Below are positions 1 through 32,000 of a stretch of 32,000 bases of DNA, one piece after another. The stretch is from Sedimentisphaera cyanobacteriorum. GTDB taxonomy: Bacteria; Planctomycetota; Phycisphaerae; Sedimentisphaerales; Sedimentisphaeraceae. The notes below the pieces were generated by a model. That model worked only from the letters and a program-made list of their open reading frames with translations, was not told the DNA's origin and made no database searches. Positions within the stretch are counted from its first letter, which is position 1; every line of letters begins with the position of its first letter. The stretch is from contig NZ_CP019633.1 in assembly GCF_001997385.1 (NCBI RefSeq), positions 930,001-962,000 on the forward strand. The letters are read 5' to 3'. The translations under genes and the position numbers were made by a program.

Positions 1-260
1 CCCTGCTTCCGCTCCACTCTCTTTGCGGCCTCACCGAGGTATCTTGAATCAACGTCTATAACGTATTTTACTTCGCAGTTTTTTATGCCTGCAAATTTCT
101 CCGCCAAAGCTCGTCCTCTGCTTCTAATACCCGCAACAGCCAAAACTACCTTTGAGTTTGCCGAAGCTGCTGCTGAGATCTGCGATAATCCGCCAAAGCT
201 GATCGCTCCTGCTGCAGAAAGCGAGAGTTTGACGAAATTTCTTCTTGTAATATTGTCCAT
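1..260 (-). CDS. Gfo/Idh/MocA-family oxidoreductase, N-terminal fragment with Tat signal peptide (gene continues past left edge)
   Basis: Absent from the ORF track because it is truncated. My reverse-complement translation from ATG at 260-258 gives MDNITRRNFVKLSLSAAGAISFGGLSQISAAASANSKVVLAVAGIRSRGRALAEKFAGIKNCEVKYVIDVDSRYLGEAAKRVERKQG with no stop. It has a twin-arginine motif (T-R-R-N-F-V-K) plus a hydrophobic region, then a Rossmann-like VVLAVAGIRSRG. An AAGGGG RBS overlaps the TAA stop of the upstream gene. Confidence 0.7.
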   Translation of the reverse strand, partial: MDNITRRNFVKLSLSAAGAISFGGLSQISAAASANSKVVLAVAGIRSRGRALAEKFAGIKNCEVKYVIDVDSRYLGEAAKRVERKQ

Positions 261-270
261 ATACAGCCCC

Positions 271-1626
271 TTATTTCAGTTCTCTAATTTTAATATTTCT
301 GAATGATACTCTGTTGCCGTGGTCCTGAAGGAGAATATTGCCTTTTGGCAGTTCTCCGAAATTGTCCCACTTAACATACTTGCTTTCCTTAACGAGCTTC
401 CTGAATTTTGGCGTACGTCTTTCATACTCCAAAACCTTTCTGCCGTTGAGCCAATGCTGGATGTGGTTGTCTTTTGATACAATCCTTGCATGATTCCACT
501 CACCCATAGGATTTGGGTGCTTATTAACCGCCATGATCAGGTCGTAAAGCGATGCTAGTGTGCGGCTTCCCTCGTGGTTGCCTTTTTTGGCGTCTGGATG
601 CCTTTTGTCATCAAGGATCTGATATTCAAGACCTATTGATGATCCCGGGCCTTTGTTTATCTCTGTGTCAACGTAATACTTGATTCCTGAATTCGCCCCG
701 GGAGTAATTTTGAAGTCCACCCGCAGCTCAAAATCCTTGAACTGCTTCTTTGTAACAATATCACCAGCGTTTGCTGCTTCTCCTCCGCCGGATTCCTTGA
801 TCGTAAGAATACCGTCATGCACGTACCAGCCAAAGCTTGGGAAAGTTTCAAGCTTGGCCCCGCGCCATTTGTCTGTTGATTCTCCGTCAAATAGAAGCTC
901 CCAGCCGCCGCGGCGTTCGTTTGAAGTAAGTTTGTTGTGGAGGTCTTTCTTGGGCAGAGAAATTGGCTTGGAGTATTTCTCGGGATTGTCCGTAATTATC
1001 TGGATATCTTTCCACATAACCTTGATTCCCTCTTTGCTCTTATCTCCGCCGATTGAATGCACTTGAAGCCCTATAAAGCCTTCTTTTGTCATATCATCTT
1101 CAAGATGAGAAGCTGGTTTACCGTTAAGCCATGTTTTGAAAGTATTGCCGATTGCCTCTATTCTAAATTCATTCCACTCGTTTTGCTTGAACGATTTCGA
1201 CGCTGGCTCGCCATTGGATAATGGATGAAGCCAGCCTCTTCTCGCCTCATCGTAAATACCGCCTGTCCAAGCTCGACTGGAAGGGTCTATTTCCACCTGA
1301 TACCCGTGAACTCTGTAGTTTCTGTAGTCTGCCAAGCTGCGGCTGCGTATTTGAACCCCGGAATTGAGCTTCGAATCCACCTTGAACTTCAGCTTTAAGA
1401 TAAAGTCTGAATAGGTATTGTTTGTGCAAAGAAAGCTGTTAGGCGTGTTACGTACGGTTTTTCCAACAATAGCCCCTTCGGAAACTTCGTAAACAGCATC
1501 ACCGTTCTTCTGGTGCCAGCCGGAAAGGTCGTTGCCGTTAAAAATATGCCTCCACGGAGCTGTTTCTGCCGAGCAGACCGCTATAAAACAGAACGACAAA
1601 ACACATAAAGCAATTTTTCTAAACAT
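271..1626 (-). CDS. Secreted protein with two tandem DUF1080 (3-keto-disaccharide hydrolase, PF06439-like) domains
   Basis: ORF 271-1656. I prefer the ATG at 1626 (MFRKIALCVLSFCFIAVCSAE signal peptide), which has a GGAGAAA RBS about 5 nt upstream. Two repeats show the DUF1080 pattern: W..F.G.dL.gW ... y.dF.l..eF.. ..NSG. ... G.E.Q. ... EWN...I...G......LNG. The first runs WRHIFNGNDLSGWHQ...NSGVQIRS...GYQVEID...NEWNEFRIEAIGNTFKTWLNG. The second runs WELLFDGESTDKWRG...NSGIKYYV...GLEYQILDD...GEWNHARIVSKDNHIQHWLNG. Confidence 0.85.
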   Translation of the reverse strand: MFRKIALCVLSFCFIAVCSAETAPWRHIFNGNDLSGWHQKNGDAVYEVSEGAIVGKTVRNTPNSFLCTNNTYSDFILKLKFKVDSKLNSGVQIRSRSLADYRNYRVHGYQVEIDPSSRAWTGGIYDEARRGWLHPLSNGEPASKSFKQNEWNEFRIEAIGNTFKTWLNGKPASHLEDDMTKEGFIGLQVHSIGGDKSKEGIKVMWKDIQIITDNPEKYSKPISLPKKDLHNKLTSNERRGGWELLFDGESTDKWRGAKLETFPSFGWYVHDGILTIKESGGGEAANAGDIVTKKQFKDFELRVDFKITPGANSGIKYYVDTEINKGPGSSIGLEYQILDDKRHPDAKKGNHEGSRTLASLYDLIMAVNKHPNPMGEWNHARIVSKDNHIQHWLNGRKVLEYERRTPKFRKLVKESKYVKWDNFGELPKGNILLQDHGNRVSFRNIKIRELK

Positions 1627-1823
1627 AAAATTTCTCCTTGTAACGATTAAAATCATATATACTTAATTATCTTCAGACATAAATCTGCAACATAAAAAAC
1701 CCCCATAAAATATTTGACAAGCATATTAATTCACGTACTGTAAAATTAAACTCAAGCCTTGAGCTTAAAGATAGCATTAATATTACTTCTGTCAAGAAAA
1801 TTTACGGATATACAAAAATTAAA

Positions 1824-2870
1824 TTAAGAAGGCGAACTTGTAATATCACCAAGTGCGGAAGTAAATGAGCGGATATTTTCAGTTGGCACGCCATCCGGCA
1901 TTCCGCCTCCCGCTGAGGCGATAATTCCGGACTTATCTTCCGTGCCTGCAAATGCAGCTTTCACGCATTCAGAAACCTCTTCAGGAGTTCCGGAAGCCAA
2001 AACATCCCGCGGGGGTATATTGCCGAATAAAGCAACTTCCCCTCCTGTCCATTCCTTCATCTCTTTGATAGAATGCAGAAAACTGAAATTGAACATATTA
2101 ACGCCAACCTCTGCCAAATGAGAGCTGCAGCCTTTCCCGTCTGCATCGTTATGGAAGAACCGAACAGAGCAGTCGAAAGCTGAAAAAATTCTCTTCAGGT
2201 ATTTAGAGGCAAACTCCTTAAAATCCGGCTCGCCGCAGAAACCCACTATATCATCAAGGATCAGGATGCCGTCTATAGTAGGGAATTCCTGTTTTTGCAG
2301 TCTCAGCCAATTTTCAGTATATTCTGTGATTATTTCAAGGAGCTTATGCACCTTCTCAGGGTCTGTTCGCAGGGCCATAAGAAATTCGGTTGTTCCCATA
2401 AGGAACGAAGCTATATTAAGAGGGCCTCTTGCAGCAGCGAACCTCACTGAATGACCAATACCTTCGATTTTTGTTCTGTTCAAACGCAGACGATTCAAAA
2501 CAAAAGGTGCTAAGCCGTCGGTTTCCGTTTTGGGAAGAGTGAGGCTGTCTATATCATTAACACAACTGATGATTTTGTCTGCGTGCGGAAGACCGTTTCT
2601 CTGAAAGCTGCATTTTGCGCCAAATGCGGAAGGCTCAGTACACATCCCGTACTCTGCCCAAAATCCGGGAAGAAACATCACATCGGGAAAGGTTTCTACA
2701 GCCTTCATATTGGCCTCAAACCAAAGCCGGTCATTAGTAAAGTAGTCAATCGTTGATATCCCGTACCACTCGGGCAGCCATGGGCTGTCAATAATAAAAC
2801 CCGCAGGAATGGTCTCCTGCGAGTTTCCGTTAATAACATCTATCAGTTTTTTCCACTGCACGTCGTTCAA
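1824..2870 (-). CDS. Uroporphyrinogen decarboxylase (URO-D, PF01208-like) family protein
   Basis: 348-aa ORF with a TTG start at 2870 and GGAGA 6 nt upstream; there is no in-frame ATG nearby. The URO-D/MtaA-like TIM-barrel pattern is visible by eye (PVMFLPGFWAEYG..., RGPLNIASFLMGTTEFLMAL, ILILDDIVGF, FHNDADG, GGGMPDGVPTENI). The family call is by recognition only and the substrate is unknown. Confidence 0.7.
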   Translation of the reverse strand: MNDVQWKKLIDVINGNSQETIPAGFIIDSPWLPEWYGISTIDYFTNDRLWFEANMKAVETFPDVMFLPGFWAEYGMCTEPSAFGAKCSFQRNGLPHADKIISCVNDIDSLTLPKTETDGLAPFVLNRLRLNRTKIEGIGHSVRFAAARGPLNIASFLMGTTEFLMALRTDPEKVHKLLEIITEYTENWLRLQKQEFPTIDGILILDDIVGFCGEPDFKEFASKYLKRIFSAFDCSVRFFHNDADGKGCSSHLAEVGVNMFNFSFLHSIKEMKEWTGGEVALFGNIPPRDVLASGTPEEVSECVKAAFAGTEDKSGIIASAGGGMPDGVPTENIRSFTSALGDITSSPS

Positions 2871-2904
2871 AGCACATCTCCAGTAAAATCTATTTTAATC
2901 TCTA

Positions 2905-4866
2905 TTATCTTAGTATAAACCTTGCGGCAAATCCGCCTCCAGGGGCAAGATTTATCTTCAAAGTGTCTTTCCGCGTAACTTCTTTTTTGATATAGGCGAA
3001 ATCGCTTGCATACCTTTCTGCATTTGCGCCGTCTTTCCATATATGAGCAGTATAGCTGCCTTTACCGAGAAATGAAAGATCTGCTTCGAGCTGCCTTTCA
3101 GACCAGTCTGTCATAGCCCCGAGATACCACTCTTCGCCTGACTTCCTTGCGGTAAGAGCATACTCGGCCACCTTCGCATCAAGCACCTCTGTCTCGTCCC
3201 AGACAGTGGGCACGGCCGAGAGAAACTCCATACATTCAGGCTCCTGCTTATAAAGCGAAGGGCTGTCGCATAGCATTTGAAGAGGGCTCTCGAAAATCAC
3301 ATACATTGCAAGCTGATGACATCTGGTTCCGAGGCTCATCGGGCGTTCAAATCTTTCGGCAAAATTTTCTTTCTGAGCATTCACCATCGCTCCCGGCGTA
3401 TAATCCACCGGTCCGGCATACATCCTTGTAAACGGAAGAGTGATATTATGCTCGGGATTAGCTCGCTCACTCCATTTGTTCTGCTCGCCGCCTCTAACGC
3501 CTTCTCTTGTTATAACATTCGGGTATGCCCTGCGAAGGCCGGCCGGCTTGTATGAACCGTGAAAATCCACAAGCATATGACGCTCGGCGGCATCTTTAGC
3601 CACCTTCTCATAAAAATTCACCATCCACTGATCATCCCTCTGCATAAAATCAACCTTGAGCCCCTCAGCGCCCCACTTCTCAAACATCGGCATCACCTCT
3701 TCAAACTGCTGATTCAGCGTGTGCCAGGTCATCCATAGGATAATCCCAACATCCTTCTTCTCTGCATAGCTGAAAAGCTCAGGCAGGTTCATATCTTCAG
3801 CTGGAGCTGTAAGGTCTTTCAGAACATACCAGCCTTCATCGAGTATTATGTAATCAAGGCCGTGTTCAGAAGCGAAATCGATAAAATATTTGTATGTTTT
3901 CGTATTAACACCCGCATCAAAATCAACACCGAAAATGTTATTTGCATTGTACCAGTCCCAAGCTACCTTGCCGGGCTTTATCCAAGACGTATCTTCCAGC
4001 TCACAGGGACTTGCGAGCTTCCAAACCAGCTGACTGTCTATGAGGTCTTCATCCTCCTTAGCAATTCCAACCACTCGCCAAGGGAAAGCCCTTGTGCCTC
4101 CGGTTTTTGCGATGTAATCGGCACGTTTATCAATCACCGGAACCCTGTCTCCTTTACCCGCAGGGTTAATGTGGGAATCTAAAACAAATTTCGGAAAAAC
4201 CGCCTCAAAAGACTTTGCTCCGCTGCCTTGCAGATAGAACCCGGGATAATCGCGAAGATCAGATTCAGTGAGAACCACCTTAGGGGAATTATCCGGTGCT
4301 ATCAGGGCAGGGATTGAACAAAATCTGTCTGAATCAATTTTTGAAAGGGATGTATGCAGATATTCCCTCTCCTGATGGGTAATCATACTTTTCTCTTCAG
4401 GGAAATAAAGCTTATGGTCCTTGGGGAAATTGAACTCGGCAGTTTCGGATTTTATAATTTGTTCGCCGTCAAAATCAGTTTTGAACCTGTAAGCAGCGCC
4501 ATCTTCATAAGCTCTGAAAACCAATGACCATCCTTGGCGGAAATTAAGCGTGATTTCTTGGAAGTTATCCTTAATCTCCCTGCGTTTCTCACGCACAGCG
4601 GGCTTAAGCGTCCGGCTTATGCTGCGTTTATTCTGGGATATTAAATCAGGCTCAGAGCCCAGCACCCCTCTGCTGGAGTTAAGCAGAATCTTCGAAGGCA
4701 AAAGAATTTGTTTGCCTTCTGCCTTAACACTCCACTGAATATCTTTATCGATTTCAACTGATATCTGCACTGAATCATCAGGGGAATGAACTTTGTAAGT
4801 TTCAGCATAAATATTTGAGATTAAGGCTGAAGCAAAAACCAGAAATGCAAAACGAAGTAAACACAT
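2905..4866 (-). CDS. Glycoside hydrolase family 97 (alpha-glucosidase/alpha-galactosidase-type), secreted
   Basis: 653 aa with signal peptide MCLLRFAFLVFASALISNIYAE and an AAGGA RBS. GH97-typical blocks are present: KPGKVAWDWYNANN...GVNTKTYKYFIDFASEHGLDYIILDEGW, GLKVDFMQRDDQWMVNFYEKVAKDAAERHMLVDFHGSYKPAGLRRAYPNVITREGVRGGE. Confidence 0.85.
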   Translation of the reverse strand: MCLLRFAFLVFASALISNIYAETYKVHSPDDSVQISVEIDKDIQWSVKAEGKQILLPSKILLNSSRGVLGSEPDLISQNKRSISRTLKPAVREKRREIKDNFQEITLNFRQGWSLVFRAYEDGAAYRFKTDFDGEQIIKSETAEFNFPKDHKLYFPEEKSMITHQEREYLHTSLSKIDSDRFCSIPALIAPDNSPKVVLTESDLRDYPGFYLQGSGAKSFEAVFPKFVLDSHINPAGKGDRVPVIDKRADYIAKTGGTRAFPWRVVGIAKEDEDLIDSQLVWKLASPCELEDTSWIKPGKVAWDWYNANNIFGVDFDAGVNTKTYKYFIDFASEHGLDYIILDEGWYVLKDLTAPAEDMNLPELFSYAEKKDVGIILWMTWHTLNQQFEEVMPMFEKWGAEGLKVDFMQRDDQWMVNFYEKVAKDAAERHMLVDFHGSYKPAGLRRAYPNVITREGVRGGEQNKWSERANPEHNITLPFTRMYAGPVDYTPGAMVNAQKENFAERFERPMSLGTRCHQLAMYVIFESPLQMLCDSPSLYKQEPECMEFLSAVPTVWDETEVLDAKVAEYALTARKSGEEWYLGAMTDWSERQLEADLSFLGKGSYTAHIWKDGANAERYASDFAYIKKEVTRKDTLKINLAPGGGFAARFILR

Positions 4867-5077
4867 AAAAATCCTTTCTTTAAAAACGTATAATCATTTT
4901 TGAATATTATAACTGATAATTCAAAAAGATAAAGTCGCAGATGCAAGTAAAAACACTTTACGAAGCGTTTGTGAGCAGTTATTTTTCCCGAAAATAGATT
5001 TTTATTTGAATTTGCTTTATTCGTGTATTATAAGGAAGTTTATATAAAGTTTTTTAAGTAAGCGCAGGGGTGTAATT

Positions 5078-5791
5078 ATGTGTTATTCATTCAAATACCT
5101 ATCAATTGGCGGGGCTTTTTTGTTAATATTCGTTTTGCCTGCTTCGGCCATTCTGGTTTCAAACGACGGAACGTCTTTCAATGTAAATCTGATAACGGGC
5201 ACTGAGACAGCAGCGCAATACTACAATTACGGCGGACTTTTAAACGGAGGCAGCCCAGACTTCGGCCCTGAAAGTGAGAAGGGCTTTTTCTGGCTGTATG
5301 AGCAGGAAGGCAGCTCTACCTTGCAGCTGTGCATGATTGTAAACACACAAGGGGGAACCGCTTCGAATGTGGATATGCGATTTTTCAATGCAGATTCAGG
5401 GCTTCCCGATGGATTTGAGACGGTGCTTGTGGCAGATGACAAATCTTCAGAGCTTAAGTATGAAGGTTCCAAAAATGAATTTGAAGGCAATTGGAATTGG
5501 AGCTCTTATGGGGATGGCGGTGTAATTGGAGACCTGCTCTCAAACCCAGAGGAAAACAGCGAAATCCACATTGCTGTTGGCAACTTAGCATCAACAGATT
5601 TCGACTGGTATTTTGTTTCGCAGGGCGAAGACAAATATGCCAACCCGCTGATTTTTTATGATGACGGAACTTTTGAGACTTCCGGCTCTCTCAACGACTC
5701 TCAGATGATTATTACAATCCCCGAGCCGGCTACAATTACGTTAATCGGTTTAGGGATTATCGCAAGCAGGCACAGAAAAAATTATGTTTAG
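5078..5791 (+). CDS. PEP-CTERM sorting-domain secreted protein
   Basis: 237 aa with an N-terminal signal peptide (LSIGGAFLLIFVLPASA). The C-terminus IPEPATITLIGLGIIASRHRKNYV has a PEP motif, a TM helix and a basic tail. AGGGGTG RBS before the ATG. Confidence 0.85.
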   Translation: MCYSFKYLSIGGAFLLIFVLPASAILVSNDGTSFNVNLITGTETAAQYYNYGGLLNGGSPDFGPESEKGFFWLYEQEGSSTLQLCMIVNTQGGTASNVDMRFFNADSGLPDGFETVLVADDKSSELKYEGSKNEFEGNWNWSSYGDGGVIGDLLSNPEENSEIHIAVGNLASTDFDWYFVSQGEDKYANPLIFYDDGTFETSGSLNDSQMIITIPEPATITLIGLGIIASRHRKNYV

Positions 5792-5801
5792 TGCAAAGCT
5801 T

Positions 5802-7307
5802 TTATTTTATCGGGTCTCTTCTGTCCCTCTGATGCTTCGGGATTGATTCATAGATTTCGCGTGCCTTCTTGGCATACTTCGTTCCCGGGTATGTCTCGAT
5901 AACCTCACGGCAGGCTTCAATGAGCTTTTTGGAGCTACCCAGACGGGTGTAGCTGCCTCTGAGCATCTCGGCCTTCTTAAGGAGTCTCTTGGCCTTATAC
6001 TCCTCGGTTTCTGTAAGCCCGTTCGACTGAGCCTTTGCAGGGGAATTAGGATCTGCTGGCTGCTCATTTTGCTGCTGGCCGGTATTCTGCTGCTGAGGCT
6101 GGGCAAAAGGATCGAATCTATCACCGCCGAACGGATCTTCCGAAGCGTCTTCTCCAATACCTGCCAGCCCTGCAAGCGAATCGGGATGAGTTATACCGCC
6201 CATAAGTCTGTCGCTTAAGAGTCTGAAAACCACCCCAAATTCCGGACCTGCATATTTTATACTGCCGGAACTATCGCATACCAGTACCGCCATATCCAAA
6301 GCATTCGCCCAAGCGCCGAGAACTTCGGGCAGCTCTTCTAACTGCTCGTCTTCTTTTTTCGGCTCAGAAACAAATACCGTATCCTTCAGCTTAGCATCAG
6401 TCTCTTTGAGCATCTGATCGGCCCTGCTTCTGTCTTTATCAACATTGACAGAGAGAAATTTTACCGCAGGGAGATCTTTATTCATATCCTTAAGGTTAAG
6501 GAAATATTTCAAATTTTTGGCTATTTTATTCTCCTCAACGTTTCTCTGAGAAATTATATCGCTCAGAAGCTTATCGTTCTCTGAGTAAGTTTTCTGTGCC
6601 TGTGTGAGCTCGTATTTCCCGGCAGACCATACAAAGATGCAGTTCAGCGGTTTCATATTCCCTTTCGGAACAATATCCCCGCCTAAGCCCAGCTCAGAGA
6701 TATTCCTGCCTCTGAGTTTGAAGATGTTTTTATCATAATCGAGTTTTATCGGGATATCATACGAGCTGACAGAGTCGAGCTGTTCTTCATCTATACGCTT
6801 GAGGAAATACTCTCTGTCTATCGGTTCTTCAAGAGCGATTAAAGAAAAGACAGTCAGCGATTTATAAGCCAACTCACTGCCCGGGGAAAGCTTGCAGGCG
6901 CTGATTGCTTTCTTTCTGCAGCGTTCCGGTTTTTCGCCTTCCAAATAACCGTACCAAGCATCGGCCACGTAAAGATCGCTTTTATGCTCATTGCTCATAT
7001 AACGGCTGTATTTCTTGCCCGCTATGAGCTTCATACGAATCTCTCTTTTCTTTTTTTTGTCTATCTTTTTTGAATCGGCAGCCAAACCTGCCAGTTCTGA
7101 AACGAGCTGTTTGATTTCCTGATGGGCTGTTTGAGCCTTGTTTTTCAGCTCATTAATTCTCTGCTCTCTGCTTACATCCCTGTCTATATTTCGACGCTCG
7201 GGAACCGCCCTTCTGCGGGGATTGTCGAAGCGATCTGCCGCTTGAAGGTTATTATAAGACACGAAAGAAAATATCACTGCGATTAAAACAGTTAATCTGA
7301 TTTTCAT
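5802..7307 (-). CDS. Hypothetical secreted protein (coiled-coil N-terminus, possible degenerate thioredoxin-like fold, Q-rich linker, TPR/YbgF-like C-terminus)
   Basis: 501-aa ORF with signal peptide MKIRLTVLIAVIFSFVSYNNLQA and an AAGGGG RBS. I recognise no family confidently; see findings. Confidence 0.65.
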   Translation of the reverse strand: MKIRLTVLIAVIFSFVSYNNLQAADRFDNPRRRAVPERRNIDRDVSREQRINELKNKAQTAHQEIKQLVSELAGLAADSKKIDKKKKREIRMKLIAGKKYSRYMSNEHKSDLYVADAWYGYLEGEKPERCRKKAISACKLSPGSELAYKSLTVFSLIALEEPIDREYFLKRIDEEQLDSVSSYDIPIKLDYDKNIFKLRGRNISELGLGGDIVPKGNMKPLNCIFVWSAGKYELTQAQKTYSENDKLLSDIISQRNVEENKIAKNLKYFLNLKDMNKDLPAVKFLSVNVDKDRSRADQMLKETDAKLKDTVFVSEPKKEDEQLEELPEVLGAWANALDMAVLVCDSSGSIKYAGPEFGVVFRLLSDRLMGGITHPDSLAGLAGIGEDASEDPFGGDRFDPFAQPQQQNTGQQQNEQPADPNSPAKAQSNGLTETEEYKAKRLLKKAEMLRGSYTRLGSSKKLIEACREVIETYPGTKYAKKAREIYESIPKHQRDRRDPIK

Positions 7308-7485
7308 TTATTACCCCTTTTTCCCTCGTATTATGCAAAATATTAGAATCCACTTGCCGGCATTTTAACATTGAATAAAAAAACTGCAAAGATTTAATTG
7401 TTTTTTAACGTCGTGCGCTTAAGATTTTCAAACTGGGATATGCCGAAAGCACCGAGGAATTATATAGATTTCAAAAGGCCAATTT

Positions 7486-8352
7486 ATGGAAATTAAAAGC
7501 CTAAATGACATTAAAAACTGGGCAGAAAATTATATAAAAAGCTTTTACTGCGACGATAATTTCATAAACGAAAAGACAAGGCTAAAACATATTCACACCT
7601 ACAAAGTAGCAGAGATAATCCGGGGGCTAGCAGAAAAACTCGGATTAGATAATCAGCAGATACTCCTCGCTGAGGCGATAGGTCTGCTTCACGATATAGG
7701 CAGGTTTCGTCAAATACAGCTTTACCGCACCTTTCAGGACAGAGACAGCGAAAGCCATTCTCTGCTCGGAGTGAAAGTTATAAAAGAGCTCGGAGTTTTA
7801 GACGGAATAGAACAGGAGAAAAGGGAAATTATTTTGGAATCAGTTAAGCACCACAGCGATATGGATGTAAGGCTCTCGCCCGGACTGCCTGCCTTAACTG
7901 ACATTTATGTCCGATTGATTCGAGATGCAGACAAACTCGATATATGCAGGGTAATCAAAGAAACGCATAAAAAACTTATAAACTCAAATTACAGCGAGAA
8001 TTTTCTGGTTACCCTCGGAATAAGCAGAAGCGAGGTAACAGACGATTACACCGAAGATGTGCTTCAGGATGTAATCCAGCGAAGACAGGCAGACTACAAC
8101 AAAGTACAAACTCTAACAGACAGAAAGCTCCTGCAGCTGTGCTGGGTTTACGATTTAAACTTCAGGCAAACATTAGAACTTATGGTAGACGAGGGTTACT
8201 TGCAGTTCTTTTTCGATATCCTCCCTCACACTCCCGGCACAATGCAGGCCAAGGAGTCTGTTGCTGAGTATATAGAAAGCAAAGTTTCGGGACTCAGCTC
8301 AAGACTTTCGCTAAACAGCGGTGAAACAGGCTCTATTATCAATGCAGATTAA
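7486..8352 (+). CDS. HD-domain metal-dependent phosphohydrolase
   Basis: 288 aa. HD-superfamily motifs are H(37)TYKV ... LLHDIGRF ... VKHHSD ... IRDADKLD (H...HD...H...D). Confidence 0.75.
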   Translation: MEIKSLNDIKNWAENYIKSFYCDDNFINEKTRLKHIHTYKVAEIIRGLAEKLGLDNQQILLAEAIGLLHDIGRFRQIQLYRTFQDRDSESHSLLGVKVIKELGVLDGIEQEKREIILESVKHHSDMDVRLSPGLPALTDIYVRLIRDADKLDICRVIKETHKKLINSNYSENFLVTLGISRSEVTDDYTEDVLQDVIQRRQADYNKVQTLTDRKLLQLCWVYDLNFRQTLELMVDEGYLQFFFDILPHTPGTMQAKESVAEYIESKVSGLSSRLSLNSGETGSIINAD

Positions 8353-8478
8353 GCATATTTGCTAATTACGAACAAGATTTTTCAGGATGCGTAATTTGAT
8401 TGTTGTTTTGTTGGGGCTGCTTAGGCAGCGCAAAATTTAACTTTTTTGAATTTAAATAATTAATTGCGAGGTAAAAGA

Positions 8479-9903
8479 ATGAAACGCAGTTTATTTGCAG
8501 CAGTTTTAGTTTCGCTGATTGTCCCTTTTTCGGCATTTTCAGCCGGCATGACCGACTCGTTCAGCAAGGTTGTTGAAAAAGTTAATCCGGCAGTGGTTTT
8601 TATTGAGGTTACTCAGGAACGTGAAGTGGTAAGCTCACCGTTCAAGGAATTCGACTGGATACCTTGGGATAGAGGACAGAGAGAAGCACCCGAAAAAGAG
8701 AAGCAGATCATCAAAGGCAGCGGCAGCGGAGCGATAATAGACGCTGAAAAAGGCTATGTACTCACTGCTGCGCATGTAATCAAGGATGTAGATGCTGCAG
8801 TTGTACACCTGCCGGACGGCAGAGAATTTGATGCTATAGATTTTATATACGACACACAAACCGATGTTGGCGTAGTTCAGATTGACACAGAAGGCGAAGA
8901 CCTGCCGGAAATTTCTTTTGGCGATTCTGACGAAGTGAAAGTTGGAGACTGGGTTCTCGCTATGGGCTCGCCTCTGGGCGAAACACTTGCAAATTCTGTA
9001 TCGGCCGGGATAGTAAGCGGAAAGGGAAGAAAAAGCGGCATCCTCGGCAAGCTGGGCATTGAAAACTTCATCCAGACCGATGCGGTTATCAACAAAGGAA
9101 ACAGCGGAGGCCCGCTTGTTAATACAAAAGGCAAGATCATAGGAATCAATTCAAACATCATCTCAAGAACAGGCTTTAATGCAGGGCTCGGCTTTGCGGT
9201 ACCGAGCAACATTGCCTCGGATGTGGTAGAAAAACTCATCACAGAAGGCGTAATCGTGCGCGGCTGGCTTGGGGTAACAGTATCTCCGCTGGATGCGATA
9301 GAAGATGAGGAAATGCTGGAAGATATCCCCGAACGCATCATGGACAGAGGCGGGGCATATATAGTTGATGTGTTAGATGATGGCCCTGCTGACGAGGGAG
9401 ATATGGAAGCCGGCGATATAGTGCTTTCTATCAACGGCGAAGAGATTAAAGATGCAAGCGAGCTAATTGAGATTATCAGCTCTATGGAGCCGGAAACTGA
9501 AGTTGAGATTCAAATCTTAAGAGACGGCGAAAAAGAAGAGCTGGAAGTTGTCCTCGGGATACGCCCGGGCACAGGACGTCAGGACGGAAAAGGCGTAGTT
9601 ACCGGCAAAGACAGAGAAACCGAATCGTTCAAGAAAATCGGAATCGCTATTGAAAAATACAACGAACAGGGCGAGGAAGACTTCTCCGATGGTGCTGTGG
9701 TTAGATACGTCCGTCCGGACTCAATCGCTGAGCAGTTCGGAATTGAAGTGGGCGATCGGATTATGGAAGTAAACGGAAAGAACTTCGATGAAGCCGAAGA
9801 TTTCCAGGAACTCATTGAAGACGCTGACCTTGAGGACGGGATACTGCTGAATGTAGTAACCAAGAAAGGCAAGGAAAGAAAAGTTTACCTCAAGGAATTC
9901 TAA
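8479..9903 (+). CDS. HtrA/DegP/DegQ-family periplasmic serine endoprotease with two PDZ domains
   Basis: The ORF opens with TTG at 8464, but the ATG at 8479 (MKRSLFAAVLVSLIVPFSAFSA signal peptide) follows AGGTAAAAGA. The trypsin-fold triad is LTAAHVI (His), DVGVVQI (Asp) and GNSGGPL (Ser). Two PDZ-like segments are present (GWLGVTV..., GDIVLSINGEEI; GIAIEK..., GDRIMEVNGKNF). Confidence 0.9.
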   Translation: MKRSLFAAVLVSLIVPFSAFSAGMTDSFSKVVEKVNPAVVFIEVTQEREVVSSPFKEFDWIPWDRGQREAPEKEKQIIKGSGSGAIIDAEKGYVLTAAHVIKDVDAAVVHLPDGREFDAIDFIYDTQTDVGVVQIDTEGEDLPEISFGDSDEVKVGDWVLAMGSPLGETLANSVSAGIVSGKGRKSGILGKLGIENFIQTDAVINKGNSGGPLVNTKGKIIGINSNIISRTGFNAGLGFAVPSNIASDVVEKLITEGVIVRGWLGVTVSPLDAIEDEEMLEDIPERIMDRGGAYIVDVLDDGPADEGDMEAGDIVLSINGEEIKDASELIEIISSMEPETEVEIQILRDGEKEELEVVLGIRPGTGRQDGKGVVTGKDRETESFKKIGIAIEKYNEQGEEDFSDGAVVRYVRPDSIAEQFGIEVGDRIMEVNGKNFDEAEDFQELIEDADLEDGILLNVVTKKGKERKVYLKEF

Positions 9904-9926
9904 CAGAAATTGATTATGAAGCCCAT

Positions 9927-9962
9927 AAGACGCATCGGTTTGAAGCTGATGCGTCTTTTTCT
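9927..9962 (+). terminator. Rho-independent terminator after the htrA-like gene
   Basis: Perfect 10-bp stem aagacgcatc (9927-9936) / gatgcgtctt (9948-9957), an 11-nt loop, then a T-run (tttttctt). Confidence 0.75.
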
Positions 9963-9971
9963 TATTAATCC

Positions 9972-9999
9972 TTGACATAGCTAAAAAATAATCTAAACT
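9972..9999 (+). promoter_or_regulatory. Putative sigma70-like promoter for the riboswitch-led transcript
   Basis: TTGACA (9972-9977), a 16-nt spacer, then TAAACT (9994-9999), about 30 nt upstream of riboswitch helix P1. Promoter consensus in this lineage is not known to me. Confidence 0.4.
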
Positions 10000-10027
10000 C
10001 CAAGCAGTCTTTGAAAATTGAAAATGT

Positions 10028-10173
10028 GCAATAGTTTAAGGGAACGCAGTGAAAAACTGCGACGGACGCGCCGCTGTGAGCGTTTCGGGTTGCCCGAAGA
10101 CTGCTTCATTAAGCCACTGCCAAAGGCGGGAAGGCGAAGCAGTTATACGCAAGTCAGAAAACCTTTCTATTGC
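10028..10173 (+). promoter_or_regulatory. Cobalamin (B12) riboswitch aptamer
   Basis: P1 helix is gcaatag (10028-10034) paired with ctattgc (10167-10173). Conserved cobalamin-riboswitch blocks appear in order: AAGGGAA, GCAGTGAAAAACTGC (GGTGAAAATCC-like), CGCCGCTGT, GCCACTG, GGGAAGGC, and the B12-box-like AAGTCAGAAAACCT. Confidence 0.85.
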
Positions 10174-10241
10174 TTTAATGCTTGTTCTCGCGTTACAGGA
10201 CAGAGGCATATTAAAACATTATGTGAAAATTGTTTTTAATA

Positions 10242-10280
10242 AGGCCTTGTTCTCTTTGCGGGAGCAGGGCCTTTTTTATT
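10242..10280 (+). terminator. Riboswitch expression-platform intrinsic terminator (attenuator)
   Basis: 13-bp stem (3 G-U pairs) aggccttgttctc (10242-10254) / gggagcagggcct (10260-10272), loop tttgc, then ttttt-a-tt. It lies between the aptamer and the ATG at 10308. Confidence 0.7.
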
Positions 10281-10307
10281 AACTTTTTCCATAAGGAACG
10301 TGTATCT

Positions 10308-11600
10308 ATGAAAAATTTTATTGTAATGTTTTGTCTTTGTTTTGTTGGCGGAGTGCTTGCAGAAGACCCAAACACAGTTGTCTGTGATGAAATCATTGGA
10401 AGCGGAAACTCAATCTGCTACCTATCGATCGATTTCGATACAGACCTCAGCAATGATGATGTAACCTACGGCTATATGTTTGAAGCCGGCCAAAGCGTAA
10501 CAGGGCTCGATGTGATCGATGCGTTAGCTGCTGAGGGTGTGATTGAATGTGATTACACAATTAGCACTTACGGCGCATTTATTACTCGATTCGCAGCGGG
10601 CGGAAGAGATTATGAGGCTGTCTGGGGCTCACAGGCTCAGCAATGGTGGGCATACTACACCTCCGAAGACGGGCAGAACTACTCCCAGAGCTTCACAGGA
10701 GCGGCTTCGAGAACGCTTTCCGACGGCGATTTCGACAAATGGGTTTATACAATCGAAGGCACAAGTGATTTCGGTATGTGGGTTACCGATACTAACGGAG
10801 ATTTTGACGGGTCAACCTACAAAAAACCGGAGAATATTACAGGCAAACCGGCAAGCTCTTTCTTTGATTCATGGTCCGGACAAACTCGGCTGACGAAGGT
10901 TGTGGAAGCACCTTACGGCGAAAACACCCTGCTTTCTGTCAATGAAGGAGAGTATGCTGTCGTAAAATTTGACCACAAGGTTATGGACGACCCTTCAAAC
11001 CCATACGGGAAAGATTTCATTCTTTTCGGGAACGCTTTCTACACCTGTGAGTCCGGCTGGGTGGATGATGACAGCGATATGTCTGAGTTTTATACAAGCG
11101 GGGGTATCTGGAGCGAAGAAATTACAGTTTCTGTAAGCAAAGACGGAGAGAACTGGTACACCTACAGCTCAGGCCCGTTTGCAGACGGAGAATTCCCCAC
11201 ACAGGGCTTTCACTGGGATCAGGACAAATACGACAGCGAAGGGTATGGCTGGACATCCATTGAGAAAGACTTCACTCAGCCAGTTGACCCATCAATCAAA
11301 GACACACTCCTCGACGGAAGCACTGTGGATATTGCAAGCATTATAGATGCTTACGGCACCAGCGGAGGCGGCACCGCATTCGACCTTCAGGAAAGCGGCT
11401 TTGACTGGATTAAGTATATAAAAATCGAAGGCAGCGGCGGCGAAATTGATGCAGTTGCTGATGTAACCTACTGCGGCGATGCTCAGCATCCTCAGCCTGC
11501 AGGCGATGTTACTGGAGACTGCCGGGTTAACATTGAAGATTTCGCTCAGATGGCAGCAGACTGGATGAGCTGCACTTGGGGCTGCCAAGACCTGCAATAA
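10308..11600 (+). CDS. Secreted protein: N-terminal transcobalamin-like/DUF4430-like domain, central beta-rich domain, C-terminal dockerin/EF-hand-like repeat
   Basis: The ORF track starts at TTG 10230, inside the terminator hairpin. I prefer ATG 10308 with an AAGGAA RBS at 10293-10298 and signal peptide MKNFIVMFCLCFVGGVLA. Residues about 35-150 (SVTGLDVIDALAAEG...YGAFITRFAAGG...WWAYYTSEDGQNYSQSFTGAASRTLSDGDFDKWVY) follow the DUF4430 pattern (G.F...I.G...W.Y..NG......GA....L.DGD.i.W.Y). The C-terminus is GDVTGDCRVNIEDFAQMAADW. Confidence 0.8.
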   Translation: MKNFIVMFCLCFVGGVLAEDPNTVVCDEIIGSGNSICYLSIDFDTDLSNDDVTYGYMFEAGQSVTGLDVIDALAAEGVIECDYTISTYGAFITRFAAGGRDYEAVWGSQAQQWWAYYTSEDGQNYSQSFTGAASRTLSDGDFDKWVYTIEGTSDFGMWVTDTNGDFDGSTYKKPENITGKPASSFFDSWSGQTRLTKVVEAPYGENTLLSVNEGEYAVVKFDHKVMDDPSNPYGKDFILFGNAFYTCESGWVDDDSDMSEFYTSGGIWSEEITVSVSKDGENWYTYSSGPFADGEFPTQGFHWDQDKYDSEGYGWTSIEKDFTQPVDPSIKDTLLDGSTVDIASIIDAYGTSGGGTAFDLQESGFDWIKYIKIEGSGGEIDAVADVTYCGDAQHPQPAGDVTGDCRVNIEDFAQMAADWMSCTWGCQDLQ

Positions 11601-11655
11601 AAACTCAATTAACATATCTCAGGGAGCGGATACTTATCTGCTCCCTAATATTTAT

Positions 11656-12411
11656 ATGAACAGAAGACTAAAAAATCAGGGATTTACGCTCATCGAGCTT
11701 TTGACAGTAACAGCTGTTATCGGAATGCTGATTGCATTATTACTTCCAGCTCTGAACAAGGCAAGGCAGGAGGCTAAATCTTCTGTATGCAGGAACAAGC
11801 TCAGACAGATGTCCTTAGCTGCCAGCGCTTACAACAACACCTATGACGGCTATTTCCCCCCTGCTTACGACTTCAAGAAAACTGATTCCGGATTTTTAAA
11901 CATAAACTGGGATTTCATAATAGAAAATTCAACCAAAATTAAACCCGGACTGCTGTGGATGGGAGAAAGTCAGCCCGAGATTCAGCAGTGCCCTTCATTC
12001 AAAGGAAATTCCAACACACCGTCAGACATATACACAGGCTACAATTACAATACAAGCTATATAGGCCGAGGGGCGAATGAAACAATAAGCAGACCGGCTA
12101 AAATTGAAGAAATAAGCCGCCCTTATCGTTGTGCTGTTTTTGGAGATGGTGAATTTTCCGGCGGGGCTAACAAGTTTATGCGAAGCCCTGAGCCAAGCAG
12201 ATTCGACAAGTCTTTCAGCGGAAGAAACGCAGGCACGCAAGGTTTCAGGCATAACGGAAAAACCAGCATTGTCTGGGCAGACGGCCACGCAAGCTCACAG
12301 CGAAAATGTTTTGCTGAAAGAAGCGATGCAAGCAGAAGCGATATAGAAAACATTGCTGAAGGCACAGGATTTTTGTCCGCAGACAACTCTGCATACAGCC
12401 TGAAAAAATAA
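11656..12411 (+). CDS. Prepilin-type N-terminal cleavage/methylation domain protein, DUF1559 (H-X9-DG) family pseudopilin-like
   Basis: The N-terminus QGFTLIELLTVTAVIGMLIALLLPAL is a class III signal (G|FTLIEL). The C-terminal H-NGKTSIVWA-DG is an exact H-X9-DG motif. Confidence 0.9.
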   Translation: MNRRLKNQGFTLIELLTVTAVIGMLIALLLPALNKARQEAKSSVCRNKLRQMSLAASAYNNTYDGYFPPAYDFKKTDSGFLNINWDFIIENSTKIKPGLLWMGESQPEIQQCPSFKGNSNTPSDIYTGYNYNTSYIGRGANETISRPAKIEEISRPYRCAVFGDGEFSGGANKFMRSPEPSRFDKSFSGRNAGTQGFRHNGKTSIVWADGHASSQRKCFAERSDASRSDIENIAEGTGFLSADNSAYSLKK

Positions 12412-12441
12412 AAGGCCGCCCAAAAAAAACAGACGGCCTTT
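12411..12441. terminator. Hairpin between convergent genes, likely terminator (better T-tract for the minus-strand operon)
   Basis: Stem aaaggccg (12411-12418) / cggccttt (12434-12441) with an A-rich 15-nt loop. Read on the minus strand the stem is followed by tatttttt. On the plus strand the trailing T-run is weak. Confidence 0.55.
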
Positions 12442-12464
12442 ATCTAAACAATTATGAAAGGGTC

Positions 12465-12842
12465 TCAGTCTGCCTTAATATCATGGTTTAAGCCGATAGA
12501 CTTATTGTAAGTATTGAAAAGGCTCATCATCGAAGCCATCTCTATGGCTGCTGTAATTTCTTCATCAGTTATGCCCTGCTGCTTGGCAAGAGCTCTGTGG
12601 GCATCGATGCAGTAGCTGCAACCATTAGCCGCGCTCACAGCAATCGCTATAAGCTCTTTGGTTTTTCCATCCAGCCCAGACCCAGCGGTTTCCATAACCT
12701 TCAAAACGCCTTCGAGGAAATTGCCGTTTCTGCCCATAGCCTGAAAGGTTTCGGGCACGAATCCAAAATTCTTTTCCAGATTATTTTGAATCTCGACAGC
12801 CTTTTCATCTCCTGTTTTGTTGTAAAGTTTTGTAATAGCCAT
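12465..12842 (-). CDS. Carboxymuconolactone decarboxylase / AhpD-like family protein (CxxC)
   Basis: 125 aa. The AhpD-core signature is AIAVSAANGCSYCIDAH (C-x-x-C-x-x-x-H). An AAGGGAAAC RBS sits in the 12-nt gap after the upstream stop. Confidence 0.8.
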   Translation of the reverse strand: MAITKLYNKTGDEKAVEIQNNLEKNFGFVPETFQAMGRNGNFLEGVLKVMETAGSGLDGKTKELIAIAVSAANGCSYCIDAHRALAKQQGITDEEITAAIEMASMMSLFNTYNKSIGLNHDIKAD

Positions 12843-12854
12843 AAATGTTTCCCT

Positions 12855-13625
12855 TTATAAATATTGATATTTTAGTACAGCTTTATAAACCCCGTTGAGC
12901 CGATCTGAACAGACCTTTGATGGAGGGAAGTCGGTATTGCGAGGCTGAAGCCTAATACTTCCCTCATTTTCATAATATACTCTCTTAAAGGTAGCCTCAA
13001 AAGGGTCTTTGAATCTTACGAAGCAGTCATCACCGTTGTTCACAGCTCTTGAAGGCGAGAAGACCACAATATCTCCCTCGGAGTATTCGGGCATCATTGA
13101 ATCCCCCACCACCCTCACAGCAAAAGCGTTTGGATCGTTCAGCCCTGGGCAATTGATGTATTCATCAGCAAAGCCGGCAGGGTAAGACAAATCCCCAAAC
13201 TCAGCCGGATAGCCGGCACTGACTTTATTGATTACAGGAATAACCCCGGAAACACTGTTGCTGCGAAAATCTTTTATGTCTAAATGATGCTTCTCGAGAA
13301 ACTGCCTAACCTGTCCGGTATTATCTTCCTGGAGCATTTCAGAAAGAATCCGCCTGAACCTTTCATTTTCCACAAATGAACCTTCGATCTGGTCTCTCAA
13401 AGGCATAGGCATTTTTTTCATCTCGGCCAGATATAACAGCTCGCCCCTGTCAAAACCAAGCAGGTCTTCCAGTTTCGTCAAAAATTCCTGCCCGGGAGGA
13501 TTGCGGACTTTCCCTGTTTCAACGGTGGATATATACGGCTTTGAATAGCCGATCTTCTCGCTTACTGCGTCGAGTGTAAGCCCAAGTTCTTTCCTTCTCT
13601 TCCTTATTATCTTTCCAAGTACCAT
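12855..13625 (-). CDS. XRE-family HTH + peptidase S24 (LexA/CI-like) autocleavable transcriptional regulator
   Basis: 256 aa with an N-terminal HTH_XRE (IRKRRKELGLTLDAVSEKIGYSKPYISTVETGK). IPVINKVSAGYPAEF aligns with the LexA VAA-GEP scissile Ala-Gly region. S24 catalytic Ser is in VVGDSMMPEY and Lys in ATFKRVY. Confidence 0.85.
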   Translation of the reverse strand: MVLGKIIRKRRKELGLTLDAVSEKIGYSKPYISTVETGKVRNPPGQEFLTKLEDLLGFDRGELLYLAEMKKMPMPLRDQIEGSFVENERFRRILSEMLQEDNTGQVRQFLEKHHLDIKDFRSNSVSGVIPVINKVSAGYPAEFGDLSYPAGFADEYINCPGLNDPNAFAVRVVGDSMMPEYSEGDIVVFSPSRAVNNGDDCFVRFKDPFEATFKRVYYENEGSIRLQPRNTDFPPSKVCSDRLNGVYKAVLKYQYL

Positions 13626-13644
13626 CGTTTTCCCGCTATGCTTT

Positions 13645-14343
13645 TCAATGAAAGTTTATGCAGAAGAAAGTTAAAATAAAACCATTACTTACCATATAAT
13701 CATAATAGAAACAGACGCCTGAATCACGTAAAAAATTTTTTTGCATATAATTTGAATTCGGCAGAATCTTAACAGCCCCGTTATTGCGGTAATCAAGTAT
13801 GATCTCGTCAAAATTCATAAACCTGTCTTCAATATTCCCGAAACACTTGCCAACAGATTCCCTCAGAGAAAATGATATCCCCGCCCTTTGCTTGCTGCGG
13901 TCTGAAACAATCTGGCAGTATTCCCTGTGAGGAAGAAAATTTTTCAAATCTTCTGCGTCTATATCGTTCAAAAGCTCCATATCCGCCCCTATGCTTTTGA
14001 AACTGCTTTTCTGAGCAGCGGCTGCAAAAACCAGCCCGCCTGAATGGGAAATTGTACATGTTATACCGCTTGGGGCTTTAACGCTGCCGTTGGAGTTTAC
14101 AGTAAGGTCGCTGTAAGAGACTCTCATACTGGACAATATTTTTTTGAGCAGATGCCTGCCGGCAGAGAATTCCTCTAACCTCTTTTTTCGAGCGTCTTTG
14201 ACGGCCTCTCTCTCTAATGCAGAAAGCTCGCTGGTGTAGTCTGAAGATTGGGCAATCTCAAAACGAACATCAGAAGGGAGTATTTCTCTCCAGCTCTTAG
14301 CAAGGGCTCTTAGCATTTCAGTTTGCTTGGATAATCTGATCAA
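13645..14343 (-). CDS. 4'-phosphopantetheinyl transferase (Sfp/EntD type)
   Basis: 232 aa. EFSAGRHLLKKIL, TISHSGGLVFAAAA and IGADMELL (G-x-D-x-E) plus SLRESVGKCF (the position of the [FW]-x-x-KE-[SA]-x-x-K motif) match the EntD/Sfp layout. Start is ATG at 14343 (26-nt overlap with the NRPS 3' end) or ATG at 14316 (1 nt after the NRPS TGA). Confidence 0.75.
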   Translation of the reverse strand: MIRLSKQTEMLRALAKSWREILPSDVRFEIAQSSDYTSELSALEREAVKDARKKRLEEFSAGRHLLKKILSSMRVSYSDLTVNSNGSVKAPSGITCTISHSGGLVFAAAAQKSSFKSIGADMELLNDIDAEDLKNFLPHREYCQIVSDRSKQRAGISFSLRESVGKCFGNIEDRFMNFDEIILDYRNNGAVKILPNSNYMQKNFLRDSGVCFYYDYMVSNGFILTFFCINFH

Positions 14344-17300
14344 TTTTTCCCCTGATGAATGCCGGCAAAACTTTCGACTTCCTGATAATAAAACCGTGGT
14401 CGCCGGGAATCACTTTAAGCTCTACATTATTAACAAAATTCTTCCATCCAAGCGCAGCTCCCCTTAGAAGCCAATGCTCTCTTTCTGAAGCGGTGCAGAG
14501 TATTATATCCCCATCGTATTTATGTATTTTATGGGTTCTGGCGGCATTGAGATTCATCTTATAAACATCTTCTCTGTTTGAAACATATTTATTCTTGATT
14601 TCATCGTCCTGCCTGCTGAAATGCTCCCCTATAATCTCCTCCACGCTTTCAAACTGCTTATGCTTTTTCAGATAAGAAATAATAAACTTAAACATACCAA
14701 CAGGTCCAAGCGAGGCCAAATTCCAAGCTAAGTCAAAGTAGTAGGGCAGATTAATGTCAGCAGGAGGCATTGAGGGAACGTCCACCATAAGCAGCATACC
14801 TACCTTCCTGCCCATATCTTGGAGCATCTGAGCCATCTCATAAGCAATAAAGCCGCCAAAACACCATCCTAAAAGCAGATACGGGCCTTCAGGCTGAAAA
14901 TCAAGCAGCAGGTTTACGTAATACTCCGCCATCTCAGGAAGCGTTTTATGGGCTTTATTCAAATCAGACAGCCCGGCAGACTGGAATCCATAACAGGGCT
15001 GGTCTTTGCCAAGGTGATGAACCATATTTGCATAGCCGAGCACATCGCCGCTCAGCGAATGAATAAAATAAACAGGCAAACGCTGCCTGCTGCCTTTATT
15101 CAGCTCAACAAGGCATTTTTCCTCACTGCTGTCAGCACCCCCTGCGTTCTTAAAATCAAGAAAACCTGCCAAACCGGCTATTTCAGGATACTGAAGAATT
15201 TTTTCTATGCCAACGAACAGACCTCGTTCAGAAAGCAGGGAATCCATTTTTATCAGCATCAGCGAATGGCCGCCAAGGTCGAAGAAATTGTCATAAACGC
15301 CGAAATCGCTCCTTTCCAGAAGCTGCACCCAGATATCACGCAGCACTTCTTCCATAGGATTGCGAGGCATTACAATACCCGAACCAGCCTTTTCGCTCTG
15401 CGATAGCCCCTCTTGGGCACTTTTAAGCAAAGCATCACGGTCTGTCTTGCCGTTCTGGTTTAACGGAATTTTATCAATAGTGAAAATTTGAGCGGGCTGC
15501 ATATAATCCGGAAGTTTGCCTCTAATATAAGCACGCAGATCTTCTTCTTTGAAAGACTGCCGTTTTTCGGGAACCGCAAACAGCAGCAGTTTTTTTTCTG
15601 ACCCGGAGCTATCTGATGCAGCAACAGCCGCCTCTTTCACCCCGGCGTATTCCATAACAGCCTTCTCAATCTCCCCGGGCTCAACACGAAAACCGCGAAC
15701 CTGAATTTGAGAATCCTTCCGGTGAATGAACTCAAGATTCCCGTTTTCCTTTCTGCAAACTATATCACCTGTGCGATACATTCTCTCTGCCGGGTTAAAC
15801 GGGCTTTGGACAAATTTTTCTTTCGTCTCATCTTCAAGGCCGAGATAACCGCGAGCTACGCTTTTTCCGCTTATGCATAGCTCTCCCTGCCCGCCTTTAG
15901 CTGCAGGCTTTAGATCCGGACCTAATATATGAGCCTTATTCCCAGAAATCACATCACCTATATCGGGCAATTCGTCATTTCTTCCAGCTGGAGAAACCTT
16001 GCCGCAGGTTGCTATAACGGTGCATTCTGTAGGCCCGTATTCGTTGTACAAATCAAAACTCAACCCCTCAGGCGGGCGCTTGCTGAGTCTTTCGCCGCCG
16101 GTTTTAAGAACCTTTAGACTGCAATCACAAGGCCAATTTTCGAAAACTGCAAGCTCTGCAAGACGGGTAGTCATATCGCATATAGTTATTCGATTAGCGC
16201 AAAGCCAATCAATCAGTTTTTCGATATTGAAAATAATTCTCTCAGGCGGTATATGAACGCTTGCACCGGCCATAAGATAAGGCCAAATCTCGGAGACAGA
16301 TGTATCGAAACAAGTTCTTGCCAGATTGCTCGCTCTGTCTGAAAGAGAAATCTTGTAAAAATTCACCTGCCAGTTAATAAGGTTCTTTAGGCTGCGTCTT
16401 TCTACTTCAACCCCCTTCGGCCTTCCTGTGGAACCAGAAGTGTATATCACATAAGCAAGGCTCTCCTCTGAAACATCAGAACAAATCCGCTTTTGCCTCT
16501 CTTTGTTTTTCAATTGCTCTATATCAACATCTATAAAAGGCACTGCTTCCAATAATTTCTCATAATGCCGGTTTTTCGAGGCAAAAACGCAGGACACCTG
16601 AGCGTTTTGAATTATATAATTTATTCTCTCCTCAGGATAATCCGGATCTACAGGAACATACCCCCCTCCCGCTTTCAGCACAGCCAGCGCAGCTGCAGTA
16701 AATTCTATACCTCTGTCATACAAAACTGCGACCCTGCTGTCTGCCTTTACCCCGGCACTTATCAGCTTGGAGGCAAGCAGATCTGTTACCTTGTCCAGCT
16801 CTTGGTAAGTAAGATAATGTGAATAATCGCAAACAGCGGGTTTATCGGGATTCAATTCTGCATATTTGACAAAGCTTTTCGGAACTTCAAGCTCTGAGTC
16901 TTCTGTGCTAACGTTTTCTATATTCTCAAATGTGCTTGAAGGCAGAAAATCAGAAAGATTAGAGTTTGGTGAGGCAATTATCTTATCAGTTATCTCAAGC
17001 AGCTCATTGGAGAGTTTGCTGATTACAGAATAGTTGAAGATATTTGTATTGTATTCAAACCAGCCCTCAATAATTCCGTCTCGAGATTCGAGATCTAAGG
17101 TCAAATCAACTTTTGCGGTATTATTCCCAATATCATCAACACGTATTCTGCAGCTGCCCAATTCTGATTCCGGCGTATGAGCATTTTGAAAACTGAATAA
17201 ATGCTGAAAAACCGGATGAGCTGAAGGATACTTTACCAAATTCAGCTCCTGCACCAGATTTTCAAACGGGTAATTCTGATTTGTAAAGGCTTGAACGGTG

Positions 17301-20300
17301 TCAGTTTTTATCGAATCCAGCAGCGAAAAGACACTTTTCCCCCTCGAAACATTCAATTTTTGTACTATGCTGTTTATAAAAAGCCCAACAAGCTGTTCTG
17401 TTTGAGAATTAGGGCGATTTGCTATTGGAGAACCGATTATTATCTCATCTGTCTCAGAATGTTTTCTAAGCATAATTGAGTATGCAGTGAGAAGAAGCAT
17501 ATATTCAGTAACCGAATGCCTGCTGCAGAAATTATGAAACTCATCGCTTCTGTCTTTTCCAAAATTAAAATAATACCTTCTGCCCTCAAATGTCTGAGTT
17601 TCCGGTCTGGGTAAAGTGCAGTCGAGCTTTAATAGTCCTTTTATTCCATGAAGTTTGTCTATCCAAAATCTTTTCTGCGACTGAGCATCTTCAGAGCTCA
17701 GCCATTTCTGCAGCCATAGAGAATAATCGAAATATGAAATCTCCGGCCTGAATTTTTCTATGTCGCCGCCGATTAAAAGATTTTCGTAAATACCCTTCAA
17801 CTGCTTTTCAAAAACGCCGAGAGAGAAGCCGTCGAATACAGCATGATGAAAACCTGCAAGTAGGCTGTAAGTTTGAGAATCGTATTTGATAAGAGAAAAC
17901 CTGCAAACTTGGCCTTCCTTTAAGTCGAATCTGGAATCTCTAAACCCGCAGATAATCTCTTCAGATAAATCTTCAGCCTTATCATCCGGCATATTAGAAA
18001 GATCATGAAAAACATAATCAACTTGATGGTCTTTGCTTTCCTTTATGAGATACGAATCAGATATTTCAAACTTCAGCCTCAAACACTGCTGATATTCGAC
18101 AAGCTTTTTAACGGCAAGCTCAAGAAGCTCAACGTCTAACTCTCCTAATATCTCAAAATTGCATATAATACTGCAAATGTTAATTTCGGGCACAAACGAA
18201 TCCAAAAGCCACATGTGAATTTGTGAAGGAACAGCTGGAGATTCATTTAAATAAGTTGGTTCTATTTCTACAGACTGCTCATTAGATTTTGAGTCTGCCT
18301 TTTCTGCTAAAGAAGAAATATATGGAGATTTGAAAAAATCTGTGATATTTATATTTGTTCCGAATTTATGGTTAATCTTTGAAACAACCTTAAACGCCAT
18401 TAATGAATGACCGCCTGACTGGAAAAAATTGTCTTCCGATGAAAAGTTAGAATGCCCTAATATCTCAGACCAGATCTCAGCTATAGCCTTTTCTGTATTA
18501 CTTTTTATCGCCGGCTTATTCTCGCAGGATAATTCAAGGCTTTTTTCATACTCGTAAGCTTTATGTTTTAGCAATTCTCTGTCAATCTTGCCATTTGTAT
18601 TCATGGGGAAATCGTCTAGAGGTATGATATAAGCTGGTATCATATATTCCGGCAGGTTGTTAATCAACGTTTCCTTAAGCTTATCCTTATCAAAATTGCT
18701 CTGTTCATTTAACGTAACAAAACAGCAAAGTTTTTTTGCCCCCGCTGATTCTAAATCAACAGCAGCAGCCTGACTGACAAATTCATACTTCAGGGCAGCC
18801 TTTTCGATTTCACTCAGCTCGACCCTGAACCCGCGTATTTGTATTTGGAAGTCTTTCCTGCCTATATAGTCAATATTCCCGTCCGGCCTTCTTCTAACCA
18901 CATCCCCTGTTTTATACATCTTCAACCCGGGCACAAATGGGTCATCAAGAAAACGTTCTGCAGTTTGTTCGGGCAGATTAACATAACCTCTGCCCACACA
19001 GGGGCCGCTGATAAAAAGCTCACCCTCACAGCCTTCTTCTACGGGTTTTAAGCTTTCGTCCAGAATATAAGCAAAACTTCCCGGAACAGCTTTACCTATG
19101 TGCGGGAATTCACCGGACTCTTCTTTATGACCGATTATTCCTGAAGTGCTTGTAACACAGCATTCAGTTGGGCCATATTCATTGAAGAACGTAAAAGGCA
19201 AAGACCCAAGGGGGAATTTTTTGAGTCTGTCTCCTCCTGTTTTCATAATTCTGAGCGAGATATTATCCGGCCAGTTTTCAGAGATAACGATCTCTGCAAG
19301 AGGTGTTGTTACATCAGCAACAGTAATCTCATTCTCGCAAATCCATTTTATAAGTTTATTAGGGTTATAAACGGTATCCGCTTCAGCAATATGAACGCTG
19401 GCTCCACAAGATAAAGTTGGCCATATTTCTGCAATCGATGTATCAAAGCTAACCCTTGAGAGCTGGCTCATCCTGTCATTAGGTGTATAACTGTAAAAAT
19501 CATTTTCCCAGTCAACCAGATAGGCAAGGTTACGGTGCTCAATTTCAACGCCCTTAGGTCTGCCGGCAGAACCAGAGGTATAAATTGTATAGGCAAGAAA
19601 ATCAGGCGATAAAGAAACATTCAGCGGGTAATTATCAGAGTTCAAAAGCTTTTGGAGCTCAACGTCCAAAATCTGCTTTGTCTTTAGAGGAAATTCTGCT
19701 TCTGCGCAATTAAGAACAATATCAATATTTCCGTCTTCAAGTATGCAGCCAATTCTTTCATTAGGATATTTAACATCCAATGGAACAAAACATCCTCCTG
19801 CCTTCATAACTGAAAGACAGGAAACTATAAACTCAATACAGCTTGCCCCGTATATACCAACTTTGCATTCATTTTCCACACCTGAAATTTTTAGTTCATT
19901 GGCCAAAGCATCAGAAGCTTTCTCGAGCTGTTTGTACGTTAGAGAAGAATCGCCCTGCTCAACAGCAATTTTATTTGGGGTGTTTGATGAAAAAAGACTG
20001 ATCCTTTCAGGCACACTCTGGAAATTATAATTACGCTGAGAAGATTGAAGCGGTGCAAAAGAAATTAAATCAGAAACATAATTAACCCGGCCGGCAGTCA
20101 TCTTTTCTGCTGTATCAATAAAATCATCAGTTAAACCTTTAACAACTGATTCTGAAAACAAATCAGTGTTATACTCAAACCATCCCTTGATTATTCCTTT
20201 GGAATTTTCAAGGTTTAGGGTCAAATCTATCTTTGCGGTATGGTTGCCGATCTCATCAAGCTCAAGCTCCAAACCTGCAAAATTGATGTAAGGTATATGT

Positions 20301-23158
20301 GCATTCTGGAATATAAAATAATGCTGAAAAACAGGGTGCCTTGAATTATCCTTAGGCAGATTTAGAGTGGCCACCAGCTCTTCGAACGGGTATGTCTGAT
20401 TTTCAAATGCATCAAGTGTATCCGAATGCAATCTTTTAATGAGTTCATTGATTCCAGTTTTTTCAGCAAGATTGATCCTGTGCGTTATTGAATTAATGAA
20501 GAGGCCTATAATTTTATCGAGAGAAGGATCAGGCCTGTTTGAGATAGGAGAACCTATGACAATATCATCATCATTCGATTTATTTCTTAAAACAATTGCA
20601 TAAGCTAAAAGCAGAAATGGGTATTCAGTAGTCCCCAGAGACCTGCACAAATTTGTGATAAGCCCGCTTTGCTTTTCTGTTAATGAGAAGTATTCTCTAT
20701 CACCTTTGAAGGTTTGATAATCCGGTCTGCGGGTGACACAAGACAAATCTAATTTTCCGCTAATACCTTTAAGTTTATTCTTCCAGAATTTCAGCTGTTT
20801 GGCCGCTTCCCGGCCATCTAACCAGCTGTTAATCCAATCAGCATAATCGATATAATTTATTTCTGGGGGTGGAGGGAGAGTTTCATCTTCAGAAAGATAT
20901 GATATATAACATTCCTTTAAAAGCTTAACAAAAATCCCAACTGATGAACCATCTGCAATGCCATGATGAAACACAGAAACGAGCCTGTGGTTGTTAGTGC
21001 TTAGTTTTATGAGAAAAAATCTGCATACAGGCTCTGAATCCAGATTGAGGTCAATATTCCTGAATTCTTCAATTATTTCAGAAAGCTTGCTCTGAATCTG
21101 ATTTTCATTCAAATATGAAAGGTCTTTATAATCTAAACACTTCACGGGAGGCGTATCATCAGCAGAAATCATAAAATCATTAGAGTTCTGATCTAAATAA
21201 ACACTCATTCGGAGAGAATGCTGAGTTTCGATTATGTAATTAATAGTTTTTTCAAAAGCAGCCCTGTCCAGCAGTCCTTTTATCTTTACATCACAAACTA
21301 TATTGCATGCATTCAGATCGCCACTCAAAGAATCCAAAAGCCTCATGTGAATTTGTCCGGGGGTGGCGGGAGCTTTCTCAAGACCTTTGCTTTCAACCTC
21401 AATAACCGAGGCCTTATCAGACTTTTTCACAGCTTCAGTGAGAGACAAGACCGTTGGATTATCAAATATATCTTTTACTGATATGCTGCAGCCGAACTTT
21501 TCATTGATTCTTGAAGCAACCTTGAACGCTTTTAGGGAATGCCCGCCTGCATCAAAAAAATTTGTGTCTGCGGAAAAGTTATCATCGCCCAATACTTCTT
21601 CCCAAATTTCAAAAATCGCTTTCTCTTTATCAGAAAGTTCTTTTGGATCTGCATTTTCATTATTATCAGACAGATTGAAATATTCTCCTGAAGCCAAGGC
21701 TAAACGGTCAATCTTGCCGTTTAACGTCTTAGGAAGACTATCCAAAAATAAAATTTTTGAAGGCATCATATACGAAGGAAGATTCTCCGAGACAGCCTTC
21801 TTGAGTTTTTCCAAACATTTAGTATCCTTATCAGATGCTGCTGCAAAGGCAATGATCTTCTTCGATGCCTGGCCTTCCTGAAGAACAACTGCCGCCTCAG
21901 ATATATAAGGCTGCCTCAATATAACAGATTCGATTTCACCAAGCTCAATTCTAAAGCCTCTAATCTTGACCATCCGGTCTGTTCTGCCGTGAAATTCAAT
22001 GGTGCCGTCTTTGAGTTTTGCTCCAAGATCGCCTGTTTTATACATTTTATTTTTTGAGCTTTTGGAAAACTTATCCGGCAGAAATTTTGCTTTCGTGAGC
22101 TCAGGATCATTTAAATAACCTCTACCAACTCCTTCTCCAGCTATATAGATCTCGCCAACCTGCCCTTCTTTCACAGGGTTTAGATTTTCATCGAGGATAT
22201 AAACCCTCGCACCGGAAATAGGCACGCCGATATTGGGGGATATATTTTCGCTTTTTTCATGAGTTATTTCAGCATAGGTTGAAACTACCGTGCATTCGCT
22301 CGGGCCGTAATGATCGAACATTTTGAAAGGTGCATCGGGCTTTGGCGCCTTGCGAAGCGCATCTCCGCCGCTGAAAAGGTATTTCAGACGGCATCCTTCC
22401 GGCCAATCCAAATCTAAACAGCTCTCAGCTAAAGGTGTCGGCATAAAACAGGTATCCAAATTATTTTCTGTTACCCATTCTACTAATTTTTGAGGCTCAT
22501 ACAAAAGCTCTTCAGGGGGGATTGATATTGACCCGCCCGAAGCGAGATATGGCCATATCTCAAACAGCGATGCATCAAATGATGGTCTGGCGACCCAGCT
22601 AGTTTTAGTTCCTGCCTTGAAATTATAAGCAACAACCATCCAGTTAATAAAATTAGCAAGGCATCTGTGAGGTATAACAGTGCCTTTGGGCTCGCCTGTA
22701 GAACCGCTTGTGAATATTACATAGGCCAAATTTTCATCTGAGATTGCATTATCATCTCTTAGAGGCCTGCTTTCTTTGATACTGTCTGTTTCAACATCGA
22801 TAATTTCAGGACATACAGAAGACTGTAAAGGAGATATGTCAGGCTGAGAAAATACAAGCCTAATATCTGCATCTCTTATTATCATATCAAGACGGGCTTG
22901 AGGGAGCTTGGAATCTAATGACACATAAATGCAGCCGGCTTTCATAATGCCAAGTGCAGAGGCAATGAACTCAATACTTCTTGAAGTATAGATTCCGACA
23001 ATCTGGCCGGCAAGACCTTTATCCTCAATTATCTTGGCTATATTTTCAGATGCATTGTCAAGCTGACGGTAGTTCAGGGCTTGCTCACCCTGAATTAGAA
23101 CTGTGAGTTCAGGCGTTGCCTGTGCCTGCTCGAGGAACATATCGACAATATTATTCAT
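14318..23158 (-). CDS. Non-ribosomal peptide synthetase, three modules: A-T-C-A-T-C-A-T-TE
   Basis: 2946 aa. Domains were mapped by hand (aa, then nt on the minus strand).
- A1 1-490 (23158-21689): LNYRQL, YVIFTSGSTGEPKG, YKTGD, GRTDRMVKIRGFRIELGEIE, NGKIDR.
- T1 508-580 (21637-21419): FFDAGGHSL, Ser541 codon 21536-21538.
- C1 593-1025 (21382-20084): HHGIADG at 20968-20948.
- A2 1045-1530 (20026-18569): YTIYTSGSAGRPKG, NGKIDR.
- T2 1553-1625 (18502-18284): FFQSGGHSL.
- C2 1635-2065 (18256-16964): HHAVFDG at 17848-17828.
- A3 2090-2575 (16891-15434): YVIYTSGSTGRPKG, NGKTDR.
- T3 2598-2670 (15367-15149): FFDLGGHSL.
- TE 2685-2946 (15106-14321): GWCFGG.
I saw no E, MT, Cy, R or starter-C domain. 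Confidence 0.95.
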   Translation of the reverse strand: MNNIVDMFLEQAQATPELTVLIQGEQALNYRQLDNASENIAKIIEDKGLAGQIVGIYTSRSIEFIASALGIMKAGCIYVSLDSKLPQARLDMIIRDADIRLVFSQPDISPLQSSVCPEIIDVETDSIKESRPLRDDNAISDENLAYVIFTSGSTGEPKGTVIPHRCLANFINWMVVAYNFKAGTKTSWVARPSFDASLFEIWPYLASGGSISIPPEELLYEPQKLVEWVTENNLDTCFMPTPLAESCLDLDWPEGCRLKYLFSGGDALRKAPKPDAPFKMFDHYGPSECTVVSTYAEITHEKSENISPNIGVPISGARVYILDENLNPVKEGQVGEIYIAGEGVGRGYLNDPELTKAKFLPDKFSKSSKNKMYKTGDLGAKLKDGTIEFHGRTDRMVKIRGFRIELGEIESVILRQPYISEAAVVLQEGQASKKIIAFAAASDKDTKCLEKLKKAVSENLPSYMMPSKILFLDSLPKTLNGKIDRLALASGEYFNLSDNNENADPKELSDKEKAIFEIWEEVLGDDNFSADTNFFDAGGHSLKAFKVASRINEKFGCSISVKDIFDNPTVLSLTEAVKKSDKASVIEVESKGLEKAPATPGQIHMRLLDSLSGDLNACNIVCDVKIKGLLDRAAFEKTINYIIETQHSLRMSVYLDQNSNDFMISADDTPPVKCLDYKDLSYLNENQIQSKLSEIIEEFRNIDLNLDSEPVCRFFLIKLSTNNHRLVSVFHHGIADGSSVGIFVKLLKECYISYLSEDETLPPPPEINYIDYADWINSWLDGREAAKQLKFWKNKLKGISGKLDLSCVTRRPDYQTFKGDREYFSLTEKQSGLITNLCRSLGTTEYPFLLLAYAIVLRNKSNDDDIVIGSPISNRPDPSLDKIIGLFINSITHRINLAEKTGINELIKRLHSDTLDAFENQTYPFEELVATLNLPKDNSRHPVFQHYFIFQNAHIPYINFAGLELELDEIGNHTAKIDLTLNLENSKGIIKGWFEYNTDLFSESVVKGLTDDFIDTAEKMTAGRVNYVSDLISFAPLQSSQRNYNFQSVPERISLFSSNTPNKIAVEQGDSSLTYKQLEKASDALANELKISGVENECKVGIYGASCIEFIVSCLSVMKAGGCFVPLDVKYPNERIGCILEDGNIDIVLNCAEAEFPLKTKQILDVELQKLLNSDNYPLNVSLSPDFLAYTIYTSGSAGRPKGVEIEHRNLAYLVDWENDFYSYTPNDRMSQLSRVSFDTSIAEIWPTLSCGASVHIAEADTVYNPNKLIKWICENEITVADVTTPLAEIVISENWPDNISLRIMKTGGDRLKKFPLGSLPFTFFNEYGPTECCVTSTSGIIGHKEESGEFPHIGKAVPGSFAYILDESLKPVEEGCEGELFISGPCVGRGYVNLPEQTAERFLDDPFVPGLKMYKTGDVVRRRPDGNIDYIGRKDFQIQIRGFRVELSEIEKAALKYEFVSQAAAVDLESAGAKKLCCFVTLNEQSNFDKDKLKETLINNLPEYMIPAYIIPLDDFPMNTNGKIDRELLKHKAYEYEKSLELSCENKPAIKSNTEKAIAEIWSEILGHSNFSSEDNFFQSGGHSLMAFKVVSKINHKFGTNINITDFFKSPYISSLAEKADSKSNEQSVEIEPTYLNESPAVPSQIHMWLLDSFVPEINICSIICNFEILGELDVELLELAVKKLVEYQQCLRLKFEISDSYLIKESKDHQVDYVFHDLSNMPDDKAEDLSEEIICGFRDSRFDLKEGQVCRFSLIKYDSQTYSLLAGFHHAVFDGFSLGVFEKQLKGIYENLLIGGDIEKFRPEISYFDYSLWLQKWLSSEDAQSQKRFWIDKLHGIKGLLKLDCTLPRPETQTFEGRRYYFNFGKDRSDEFHNFCSRHSVTEYMLLLTAYSIMLRKHSETDEIIIGSPIANRPNSQTEQLVGLFINSIVQKLNVSRGKSVFSLLDSIKTDTVQAFTNQNYPFENLVQELNLVKYPSAHPVFQHLFSFQNAHTPESELGSCRIRVDDIGNNTAKVDLTLDLESRDGIIEGWFEYNTNIFNYSVISKLSNELLEITDKIIASPNSNLSDFLPSSTFENIENVSTEDSELEVPKSFVKYAELNPDKPAVCDYSHYLTYQELDKVTDLLASKLISAGVKADSRVAVLYDRGIEFTAAALAVLKAGGGYVPVDPDYPEERINYIIQNAQVSCVFASKNRHYEKLLEAVPFIDVDIEQLKNKERQKRICSDVSEESLAYVIYTSGSTGRPKGVEVERRSLKNLINWQVNFYKISLSDRASNLARTCFDTSVSEIWPYLMAGASVHIPPERIIFNIEKLIDWLCANRITICDMTTRLAELAVFENWPCDCSLKVLKTGGERLSKRPPEGLSFDLYNEYGPTECTVIATCGKVSPAGRNDELPDIGDVISGNKAHILGPDLKPAAKGGQGELCISGKSVARGYLGLEDETKEKFVQSPFNPAERMYRTGDIVCRKENGNLEFIHRKDSQIQVRGFRVEPGEIEKAVMEYAGVKEAAVAASDSSGSEKKLLLFAVPEKRQSFKEEDLRAYIRGKLPDYMQPAQIFTIDKIPLNQNGKTDRDALLKSAQEGLSQSEKAGSGIVMPRNPMEEVLRDIWVQLLERSDFGVYDNFFDLGGHSLMLIKMDSLLSERGLFVGIEKILQYPEIAGLAGFLDFKNAGGADSSEEKCLVELNKGSRQRLPVYFIHSLSGDVLGYANMVHHLGKDQPCYGFQSAGLSDLNKAHKTLPEMAEYYVNLLLDFQPEGPYLLLGWCFGGFIAYEMAQMLQDMGRKVGMLLMVDVPSMPPADINLPYYFDLAWNLASLGPVGMFKFIISYLKKHKQFESVEEIIGEHFSRQDDEIKNKYVSNREDVYKMNLNAARTHKIHKYDGDIILCTASEREHWLLRGAALGWKNFVNNVELKVIPGDHGFIIRKSKVLPAFIRGKIDQIIQAN

Positions 23159-23170
23159 TTTTGGCCGCTC

Positions 23171-23578
23171 TTACTTCGACAAAACAAAATTTATTTTGCC
23201 AGTTATTAAATAATACACAACTTTAAGCGCCTTCGCAGAAACTGTCCCTAAAATAATCCCCTTCAGGTCTGCATAGTAATCTGCGATGCAGTATTCTCTG
23301 CCGAAAAACTGCTGAGTATATTCATCAAGATAGCCCAATCCTGCAAGCAGGATGGCAATCATAAGGCTTATTAAAACACTTTTCCAGCTTGCAGCGCTGA
23401 AACTGAGATTATAAAGGAAAGCGAGCATAAAATACGCTGCAAAATGAACGGTTTTATCATTATAATTTCCCGCCTCGGGCAGCCAATCTGCCGGGATATG
23501 CGTAAGGAAAAAAAGTATAATCGTTGATACAACAGCAGCAAAAGCTGCATGATATTGAATTTTCAAAAGCATATTCAA
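23171..23578 (-). CDS. VanZ-like family integral membrane protein
   Basis: 135 aa with about 4 TM segments. VanZ-family motifs are NDKTVHFAAYFMLAFLY (DK..H...Y) and LDEYTQQFFGREYCIADYYADLKGIILG (DE..Q.f..gR....D...d..G). Its stop lies 12 nt before the NRPS ATG. Confidence 0.75.
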   Translation of the reverse strand: MNMLLKIQYHAAFAAVVSTIILFFLTHIPADWLPEAGNYNDKTVHFAAYFMLAFLYNLSFSAASWKSVLISLMIAILLAGLGYLDEYTQQFFGREYCIADYYADLKGIILGTVSAKALKVVYYLITGKINFVLSK

Positions 23579-23598
23579 ATTCTCAAATCAGACTACGT

Positions 23599-25536
23599 TC
23601 AATCAAGCATACTCTGTATTGCATCAACGAGCGTGTCTCTGTCAACAGGCTTGGAAACATACGAATTGAAACCCTTGGCAAGGAGGCTGTCTCTGTCTCC
23701 CTTCATTGCCTTAGCTGTCAGCGCAATAACGGGAACTTCAAGTCCTTTCTCTCGAAGTTTTCTGAATGCTGTTACGCCATCCATCTCAGGCATCATTATA
23801 TCCATAAGTATAACATCATAGCTTGAACTTTCCAGCATATCAAGGGCGACCCTGCCGTTCTCTGCACTTTCAACTTTATACAAATCCCCTATCATCATCT
23901 GCACCGTAATCCTGCCGAATTTGTTGTCTTCAACCAAAAGAACGCGAGGCATTTTTATCTCTGTGTCCTCACCCTTGGACTCTCCAAATTCTGCGTTTTG
24001 ATAAATATTCAGCGGCTCTGATGATTTATCGTATTCCTCTCCGGGCAGCTGATAGCCGCTTGAGTGTTTTGCTTTGATCTTATCTAAATTAGCCGGAACA
24101 TAAAACTTGAAAGTAGTGCCTTTGCCTACCTCACTTTCAGCATCAATGCCGCCGCCGAGAAGCTTAAGCAGCTTTTTGCATATTGCAAGACCAAGACCCG
24201 TTCCTGAATATTTTTTTGTAGTAGAGCTGTCAACCTGTTTGAACTCATCAAAAATGCCGTTCATATCTTCTTTGTCAATACCAATACCAGTATCTTCTAT
24301 CTCAAAGTTTAACATATCGCCGCTTAGAGAGCATCTAAGATATACTGTGCCTTGTTCAGTGAACTTAACAGCATTGCCGAGTATATTAAGAAGTACCTGA
24401 TTAACCTTCTGCTTATCAGAATAAATTAGATCGGGCACGGAGCTGCCGATCTCAAGAGCAACTTCCACCTCTTTATCGCCGACCATCCCCTTTGCCACAC
24501 TTCTCAGAGGCAAAAGCAGCTCCTGGGGATCAAAGATATCGTATTTTATGTCCCGCCTGCCCGCTTCAATCTTGGATAGGTCGAGTATGTCATTTATTAA
24601 AAGCAAAAGCCTCTGTCCGCTTTCGTTTATTATTTTAAGACCTTCAATCTGTTTCTCAGTAAGGTTGTCCAGATTGTATTTGGAAAGTGTTTGAGAAATC
24701 CCAATGATTGCATTCATTGGAGTTCGTATCTCATGGCTCATATTTGCAAGAAAATCGCTTTTTGCATGATTGGCTCTCTCAGCAGCTTCTTTTGCCCTGA
24801 GAAGTTCAGAGACATCCATAAGAGTTATGATATACCCGCTAAGTTCGTTCACTCCCTGAACTGCATTAAGCTTCACCTCATAAACCCGCTTGCCGATTTC
24901 GTAAGTGCAAGGTTCAGAGGGCTCATTACAAGGCTGAGTTTTCATCTTGTCTGCCACAAAAGTGCCAAAATCGCCGAGGTCTTTCAAATACTTGCCTACA
25001 ATCGAGCTTCTCTTAGTATTAAAACAGTCAGCAAAGCGTTTGTTTACTTCAACTATCTTTCCATCCTCACCTACAGATGCTATACCATCATTAATATTAG
25101 CAAATATCGCCTTGAGCTTAGCCGCTTCTTCACGAACCCTCTTTTCGACTTTGTTCCTCTCAATTGCGTAAAGTATGAACTGCGGGAGAGAGTGAATCAT
25201 CTGGTCGTTTTTAACGATATAGTCTGAGGCCCCGTTTTTTATGGATTCAAGGCCAATCTTGTCGTCATCAAGGCCTGTGAGCACAATGATCGGTATATCT
25301 TCAGAACTCTTTTTCACGCTCGTGAGCGTAGCAACCCCTTCACTGTCGGGAAGGCCAAGATCAGTAAGTACAAGGTTATAACTGTTATTTTGAATGAAAT
25401 CCAAACCGGTTTTGAGGTCCTCAGCAAAATCTGCCTTGAGCAGATATGAGTGCCTGGATTTTTTGAAAGACAGCTTTATAAGCGAACTGTCGTTTTTGTT
25501 GTCTTCGATAACTAAAATCCTATTTTGTTCACCCAT
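23599..25536 (-). CDS. Hybrid sensor histidine kinase/response regulator (REC-PAS-HisKA-HATPase_c-REC)
   Basis: The ORF opens TTG-ATG (25539/25536); I take the ATG at 25536, which shares 1 nt with the wzx-like TGA (TGATG). The N-terminal REC has [10 protein letters not shown]...[14 protein letters not shown]-like segment has [28 protein letters not shown]. The H-box is [14 protein letters not shown], the N-box [11 protein letters not shown], and the G-boxes EDTGIGI and [10 protein letters not shown]. The C-terminal REC has VLLVEDNKF...[13 protein letters not shown]...ALTAKA. Confidence 0.9.
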
Positions 25537-27167
25537 CAAGAGCTCCCTTTCAATTTCTTATTAAAGAAATCCGCTACAAGCTTGTTTAAATCTGTTCTCT
25601 CCTGTTTTTTTATGCCGATTGCATAGAATAGTATCATATACATTCCGCACGACAGCGCTGATAAAAACACTAAAGCCAGAAGCTTGAGAATGCCTGAATG
25701 CTCAGCAAAATATCTTGCAATCATCCCTGCATCTTTGTCTGCAGCAATATTCAAAACCCCCGAAACAATAAGATGGTAAACAGTGTCTTTAAGGAAAAGA
25801 GTAACTGCTCCTATTACCAATCCAGTCATCAAACTTCCGAGCACAGAATATCTCAGGAAATAAAGCGGCGATACTTTTGCGAATCTGCAGGCTGTCGGTA
25901 CATTGTAAACACAGCCGAAGAAAATATTTGGGACTAAAGTCCCGATAGCTACGCCTATTATTCCCATCATTCTCACGAGTATAACACTAATTAACAAATT
26001 CGCAAGACACTCAATCACAGAAACTATCGCCAACTCCTTCTGACGGTCGCACATAAGCAGTATTTGGATAGAGCTGCTCCTCATCACAACGTAAAAATAT
26101 TGTGAAACCAGAAGGATTACAGCGCATATCTGACTTTCAGTTCTTGTAAGGTCAAGCCAAGTTTCAAAAAGCGGGCCGACGAAGACGACCAGCGGAACAA
26201 GCATCATTGTAGAAATAAAAGCTATCACCCTGCTGGAATAAAGCTGCATTCTGCCCAAAGAATCAAGGTCGCCTGAGGTGTGCATCACTGAGGCAACCGG
26301 GCCGAGGTTGTCGTTGAACTGCATTGCAAAACTGCGAAAAACATCGCCCAGCTTGCTTGCAACCTGATAATAAGCCACAAAAGCCACGCCGATACTCGCA
26401 GAGATTACCAAATTATCTGTCTTGAAGATGATAAGTTTGCTGCAGATTATAAGGTAAACGAATATCGAAAATCCCATAACCTCCTTAATCATTGAAGGCG
26501 AGAAAAACCGAAAGCCGATTTTCATATTCTCCAATTTTATAAAGGCGTATATCAGCATAACTATCTTGCTGCCTACGTGATTTAGAACTGTAGCAATTGT
26601 CATTTCCCAGAGGCCGTATCCGCTTTTTATAAGCCAGACCATAACAATAAGATTAATAACTGCAAAAACAGCATCTATATTATTTCTAAGCCAGATAAGC
26701 TGAATACCTCTGAGAAGACCGGGCGAGAAACCAACAGGAAAAATAAGAGCCGTCCCAAAGCCGAAAAGCAGAAAAACTTTTCTGTAGTAATCTACATCAC
26801 TGCCCGGCTCGAGTTTGCTTATAGGCTCAATGAAAAAGCTTATAATCACTGTAGCAGCTATGATGATAAGCGATATAAACCAGTAACTGAAAAAAACCGT
26901 CGATACGAGCCTGTTGAACCTGTCCCAGTTTTTATTTACTGTTACCTGACTTGCGTATTTCTGAACAGCTGTCCCTAAGCCGAAATCAAGGAGAAGTGAA
27001 TAACCGAATATCGTCCACAAAAGCCCCCAAAAGCCGTAATCCTGCCTTGAAAGCCCCGTAAACTGAACCCTTACTAATATGATCATTGAAATCATATTGA
27101 ACAGCAGAAGCCCATAGTTTGACAGGGTATTCAGGAACATCCTTTTAGCAACACTTAAGTTAGACAT
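25536..27167 (-). CDS. Polysaccharide biosynthesis/oligosaccharide flippase (Wzx/MOP superfamily)
   Basis: 543 aa and highly hydrophobic, with at least 12 predicted TM helices by eye. The N-terminal pattern of PF01943/PF13440-type flippases is present ([27 protein letters not shown]...[18 protein letters not shown]). Confidence 0.75.
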
Positions 27168-27229
27168 TTAATTCTCACTATGTTTATATTGAAACCGCAG
27201 CAGTAAACAAAAAAGCTAATATTTATTAT

Positions 27230-28444
27230 TCAGGAAAGCACTTCTTTCAGCAAGGATTTTGCATTATCCAAACGTTTTAACAGCTTTTTCCGCACAGACA
27301 TACTTTTCTTTTTAAATTCTTCCCTGTTATTGAGATGATAAGCAGTCTGTTCGTAAAGGCTTGAAAAATCGCAGTCTTCAACATTTCCGGCAGACTTAAG
27401 CCCAAATTCTGCAAGGAAATTATCCACCTTAGACCCCCTGCTTATGCCGATAAAAGGTACTTGTACAATCGAGGAAAGAATAAGAAGATGAAGCCTGCTG
27501 CTTATAACACAATCCAGATTGGAAATAAGGGCAAGTATATCAGCAGGCTCAAATCTGCCCTCAAGCAGCATTGAGTTTTCCGGATTCTTCATTTGATTTT
27601 TGAGCTGTCCCATCAATTCAGAGTCTGTTAAGGGGTTCATAGGAACAAACAATACATCAATGCCTTCTTTCGTGAGTTTATTGAGAAAATCTACAAGGCC
27701 TTTACTGTTTTCAACCTGACGCTGGGCTGAAATACAGATGCCGACTTTAGGTTTTCGGGAATCACAGAATTCAAATATCTCAGGTGCAAACGGTGCCTCC
27801 TGCCAAGGAGTCTTTTCCTGAATAAGAGCAGAATCCGCCCCAACCACGAGATTGCCTGCATTACCGCATTTTTTAACCTCCTGCTCTGTGGGGAAATCTC
27901 TAAGAACTGTTAAGTCTGTATTGCGAAGAGATTGAGCAATCCTCTCCCGCATCCTTTTATCTATTCTTGCGTTCGTCTTTTTGACAAAATCAGCAATCCC
28001 GAAAGTTAATGCGTCAGCTATTTGAAGCATAGTTTTCATTTTACCGGGCTGAAGCCTGTACATAAACGGATTCAGACTTGTATTCATACCTACACCCCAA
28101 ATTACGGTTTTAGTGCCGGCGTTTTGAGCTTTATTAAGCATATTCGTGGTTATATGCGGATAGTCTGAAAGCCCTGTGGCCCCGCTCCAGATAAATACAT
28201 CGCTTTGCTCTAAAGCCGCATCCATACTCCCGCATTCGGCTTCAGGCTCGAAATAGGCGAGCGGAACTGTTTTCACATTCAATTTATTCTCAGTAGGCTT
28301 CTTATCATCTGTACTTACAGTAATCTCGGAATTAGGTGCATATTCACGAACAATCTTTACTGCATTTTCGAGAATACACTCATCTCCAACATTATTGCAC
28401 CCAAACGGTACCCCGCCAAGCAAAACCTTTAATTTATCTTCCAT
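27230..28444 (-). CDS. Polysaccharide pyruvyl transferase family protein (CsaB/WcaK-like)
   Basis: 404 aa. N-terminal KVLLGGVPFGCNNVGDECIL and C-terminal CVISSRLHLLILSSIVQVPFIGISRGSKV match the PS_pyruv_trans (PF04230) layout. Confidence 0.7.
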   Translation of the reverse strand: MEDKLKVLLGGVPFGCNNVGDECILENAVKIVREYAPNSEITVSTDDKKPTENKLNVKTVPLAYFEPEAECGSMDAALEQSDVFIWSGATGLSDYPHITTNMLNKAQNAGTKTVIWGVGMNTSLNPFMYRLQPGKMKTMLQIADALTFGIADFVKKTNARIDKRMRERIAQSLRNTDLTVLRDFPTEQEVKKCGNAGNLVVGADSALIQEKTPWQEAPFAPEIFEFCDSRKPKVGICISAQRQVENSKGLVDFLNKLTKEGIDVLFVPMNPLTDSELMGQLKNQMKNPENSMLLEGRFEPADILALISNLDCVISSRLHLLILSSIVQVPFIGISRGSKVDNFLAEFGLKSAGNVEDCDFSSLYEQTAYHLNNREEFKKKSMSVRKKLLKRLDNAKSLLKEVLS

Positions 28445-28489
28445 TTGTATAACCTTAAAAAATCACTATCCAAGGGAATATCAAAAAAT

Positions 28490-29830
28490 CTATCCCATCA
28501 TTGCCGCAGGCTTGAGCAATGTGCCTTTTCTGTTTATTCTGTCAACACAATTTATAACAGCAAACACAAACATTAGCTGATACAAATTATTTGTTTGCCG
28601 AAGAACCCATTCAAGTGTGGATTGAATATATATGGCTGTCAAGCCACCCCAGAGCCCCATCGAAATCACCTTAAGTCTCATATCTTTCGCCTTAAAGATA
28701 TTTACAATATTTCTGGCATAAAATGAAAATATAAAGAGTGTAAAAATCCCGAGATTGTACCAGCCGGTCTCTGCGGCTGTCAGCAGGTAAACTGTTTCCA
28801 CGATTGCCCCCTGGTTTTCGGGCGTCCCGTCCCATTCTACATCTATATGATCAGTGTATGGATAATCTGTAGTCATAAAACGCGTGAAATTATTAATCCC
28901 AACACCCAAAATATTATCGTTTGCCATTTCCTGAGCTGAGATAGCGAGCGAAACCCTTGTTTCAGCTGAGGCTTCAGGTGCATTAACAAATCTTTCCACT
29001 ATAGAGTCCAGCGCCTTAAACAGCCCGCCTATCCCTGCAAGTGCGAACAGAGTGATTACAAAAACCTTGCGAAGGCTGAATCTCCACGATATCTGCTGAA
29101 GAAAAACAACAAATACACCTATAAAAGTGCACAACATACCGGCCCTTGAAAGGCTAGAAACTACACAGAAAAACTCCAGCCCTATTATAAATATCCAATA
29201 AAACATCTCTGGAATTTTCTTTGAAGACATCAGCATTGAAAAGTGTACGCAAAGAAAAACAGAAACATACATCACCATTGAATTCTGATGCGGAAATGGT
29301 CCTGAAGACTGGAATTCGCCTATCAAATATTTCTGCTGGGCAACAATAATTGCTATATAAACAGCGATAAATGAAGTGGATATAAAGGCTCTTCTTATTA
29401 TTTTAGGGGTAACCAGAAGATTGTTCATAAGCCAGAAAAATGTATATACCCTTATAAACTTGAAGAGCTCAAAACCTGAAAAAAGCTTGTTTTCAGCATT
29501 GATCATCGAAAGAGCGCATCCAACAAAAAAAACACCAAATATAAGTGAGCCCTTCGGCAAACCGGTAAACTGATACTTATCCTTCTTTGATATTGCGTAG
29601 GTAAGCAGTATAATAACTGTCATATCCACCATACCAAAAGCAAATCCCCTTGAAGTGCCCCTAAACCATTCATGCGAATAGAAATTTATATCTATCAGCT
29701 TTGAAGTAAAGAATATGCAGAAGCCCAGAAAAAACCATGAGGTTTTAGGAAAGCGGTTTATAACAATAGAGCATACAGGCACAACAGTTATAAAAATCAG
29801 AAAAAACTGTATGTACTTCGCTTCTATCAC
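28490..29830 (-). CDS. O-antigen ligase/polymerase-like (Wzy_C family) integral membrane protein
   Basis: 446 aa and polytopic. It carries SSLSRAGMLCTF (SRg..l), a large loop with LGVGINNF, and AAETGWYNLGIF (ExG..G) as in Wzy_C. The GTG start overlaps the upstream TGA (GTGA at 29830-29827). Confidence 0.7.
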   Translation of the reverse strand: MIEAKYIQFFLIFITVVPVCSIVINRFPKTSWFFLGFCIFFTSKLIDINFYSHEWFRGTSRGFAFGMVDMTVIILLTYAISKKDKYQFTGLPKGSLIFGVFFVGCALSMINAENKLFSGFELFKFIRVYTFFWLMNNLLVTPKIIRRAFISTSFIAVYIAIIVAQQKYLIGEFQSSGPFPHQNSMVMYVSVFLCVHFSMLMSSKKIPEMFYWIFIIGLEFFCVVSSLSRAGMLCTFIGVFVVFLQQISWRFSLRKVFVITLFALAGIGGLFKALDSIVERFVNAPEASAETRVSLAISAQEMANDNILGVGINNFTRFMTTDYPYTDHIDVEWDGTPENQGAIVETVYLLTAAETGWYNLGIFTLFIFSFYARNIVNIFKAKDMRLKVISMGLWGGLTAIYIQSTLEWVLRQTNNLYQLMFVFAVINCVDRINRKGTLLKPAAMMG

Positions 29831-30882
29831 CTTCTGCTTTCCTCATTGTTGGTAACGCCGGCGTAATCAAGTGTTTCGAAAGTAGGCATAATCTGACTGA
29901 TCAGATCGTTCCAGTTGGCTATATGTGTTTGGGGGACATACACTATATCTCCGGGCTTCAATTTGAAGTCCAGCATTTGGCCGTCAAGTATCTTGGGATA
30001 ATTTACAGTGAACACTACCGGATTGCTCAATCCGCCCCTTACAATTCTTATATCTTTCTTTCTCGCCCCAACTTTGAAGCCGCCGGAATAAGTTACTGCA
30101 TGGCTGACTGTCATATTGTCACGATACGCATAGGCAGCAGCAGAAGGTACTGCACCAAAAACATATATTTCCTGATTCCTTGTGGAAGGTATGTATATAT
30201 AGTCGCCGGGGAGAAGGGGTATATTATGAAGCATATCATGTTCACGTATTAGTTTTACAAAACTAACGGGAAGAGTTTTCCCGTCCCTTACTATATAGGA
30301 ATTTTCAAGATCGGCCATTTCTACGGTATTTCCCCGAAACATACCAGTTCGAAATCCTCCTGCAGTTGCAATCGCATCCAGCAGAGTCATCTGACTTGAA
30401 ATTGGGTAAGTTCCAGATGAGCCCACTTTACCGAGAATTGTATAGCTTCCGCTTTTCATCTGTACAGGATTTATTGTAACCCTCGGTTCCACAAGATACT
30501 TTTCGTAAGCCTTTTCAACTTTGGCGGTGGCTTCTGAAACAGAAAGCTCCATAACTTCTATATCTCCGACCAGCGGCAGAGAAATACATCCGTCTGTACG
30601 AACTGTCAGATTTGTCGAGCTCAGCTCAGTTTCGTTATACACCTCCACATCAAGCACATCAGACATTCCAATCGTATAGGGCTCCATCCGCACCTTCTGG
30701 AGCTCTCTGAGCTGTTCAACCACCTGCTGCTCAGTTCTTGGCCTTGCACCTACAAATGTATATGCGGCCTTGTCCATCTCAGGCGAATCTACTATATGCG
30801 GCACAAACCTTTCCCTGTCTGCGCAACCGAGAAAAAGCGAAACGAACAAAATGTAAATTGTGCATCTAGTCATTTTATACAT
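29827..30882 (-). CDS. Polysaccharide export outer-membrane lipoprotein (Wza family: Poly_export + SLBB domains)
   Basis: The ORF opens TTG 30885 / ATG 30882; the ATG shares 1 nt with the upstream TGA. A lipobox is present: SLFLG-C. Motifs include GMSDVLDVEVY, ISLPLVGDIEVMELSVSEA, and repeated SLBB-like GDYIYIP and GDIVYVP. Confidence 0.85.
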   Translation of the reverse strand: MYKMTRCTIYILFVSLFLGCADRERFVPHIVDSPEMDKAAYTFVGARPRTEQQVVEQLRELQKVRMEPYTIGMSDVLDVEVYNETELSSTNLTVRTDGCISLPLVGDIEVMELSVSEATAKVEKAYEKYLVEPRVTINPVQMKSGSYTILGKVGSSGTYPISSQMTLLDAIATAGGFRTGMFRGNTVEMADLENSYIVRDGKTLPVSFVKLIREHDMLHNIPLLPGDYIYIPSTRNQEIYVFGAVPSAAAYAYRDNMTVSHAVTYSGGFKVGARKKDIRIVRGGLSNPVVFTVNYPKILDGQMLDFKLKPGDIVYVPQTHIANWNDLISQIMPTFETLDYAGVTNNEESRR

Positions 30883-32000
30883 CAACCCAAACTTAAATCA
30901 CCAAAATTAATCACTGTACCAACTTTTTTGTCAGTCCCGGCTGAAGCAAGTTTGGTAACCTTATCCAAAGCAGATACTGTATTGCTTCCATATTTTGTTA
31001 CAAGAATATTGTAGTTTGAAGAATGCATAATGCAGCTTGAAACCTGATAATTTTTCTTAGGAGAAAACAGTTCAACGAAGATGCAGTCGTATTCAGAGAA
31101 GCTGTTTTTGAAGTTATCAACCATCTCAGGCAGTATATTCATCTTGCTTACGTTGCTGTCGATAATATAATATAGCCTTGAAACCCTCTCATTTATCTTA
31201 ACGGGTTCGGGCAGAATCATATTCTCTTCGCGGAAATCTTGGAAATTGATTATGGATTCCTTCGGCACCTGAATAATCCTTTTTGCATCCTCTTCTACTA
31301 CTCTCTTAAGGATCAAAAACCTCTTGCCGGTAACAGATTTCATATCTGTAATATCATCCATAATCGTGCTTTTGCCTTCTTTATTCTTCACCGAAGAGAA
31401 ACTTACCATTGTATTGCGACTGCTGCTTGTCTGCTGGTCTATCTTGTTTACCACAACCTGCAGCGTGGCGAAATAAGTGGTAAGCGTAGAATTTTTCTTC
31501 TTGGGAAGGGTGCCGATAAATTCTACAGCATTCATAGAATCTAGGTCCCCCGGGACTTTCACACCCGGGCTGAATATCGCATAAACCAGCACAAATACAA
31601 CTCCGAAGAAAGCGGTTCCAAAAGTTGAAACAATTGCCAGAATTTTCCTCCCTGTTGGCTCAGGGAATACCGGAGCAACCGCCCTTTCAAGAATGCCTAT
31701 GTCGTGAGAGCTTGAGTCCTTGGCAATCCTAACCTCAGATATCCGCCTGTCTATTACATCCAAAAGCTCCCTTGAGACATCCACTTTATGCTTGGCATTC
31801 ATATATTCTTCCTGAACATTTGATATGCCTTTAAGCTCAGAACGAATCTCCTCTATGCGATTTTTTCGTTTTAAAATAGTCTCATCCAAAACAACGTACT
31901 CATTCTTCATAGAAGTAAGCTGGGCCTCAAGGTCCTGACGAACTGTATTGAGTGATATTGTCCTGCTGTCGGGAACTTCCTTTTCCTGAACGTTCTGTTC
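30882..32000 (-). CDS. Polysaccharide co-polymerase (Wzz/GumC-type chain-length determinant) with C-terminal degenerate BY-kinase-like domain; 5' end beyond window
   Basis: The ORF track starts at Met 31910, but the same frame stays open to position 32000 (my translation EQNVQEKEVPDSRTISLNTVRQDLEAQLTS-MKNEY...), so the gene is 5'-truncated by the window. It has a coiled-coil segment, a second TM helix (ILAIVSTFGTAFFGVVFVLVYAIF), then a P-loop-like FSSVKNKEGKST. Confidence 0.75.
   Translation of the reverse strand, partial: EQNVQEKEVPDSRTISLNTVRQDLEAQLTSMKNEYVVLDETILKRKNRIEEIRSELKGISNVQEEYMNAKHKVDVSRELLDVIDRRISEVRIAKDSSSHDIGILERAVAPVFPEPTGRKILAIVSTFGTAFFGVVFVLVYAIFSPGVKVPGDLDSMNAVEFIGTLPKKKNSTLTTYFATLQVVVNKIDQQTSSSRNTMVSFSSVKNKEGKSTIMDDITDMKSVTGKRFLILKRVVEEDAKRIIQVPKESIINFQDFREENMILPEPVKINERVSRLYYIIDSNVSKMNILPEMVDNFKNSFSEYDCIFVELFSPKKNYQVSSCIMHSSNYNILVTKYGSNTVSALDKVTKLASAGTDKKVGTVINFGDLSLG

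Follow-up and report, generated by a model that had tools for sequence, protein, structure and literature searches.

Cobalamin riboswitches are read here from the side of their output: what does such a riboswitch control in Sedimentisphaera cyanobacteriorum, when the gene behind it encodes a secreted protein rather than a transporter? The window, by which we mean the whole 32,000 bp stretch that was analysed (contig NZ_CP019633.1, positions 930,001 to 962,000), contains this locus near position 10,000; coordinates below are positions in the window, on the plus strand unless stated otherwise. The original prediction had a B12 riboswitch governing a single secreted protein with a DUF4430-like or transcobalamin-like domain, as a candidate for extracellular corrinoid capture.

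The leader RNA and the genes behind it

The Rfam cobalamin riboswitch model (RF00174) matches 10002-10184 over its full length (model positions 1-189) with a score of 68.4 bits (gathering score 31.5; E 4.6e-15), which bears out the proposed aptamer. The 7 bp P1 helix pairs GCAATAG (10028-10034) with its exact reverse complement CTATTGC (10167-10173), both arms are paired in the minimum-free-energy fold of the leader, and the B12 box AAGTCAGAAAACCT is located at 10151-10164. An intrinsic terminator follows at 10241-10279 (previously placed at 10242-10280), with a 14 bp stem (10241-10273), the U-tract TTTTATT and an energy of -22 kcal/mol, and equivalent terminators are present in 46 of 56 homologous leaders. 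The terminator and its U-tract are consistent with an expression platform able to switch gene expression. We found no convincing antiterminator in the leader, a candidate alternative pairing having a z of -1.8, and a 9-nt direct copy of the terminator 5' arm (10181-10189) is common to the closest relatives only. A promoter-like TTGACA-16 nt-TAAACT (9972-9999) lies just 3' of the terminator (9927-9957) of an upstream htrA-like gene; it agrees with the consensus at 10 of 12 positions and is a pattern match only, of a kind seen four times in the region with 3.7 expected by chance.

Gene 1 (P0001, 10308-11600 including the stop codon) encodes a secreted protein of 430 aa that is 89% identical to its syntenic ortholog in Sedimentisphaera salicampi. 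A Shine-Dalgarno-like AAGGAA (10293-10298, read from the sequence) stands 9 nt 5' of the ATG at 10308, and a TTG-started ORF of 456 aa (10230) was rejected because it overlaps the terminator and because the ATG of MKN/MKK is the start in the orthologs. The signal peptide that had been proposed is also recognised by us, by eye from the translation: the N-terminus, MKNFIVMFCLCFVGGVLA followed by EDP, is Sec-like, with a predicted signal peptide at residues 1-18 (10308-10361) and cleavage between VLA and ED. The N-terminal region is the same in orthologs, and the signal peptide lacks a lipobox.

Although the product with a signal-peptide-like N-terminus had been noted correctly, a second gene (gene 2, P0146, 11656-12411) had been overlooked, and the riboswitch-controlled unit is a two-gene operon. 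Gene 2 encodes a prepilin-type, DUF1559/HX9DG-like protein of 251 aa, referred to here as the partner. Between the genes is an 11 bp hairpin with a weak T tail (11621-11646), and a hairpin at 12411-12441, between convergent genes and detected as the terminator of the minus-strand CMD gene, could possibly also form the end of the operon.

The N-terminus of the partner (...NQG/FTLIELL, predicted cleavage at the slash) has the features of a class III signal peptide, with G at -1, F at +1, E at +5 and a hydrophobic alpha1 helix, and it matches N_methyl models above their cut-offs (PF07963, 26.4 bits against 21.2; TIGR02532, 25.8 against 16.3). With this signal peptide the predicted protein is type-IV-pilin-like or pseudopilin-like. 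The structural model has an alpha1 helix of about 50 residues (12-62) followed by a beta-sheet, and the partner family profile matches the alpha1 helices of pilins and GspG (1e-10 to 1e-5). For the head domain the best Foldseek match is FimA (3sok; E 0.1, probability 0.57), and the Foldseek search returned no solved relative of the head and no known ligand site. The partner resembles DUF1559/H-X9-DG proteins in its prepilin N-terminus, in a near-cut-off match to PF07596 (22.0 bits against 23.3; TIGR04294 gives 12 against 19) and in its H-x9-DG motif (H199-x9-D209-G210), and its S. salicampi ortholog, which is 84% identical, passes TIGR04294 at 21.1. It differs from them in its particular regulation and genomic setting, and in forming a discrete orthologous subfamily whose members from different phyla are about 50% identical and carry the motifs TGYNYNTSY, GANKFMR and GTQGFRH. 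An alignment of 11 partners has 52 invariant columns, with many invariant polar and His residues.

Domains of the secreted protein

No Pfam or NCBIfam model matches the gene 1 protein, and its domains were delimited by family profiles, alignments and structure prediction. The N domain (residues 26-152, 10383-10763; family HMM, AlphaFold2 and Foldseek) ends in LSDGDFDKWVY. In the AlphaFold2 model of the gene 1 product (pLDDT 85, pTM 0.74) it consists of strands 35-42 and 51-58, helix 66-75, a hairpin (80-86/89-97) and strands 111-119, 125-127 and 142-150. Foldseek aligns the N domain with the DUF4430 structure 3u7z (TM 0.72-0.75) and with 5np4/5no0 (TM 0.68-0.70), each at probability 1.00, and also with 2bb5 and 2pmv at the same probability, for an overall TM range of 0.68-0.75 normalised to the beta domain. 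There were 461 matches at E<=10, and among the best 50 of these every match with probability 1.00 is 3U7Z (DUF4430), a transcobalamin or an intrinsic factor. Within the SLBB beta-grasp superfamily, what defines the transcobalamin-like clade is a beta-hairpin inserted immediately behind the helix (Burroughs et al. 2007, PMC1796856), and the order of helix 66-75 and hairpin 80-86/89-97 fits this. The N domain is therefore predicted to be a beta-grasp core with a hairpin insert and a transcobalamin-beta-domain-like (SLBB/DUF4430-like) fold.

The likeness to DUF4430 and transcobalamin that had been proposed by eye thus stands at the level of predicted structure, where comparison with the transcobalamin/intrinsic-factor beta domain supports it, and is not detectable in the sequence by HMM. 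PF14478 (DUF4430) gives no match to the gene 1 protein at E<=1, so that by sequence this protein falls outside Pfam DUF4430, and none of 107 family members matches at E<=10, nor do the family consensus sequences; since the speed filters of HMMER discard most matches weaker than an E of about 0.1, what is excluded here is a significant match and not every weak one. Searches of PDB sequences with the protein and the N-domain profile gave no meaningful match, and those with the full-length family profile gave none. HMM and PDB sequence searches thus provide no sequence-level link between the gene 1 protein and either DUF4430 or any B12 binder, and current HMM libraries appear to miss a cryptic transcobalamin-like fold in the N domain.

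The central beta-sandwich domain (residues 152-394, 10761-11489; family profile and alignments) carries the motifs LGKPT, NPYG.DF.VFGN, VSVS.DG.NWY, SGGGT.FDL and GGEIDAV.DV. It is followed by a Cys-rich C-terminal tail (11490-11597) with one dockerin/EF-hand-like repeat (residues 398-416). Dockerin type I domains normally have two repeats. The repeat previously noted at 11499-11597 is present in a weak form, since Dockerin_1 (PF00404) matches it at E 0.11 over profile positions 1-19 only, and with a single repeat and a score of 13.2 bits (cut-off 22.9) we do not count the tail as a dockerin. The Cys-rich tail is conserved in the relatives P0002, P0003 and P0005, and stands where 81 of 107 relatives have a PEP-CTERM signal instead. 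From the signal peptide, the conserved cysteines and the PEP-CTERM signals of these relatives, the gene 1 product is presumably extracytoplasmic.

Conservation of the cassette and its riboswitch

The architecture is not unique to the window, and is part of a cassette present in hundreds of Planctomycetota and Verrucomicrobiota contigs. The usual conserved order in both phyla is riboswitch, N domain, central domain and partner. In the window a single protein joins the N and central domains. Verrucomicrobiota encode the N domain in a gene of its own, placed before the gene that carries the central domain, and one relative has the reversed order, with the central domain first.

The riboswitch is upstream in 13 of the first 14 related loci, and was identified in the window and in loci L001, L002, L004, L005, L008, L009, L010, L012, L014, L017, L018, L019 and L100. 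Because an N-domain profile search of genome contigs gave only three loci, the census was moved to the partner gene and a metagenome collection. There, 40 of 42 partner loci have a cobalamin riboswitch by nhmmer, and 41 once L021 was checked with Rfam, corresponding to 34 of 35 distinct partner clusters. Such conservation, in the first related loci as in the partner clusters, excludes a chance origin of the pairing of riboswitch and genes. The partner appears from these comparisons to be the obligate component of the cassette and the one most tightly linked to the riboswitch.

The N domain is not indispensable, as seven metagenome loci and L017 have the riboswitch, central domain and partner with no full N domain detected, and L018 has only a short N-domain fragment. 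A beta-propeller in the N-domain place of L017 was considered as an analogue of BtuG and rejected, as it is BamB/PQQ-like by sequence.

As stated in the original prediction, a scan of the window found no BtuB, BtuF, BtuCD or cobalamin biosynthesis gene, and in 27 of 28 long metagenome loci there is no Btu-type gene within 5 kb. A role in B12 uptake is nonetheless supported by relatives that adjoin genes for BtuF-like proteins, FecCD, an ABC ATPase, CobA/BtuR or a TonB-dependent receptor. The neighbours are Peripla_BP_2 and FecCD at L002; a TonB receptor, Peripla_BP_2 and CobN at L004; Peripla_BP_2, an ABC ATPase, FecCD and CobA/BtuR at L005; and Peripla_BP_2 at L012.

Candidate function and alternative readings

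We propose, with a probability of about 0.6, that the two genes form an operon repressed by B12 and build a candidate corrinoid-capture module in the cell envelope. B12 starvation would induce the operon, and its likeliest role is to capture corrinoids at the envelope, for which we infer B12 binding. At high intracellular cobalamin the aptamer would bind cobalamin, the terminator would form and transcription would stop, and under B12 limitation there would be read-through into both genes. The N domain would then bind a corrinoid, as the isolated transcobalamin beta domain does in PDB entry 5NP4. The central beta-sandwich domain might dock on the head of the pilin-like partner, which could anchor or present the binder through a type-IV-filament-like assembly, and the captured corrinoid would be handed to an inner-membrane importer of conventional type, encoded outside the locus. 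It is conceivable, if doubtful, that the process is one of type-IV-filament vitamin import, in which the DUF1559-like pilin carries the receptor on a (pseudo)pilus that fishes corrinoids and pulls them across the outer membrane to the periplasm. If true, this would be a route into the periplasm independent of TonB and BtuB, and the first assigned function for any DUF1559 member (Planctomycetota, Verrucomicrobiota).

Several known systems share parts of the proposed capture module. The beta domain of transcobalamin, intrinsic factor and haptocorrin, and bacterial DUF4430 (PF14478; 3U7Z), have in common with gene 1 the predicted N-domain fold and a secreted protein; gene 1, however, has no HMM or sequence similarity to them and no alpha6/alpha6 barrel domain, and its N domain is fused to, or encoded beside, a different beta-sandwich domain and paired with a pilin-like protein. 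BtuG and BtuH are lipid-anchored surface B12-binding lipoproteins of Bacteroides that supplement the core transporter, BtuG being a beta-propeller. They are accessory extracytoplasmic B12-capture proteins in B12 uptake loci, as the cassette is a candidate to be, but their folds are unrelated and they partner the TonB-dependent BtuB barrel rather than a pilin-like protein; neither is among the best 50 of the 461 Foldseek matches. Bacterial members of the transcobalamin-like clade, including those of planctomycetes, were predicted to scavenge B12 (Burroughs et al. 2007, PMC1796856), and in contrast to members within a CbiO/CbiQ operon the cassette is a stand-alone riboswitch-controlled operon. 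As an analogy only, the competence pseudopilus with ComEA combines an SLBB-fold extracytoplasmic receptor with a type-IV-filament subunit in moving a ligand across the envelope. ComEA, however, comes from a different SLBB clade, the Nqo1-like one, and uses HhH motifs to bind DNA (PMC1796856), and between the partner and ComG proteins we found homology only in the pilin alpha1 helix.

Against the capture reading, the ligands of SLBB domains are diverse (PMC1796856). In one alternative the N domain could be a generic surface or ligand module that binds no corrinoid, with the B12-specific component being the partner, alone or with the central domain. We consider this unlikely. In its favour, the riboswitch is tied most closely to the partner (34 of 35 clusters), the partner lies directly behind the riboswitch at L090, loci with riboswitch, central domain and partner occur without an N domain, and the one N and central domain pair lacking a partner (L016) is under a c-di-GMP-I riboswitch and not a cobalamin riboswitch; the many invariant polar and His residues of the partner point the same way. 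The partner head, however, has neither a solved relative nor a known ligand site, its HX9DG motif is generic to DUF1559, a large family, and the N domain is the only domain similar to a proven B12 binder.

The paralogous pair at L016 also bears on a second possibility, to which we give little credence, that the cassette is an adhesion or polysaccharide-binding module induced by B12 starvation, which might fix the cell to nearby B12 producers or to their exopolymers without binding corrinoids directly. Control by c-di-GMP riboswitches is typical of attachment genes. The central domain, with 725 representatives, is frequent in large multidomain surface proteins, many relatives of the gene 1 product carry dockerin or PEP-CTERM anchors, and Foldseek relates the central domain to carbohydrate-binding folds (discoidin, CBM32, F5/8-C and galactose-binding folds). 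These last matches are weak, though, at TM 0.38-0.50, and by sequence F5_F8_type_C gives weak matches in 3 of 107 relatives and E 0.068 for the family consensus, with no discoidin or F5/8 type C match in the Pfam scan of the gene 1 protein. The predicted transcobalamin-like fold of the N domain and the location of the cassette in one operon with BtuF, BtuCD and BtuR in several genomes argue against adhesion.

Just as improbable is a released, hemophore-like 'corrinophore' as the gene 1 product, exported by a type II secretion-like system for which the partner is a dedicated pseudopilin with no part in uptake or anchoring. The window protein has no PEP-CTERM or lipid anchor and the N-terminal region of the partner resembles GspG-type pseudopilins, but the surface-sorting signals on 81 of 107 relatives argue for retention on the cell, and we know of no dedicated per-substrate pseudopilin. 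A B12-independent isozyme (metE or nrdD type) was rejected, as both products are apparently extracytoplasmic and lack enzyme signatures.

To our knowledge, B12 acquisition in Planctomycetota and Verrucomicrobiota is essentially uncharacterised, and a literature search found no paper or family model describing the cassette, which is probably a B12-capture device not previously described. DUF1559/HX9DG prepilin-type proteins are among the largest paralogous families of these phyla, and the same search found no functional work on them; one subfamily now gains a specific physiological context in B12 limitation. The cassette defines two unannotated domains, one of them transcobalamin-like in its predicted fold, and points to a pairing of a new kind, in which a beta-grasp receptor for a soluble ligand works with a type-IV-filament subunit. 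Many entries annotated as 'hypothetical protein' or 'PEP-CTERM protein', from environmental and gut Verrucomicrobiota, could be relabelled as members of B12 regulons. The S. salicampi genome (CP021023.1) has a syntenic copy, and the presence of the cassette in a cultured genus makes experiments on regulation and binding feasible.

Riboswitch and leader

As originally predicted, a cobalamin riboswitch is present upstream of gene 1: the match to the full-length RF00174 model spans 10002-10184 (+) and scores 68.4 bits (E 4.6e-15) against a gathering score of 31.5. The proposed P1 coordinates are exact, with GCAATAG at 10028-10034 pairing with CTATTGC at 10167-10173, and this helix is also present in the minimum-free-energy fold (z-score -3.6). 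The B12 box, AAGTCAGAAAACCT, is located at 10151-10164 (+), and the anticipated terminator is found as a strong intrinsic terminator with a 14-bp hairpin (10241-10273) followed by TTTTATT. A promoter-like site (TTGACA-16-TAAACT, 9972-9999, +), a consensus match only, is positioned downstream of the terminator of the htrA-like gene (9927-9957). The predicted regulatory logic, an OFF switch acting via transcription termination, is well supported, and a terminator lies 3' of the aptamer in 46 of 56 leaders. In the metagenome loci found through the partner gene (L020-L099) the terminator hairpins are alike in sequence across many contigs (GCCGYCGTTCC...GGGAACGRCGGC, then a T-run, e.g. L039:3551-3583); the expression platform appears to be conserved besides the aptamer. 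A 9-nt direct repeat, CTTGTTCTC, occurs just past P1 (10181-10189) and again within the terminator's 5' arm (10246-10254); it is common to the window, Sedimentisphaera salicampi (L100) and one other related locus (L001), is absent from more distant leaders, and may contribute to the switching mechanism.

The riboswitch-controlled protein

Gene 1 extends from an ATG at 10308 to 11600 (+), with AAGGAA nine bases 5' of the ATG, and encodes a 430-aa protein whose N-terminus (MKNFIVMFCLCFVGGVLA/EDP) resembles, by eye, a Sec signal peptide. A 456-aa ORF with a TTG start was rejected, as it overlaps the terminator and its start is not used by the orthologs. The protein matches no Pfam family at E<=1, and therefore is not a DUF4430 member by sequence; the sole NCBIfam match (16.9 bits) is meaningless, and neither the 107 relatives (0/107) nor the family consensus sequences match PF14478 (DUF4430) at E<=10. 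For the proposed dockerin or EF-hand-like repeat, the Cys-rich tail gives a match to a single dockerin repeat that stays below the cut-off (E 0.11).

The DUF4430 or transcobalamin-like assignment, lost at the level of HMMs, is recovered at the level of fold. An AlphaFold2 model built from 107 sequences is confident (pLDDT 85, pTM 0.74), and in Foldseek searches of the PDB its N domain (aa ~26-152) superposes with probability 1.00 on the DUF4430 structure 3U7Z (TM 0.72-0.75), on the isolated human transcobalamin beta domain in its cyanocobalamin-bound and free forms (5NP4 and 5NO0, TM 0.68-0.70), and on the complete transcobalamin and intrinsic factor structures. Within the model a helix (66-75) is followed immediately by a beta-hairpin (80-86/89-97), and a hairpin insert after the helix is the defining mark of the transcobalamin-like clade of the SLBB beta-grasp superfamily (PMC1796856). 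The by-eye call was therefore right at the fold level, and the N domain is modelled as a transcobalamin-like fold, though HMMs miss it. The window also encodes a Wza-like polysaccharide export protein (29827-30885, -), beside Wzy-like and pyruvyl-transferase genes, whose two SLBB domains are of the Nqo1-like clade, the other clade of the superfamily.

The N domain defines a family of its own, with at least 656 members, mostly stand-alone Verrucomicrobiota proteins of ~225 aa with a terminal PEP-CTERM signal. The central domain (aa ~152-394) is common to all 24 relatives from the first homology search and is present, in many architectures, in 725 representatives at 50% identity from a library of 1.84 billion proteins; its matches, to the jelly rolls of discoidin, CBM32 and F5/8-C, are all weak. 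In one relative (P0017) the central domain precedes the N domain, the reverse of the order in the window protein.

The pilin-like partner and conservation of the cassette

The riboswitch does precede gene 1, but the single-protein picture overlooked a second gene (11656-12411, +), which begins 55 bases past gene 1. Its 251-aa product has a prepilin cleavage/methylation motif (G/FTLIELL), an H-x9-DG motif and a near-threshold match to the DUF1559 model. In its model an alpha1 helix of 50 residues leads into a beta-sheet head; solved relatives (type IV pilins, GspG) cover the alpha1 helix only, and Foldseek found no solved relative of the head. A hairpin of 11 bp (11621-11646), with a weak T tail, lies between the two genes; partial termination or processing there may set how much of each product is made relative to the other. 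The genes are spaced by 14 nt or overlap in relatives.

A cobalamin riboswitch is located directly 5' of the gene 1 relatives at L001, L002, L004, L005, L008, L009, L010, L012, L014, L017, L018, L019 and L100, and each of the riboswitch-linked relatives examined has a partner ortholog (about 46-65% identical) directly 3'. In the window one protein carries both the N and the central domain; the Verrucomicrobiota cassette has three genes, encoding, in order, the N domain with PEP-CTERM, the central domain and the partner; at L010 and L012 the central-domain gene bears a second N-domain copy. The window is syntenic with S. salicampi CP021023.1 (gene 1 89% and partner 84% identical) and so probably derives from a near relative within the Phycisphaerae, the shared order being HD protein, HtrA, riboswitch, 430-aa protein, partner, CMD protein, LexA-like protein, PPTase and NRPS. 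The NRPS (13645-23158, -; 2946 aa, three modules and a terminal thioesterase), adjoined by the 4'-phosphopantetheinyl transferase gene, is notable given the small Phycisphaerae genome.

Searching a metagenome collection with the partner gave at least 575 relatives, and 80 loci were fetched. Using nhmmer, a riboswitch was detected in 40 of the 42 loci having more than 2.5 kb upstream, always on the same strand and 0.2-2.6 kb upstream (1.0-2.6 kb except at L090), and nowhere else. A recheck of 11 nhmmer-positive loci with Rfam confirmed each one, and Rfam added L021 (N-C-partner), where it alone detects the riboswitch; collapse at 90% identity leaves 35 clusters, of which 34 have the riboswitch. 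The architectures are riboswitch-N-C-partner (38 loci), riboswitch-C-partner (7) and riboswitch-partner (1), the others being truncated by contig ends except for L021 and L084. Among the partner orthologs with long upstream sequence, that at L084 (4995-6609) is the sole one lacking the riboswitch and both the N and the central domain; a BtuF-like gene lies directly 3' of it.

Proposed corrinoid capture and B12 gene neighbourhoods

The corrinoid-capture interpretation is supported overall, corrected for the missing HMM-level DUF4430 match and the missed partner. Under B12 limitation the cell would make a receptor that acts outside the cytoplasm and binds corrinoid through its transcobalamin-like N domain; the central domain would couple it to the pilin-like partner, which would anchor or present it, and the corrinoid could then be passed to a Btu-type importer. 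BtuG and BtuH, though unrelated in fold, are functional analogues from Bacteroides. A role in B12 scavenging has been predicted for the transcobalamin-like SLBB proteins that Gram-positives and planctomycetes secrete (Burroughs et al. 2007; PMC1796856). What is new is an SLBB variant that is invisible to sequence searches, its coupling to an unannotated beta-sandwich domain, its obligate pairing with a specific DUF1559 pilin-like protein, and the organization of the pair as a riboswitch-controlled operon. No model or paper on the cassette was found in the Pfam and NCBIfam releases scanned or the literature searched; for one relative, P0051, the precomputed annotation includes the Pfam label PF28005.1, which is absent from the local Pfam scan, and because of this label the N domain may have a very recent Pfam model.

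Three observations weaken the capture model. Some cassettes have no N domain, SLBB domains take varied ligands (PMC1796856), and L016 (3831-5861) is a paralogous N plus central-domain pair outside B12 control. There, a c-di-GMP-I-GGC riboswitch (62.8 bits) is 5' of the genes for an N-domain protein and for P0004, which carries the central domain; the two proteins have VPLPGA...KR exosortase-type tails and are followed by four secreted proteins without Pfam matches, and the locus has neither a DUF1559 partner nor a cobalamin riboswitch. It is therefore the triad, and the partner above all, that is strictly linked to B12. At L017 (520-4761) the cobalamin riboswitch precedes a BamB/PQQ-like beta-propeller replacing the N domain, a central-domain protein and the partner, and this propeller might take over ligand binding as a different module.

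Stand-alone cassettes are the usual state, the window included, and no Btu or cob gene was found in the window, as had been noted. At several loci the cassette lies within B12 transport genes: Peripla_BP_2 at L012, Peripla_BP_2 with FecCD at L002, Peripla_BP_2 with an ABC ATPase, FecCD and CobA/BtuR at L005, and Peripla_BP_2 with a TonB-dependent receptor, DUF6580 and CobN at L004. The L004 locus (10967-18052) has the look of an enlarged salvage locus for corrinoids or metalloporphyrins: the TonB-dependent receptor is divergent and upstream, and 3' of the cassette are DUF6580, Peripla_BP_2, another short protein of DUF1559 type, DUF3344, a deoxyhypusine-synthase-like protein, MotA/ExbB, DUF2149 and CobN. 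In the window, a URO-D family gene adjoins that of a GH97 glycosidase (1824-4866, -), with no evident B12 link; some URO-D-like proteins are corrinoid-dependent methyltransferases. Just 3' of the cassette at L010, within 11198-14514, a second cobalamin riboswitch (97.3 bits) precedes genes for the class III ribonucleotide reductase NrdD, a classic B12-independent back-up enzyme, and for its activase.

Follow-up and report, generated by a model that had tools for sequence, protein, structure and literature searches.

The window analyzed here, a 32,000-nucleotide stretch of DNA, comes from the complete 2.95-Mb genome of Sedimentisphaera cyanobacteriorum, a member of the Planctomycetota, in agreement with the initial annotation, which had suspected a PVC-type genome. 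The window carries a gene for a three-module nonribosomal peptide synthetase (NRPS), whose product is identical to AQQ08935.1 / WP_077539401.1 of this species. The gene is part of a minus-strand array that runs from genes for Wzz-like, Wza-like, and Wzy-type proteins through those for a pyruvyl transferase, a Wzx-like flippase, a hybrid histidine kinase/response regulator, and a VanZ family protein to the NRPS and a phosphopantetheinyl transferase (PPTase) gene; no gap in it exceeds 62 nt, and four pairs of neighbors overlap (Table 1). Parts of this arrangement recur at related NRPS loci (designated here by L numbers): the PPTase gene adjoins the NRPS gene in L001, L082, and L083, the hybrid kinase/regulator gene is conserved in the same three loci, and the VanZ gene is conserved in L001 and L082.

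Table 1. Features of the NRPS locus by position in the window. Coordinates of the triad codons were derived from the ORF start at 23158.
Feature	Position	Strand	Remarks
Terminator-like hairpin	12411..12441	-	Strongest of the region; 12 pairs with a T run, located where the array ends; consensus match only
125-aa ORF	12465..12842	-	Last gene of the array; in S. salicampi, a CMD-family (PF02627) gene occupies the equivalent place behind the regulator
HTH_3 + Peptidase_S24 (LexA-like) regulator	12855..13625	-	19 nt downstream of the PPTase gene; conserved in S. salicampi
Sfp-type 4'-phosphopantetheinyl transferase	13645..14343	-	Overlaps the NRPS stop by 26 nt
NRPS gene	14318..23158	-	2946 aa; A-T-C-A-T-C-A-T-TE by Pfam; three modules
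Terminal thioesterase (TE) domain	14321..15106	-	aa 2685-2946; type I alpha/beta-hydrolase TE, lid about 90 aa
His2921, triad histidine	14396..14398	-	PGDH, loop after beta8; conserved column
Asp2793, triad acid	14780..14782	-	At the canonical acid site (position I), where beta6 ends; Cys-Asp spacing 27 residues
Cys2766, nucleophile position	14861..14863	-	GWCFGG elbow; codon TGT
A3 adenylation domain, last module	15389..16864	-	Stachelhaus residues DTSDKGEVI
C1-A2-T2 module	18254..21391	-	aa about 590-1635; A2 code DTADKGEVT
A1 adenylation domain	21659..23158	-	Stachelhaus code DAFFFGHVV
VanZ family membrane protein	23171..23578	-	135 aa; separated by 12 nt from the NRPS gene downstream; NCBIfam vanZ_1 40.5 bits (cut-off 20); Pfam VanZ
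Hybrid PAS histidine kinase/response regulator	23599..25539	-	Overlaps the Wzx-like gene by 4 nt
Wzx-like O-unit flippase	25536..27167	-	543 aa; no Pfam match; NCBIfam WZX_like E 3.7e-7, below its cut-off
Polysaccharide pyruvyl transferase	27230..28444	-	
Wzy_C, O-antigen polymerase/ligase family	28490..29830	-	
Poly_export/SLBB, Wza-like polysaccharide export protein	29827..30885	-	
Chain-length-determinant-like protein	30882..31910	-	Matches EpsF/Wzz weakly; its homolog in L083 is the Wzz gene

The NRPS has no starter C domain, and the N terminus of its peptide would therefore be a free amine unless modified in trans. The C1-A2-T2 module is missing from two-module orthologs in S. salicampi and the metagenome-assembled genome (MAG) GCA_036681025. 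Stachelhaus positions were assigned by GrsA numbering and checked against 1AMU. The A1 code resembles the aliphatic type, whereas the A2 and A3 codes match no code known to us, and the A3 code differs from the Thr and Ser codes. Neither the elbow motif nor the Stachelhaus codes, used as text strings, retrieved anything relevant from the literature.

The terminal domain, whose translation reads ...PEGPYLLLGWCFGGFIAYEMAQ...MLLMVDVPS...IPGDHGFI, is a type I TE, as the initial annotation had stated. It follows the third PP-binding domain and matches PF00975 with 69.2 bits (cut-off 26.4) over residues 2696-2796, which include the nucleophile elbow. The claim that a Cys occupies this elbow was borne out by the codon, the Pfam match, alignment to solved structures, and a structural model. 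Specifically, in HMMER comparisons with the PDB, the Cys aligned with the Cys of AB3403 from Acinetobacter baumannii (both GWCFGG) and with the catalytic Ser of the SkyXY TE (GWSLG in 7CRN; GWALG in the form 7DXO). In an AlphaFold2 model of the domain (mean pLDDT 87.4), strand 91-96, Cys97, and helix 98-112 form the strand-turn-helix elbow, the Asp directly follows strand 117-123, and the His follows strand 240-248. Asp2793 and His2921, the triad partners suggested initially, thus occupy the expected positions in the model, and both fall in conserved columns among the relatives described below. The top Foldseek matches of the model (4ZXH at rank 1, followed by the TEs of SkyXY, Pks13, and FAS, and by EntF, NocB, and Vlm2) all have canonical triads. 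From its position and conservation, we infer a catalytic role for Cys2766.

The Cys is retained in the S. salicampi ortholog, whose TE is 87 per cent identical, and in all nine other related loci examined, which come from independent assemblies. The codon is TGT in seven of these ten sequences and TGC in three, and the Gly and Phe on either side are likewise encoded by differing synonymous codons. The retention of the Cys with both of its codons in use is attributable neither to chance nor to sequencing error, and these comparisons indicate that the residue is selected. Among the matches listed in a scan of contigs for relatives, which included no Sedimentisphaera genome, at least 69 TEs had Ser, at least 10 had Cys, and at least 1 had Ala at this position. 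A word-indexed homolog search gave 6 and then 35 relatives, and it was in an exhaustive HMMER search that a clade became visible: Cys is present in 76 of the 77 closest representatives at 50 per cent identity and in 105 of 154 overall.

In a neighbor-joining tree of 230 domains, which is rough at sequence identities of about 30 per cent, the TE belongs to a clade of 81 members, 80 of which have the Cys. The acid column of this clade contains Glu in 53 and Asp in 27 sequences (80/81), and the His column is conserved in 78/81. Its members have the elbow motif GWC[FYL]GG and an altered, clade-specific oxyanion loop, H[ST]xPGDVLGY. They occur in small NRPSs with layouts such as A-T-C-A-T-TE, GNAT-A-T-TE, and A-T-C-formyltransferase-A-T-TE; adenylation codes of the form D-x-E-D-I/V-G are common and may specify basic amino acids, as judged from pyoverdine codes. 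By these sequence criteria, the TE is a member of a large, mostly metagenomic, and uncharacterized clade in which the Cys is fixed, and Sedimentisphaera provides this clade with a cultured, fully sequenced representative. Cys-type TEs are, as had been noted, a minority, accounting for about 2 per cent of known TEs (PMC13288461). They are a small and poorly understood share of NRPS release domains and are of interest for natural products and as peptide-cyclizing biocatalysts.

We consider it probable (roughly 65 per cent) that the domain works as a type I NRPS thioesterase, that Cys2766, His2921, and Asp2793 form its triad in the ordinary geometry, and that it releases its product by aminolysis or to another acceptor that is not water. 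The tripeptidyl chain on T3 would be passed to Cys2766 by energy-neutral transthioesterification to form a peptidyl-thioester enzyme, and the reactive peptidyl-S-Cys intermediate would then be attacked by a nucleophile that is not water, most likely an amine, whether the free N terminus, a side chain, or an external acceptor.

This proposal draws on analogy with Cys-TEs beyond ObiF and SulM, the only characterized examples that the initial annotation had named; AB3403, MacB, PmxB, SrbD, AntB, and BbchF are others. The TE of MacB has a Cys89, Asp116, and His218 triad and requires its Cys for macrolactamization, and its C89S variant is still acylated, yet only hydrolyzes its substrate (PMC13288461). 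Judged by the published residue positions, MacB-TE has the same 27-residue spacing between Cys and Asp as the Sedimentisphaera TE and a canonical geometry. Unlike the Sedimentisphaera system, MacB and PmxB cyclize a lipodecapeptide through a Dab side chain, and they reportedly group with cyclases of the Ser type. Among the best 150 database matches, no protein combined a Thr-type last code with the length of PmxB (about 1100 aa). SrbD, AntB, and BbchF (of sorangibactin, anthrochelin, and bulbichelin, respectively) are Cys-TEs for which offloading by homocysteine has been proposed (PMC13573596). As described, such release by an external amine is a precedent for intermolecular offloading, although the assembly lines of these TEs, unlike the NRPS studied here, are of the siderophore type and contain salicylate and thiazoline units. 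By analogy with the hydrolysis-only C89S variant of MacB-TE and with the release proposed for SrbD and AntB, a catalytic Cys with aminolytic or transfer release is most likely.

The best match of solved structure, AB3403 (ABBFA_003403, ortholog of A1S_0115; 4ZXH/4ZXI; E = 2.8e-24 over 250 residues), resembles the Sedimentisphaera TE in its GWCFGG elbow, its Asp (IDT) after beta6, its His in PGDH, and its lid of about 100 residues. Its cluster also has a PPTase gene and has been linked to biofilm, pellicle, and surface motility. However, the two TEs are 29.6 per cent identical, and AB3403 scores below all of the 150 best database matches; in the rough tree, it falls outside the Cys clade, in a small Cys group with L047, L071, and L057 among Ser TEs. 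AB3403 also differs in consisting of one C-A-T-TE module, for which Gly is the activated amino acid and an acyl-ACP the partner.

A tentative alternative is that an acceptor in the envelope, whether a sugar, a polyprenyl-linked repeat unit, or some other molecule, takes over the short peptide from the TE on an amine or hydroxyl group, and that the resulting peptide-decorated exopolysaccharide or glycolipid is exported by the neighboring Wzx, Wzy, and Wza proteins. The position of the NRPS gene within a tight array of polysaccharide genes is consistent with such glycan-directed offloading. Moreover, six relatives from the Cys clade lie in glycan clusters (L083, L084, L086, L087, L088, and L091), and the Wzx-like gene is homologous to Polysacc_synt genes that directly adjoin the NRPS gene in L084 and L088 and lie about 6 kb downstream of it in L087. 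In cross-locus tblastn comparisons, glycan neighbors were found at 7 of 12 clade loci and at 0 of 80 control TE loci (Fisher P-value of about 1e-7; 6/11 versus 0/80 and about 7e-7 with the two Sedimentisphaera species pooled), an association that lineage-specific gene order could mimic, since the queries themselves came from loci of the clade, whose phylogenetic range may be narrow (PVC-like). The controls were matches listed in the contig scan and are mostly of the Ser type. For VanZ-1 proteins, the predicted targets are the head groups of polyprenyl-linked glycans (PMC12419801), and the Pks13 TE (mycolate condensase), which is the best NCBIfam match of the TE (E = 3e-18) and ranks high in both PDB searches, uses trehalose as the acceptor for its product (PMC12933137). 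Pks13 differs, however, in its Ser nucleophile, its polyketide synthase context, and its lipid substrate, and the identity of about 20 per cent in the fold alignment is at the general level of type I TEs.

The case for glycan-directed offloading is one of gene neighborhood only; 4 of the 12 clade loci (L082, L085, L089, and L090) have no glycan genes, and a co-regulated free metabolite would yield an identical pattern. We know of no peptide-bearing polysaccharide made by such a route. Extended to the whole clade, the idea becomes that of a dedicated offloading domain that would couple small NRPSs to Wzx/Wzy-type polysaccharide pathways, the Cys thioester donating an aminoacyl or peptidyl group and a sugar or polyprenyl-linked glycan accepting it, and in this general form we regard it as rather doubtful. 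If it were true, Planctomycetota, Lentisphaerota, and uncultured relatives would make nonribosomally peptidylated exopolysaccharides, and Sedimentisphaera would do so under the control of the adjacent hybrid kinase and with the involvement of the VanZ protein. A functional link between NRPSs and glycans would amount to a new way of attaching nonribosomal peptides to the glycans of the cell surface.

It is unlikely that the TE simply hydrolyzes the tripeptide to a linear acid and that the Cys is a lineage habit without special chemical consequence. Across the wider family, the 230-domain tree has about 19 changes of the nucleophile between Ser and Cys, so that the residue alone does not dictate the chemistry; Ser and Cys versions have the flanking motif PxGPYxLGGW[S/C]xGG in common, and a hydrolytic product has also been suggested for BbchF (PMC13573596). 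Within the clade, however, the Cys has stayed fixed over deep divergence and residues of the oxyanion loop co-vary with it, and in MacB-TE it is the change from Cys to Ser that yields hydrolysis (PMC13288461).

On the comparison with ObiF and SulM drawn in the initial annotation, the TE would be of their type and form a four-membered ring at release, cyclizing the C-terminal residue to a beta-lactone or beta-lactam. What the systems share is a Cys nucleophile and a short peptide substrate, together with three A domains as in SulI plus SulM. The latter parallel is superficial, as the same TE is found on two modules in the sister species and the MAG relative. In ObiF and SulM, which group with type II TEs, Gly occupies the canonical acid site and the triad Asp lies instead in the loop that follows beta7 (PMC6668435; PMC11298585). 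In contrast, the acid of the Sedimentisphaera TE is at position I rather than position II, and a seven-sequence alignment of close relatives has no conserved acid in the loop after beta7. The motif is W-C-F, not the Q-C-N of SulM, and the A3 code has only the invariant Asp235 in common with the Dap code of SulM's last A domain (DVWEMNADDK). The window has no sulfotransferase, SulG/H-like, or hydroxylase genes; specifically, Pfam families for sulfotransferase (SulN), Dap synthesis, and beta-hydroxylase were absent from 18 of its 22 ORFs of at least 150 aa, the remaining 4 being the NRPS and three ORFs inside or antisense to annotated genes. Neither ObiF1 nor SulM appeared in the PDB sequence search at E ≤ 10 (RifR, E = 1.2) or among the top 50 Foldseek matches. 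A relationship to ObiF and SulM is therefore not supported, release of their type is very unlikely, and a strained beta-lactone or beta-lactam is not expected as the product. A Cys at the elbow does not by itself flag such chemistry and needs to be read together with the clade and with the site at which the triad acid lies.

Finally, although a single substitution separates TGT from the Ser codons TCT and AGT, a sequencing or assembly error or a decaying domain can be dismissed as extremely improbable, given the identical NCBI protein from a complete genome, the Cys in independent assemblies, the intact ORF, and the complete triad. Antisense ORFs within the NRPS gene, such as that at 14948-15406 on the plus strand, were rejected as genes; they look conserved across loci because they mirror the conserved coding strand of the NRPS.

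The thioesterase (TE) domain that ends the nonribosomal peptide synthetase (NRPS) of Sedimentisphaera cyanobacteriorum (Planctomycetota, Phycisphaerae), a protein annotated in databases as 'surfactin synthase subunit 2', comprises the last 262 residues of the translation (...PEGPYLLLGWCFGGFIAYEMAQ...MLLMVDVPS...IPGDHGFI) and carries a cysteine, Cys2766, at its nucleophile elbow. The translation yields the TGT codon for this residue, as well as the codons of Asp2793 and His2921, where the initial annotation had located them. The position of the Cys on the elbow is borne out by PF00975 (match over residues 2696–2796, 69.2 bits), by alignment to solved structures, and by an AlphaFold2 model. In a HMMER search of all PDB chains, 250 residues aligned with the TE of the Acinetobacter baumannii NRPS AB3403 (4ZXH/4ZXI; E 2.8e-24), which has the same GWCFGG motif and agrees in the Asp and His columns, and the Cys column corresponds to the catalytic Ser of the SkyXY TE (7CRN; Ala form 7DXO). 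In the model (21-sequence alignment, mean pLDDT 87.4, pTM 0.87), the Cys lies between strand 91–96 and helix 98–112, the Asp directly follows strand 117–123, and the His follows strand 240–248. Foldseek ranked 4ZXH first in the PDB, followed by the SkyXY TE, Pks13 TE, GbnD6 and oocydin TEs, FAS TE, EntF, NocB, and Vlm2. The observation of a Cys at this site is correct.

HMMER, run exhaustively over 1.84 billion cluster representatives, yielded 33,408 hits, and 154 TE domains were examined. Cys occupies the nucleophile position in 105 of these and Ser in 44; the 77 best-scoring domains comprise 76 with Cys and a single one with Ala. The orthologue from Sedimentisphaera salicampi (TE 87 per cent identical) retains GWCFGG. 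Of ten loci, seven encode the Cys by TGT and three by TGC, and the adjoining Gly and Phe codons differ synonymously. The Cys is both real and selected.

On a neighbor-joining tree of 230 TE domains, the query falls in a clade of 81, of which 80 have Cys and one has Ala. In the wider family, the tree shows about 19 changes of nucleophile. The flanking motif PxGPYxLGGW[S/C]xGG is common to Ser and Cys forms. Clade members are almost all metagenomic, and one is from a Lentisphaerota metagenome-assembled genome (MAG). The His column is conserved in 78/81 of them, and the acid column (aa 2793) holds Glu in 53, Asp in 27, and Ser in one. This column is Asp in 113/113 Ser-type relatives, and Asn or Gly in some other Cys-type relatives; such variation agrees with a remark in the literature that substitutions of the acid are tolerated in Cys-TEs. 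The clade has an oxyanion loop of the form H[ST]xPGDVLGY, as opposed to HPxGG in Ser-type relatives, and 53 of its 81 members share a second Cys, in QPCYGFQ. At the latter column, the four commonest residues in the 113 Ser-type relatives are F, V, I, and L (106/113), and Cys is not among them. The best match of the query among solved structures is AB3403, yet it is only ~30 per cent identical, scores under all 150 best database hits, and lies off the Cys-only clade. Because AB3403 is outside the clade and we found no characterized or solved member within it, the query is a further Cys-type type I TE, in a branch that nobody has studied.

The initial annotation had named ObiF and SulM, which both close a strained four-membered ring (beta-lactone or beta-lactam) during release, as the characterized Cys-TEs, and had read the Cys as a sign of unusual release chemistry. 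In those two enzymes the triad Asp is shifted to the loop after beta7, Gly is at the usual site, and the domains cluster with type II TEs, whereas AB3403, called the only other solved Cys-TE, has its acid at the ordinary site (PMC6668435, PMC11298585). The SulM paper lists explicit criteria by which a domain counts as SulTE-like, among them a positive charge at the SulTE arginine positions. In the query, the acid is canonical rather than relocated, the elbow reads W-C-F rather than the Q-C-N of the SulTE criterion, and the last A domain has the code DTSDKGEVI rather than the Dap code of SulM, DVWEMNADDK. No sulfotransferase gene was found among the 18 window ORFs scanned. The sequence search of the PDB listed neither ObiF1 nor SulM at E ≤ 10 (RifR reached just E 1.2), and neither is among the top 50 Foldseek matches. 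Since the query departs from the SulTE criteria tested and ObiF1 and SulM are missing from sequence and fold matches alike, four-membered-ring release is unsupported. The earlier interpretation overreached, and the query is no ObiF/SulM analogue. Nor does a Cys at the elbow single out that chemistry, as several other Cys-TE chemistries are known.

Cys-type TEs make up ~2 per cent of TEs, and one of them, MacB-TE, is 90.6 per cent identical to the polymyxin PmxB-TE (PMC13288461). Its triad is Cys89, Asp116, and His218, with the same Cys–Asp spacing as in the query (27 residues); its macrolactamization via a Dab amine requires the Cys, and the C89S variant still acylates but only hydrolyses (PMC13288461). 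SrbD, AntB, and BbchF are also Cys-TEs, for which offloading onto homocysteine has been proposed (PMC13573596). AB3403 is encoded in the acinetin-505 cluster, and biofilm and surface motility depend on that cluster (PMC5376624). Given the common thread of the known Cys-TEs, our best guess is that the query TE would form a thioester acyl-enzyme on its Cys that is resolved by a nucleophile other than water.

By Pfam, the NRPS has the domain order A-T-C-A-T-C-A-T-TE, with neither an epimerization domain nor a starter C domain found. Stachelhaus residues, taken by GrsA numbering and verified against 1AMU, give the codes DAFFFGHVV, DTADKGEVT, and DTSDKGEVI for modules 1, 2, and 3. The sister species S. 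salicampi and the relative in MAG GCA_036681025 have two modules instead of three, and these carry the codes of modules 1 and 3. The extra C-A-T unit is not a recent duplicate, because A2 is just 44–49 per cent identical to last-module A domains; the counterpart of the S. salicampi C domain is C2 (72 per cent) rather than C1 (42 per cent). The difference in module number is therefore an old insertion or deletion, or a recombination. Within the clade, DTSDKGEVI, with a pocket lined by Asp278, Lys299, and Glu322, is confined to the Sedimentisphaera subgroup, and we know of no counterpart among A-domain codes. Elsewhere in the clade (proteins P0015–P0149), last-module codes are mostly of the D-x-E-D-[IV]-G type (D-x-E-D-[IV]-G-[TSA]-[VI]-x) or DILQLGMVW, which may denote basic amino acids and glycine.

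Features of the window and of four related loci (L001, S. salicampi; L082, MAG GCA_036681025; L084 and L088, clade loci)
Feature	Sequence	Position	Strand	Remarks
Eleven-gene array	window	31910 down to 12465	-	
NRPS gene	window	14318-23158	-	2946 aa; same sequence as AQQ08935.1 / WP_077539401.1
Extra unit C1-A2-T2	window	18254-21391	-	aa ~590-1635
TE domain	window	14321-15106	-	
Oxyanion-loop motif and second-Cys column	window	about 14993-15058	-	aa ~2700-2708 and aa 2722
Cys codon	window	14861-14863	-	TGT
Wzx-like ORF	window	25536-27167	-	543 aa; without Pfam match; NCBIfam WZX_like weak, E 3.7e-7
Kinase and VanZ pair	window	23171-25539		
Kinase and VanZ pair	L001	7621-9989		
Kinase and VanZ pair	L082	7579-9982		
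Two-module NRPS gene	L001	10001-15709		
Two-module NRPS gene	L082	10001-16567		
GNAT-A-T-TE gene	L084	8001-11921		about 1300-1400 aa
GNAT-A-T-TE gene	L088	8001-12221		about 1300-1400 aa
Terminator-like hairpin	window	12441-12411	-	strongest of region and the only strong one; after last array gene; consensus match only
PEP-CTERM-anchored protein	window	5078-5791	+	
Prepilin-type N-methylation / DUF1559 protein	window	11656-12411	+	

The NRPS is the eighth of eleven successive genes with gaps of ≤62 nt and four overlaps: a chain-length-determinant-like (Wzz-like) protein, a Wza-like exporter, Wzy_C, a polysaccharide pyruvyl transferase, a Wzx-like flippase, a hybrid PAS kinase/response regulator, a VanZ-family membrane protein, the NRPS, an Sfp-type PPTase, an HTH-S24 regulator, and a 125-aa ORF placed as a CMD-family gene is in S. 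salicampi (a likeness of position only). The array resembles a single operon that links a polysaccharide pathway with the NRPS. Its kinase-VanZ-NRPS-PPTase core is also present in S. salicampi and the MAG, so that the hybrid PAS histidine kinase/response regulator and a VanZ-family protein (133–135 aa) precede the NRPS-PPTase pair in 3/3 genomes. The kinase and VanZ genes are kept ahead of the NRPS even in the MAG, where the remaining flanking genes differ. The Wzx-like ORF is homologous to Polysacc_synt (Wzx) genes at clade loci L084 and L088 (in both directly adjoining the NRPS) and L087 (about 6 kb downstream).

Other clade relatives also sit in glycan clusters. At L084 and L088, the GNAT-A-T-TE gene has Bac_transf, Hexapep, STAS, SpoIIE, and Phosphodiest on one flank and the homologous flippase with glycosyltransferases on the other. 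Genes of the type A-T-C-formyltransferase-A-T-TE (A-T-C-Formyl_trans_N-A-T-TE, about 2400 aa) lie in L087, L086, and L091 beside glycosyltransferase, flippase, exosortase, and BacA genes, and L083 has Bac_transf, Hexapep, and Wzz. Counting cross-locus tblastn hits only, with queries drawn from the clade's own loci, glycan genes occur at 7/12 clade loci versus 0/80 control TE loci (1.3 Mb in total; Fisher p ~1e-7). With the two Sedimentisphaera species pooled, the count is 6/11 lineages, which may be related, versus 0/80 controls (Fisher p ~7e-7). Four clade loci have no glycan genes of this kind. The best NCBIfam match of the query TE is the Pks13 TE, whose product is released onto trehalose (PMC12933137), and for VanZ-1 proteins, action on polyprenyl-linked glycan head groups is predicted (PMC12419801). 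A glycan link is conceivable on these two grounds, and we regard glycan-directed offloading by the Cys-TE as an unlikely prospect. The Cys residue alone is of moderate interest, and of somewhat more as part of an uncharacterized all-Cys clade found repeatedly in polysaccharide loci.

The NRPS gene of L085 is likewise among the unusual clade architectures, which often have partner-switching regulators (SpoIIE/STAS) and a Phosphodiest gene (PF01663) as neighbors. Long ORFs that run antisense to the NRPS (14948–15406 and 21363–21881, both on the + strand), with similar ones in L001 and L082–L088, were rejected as genes, because their apparent cross-locus conservation mirrors the conserved NRPS coding strand. 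Elsewhere in the window, the + strand encodes a protein of the prepilin-type N-methylation/DUF1559 kind, which is typical of planctomycetes, and a PEP-CTERM-anchored protein; the PEP-CTERM/exosortase theme is seen again beside a clade relative, as EpsH/EpsI in L091.

Follow-up and report, generated by a model that had tools for sequence, protein, structure and literature searches.

Among canonical linear multimodular NRPSs that end in a thioesterase (TE), TycC (tyrocidine), LgrA (linear gramicidin), and SrfA-C (surfactin) resemble the enzyme reported here, a 2946-aa multimodule NRPS from an obligately anaerobic planctomycete, in their types of domain, their core motifs, and their colinear logic. 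LgrA is its best overall match in the PDB (2.4e-224); for the condensation (C) domains, TycC6 ranks first or second. However, identity to these enzymes is about 30 to 40%, their hosts are unlike the present one, and the NRPS reported here lacks F, E, and MT domains, has a Cys nucleophile in its TE, and carries unmatched codes in its adenylation (A) domains A2 and A3. The best solved match to its TE is AB3403 (ABBFA_003403; PDB 4ZXH/4ZXI) of Acinetobacter baumannii, described in the literature as the only solved NRPS TE that joins a Cys nucleophile with an Asp at position I; its product has been described as undefined. AB3403 is a lone C-A-T-TE supplied by an A domain and a carrier that stand apart from it, whereas the present enzyme is multimodular; the two differ in organism, operon, and module number, and their A and C domains are not specially close (60 to 80 bits for the C domains). 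The two characterized Cys-TEs are ObiF1, which forms the beta-lactone of obafluorin, and SulM, which forms the beta-lactam (monobactam) of sulfazecin. Both have a terminal-TE Cys nucleophile, as here, and yield small products of two to three residues; however, their Asp lies at position II rather than position I, the SulM motif is Q-C-N rather than W-C-F, and the locus reported here has neither a Dap-type A code nor precursor genes. The present cluster is a further uncharacterized member of an ordinary and very common kind; its main distinction is that the version of the enzyme in a sister species, Sedimentisphaera salicampi, is shorter by precisely one module.

The cluster lies in a 32,000-nucleotide stretch of DNA, analyzed in full and referred to as the window, from Sedimentisphaera cyanobacteriorum. 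This salt-mat planctomycete is a halophilic, anaerobic, and strictly fermenting member of the Phycisphaerae with a genome of 2.95 Mb; we know of no natural product from this group. VanZ-like, NRPS, and PPTase genes form a cassette within a co-directional run of at least 19.5 kb, which proceeds from EPS export and assembly genes through a hybrid kinase, the cassette, and a LexA-like gene to a CMD gene:

25536..31910, minus strand: EPS genes (Wzx-like flippase, pyruvyl transferase, Wzy_C protein, Poly_export/SLBB [Wza-like] protein, and chain-length-determinant-like protein; profile matches)
23599..25539, minus strand: hybrid sensor histidine kinase, REC-PAS-HisKA-HATPase-REC (Pfam), stopping 20 nt short of the VanZ gene
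23171..23578, minus strand: VanZ-like four-helix membrane protein, stopping 12 nt short of the NRPS start
14318..23158, minus strand: NRPS gene, 2946 aa, A1-T1-C1-A2-T2-C2-A3-T3-TE (single ORF, Pfam domains, core motifs)
13645..14343, minus strand: divergent EntD/PptT-type 4'-phosphopantetheinyl transferase (PPTase), 232 aa from a TTG or 223 aa from an ATG at 14316 (Pfam)
12855..13625, minus strand: LexA-like regulator, HTH_3 plus Peptidase_S24 (Pfam), beginning 19 nt past the PPTase gene
12465..12842, minus strand: carboxymuconolactone-decarboxylase/AhpD-family (CMD) protein, the final gene of the run (Pfam)
12411..12441, minus strand: terminator-like hairpin 3' of the CMD gene, a 12-bp stem followed by a T-run (consensus scan)

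In the ORF map of the window, the genes of this run are separated by no more than 62 nt or overlap by 4 nt. A consensus scan of the window found no other intergenic terminator-like hairpin on this strand. Judged by this spacing and scan, the NRPS cassette is probably co-expressed with the upstream EPS and hybrid-kinase genes.

GC3 is 0.34 to 0.47 in the VanZ, NRPS, and PPTase genes versus 0.43 to 0.50 in flanking genes, and identity to the counterparts in Sedimentisphaera salicampi is 68 to 88% versus 90 to 98% (90% for the hybrid kinase, 93% for the LexA-like regulator, and 98% for the CMD protein). This contrast in base composition and divergence suggests that the cassette is evolving separately from its flanks. 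The VanZ-like gene scores 40.5 bits against NCBIfam vanZ_1 (cut-off, 20) and 24.5 bits against Pfam VanZ, below the cut-off of 30.1; it occupies the same position in S. salicampi, with 75% identity. The range covered by the initial annotation (13645-23578) also holds this ORF, which was left undescribed there. That annotation portrayed a compact cluster devoid of tailoring and transport genes. In Pfam and NCBIfam scans of window ORFs of at least 230 aa we likewise found no classical tailoring enzyme and no ABC or MFS transporter, and the MbtH-like motif is absent from all six frames; the picture of an isolated cluster leaves out the adjoining conserved VanZ-like gene and the surrounding run of EPS, sensor-kinase, and regulator genes.

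The NRPS itself is much as first described: ORF, Pfam, and motif positions agree with an 8.8-kb gene at the coordinates given and with an A-T-C-A-T-C-A-T-TE order. Its domains are as follows:

21659..23158, minus strand: A1 adenylation domain, aa 1-500, code DAFFFGHVV(K) (GrsA-PheA pocket alignment)
21389..21658, minus strand: T1 carrier, aa 501-590, Ser541 in GGHSL (Pfam and motifs)
20024..21388, minus strand: C1 condensation domain, aa 591-1045, HHGIADG at aa 731 (Pfam and motifs)
18524..20023, minus strand: A2 adenylation domain, aa 1046-1545, code DTA(D/T)KGEVT(K) (pocket alignment)
18263..18523, minus strand: T2 carrier, aa 1546-1632, Ser1585 (motifs)
16889..18262, minus strand: C2 condensation domain, aa 1633-2090, HHAVFDG at aa 1771 (motifs)
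15383..16888, minus strand: A3 adenylation domain, aa 2091-2592, code DTSDKGEVI(K) (pocket alignment)
15119..15382, minus strand: T3 carrier, aa 2593-2680, Ser2632 (motifs)
14321..15118, minus strand: TE domain, aa 2681-2946, triad Cys2766 (GWCFGG), Asp2793, and His2921 (PGDH, aa 2918-2921) (Pfam Thioesterase, 8e-19)

Pfam recovers three AMP-binding, three AMP-binding_C, two Condensation, three PP-binding, and one Thioesterase domain (E-values, 1e-19 to 1e-195), with no further type; as had been claimed, the enzyme lacks E, starter-C, CAL, and F domains. The reading frame is unbroken across 8.8 kb, and each of the nine domains retains its catalytic motifs, including the features of a modular type-I NRPS (A core motifs, GGxS carrier serines, and HHxxxDG in the C domains). 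All three carriers do read GGHSL, at aa 538, 1582, and 2629. A public representative library contains the same 2946-aa protein (P0131).

Core motifs A1 to A10 are found in all three A domains, including Asp235 (code position 1) and the A10 Lys; the sole deviation is motif A8 of A3, which reads HRKD in place of GRxD, with His for the conserved Gly. The A1 code matches DAWFLGHVV at 7 of 9 positions and the Leu code DAWFLGNVV at 6 of 9, and its substrate looks Leu-like or hydrophobic. A2 and A3 share an unusual code, D-T-x-D-K-G-E-V-x-K, with a probably polar pocket; because of this shared code, the residues they select are probably the same or similar. Neither code has a match among 151 codes from related proteins or in the literature searched, and they fit none of three published diamino-acid binding modes. 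At the sequence level, A2 shares 44 to 48% identity with both A3 and S. salicampi A2.

Among solved structures, C1 is matched best by 5u89, a Geobacillus A-T-C protein, and by TycC6. When ranked by bit score against the few solved references, C1 and C2 score 153 and 176 bits with TycC6 and 91 and 118 bits with LgrA, versus 75 and 84 bits with TycB1 and 89 and 79 bits with SrfA-C. TycC6 and LgrA are LCL references and TycB1 and SrfA-C are DCL references; the ranking is consistent with the LCL assignment of the initial annotation.

The TE nucleophile is a Cys in GWCFGG, a residue that had escaped notice in the initial annotation, and the Asp lies 27 residues further on, past the next strand, at the canonical position I. 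The domain aligns to AB3403 (4zxh) over 249 of 266 residues (E = 4.7e-24), with the same GWCFGG, Asp, and PGDH; it thus has the GxCxG nucleophile, position-I Asp, and C-terminal His of an AB3403-type Cys-TE. Its full-length PDB matches also include Pks13-TE. Pks13-TE is an acyl-transferring TE.

Translational coupling of the PPTase gene is as claimed: read from the TTG, the gene runs 26 nt into the end of the NRPS gene; read from the ATG at 14316, it is separated from the NRPS TGA by 1 nt. GenBank holds both the 232-aa and the 223-aa versions. The protein scores 45.4 bits against Pfam 4PPT_N (cut-off, 27) and 20.9 bits against ACPS, below the cut-off of 25. The Sfp/EntD-type motifs KRLEEFSAGR, IGADME, and FSLRESVGK are readable in its sequence. 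In the PDB it matches EntD and PptT weakly (E, 0.0025 to 0.01), and it reaches 18 to 32 bits against the named equivalogs Npt, PptT, and HetI, for which the NCBIfam cut-offs are 365 to 370. The gene is kept in both Sedimentisphaera species.

Outside the genus, a search among 5.8 billion proteins found no close relative: the best relatives of A3-T3-TE are 32 to 41% identical. NCBIfam equivalog scores also fall far below their cut-offs (AusA, 1381 versus 2500; MxcG, 1062 versus 2300; EntF, 803 versus 2400; SolG, 1006 versus 2200), in line, indirectly, with the earlier statement that no characterized cluster was recognized as a match. Within the genus, S. salicampi encodes a syntenic orthologue between its VanZ-like and PPTase genes (L003:3600-9308), and the order Wzx-HK-VanZ-NRPS-PPTase-LexA-like-CMD is common to both species. 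The orthologue has two modules and 1902 aa and is seen in two independent S. salicampi assemblies; relative to it, the window carries one additional unit:

18212..21343, minus strand: C1-A2-T2 unit, 1044 codons, missing in the S. salicampi orthologue (ortholog alignment)

Interspecies identity is 78% and 73% for A1 and T1 and 72%, 73%, 81%, and 88% for C2, A3, T3, and TE; C2 is 72 to 74% identical to the single S. salicampi C domain. The extra module is at best 41 to 48% identical to anything. The A1 code and the terminal A code are identical between the species (S. salicampi A2 corresponds to A3). In every orthologous domain dN/dS is 0.07 to 0.20, with dS of approximately 1, as in flanking genes, and synonymous sites near saturation; by this measure, purifying selection acts on each of these domains. 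The cassette was therefore present in the common ancestor and maintained in both species.

We consider it likely that the locus is a functional, lineage-restricted, linear (type A) NRPS cassette that makes a short peptide by the following route, which is drawn from domain content and assumes colinearity. The translationally coupled EntD/PptT-type PPTase would convert Ser541, Ser1585, and Ser2632 to the holo form. A1 would charge T1 with a Leu-like, hydrophobic amino acid whose amine is free, and the LCL-looking C1 and C2 would append two residues selected by A2 and A3. The tripeptidyl chain would then pass to Cys2766 of the AB3403-type TE (Cys/Asp/His) and leave it as a short linear peptide, with hydrolysis as the simplest mode of release. 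The all-L tripeptide with a free N-terminus predicted in the initial annotation would likewise follow from colinearity. Lacking C1-A2-T2, the S. salicampi orthologue would make the corresponding dipeptide.

A decaying or silent relic, or a line that skips modules or iterates, would make "tripeptide" the wrong prediction. The HRKD of A3, the fact that S. salicampi gets by with two modules, the lack of a transporter or MbtH partner in the window, and the small genome of a strict fermenter would all fit such a reading; however, the intact frame and catalytic motifs, the low dN/dS (albeit with synonymous sites near saturation), and the dedicated PPTase retained by both species make it improbable. 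Less probable still is closure by the Cys-TE of a strained beta-lactone or beta-lactam ring on the C-terminal residue, as in ObiF1 and SulM, to give a reactive warhead peptide. That idea draws on the GWCFGG nucleophile in the TEs of both species, on ring formation by both characterized Cys-TEs, and on the unusual, polar A3 pocket. Yet Asp2793 sits at position I, 27 residues past the Cys, whereas ring formers use position II; W-C-F replaces the Q-C-N of SulM; the A3 code lacks the Dap-binding Asp-Asp at positions 8 and 9; and the window holds no supply gene for a beta-hydroxy amino acid or Dap. Because a Cys nucleophile occurs in 13 of 33 related TEs, it is no special marker, which also counts against ring formation.

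A different role altogether would be that of a peptide-adding arm of the EPS operon, in which the Cys-TE might act as a transferase that attaches two or three linked residues to a sugar, or to a lipid-linked repeat unit ahead of its flipping by Wzx, by a logic akin to that of DltABCD or AlmEFG with condensation domains added. Several observations point this way: the co-directional, closely spaced run from EPS genes to CMD with its one terminal hairpin, the conservation of the order from Wzx to CMD in S. salicampi, and the TE match to the acyl-transferring Pks13-TE. The closest A3-T3-TE relatives fall in nine distinct loci, three of which lie inside polysaccharide loci: L009 reads Wzy-GT2-GT4-Wzc-Wza-C-NRPS; in L010 the NRPS stop overlaps the Wzx start, followed by GT2-GT4-GT1; and in L012 the NRPS is flanked by GT2s, WecG, GT4, and Wzx. 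A fourth adjoins a Poly_export gene. However, this association was spotted post hoc and is weak or absent in five of the nine loci, the EPS-linked relatives have unrelated codes and mixed Ser/Cys nucleophiles, the cassette differs from its flanks in GC3 and divergence, and a literature search with narrow terms found no description of such a system. We therefore regard an EPS-modifying arm as unlikely. Equally doubtful is the broader proposal that this NRPS and a wider, so far unrecognized set of small TE-terminated A-T-TE and C-A-T-TE enzymes in Wzx/Wzy/Wza loci constitute a polysaccharide-decorating machine, in which an aminoacyl or short peptidyl group is assembled on a carrier domain and passed by the (Cys) TE to the EPS repeat unit. 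If it were true, the one-module difference between species would be a natural dipeptide/tripeptide switch in the decoration of a matrix polymer. The recurrence of the end-of-EPS-operon position in some distant relatives raises the question of whether some small NRPSs serve matrix or envelope modification instead of making free metabolites.

For the short-peptide cassette that we favor, the two Sedimentisphaera species provide one assembly line in two forms that differ by exactly one C-A-T module, a clean natural case of module-level editing that is relevant to NRPS engineering rules. A repeat search located a direct repeat at the two junctions of the extra module:

21327..21375, minus strand: junction direct repeat, upstream copy, C1 core motif QIHMRLLDS
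18195..18243, minus strand: junction direct repeat, downstream copy, QIHMWLLDS at the start of C2

The copies are spaced 3132 nt apart and share a core identical at 25 of 26 nt. The breakpoint maps to QxHM|WLLDS, within the conserved C1 core motif, and the S. salicampi T1-C junction is a hybrid of both window junctions.

The NRPS lies in a chromosome of 2.95 Mb (Planctomycetota, Phycisphaerae), in which the proteins of the window correspond to AQQ08925-AQQ08939 by exact protein look-up. Pfam searches of its 2946 amino acids identified three AMP-binding/AMP-binding_C, two Condensation, three PP-binding, and one Thioesterase domain and no further domain type. Motif mapping placed these in the order A1-T1-C1-A2-T2-C2-A3-T3-TE, so that the A-T-C-A-T-C-A-T-TE architecture proposed for one 8.8-kb gene in the initial annotation stands, with no extra or missing domains. 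The GGHSL motif it had read in all three carrier domains was found at aa 538, 1582, and 2629, and Pfam likewise agreed that the protein contains no E, starter-C, CAL, or formylation (F) domain; no dual E/C domain was detected either. The condensation motif HHxxxDG is present at aa 731 and 1771, and the A1-A10 core motifs were found in all three A domains with a single deviation, in motif A8 of A3. Here, the sequence is FIHRKDSQIQVRGFRVE (HRKD for GRxD; window 15700-15760, minus strand; NRPS aa ~2477-2482), and His replaces a Gly that is otherwise conserved; S. salicampi and the window's A1 and A2 carry GRKD. The protein starts straight with an A domain, and its N terminus, MNNIVDMFLEQA, is the same in S. 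salicampi.

Genes and elements around the NRPS (window positions)
31910 to 12465, minus strand: gene array, in order chain-length-determinant-like, Poly_export/SLBB, Wzy_C, pyruvyl transferase, Wzx-like flippase, hybrid histidine kinase, VanZ-like, NRPS, PPTase, LexA-like (HTH_3 + S24), CMD/AhpD-like
ending 12 nt upstream of the NRPS start: VanZ-family membrane protein, 135 aa, positionally conserved in S. salicampi
14318..23158, minus strand: NRPS
13645..14343, minus strand: divergent EntD/PptT-type PPTase (4PPT_N, 45.4 bits; ACPS under its cut-off)
12855-13625, minus strand: LexA-like repressor (XRE-type HTH + S24 peptidase)
12465-12842, minus strand: AhpD/CMD-family gene
10002-10184, plus strand: cobalamin riboswitch RF00174 (68.4 bits, E 4.6e-15)
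10230-11600, plus strand: 456-aa open reading frame
11656-12411, plus strand: DUF1559/N-methyl prepilin-like gene
5078-5791, plus strand: 237-aa secreted protein

All genes of the array are codirectional and separated by 4-nt overlaps or gaps of at most 62 nt, and a strong hairpin resembling a terminator (12441-12411) is the only one at an intergenic position. Matches to a promoter-like consensus were near expectation (53, versus 42.6 ± 6.1 in shuffled sequence) and were given no weight. The absence of an MbtH-like gene and of an ABC or MFS exporter, as noted initially, was upheld by a motif scan of every frame and by profile scans of open reading frames of at least 230 aa, respectively. The PPTase also behaves as described: when read from TTG, it overlaps the end of the NRPS gene by 26 nt, an alternative ATG lies one base after the TGA, and GenBank holds both versions. 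Its matches in the PDB, EntD and PptT, have E values of ~0.003 to 0.01, and a database search by shared words returned the proteins of the two Sedimentisphaera species and no others.

A syntenic locus (Wzx, kinase, VanZ, NRPS, PPTase, LexA-like, CMD) is present in two independent S. salicampi assemblies, where the NRPS has 1902 aa and the order A-T-C-A-T-TE. The two NRPS genes differ by exactly 1044 codons (window 18212-21343), which correspond to the module C1-A2-T2. At the S. salicampi T1-C junction, the sequence tracks the window's T1-C1 up to QxHM and then its T2-C2 from WLLDSF.

Amino acid identity of NRPS domains between S. cyanobacteriorum and S. salicampi
A1: 78%
T1: 73%
C2 and the single S. 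salicampi C: 72%
A3 and S. salicampi A2: 73%
T3 and S. salicampi T2: 81%
TE: 88%
C1-A2-T2 against C2/A3/T3 or the S. salicampi counterparts (C and A; T2, 34-36%): 41-48%

An assembly artifact was rejected, since the modules are too divergent for misassembly and the two-module form occurs in two assemblies. Recent tandem duplication was also rejected: paralogous domains are only 41 to 48% identical, versus 72 to 88% for orthologues. C1 and C2 are mutual best matches (357 bits; the next of the examined C domains score ~218), and A2 shares the unusual code of A3, to which it is slightly more similar than A3 is to any database A domain; we therefore regard the extra module as an old paralogue. This history slightly favors its loss from S. 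salicampi over its gain in S. cyanobacteriorum. Loss is supported by the paralogue and orthologue identities and by the C1/C2 relationship, and both borders of the module in the window carry a direct repeat (spacing, 3132 nt; core identical at 25 of 26 nt) that offers a route to deletion. Gain would fit the GC3 of the extra module, which is the lowest (0.344, against 0.38 to 0.40). We slightly prefer a loss by recombination between the repeats. Only two features lift the locus above the ordinary: the sister species' exact difference of one module, and the exopolysaccharide (EPS) context.

Every orthologous NRPS domain has a dN/dS of 0.07 to 0.20 between the two species (Nei-Gojobori), and VanZ and the PPTase have values of 0.14 and 0.28. 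Because these ratios are low and dS across the three genes (~0.7 to 1.8) is in the range of the flanking genes, the cassette is older than the species split and has been kept by selection in both lineages. VanZ, NRPS, and PPTase are 68 to 88% identical between species, versus 90 to 98% for the kinase, LexA-like, and CMD genes, and have lower GC3 than their flanks; by both measures, the three behave as a unit. On sequence evidence, then, this three-module NRPS is real and intact, is maintained by selection, and has a predicted dedicated PPTase and VanZ-like partner. The LexA-like gene, for a repressor of the self-cleaving type, and the AhpD/CMD gene, which together close the predicted transcription unit, are far better conserved than the adjoining cassette (93% identity and dN/dS of 0.045; 98% and 0.009).

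The TE nucleophile motif is GWCFGG in both species, with Cys in place of Ser. The closest solved structure is the TE of AB3403, an NRPS termination module from Acinetobacter baumannii (4zxh, E 4.7e-24), which has GWCFGG as well and in which the Asp 27 residues downstream and PGDH also align. According to a structural paper from 2024 (PMC11298585), AB3403 alone among solved NRPS TEs combines a Cys nucleophile with the canonical position I Asp; ObiF1, which forms a beta-lactone, and SulM, which forms a beta-lactam and carries a Q-C-N motif, have Asp at position II. Since the Cys motif, Asp position, and PGDH align with AB3403 and both ring formers differ, the domain was classed as AB3403-like, and we rejected a beta-lactone- or beta-lactam-forming TE on the grounds of its position I Asp and GWCFGG. 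The predicted Cys-TE thus has a structural precedent. A Cys nucleophile is not rare, occurring in 13 of 33 TE-bearing relatives.

Specificity codes were read off an alignment to the GrsA-PheA pocket; as a control on the method, the reference itself gave DAWTIAAIC. The A1 code, DAFFFGHVV, agrees at 7 of 9 positions with DAWFLGHVV, which recurs in relatives, and at 6 of 9 with DAWFLGNVV, reportedly the classical Leu code of Stachelhaus in 1999; the substrate of A1 is likely hydrophobic and Leu-like. The codes of A2, DTA(D/T)KGEVT, and A3, DTSDKGEVI, are alike but had no match at 6 or more of 9 positions among 151 codes taken from related proteins, and a search of a paper library for the strings found nothing. 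Neither fits any of the three published modes of diamino-acid binding (Glu at position 3; Glu/Asp at position 4 with Asp at position 9; Asp-Asp at positions 8 and 9 [PMC12042044]), and a polar or charged substrate is our guess. The window contains no precursor-supply genes, so amino acids of primary metabolism are expected as substrates. When ranked against solved references, C1 and C2 score higher with LCL than with DCL domains; by default, the product would be read as an all-L peptide whose amine is free.

The NRPS belongs to a well-known kind of enzyme. Among 5.8 billion proteins, the closest relatives of A3-T3-TE are 32 to 41% identical, in a list of matches of up to about 1,516 aa that does not include the S. 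salicampi orthologue. GTDB representative genomes yielded only a 30%-identical Slackia NRPS and no match to the window's own 8-residue NRPS patterns; despite a complete public genome for the species, this region is apparently missing or masked in that collection. A metagenome scan with the two-species alignment gave only loci at 26 to 31% identity. HMMER with C2 against 1.84 billion representatives recovered the query and, at 73% identity, its S. salicampi orthologue; the rest of the best 150 matches were giant multi-C NRPSs at 24 to 30%, a list that excludes further close relatives (~70% or more) only, as moderately related small proteins fall below it. NCBIfam equivalogs of characterized NRPSs all scored far under their cut-offs. 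The initial annotation had recognized no characterized cluster, which these searches bear out, and the literature mentioning Sedimentisphaera does not discuss the cluster. As far as these databases show, the NRPS is restricted to Sedimentisphaera and has no characterized close relative. Three metagenomic relatives (L004:2-6120, L005:1-10176, and L006:3-9467) encode two successive NRPSs, each with its own terminal Cys-TE (GWCFGG), followed by an overlapping PPTase gene; the first NRPS gene carries Gln-like and Val-like codes, and the second has a Pro-like code and a C domain with no recognizable HHxxxDG.

In a survey of nine distinct loci encoding the closest relatives, three lie inside polysaccharide loci (L009, L010, and L012), a pattern seen post hoc.

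Relatives inside polysaccharide loci
L009:6474-12494: Wzy_C-GT2-GT4-Wzc-Wza, a free-standing C domain, then an A-T-TE-A-T protein
L010:1878-6142: A-T-TE, its stop overlapping the Wzx start; three glycosyltransferases follow
L012:6875-11788: A-T-TE between GT2s, WecG, GT4, and Wzx

One further locus adjoins a Poly_export gene, two have weak polysaccharide links only, and three have none, one of these being a classical NRPS cluster that also encodes TauD, CmlA, and an ABC exporter. The EPS-linked relatives have unrelated specificity codes and a mixture of Ser and Cys nucleophiles. In L009, L010, L012, and the P0115 locus, stand-alone NRPS-like genes for A-T-TE, or for A-T-TE-A-T with a free C domain, sit within Wzx/Wzy/Wza/glycosyltransferase loci or are translationally coupled to them, although the metagenomic contigs are unrelated. 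The arrangement may reflect a recurrent tie, so far undescribed, between carrier-protein-dependent amino acid activation and polysaccharide synthesis; a narrow full-text search returned no paper on a polysaccharide-modifying NRPS system. The EPS context of the relatives, together with the gene arrangement in the window, suggests a polysaccharide or matrix role, and we consider it rather improbable that some small TE-terminated NRPSs serve such modification.

The 237-aa secreted protein carries a C-terminal PEP-CTERM sorting signal (PF07589, 21.9 bits versus a cut-off of 20.7), which implies an exosortase system in the genome, near EPS genes; the window itself contains no exosortase gene. The cobalamin riboswitch is directly upstream of the 456-aa open reading frame, which has no Pfam match, a hydrophobic N terminus resembling a signal peptide, and 89% conservation in S. 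salicampi, and is followed by the DUF1559/N-methyl prepilin-like gene. The riboswitch-linked gene may encode a surface or uptake protein under B12 control, from a family not yet described.
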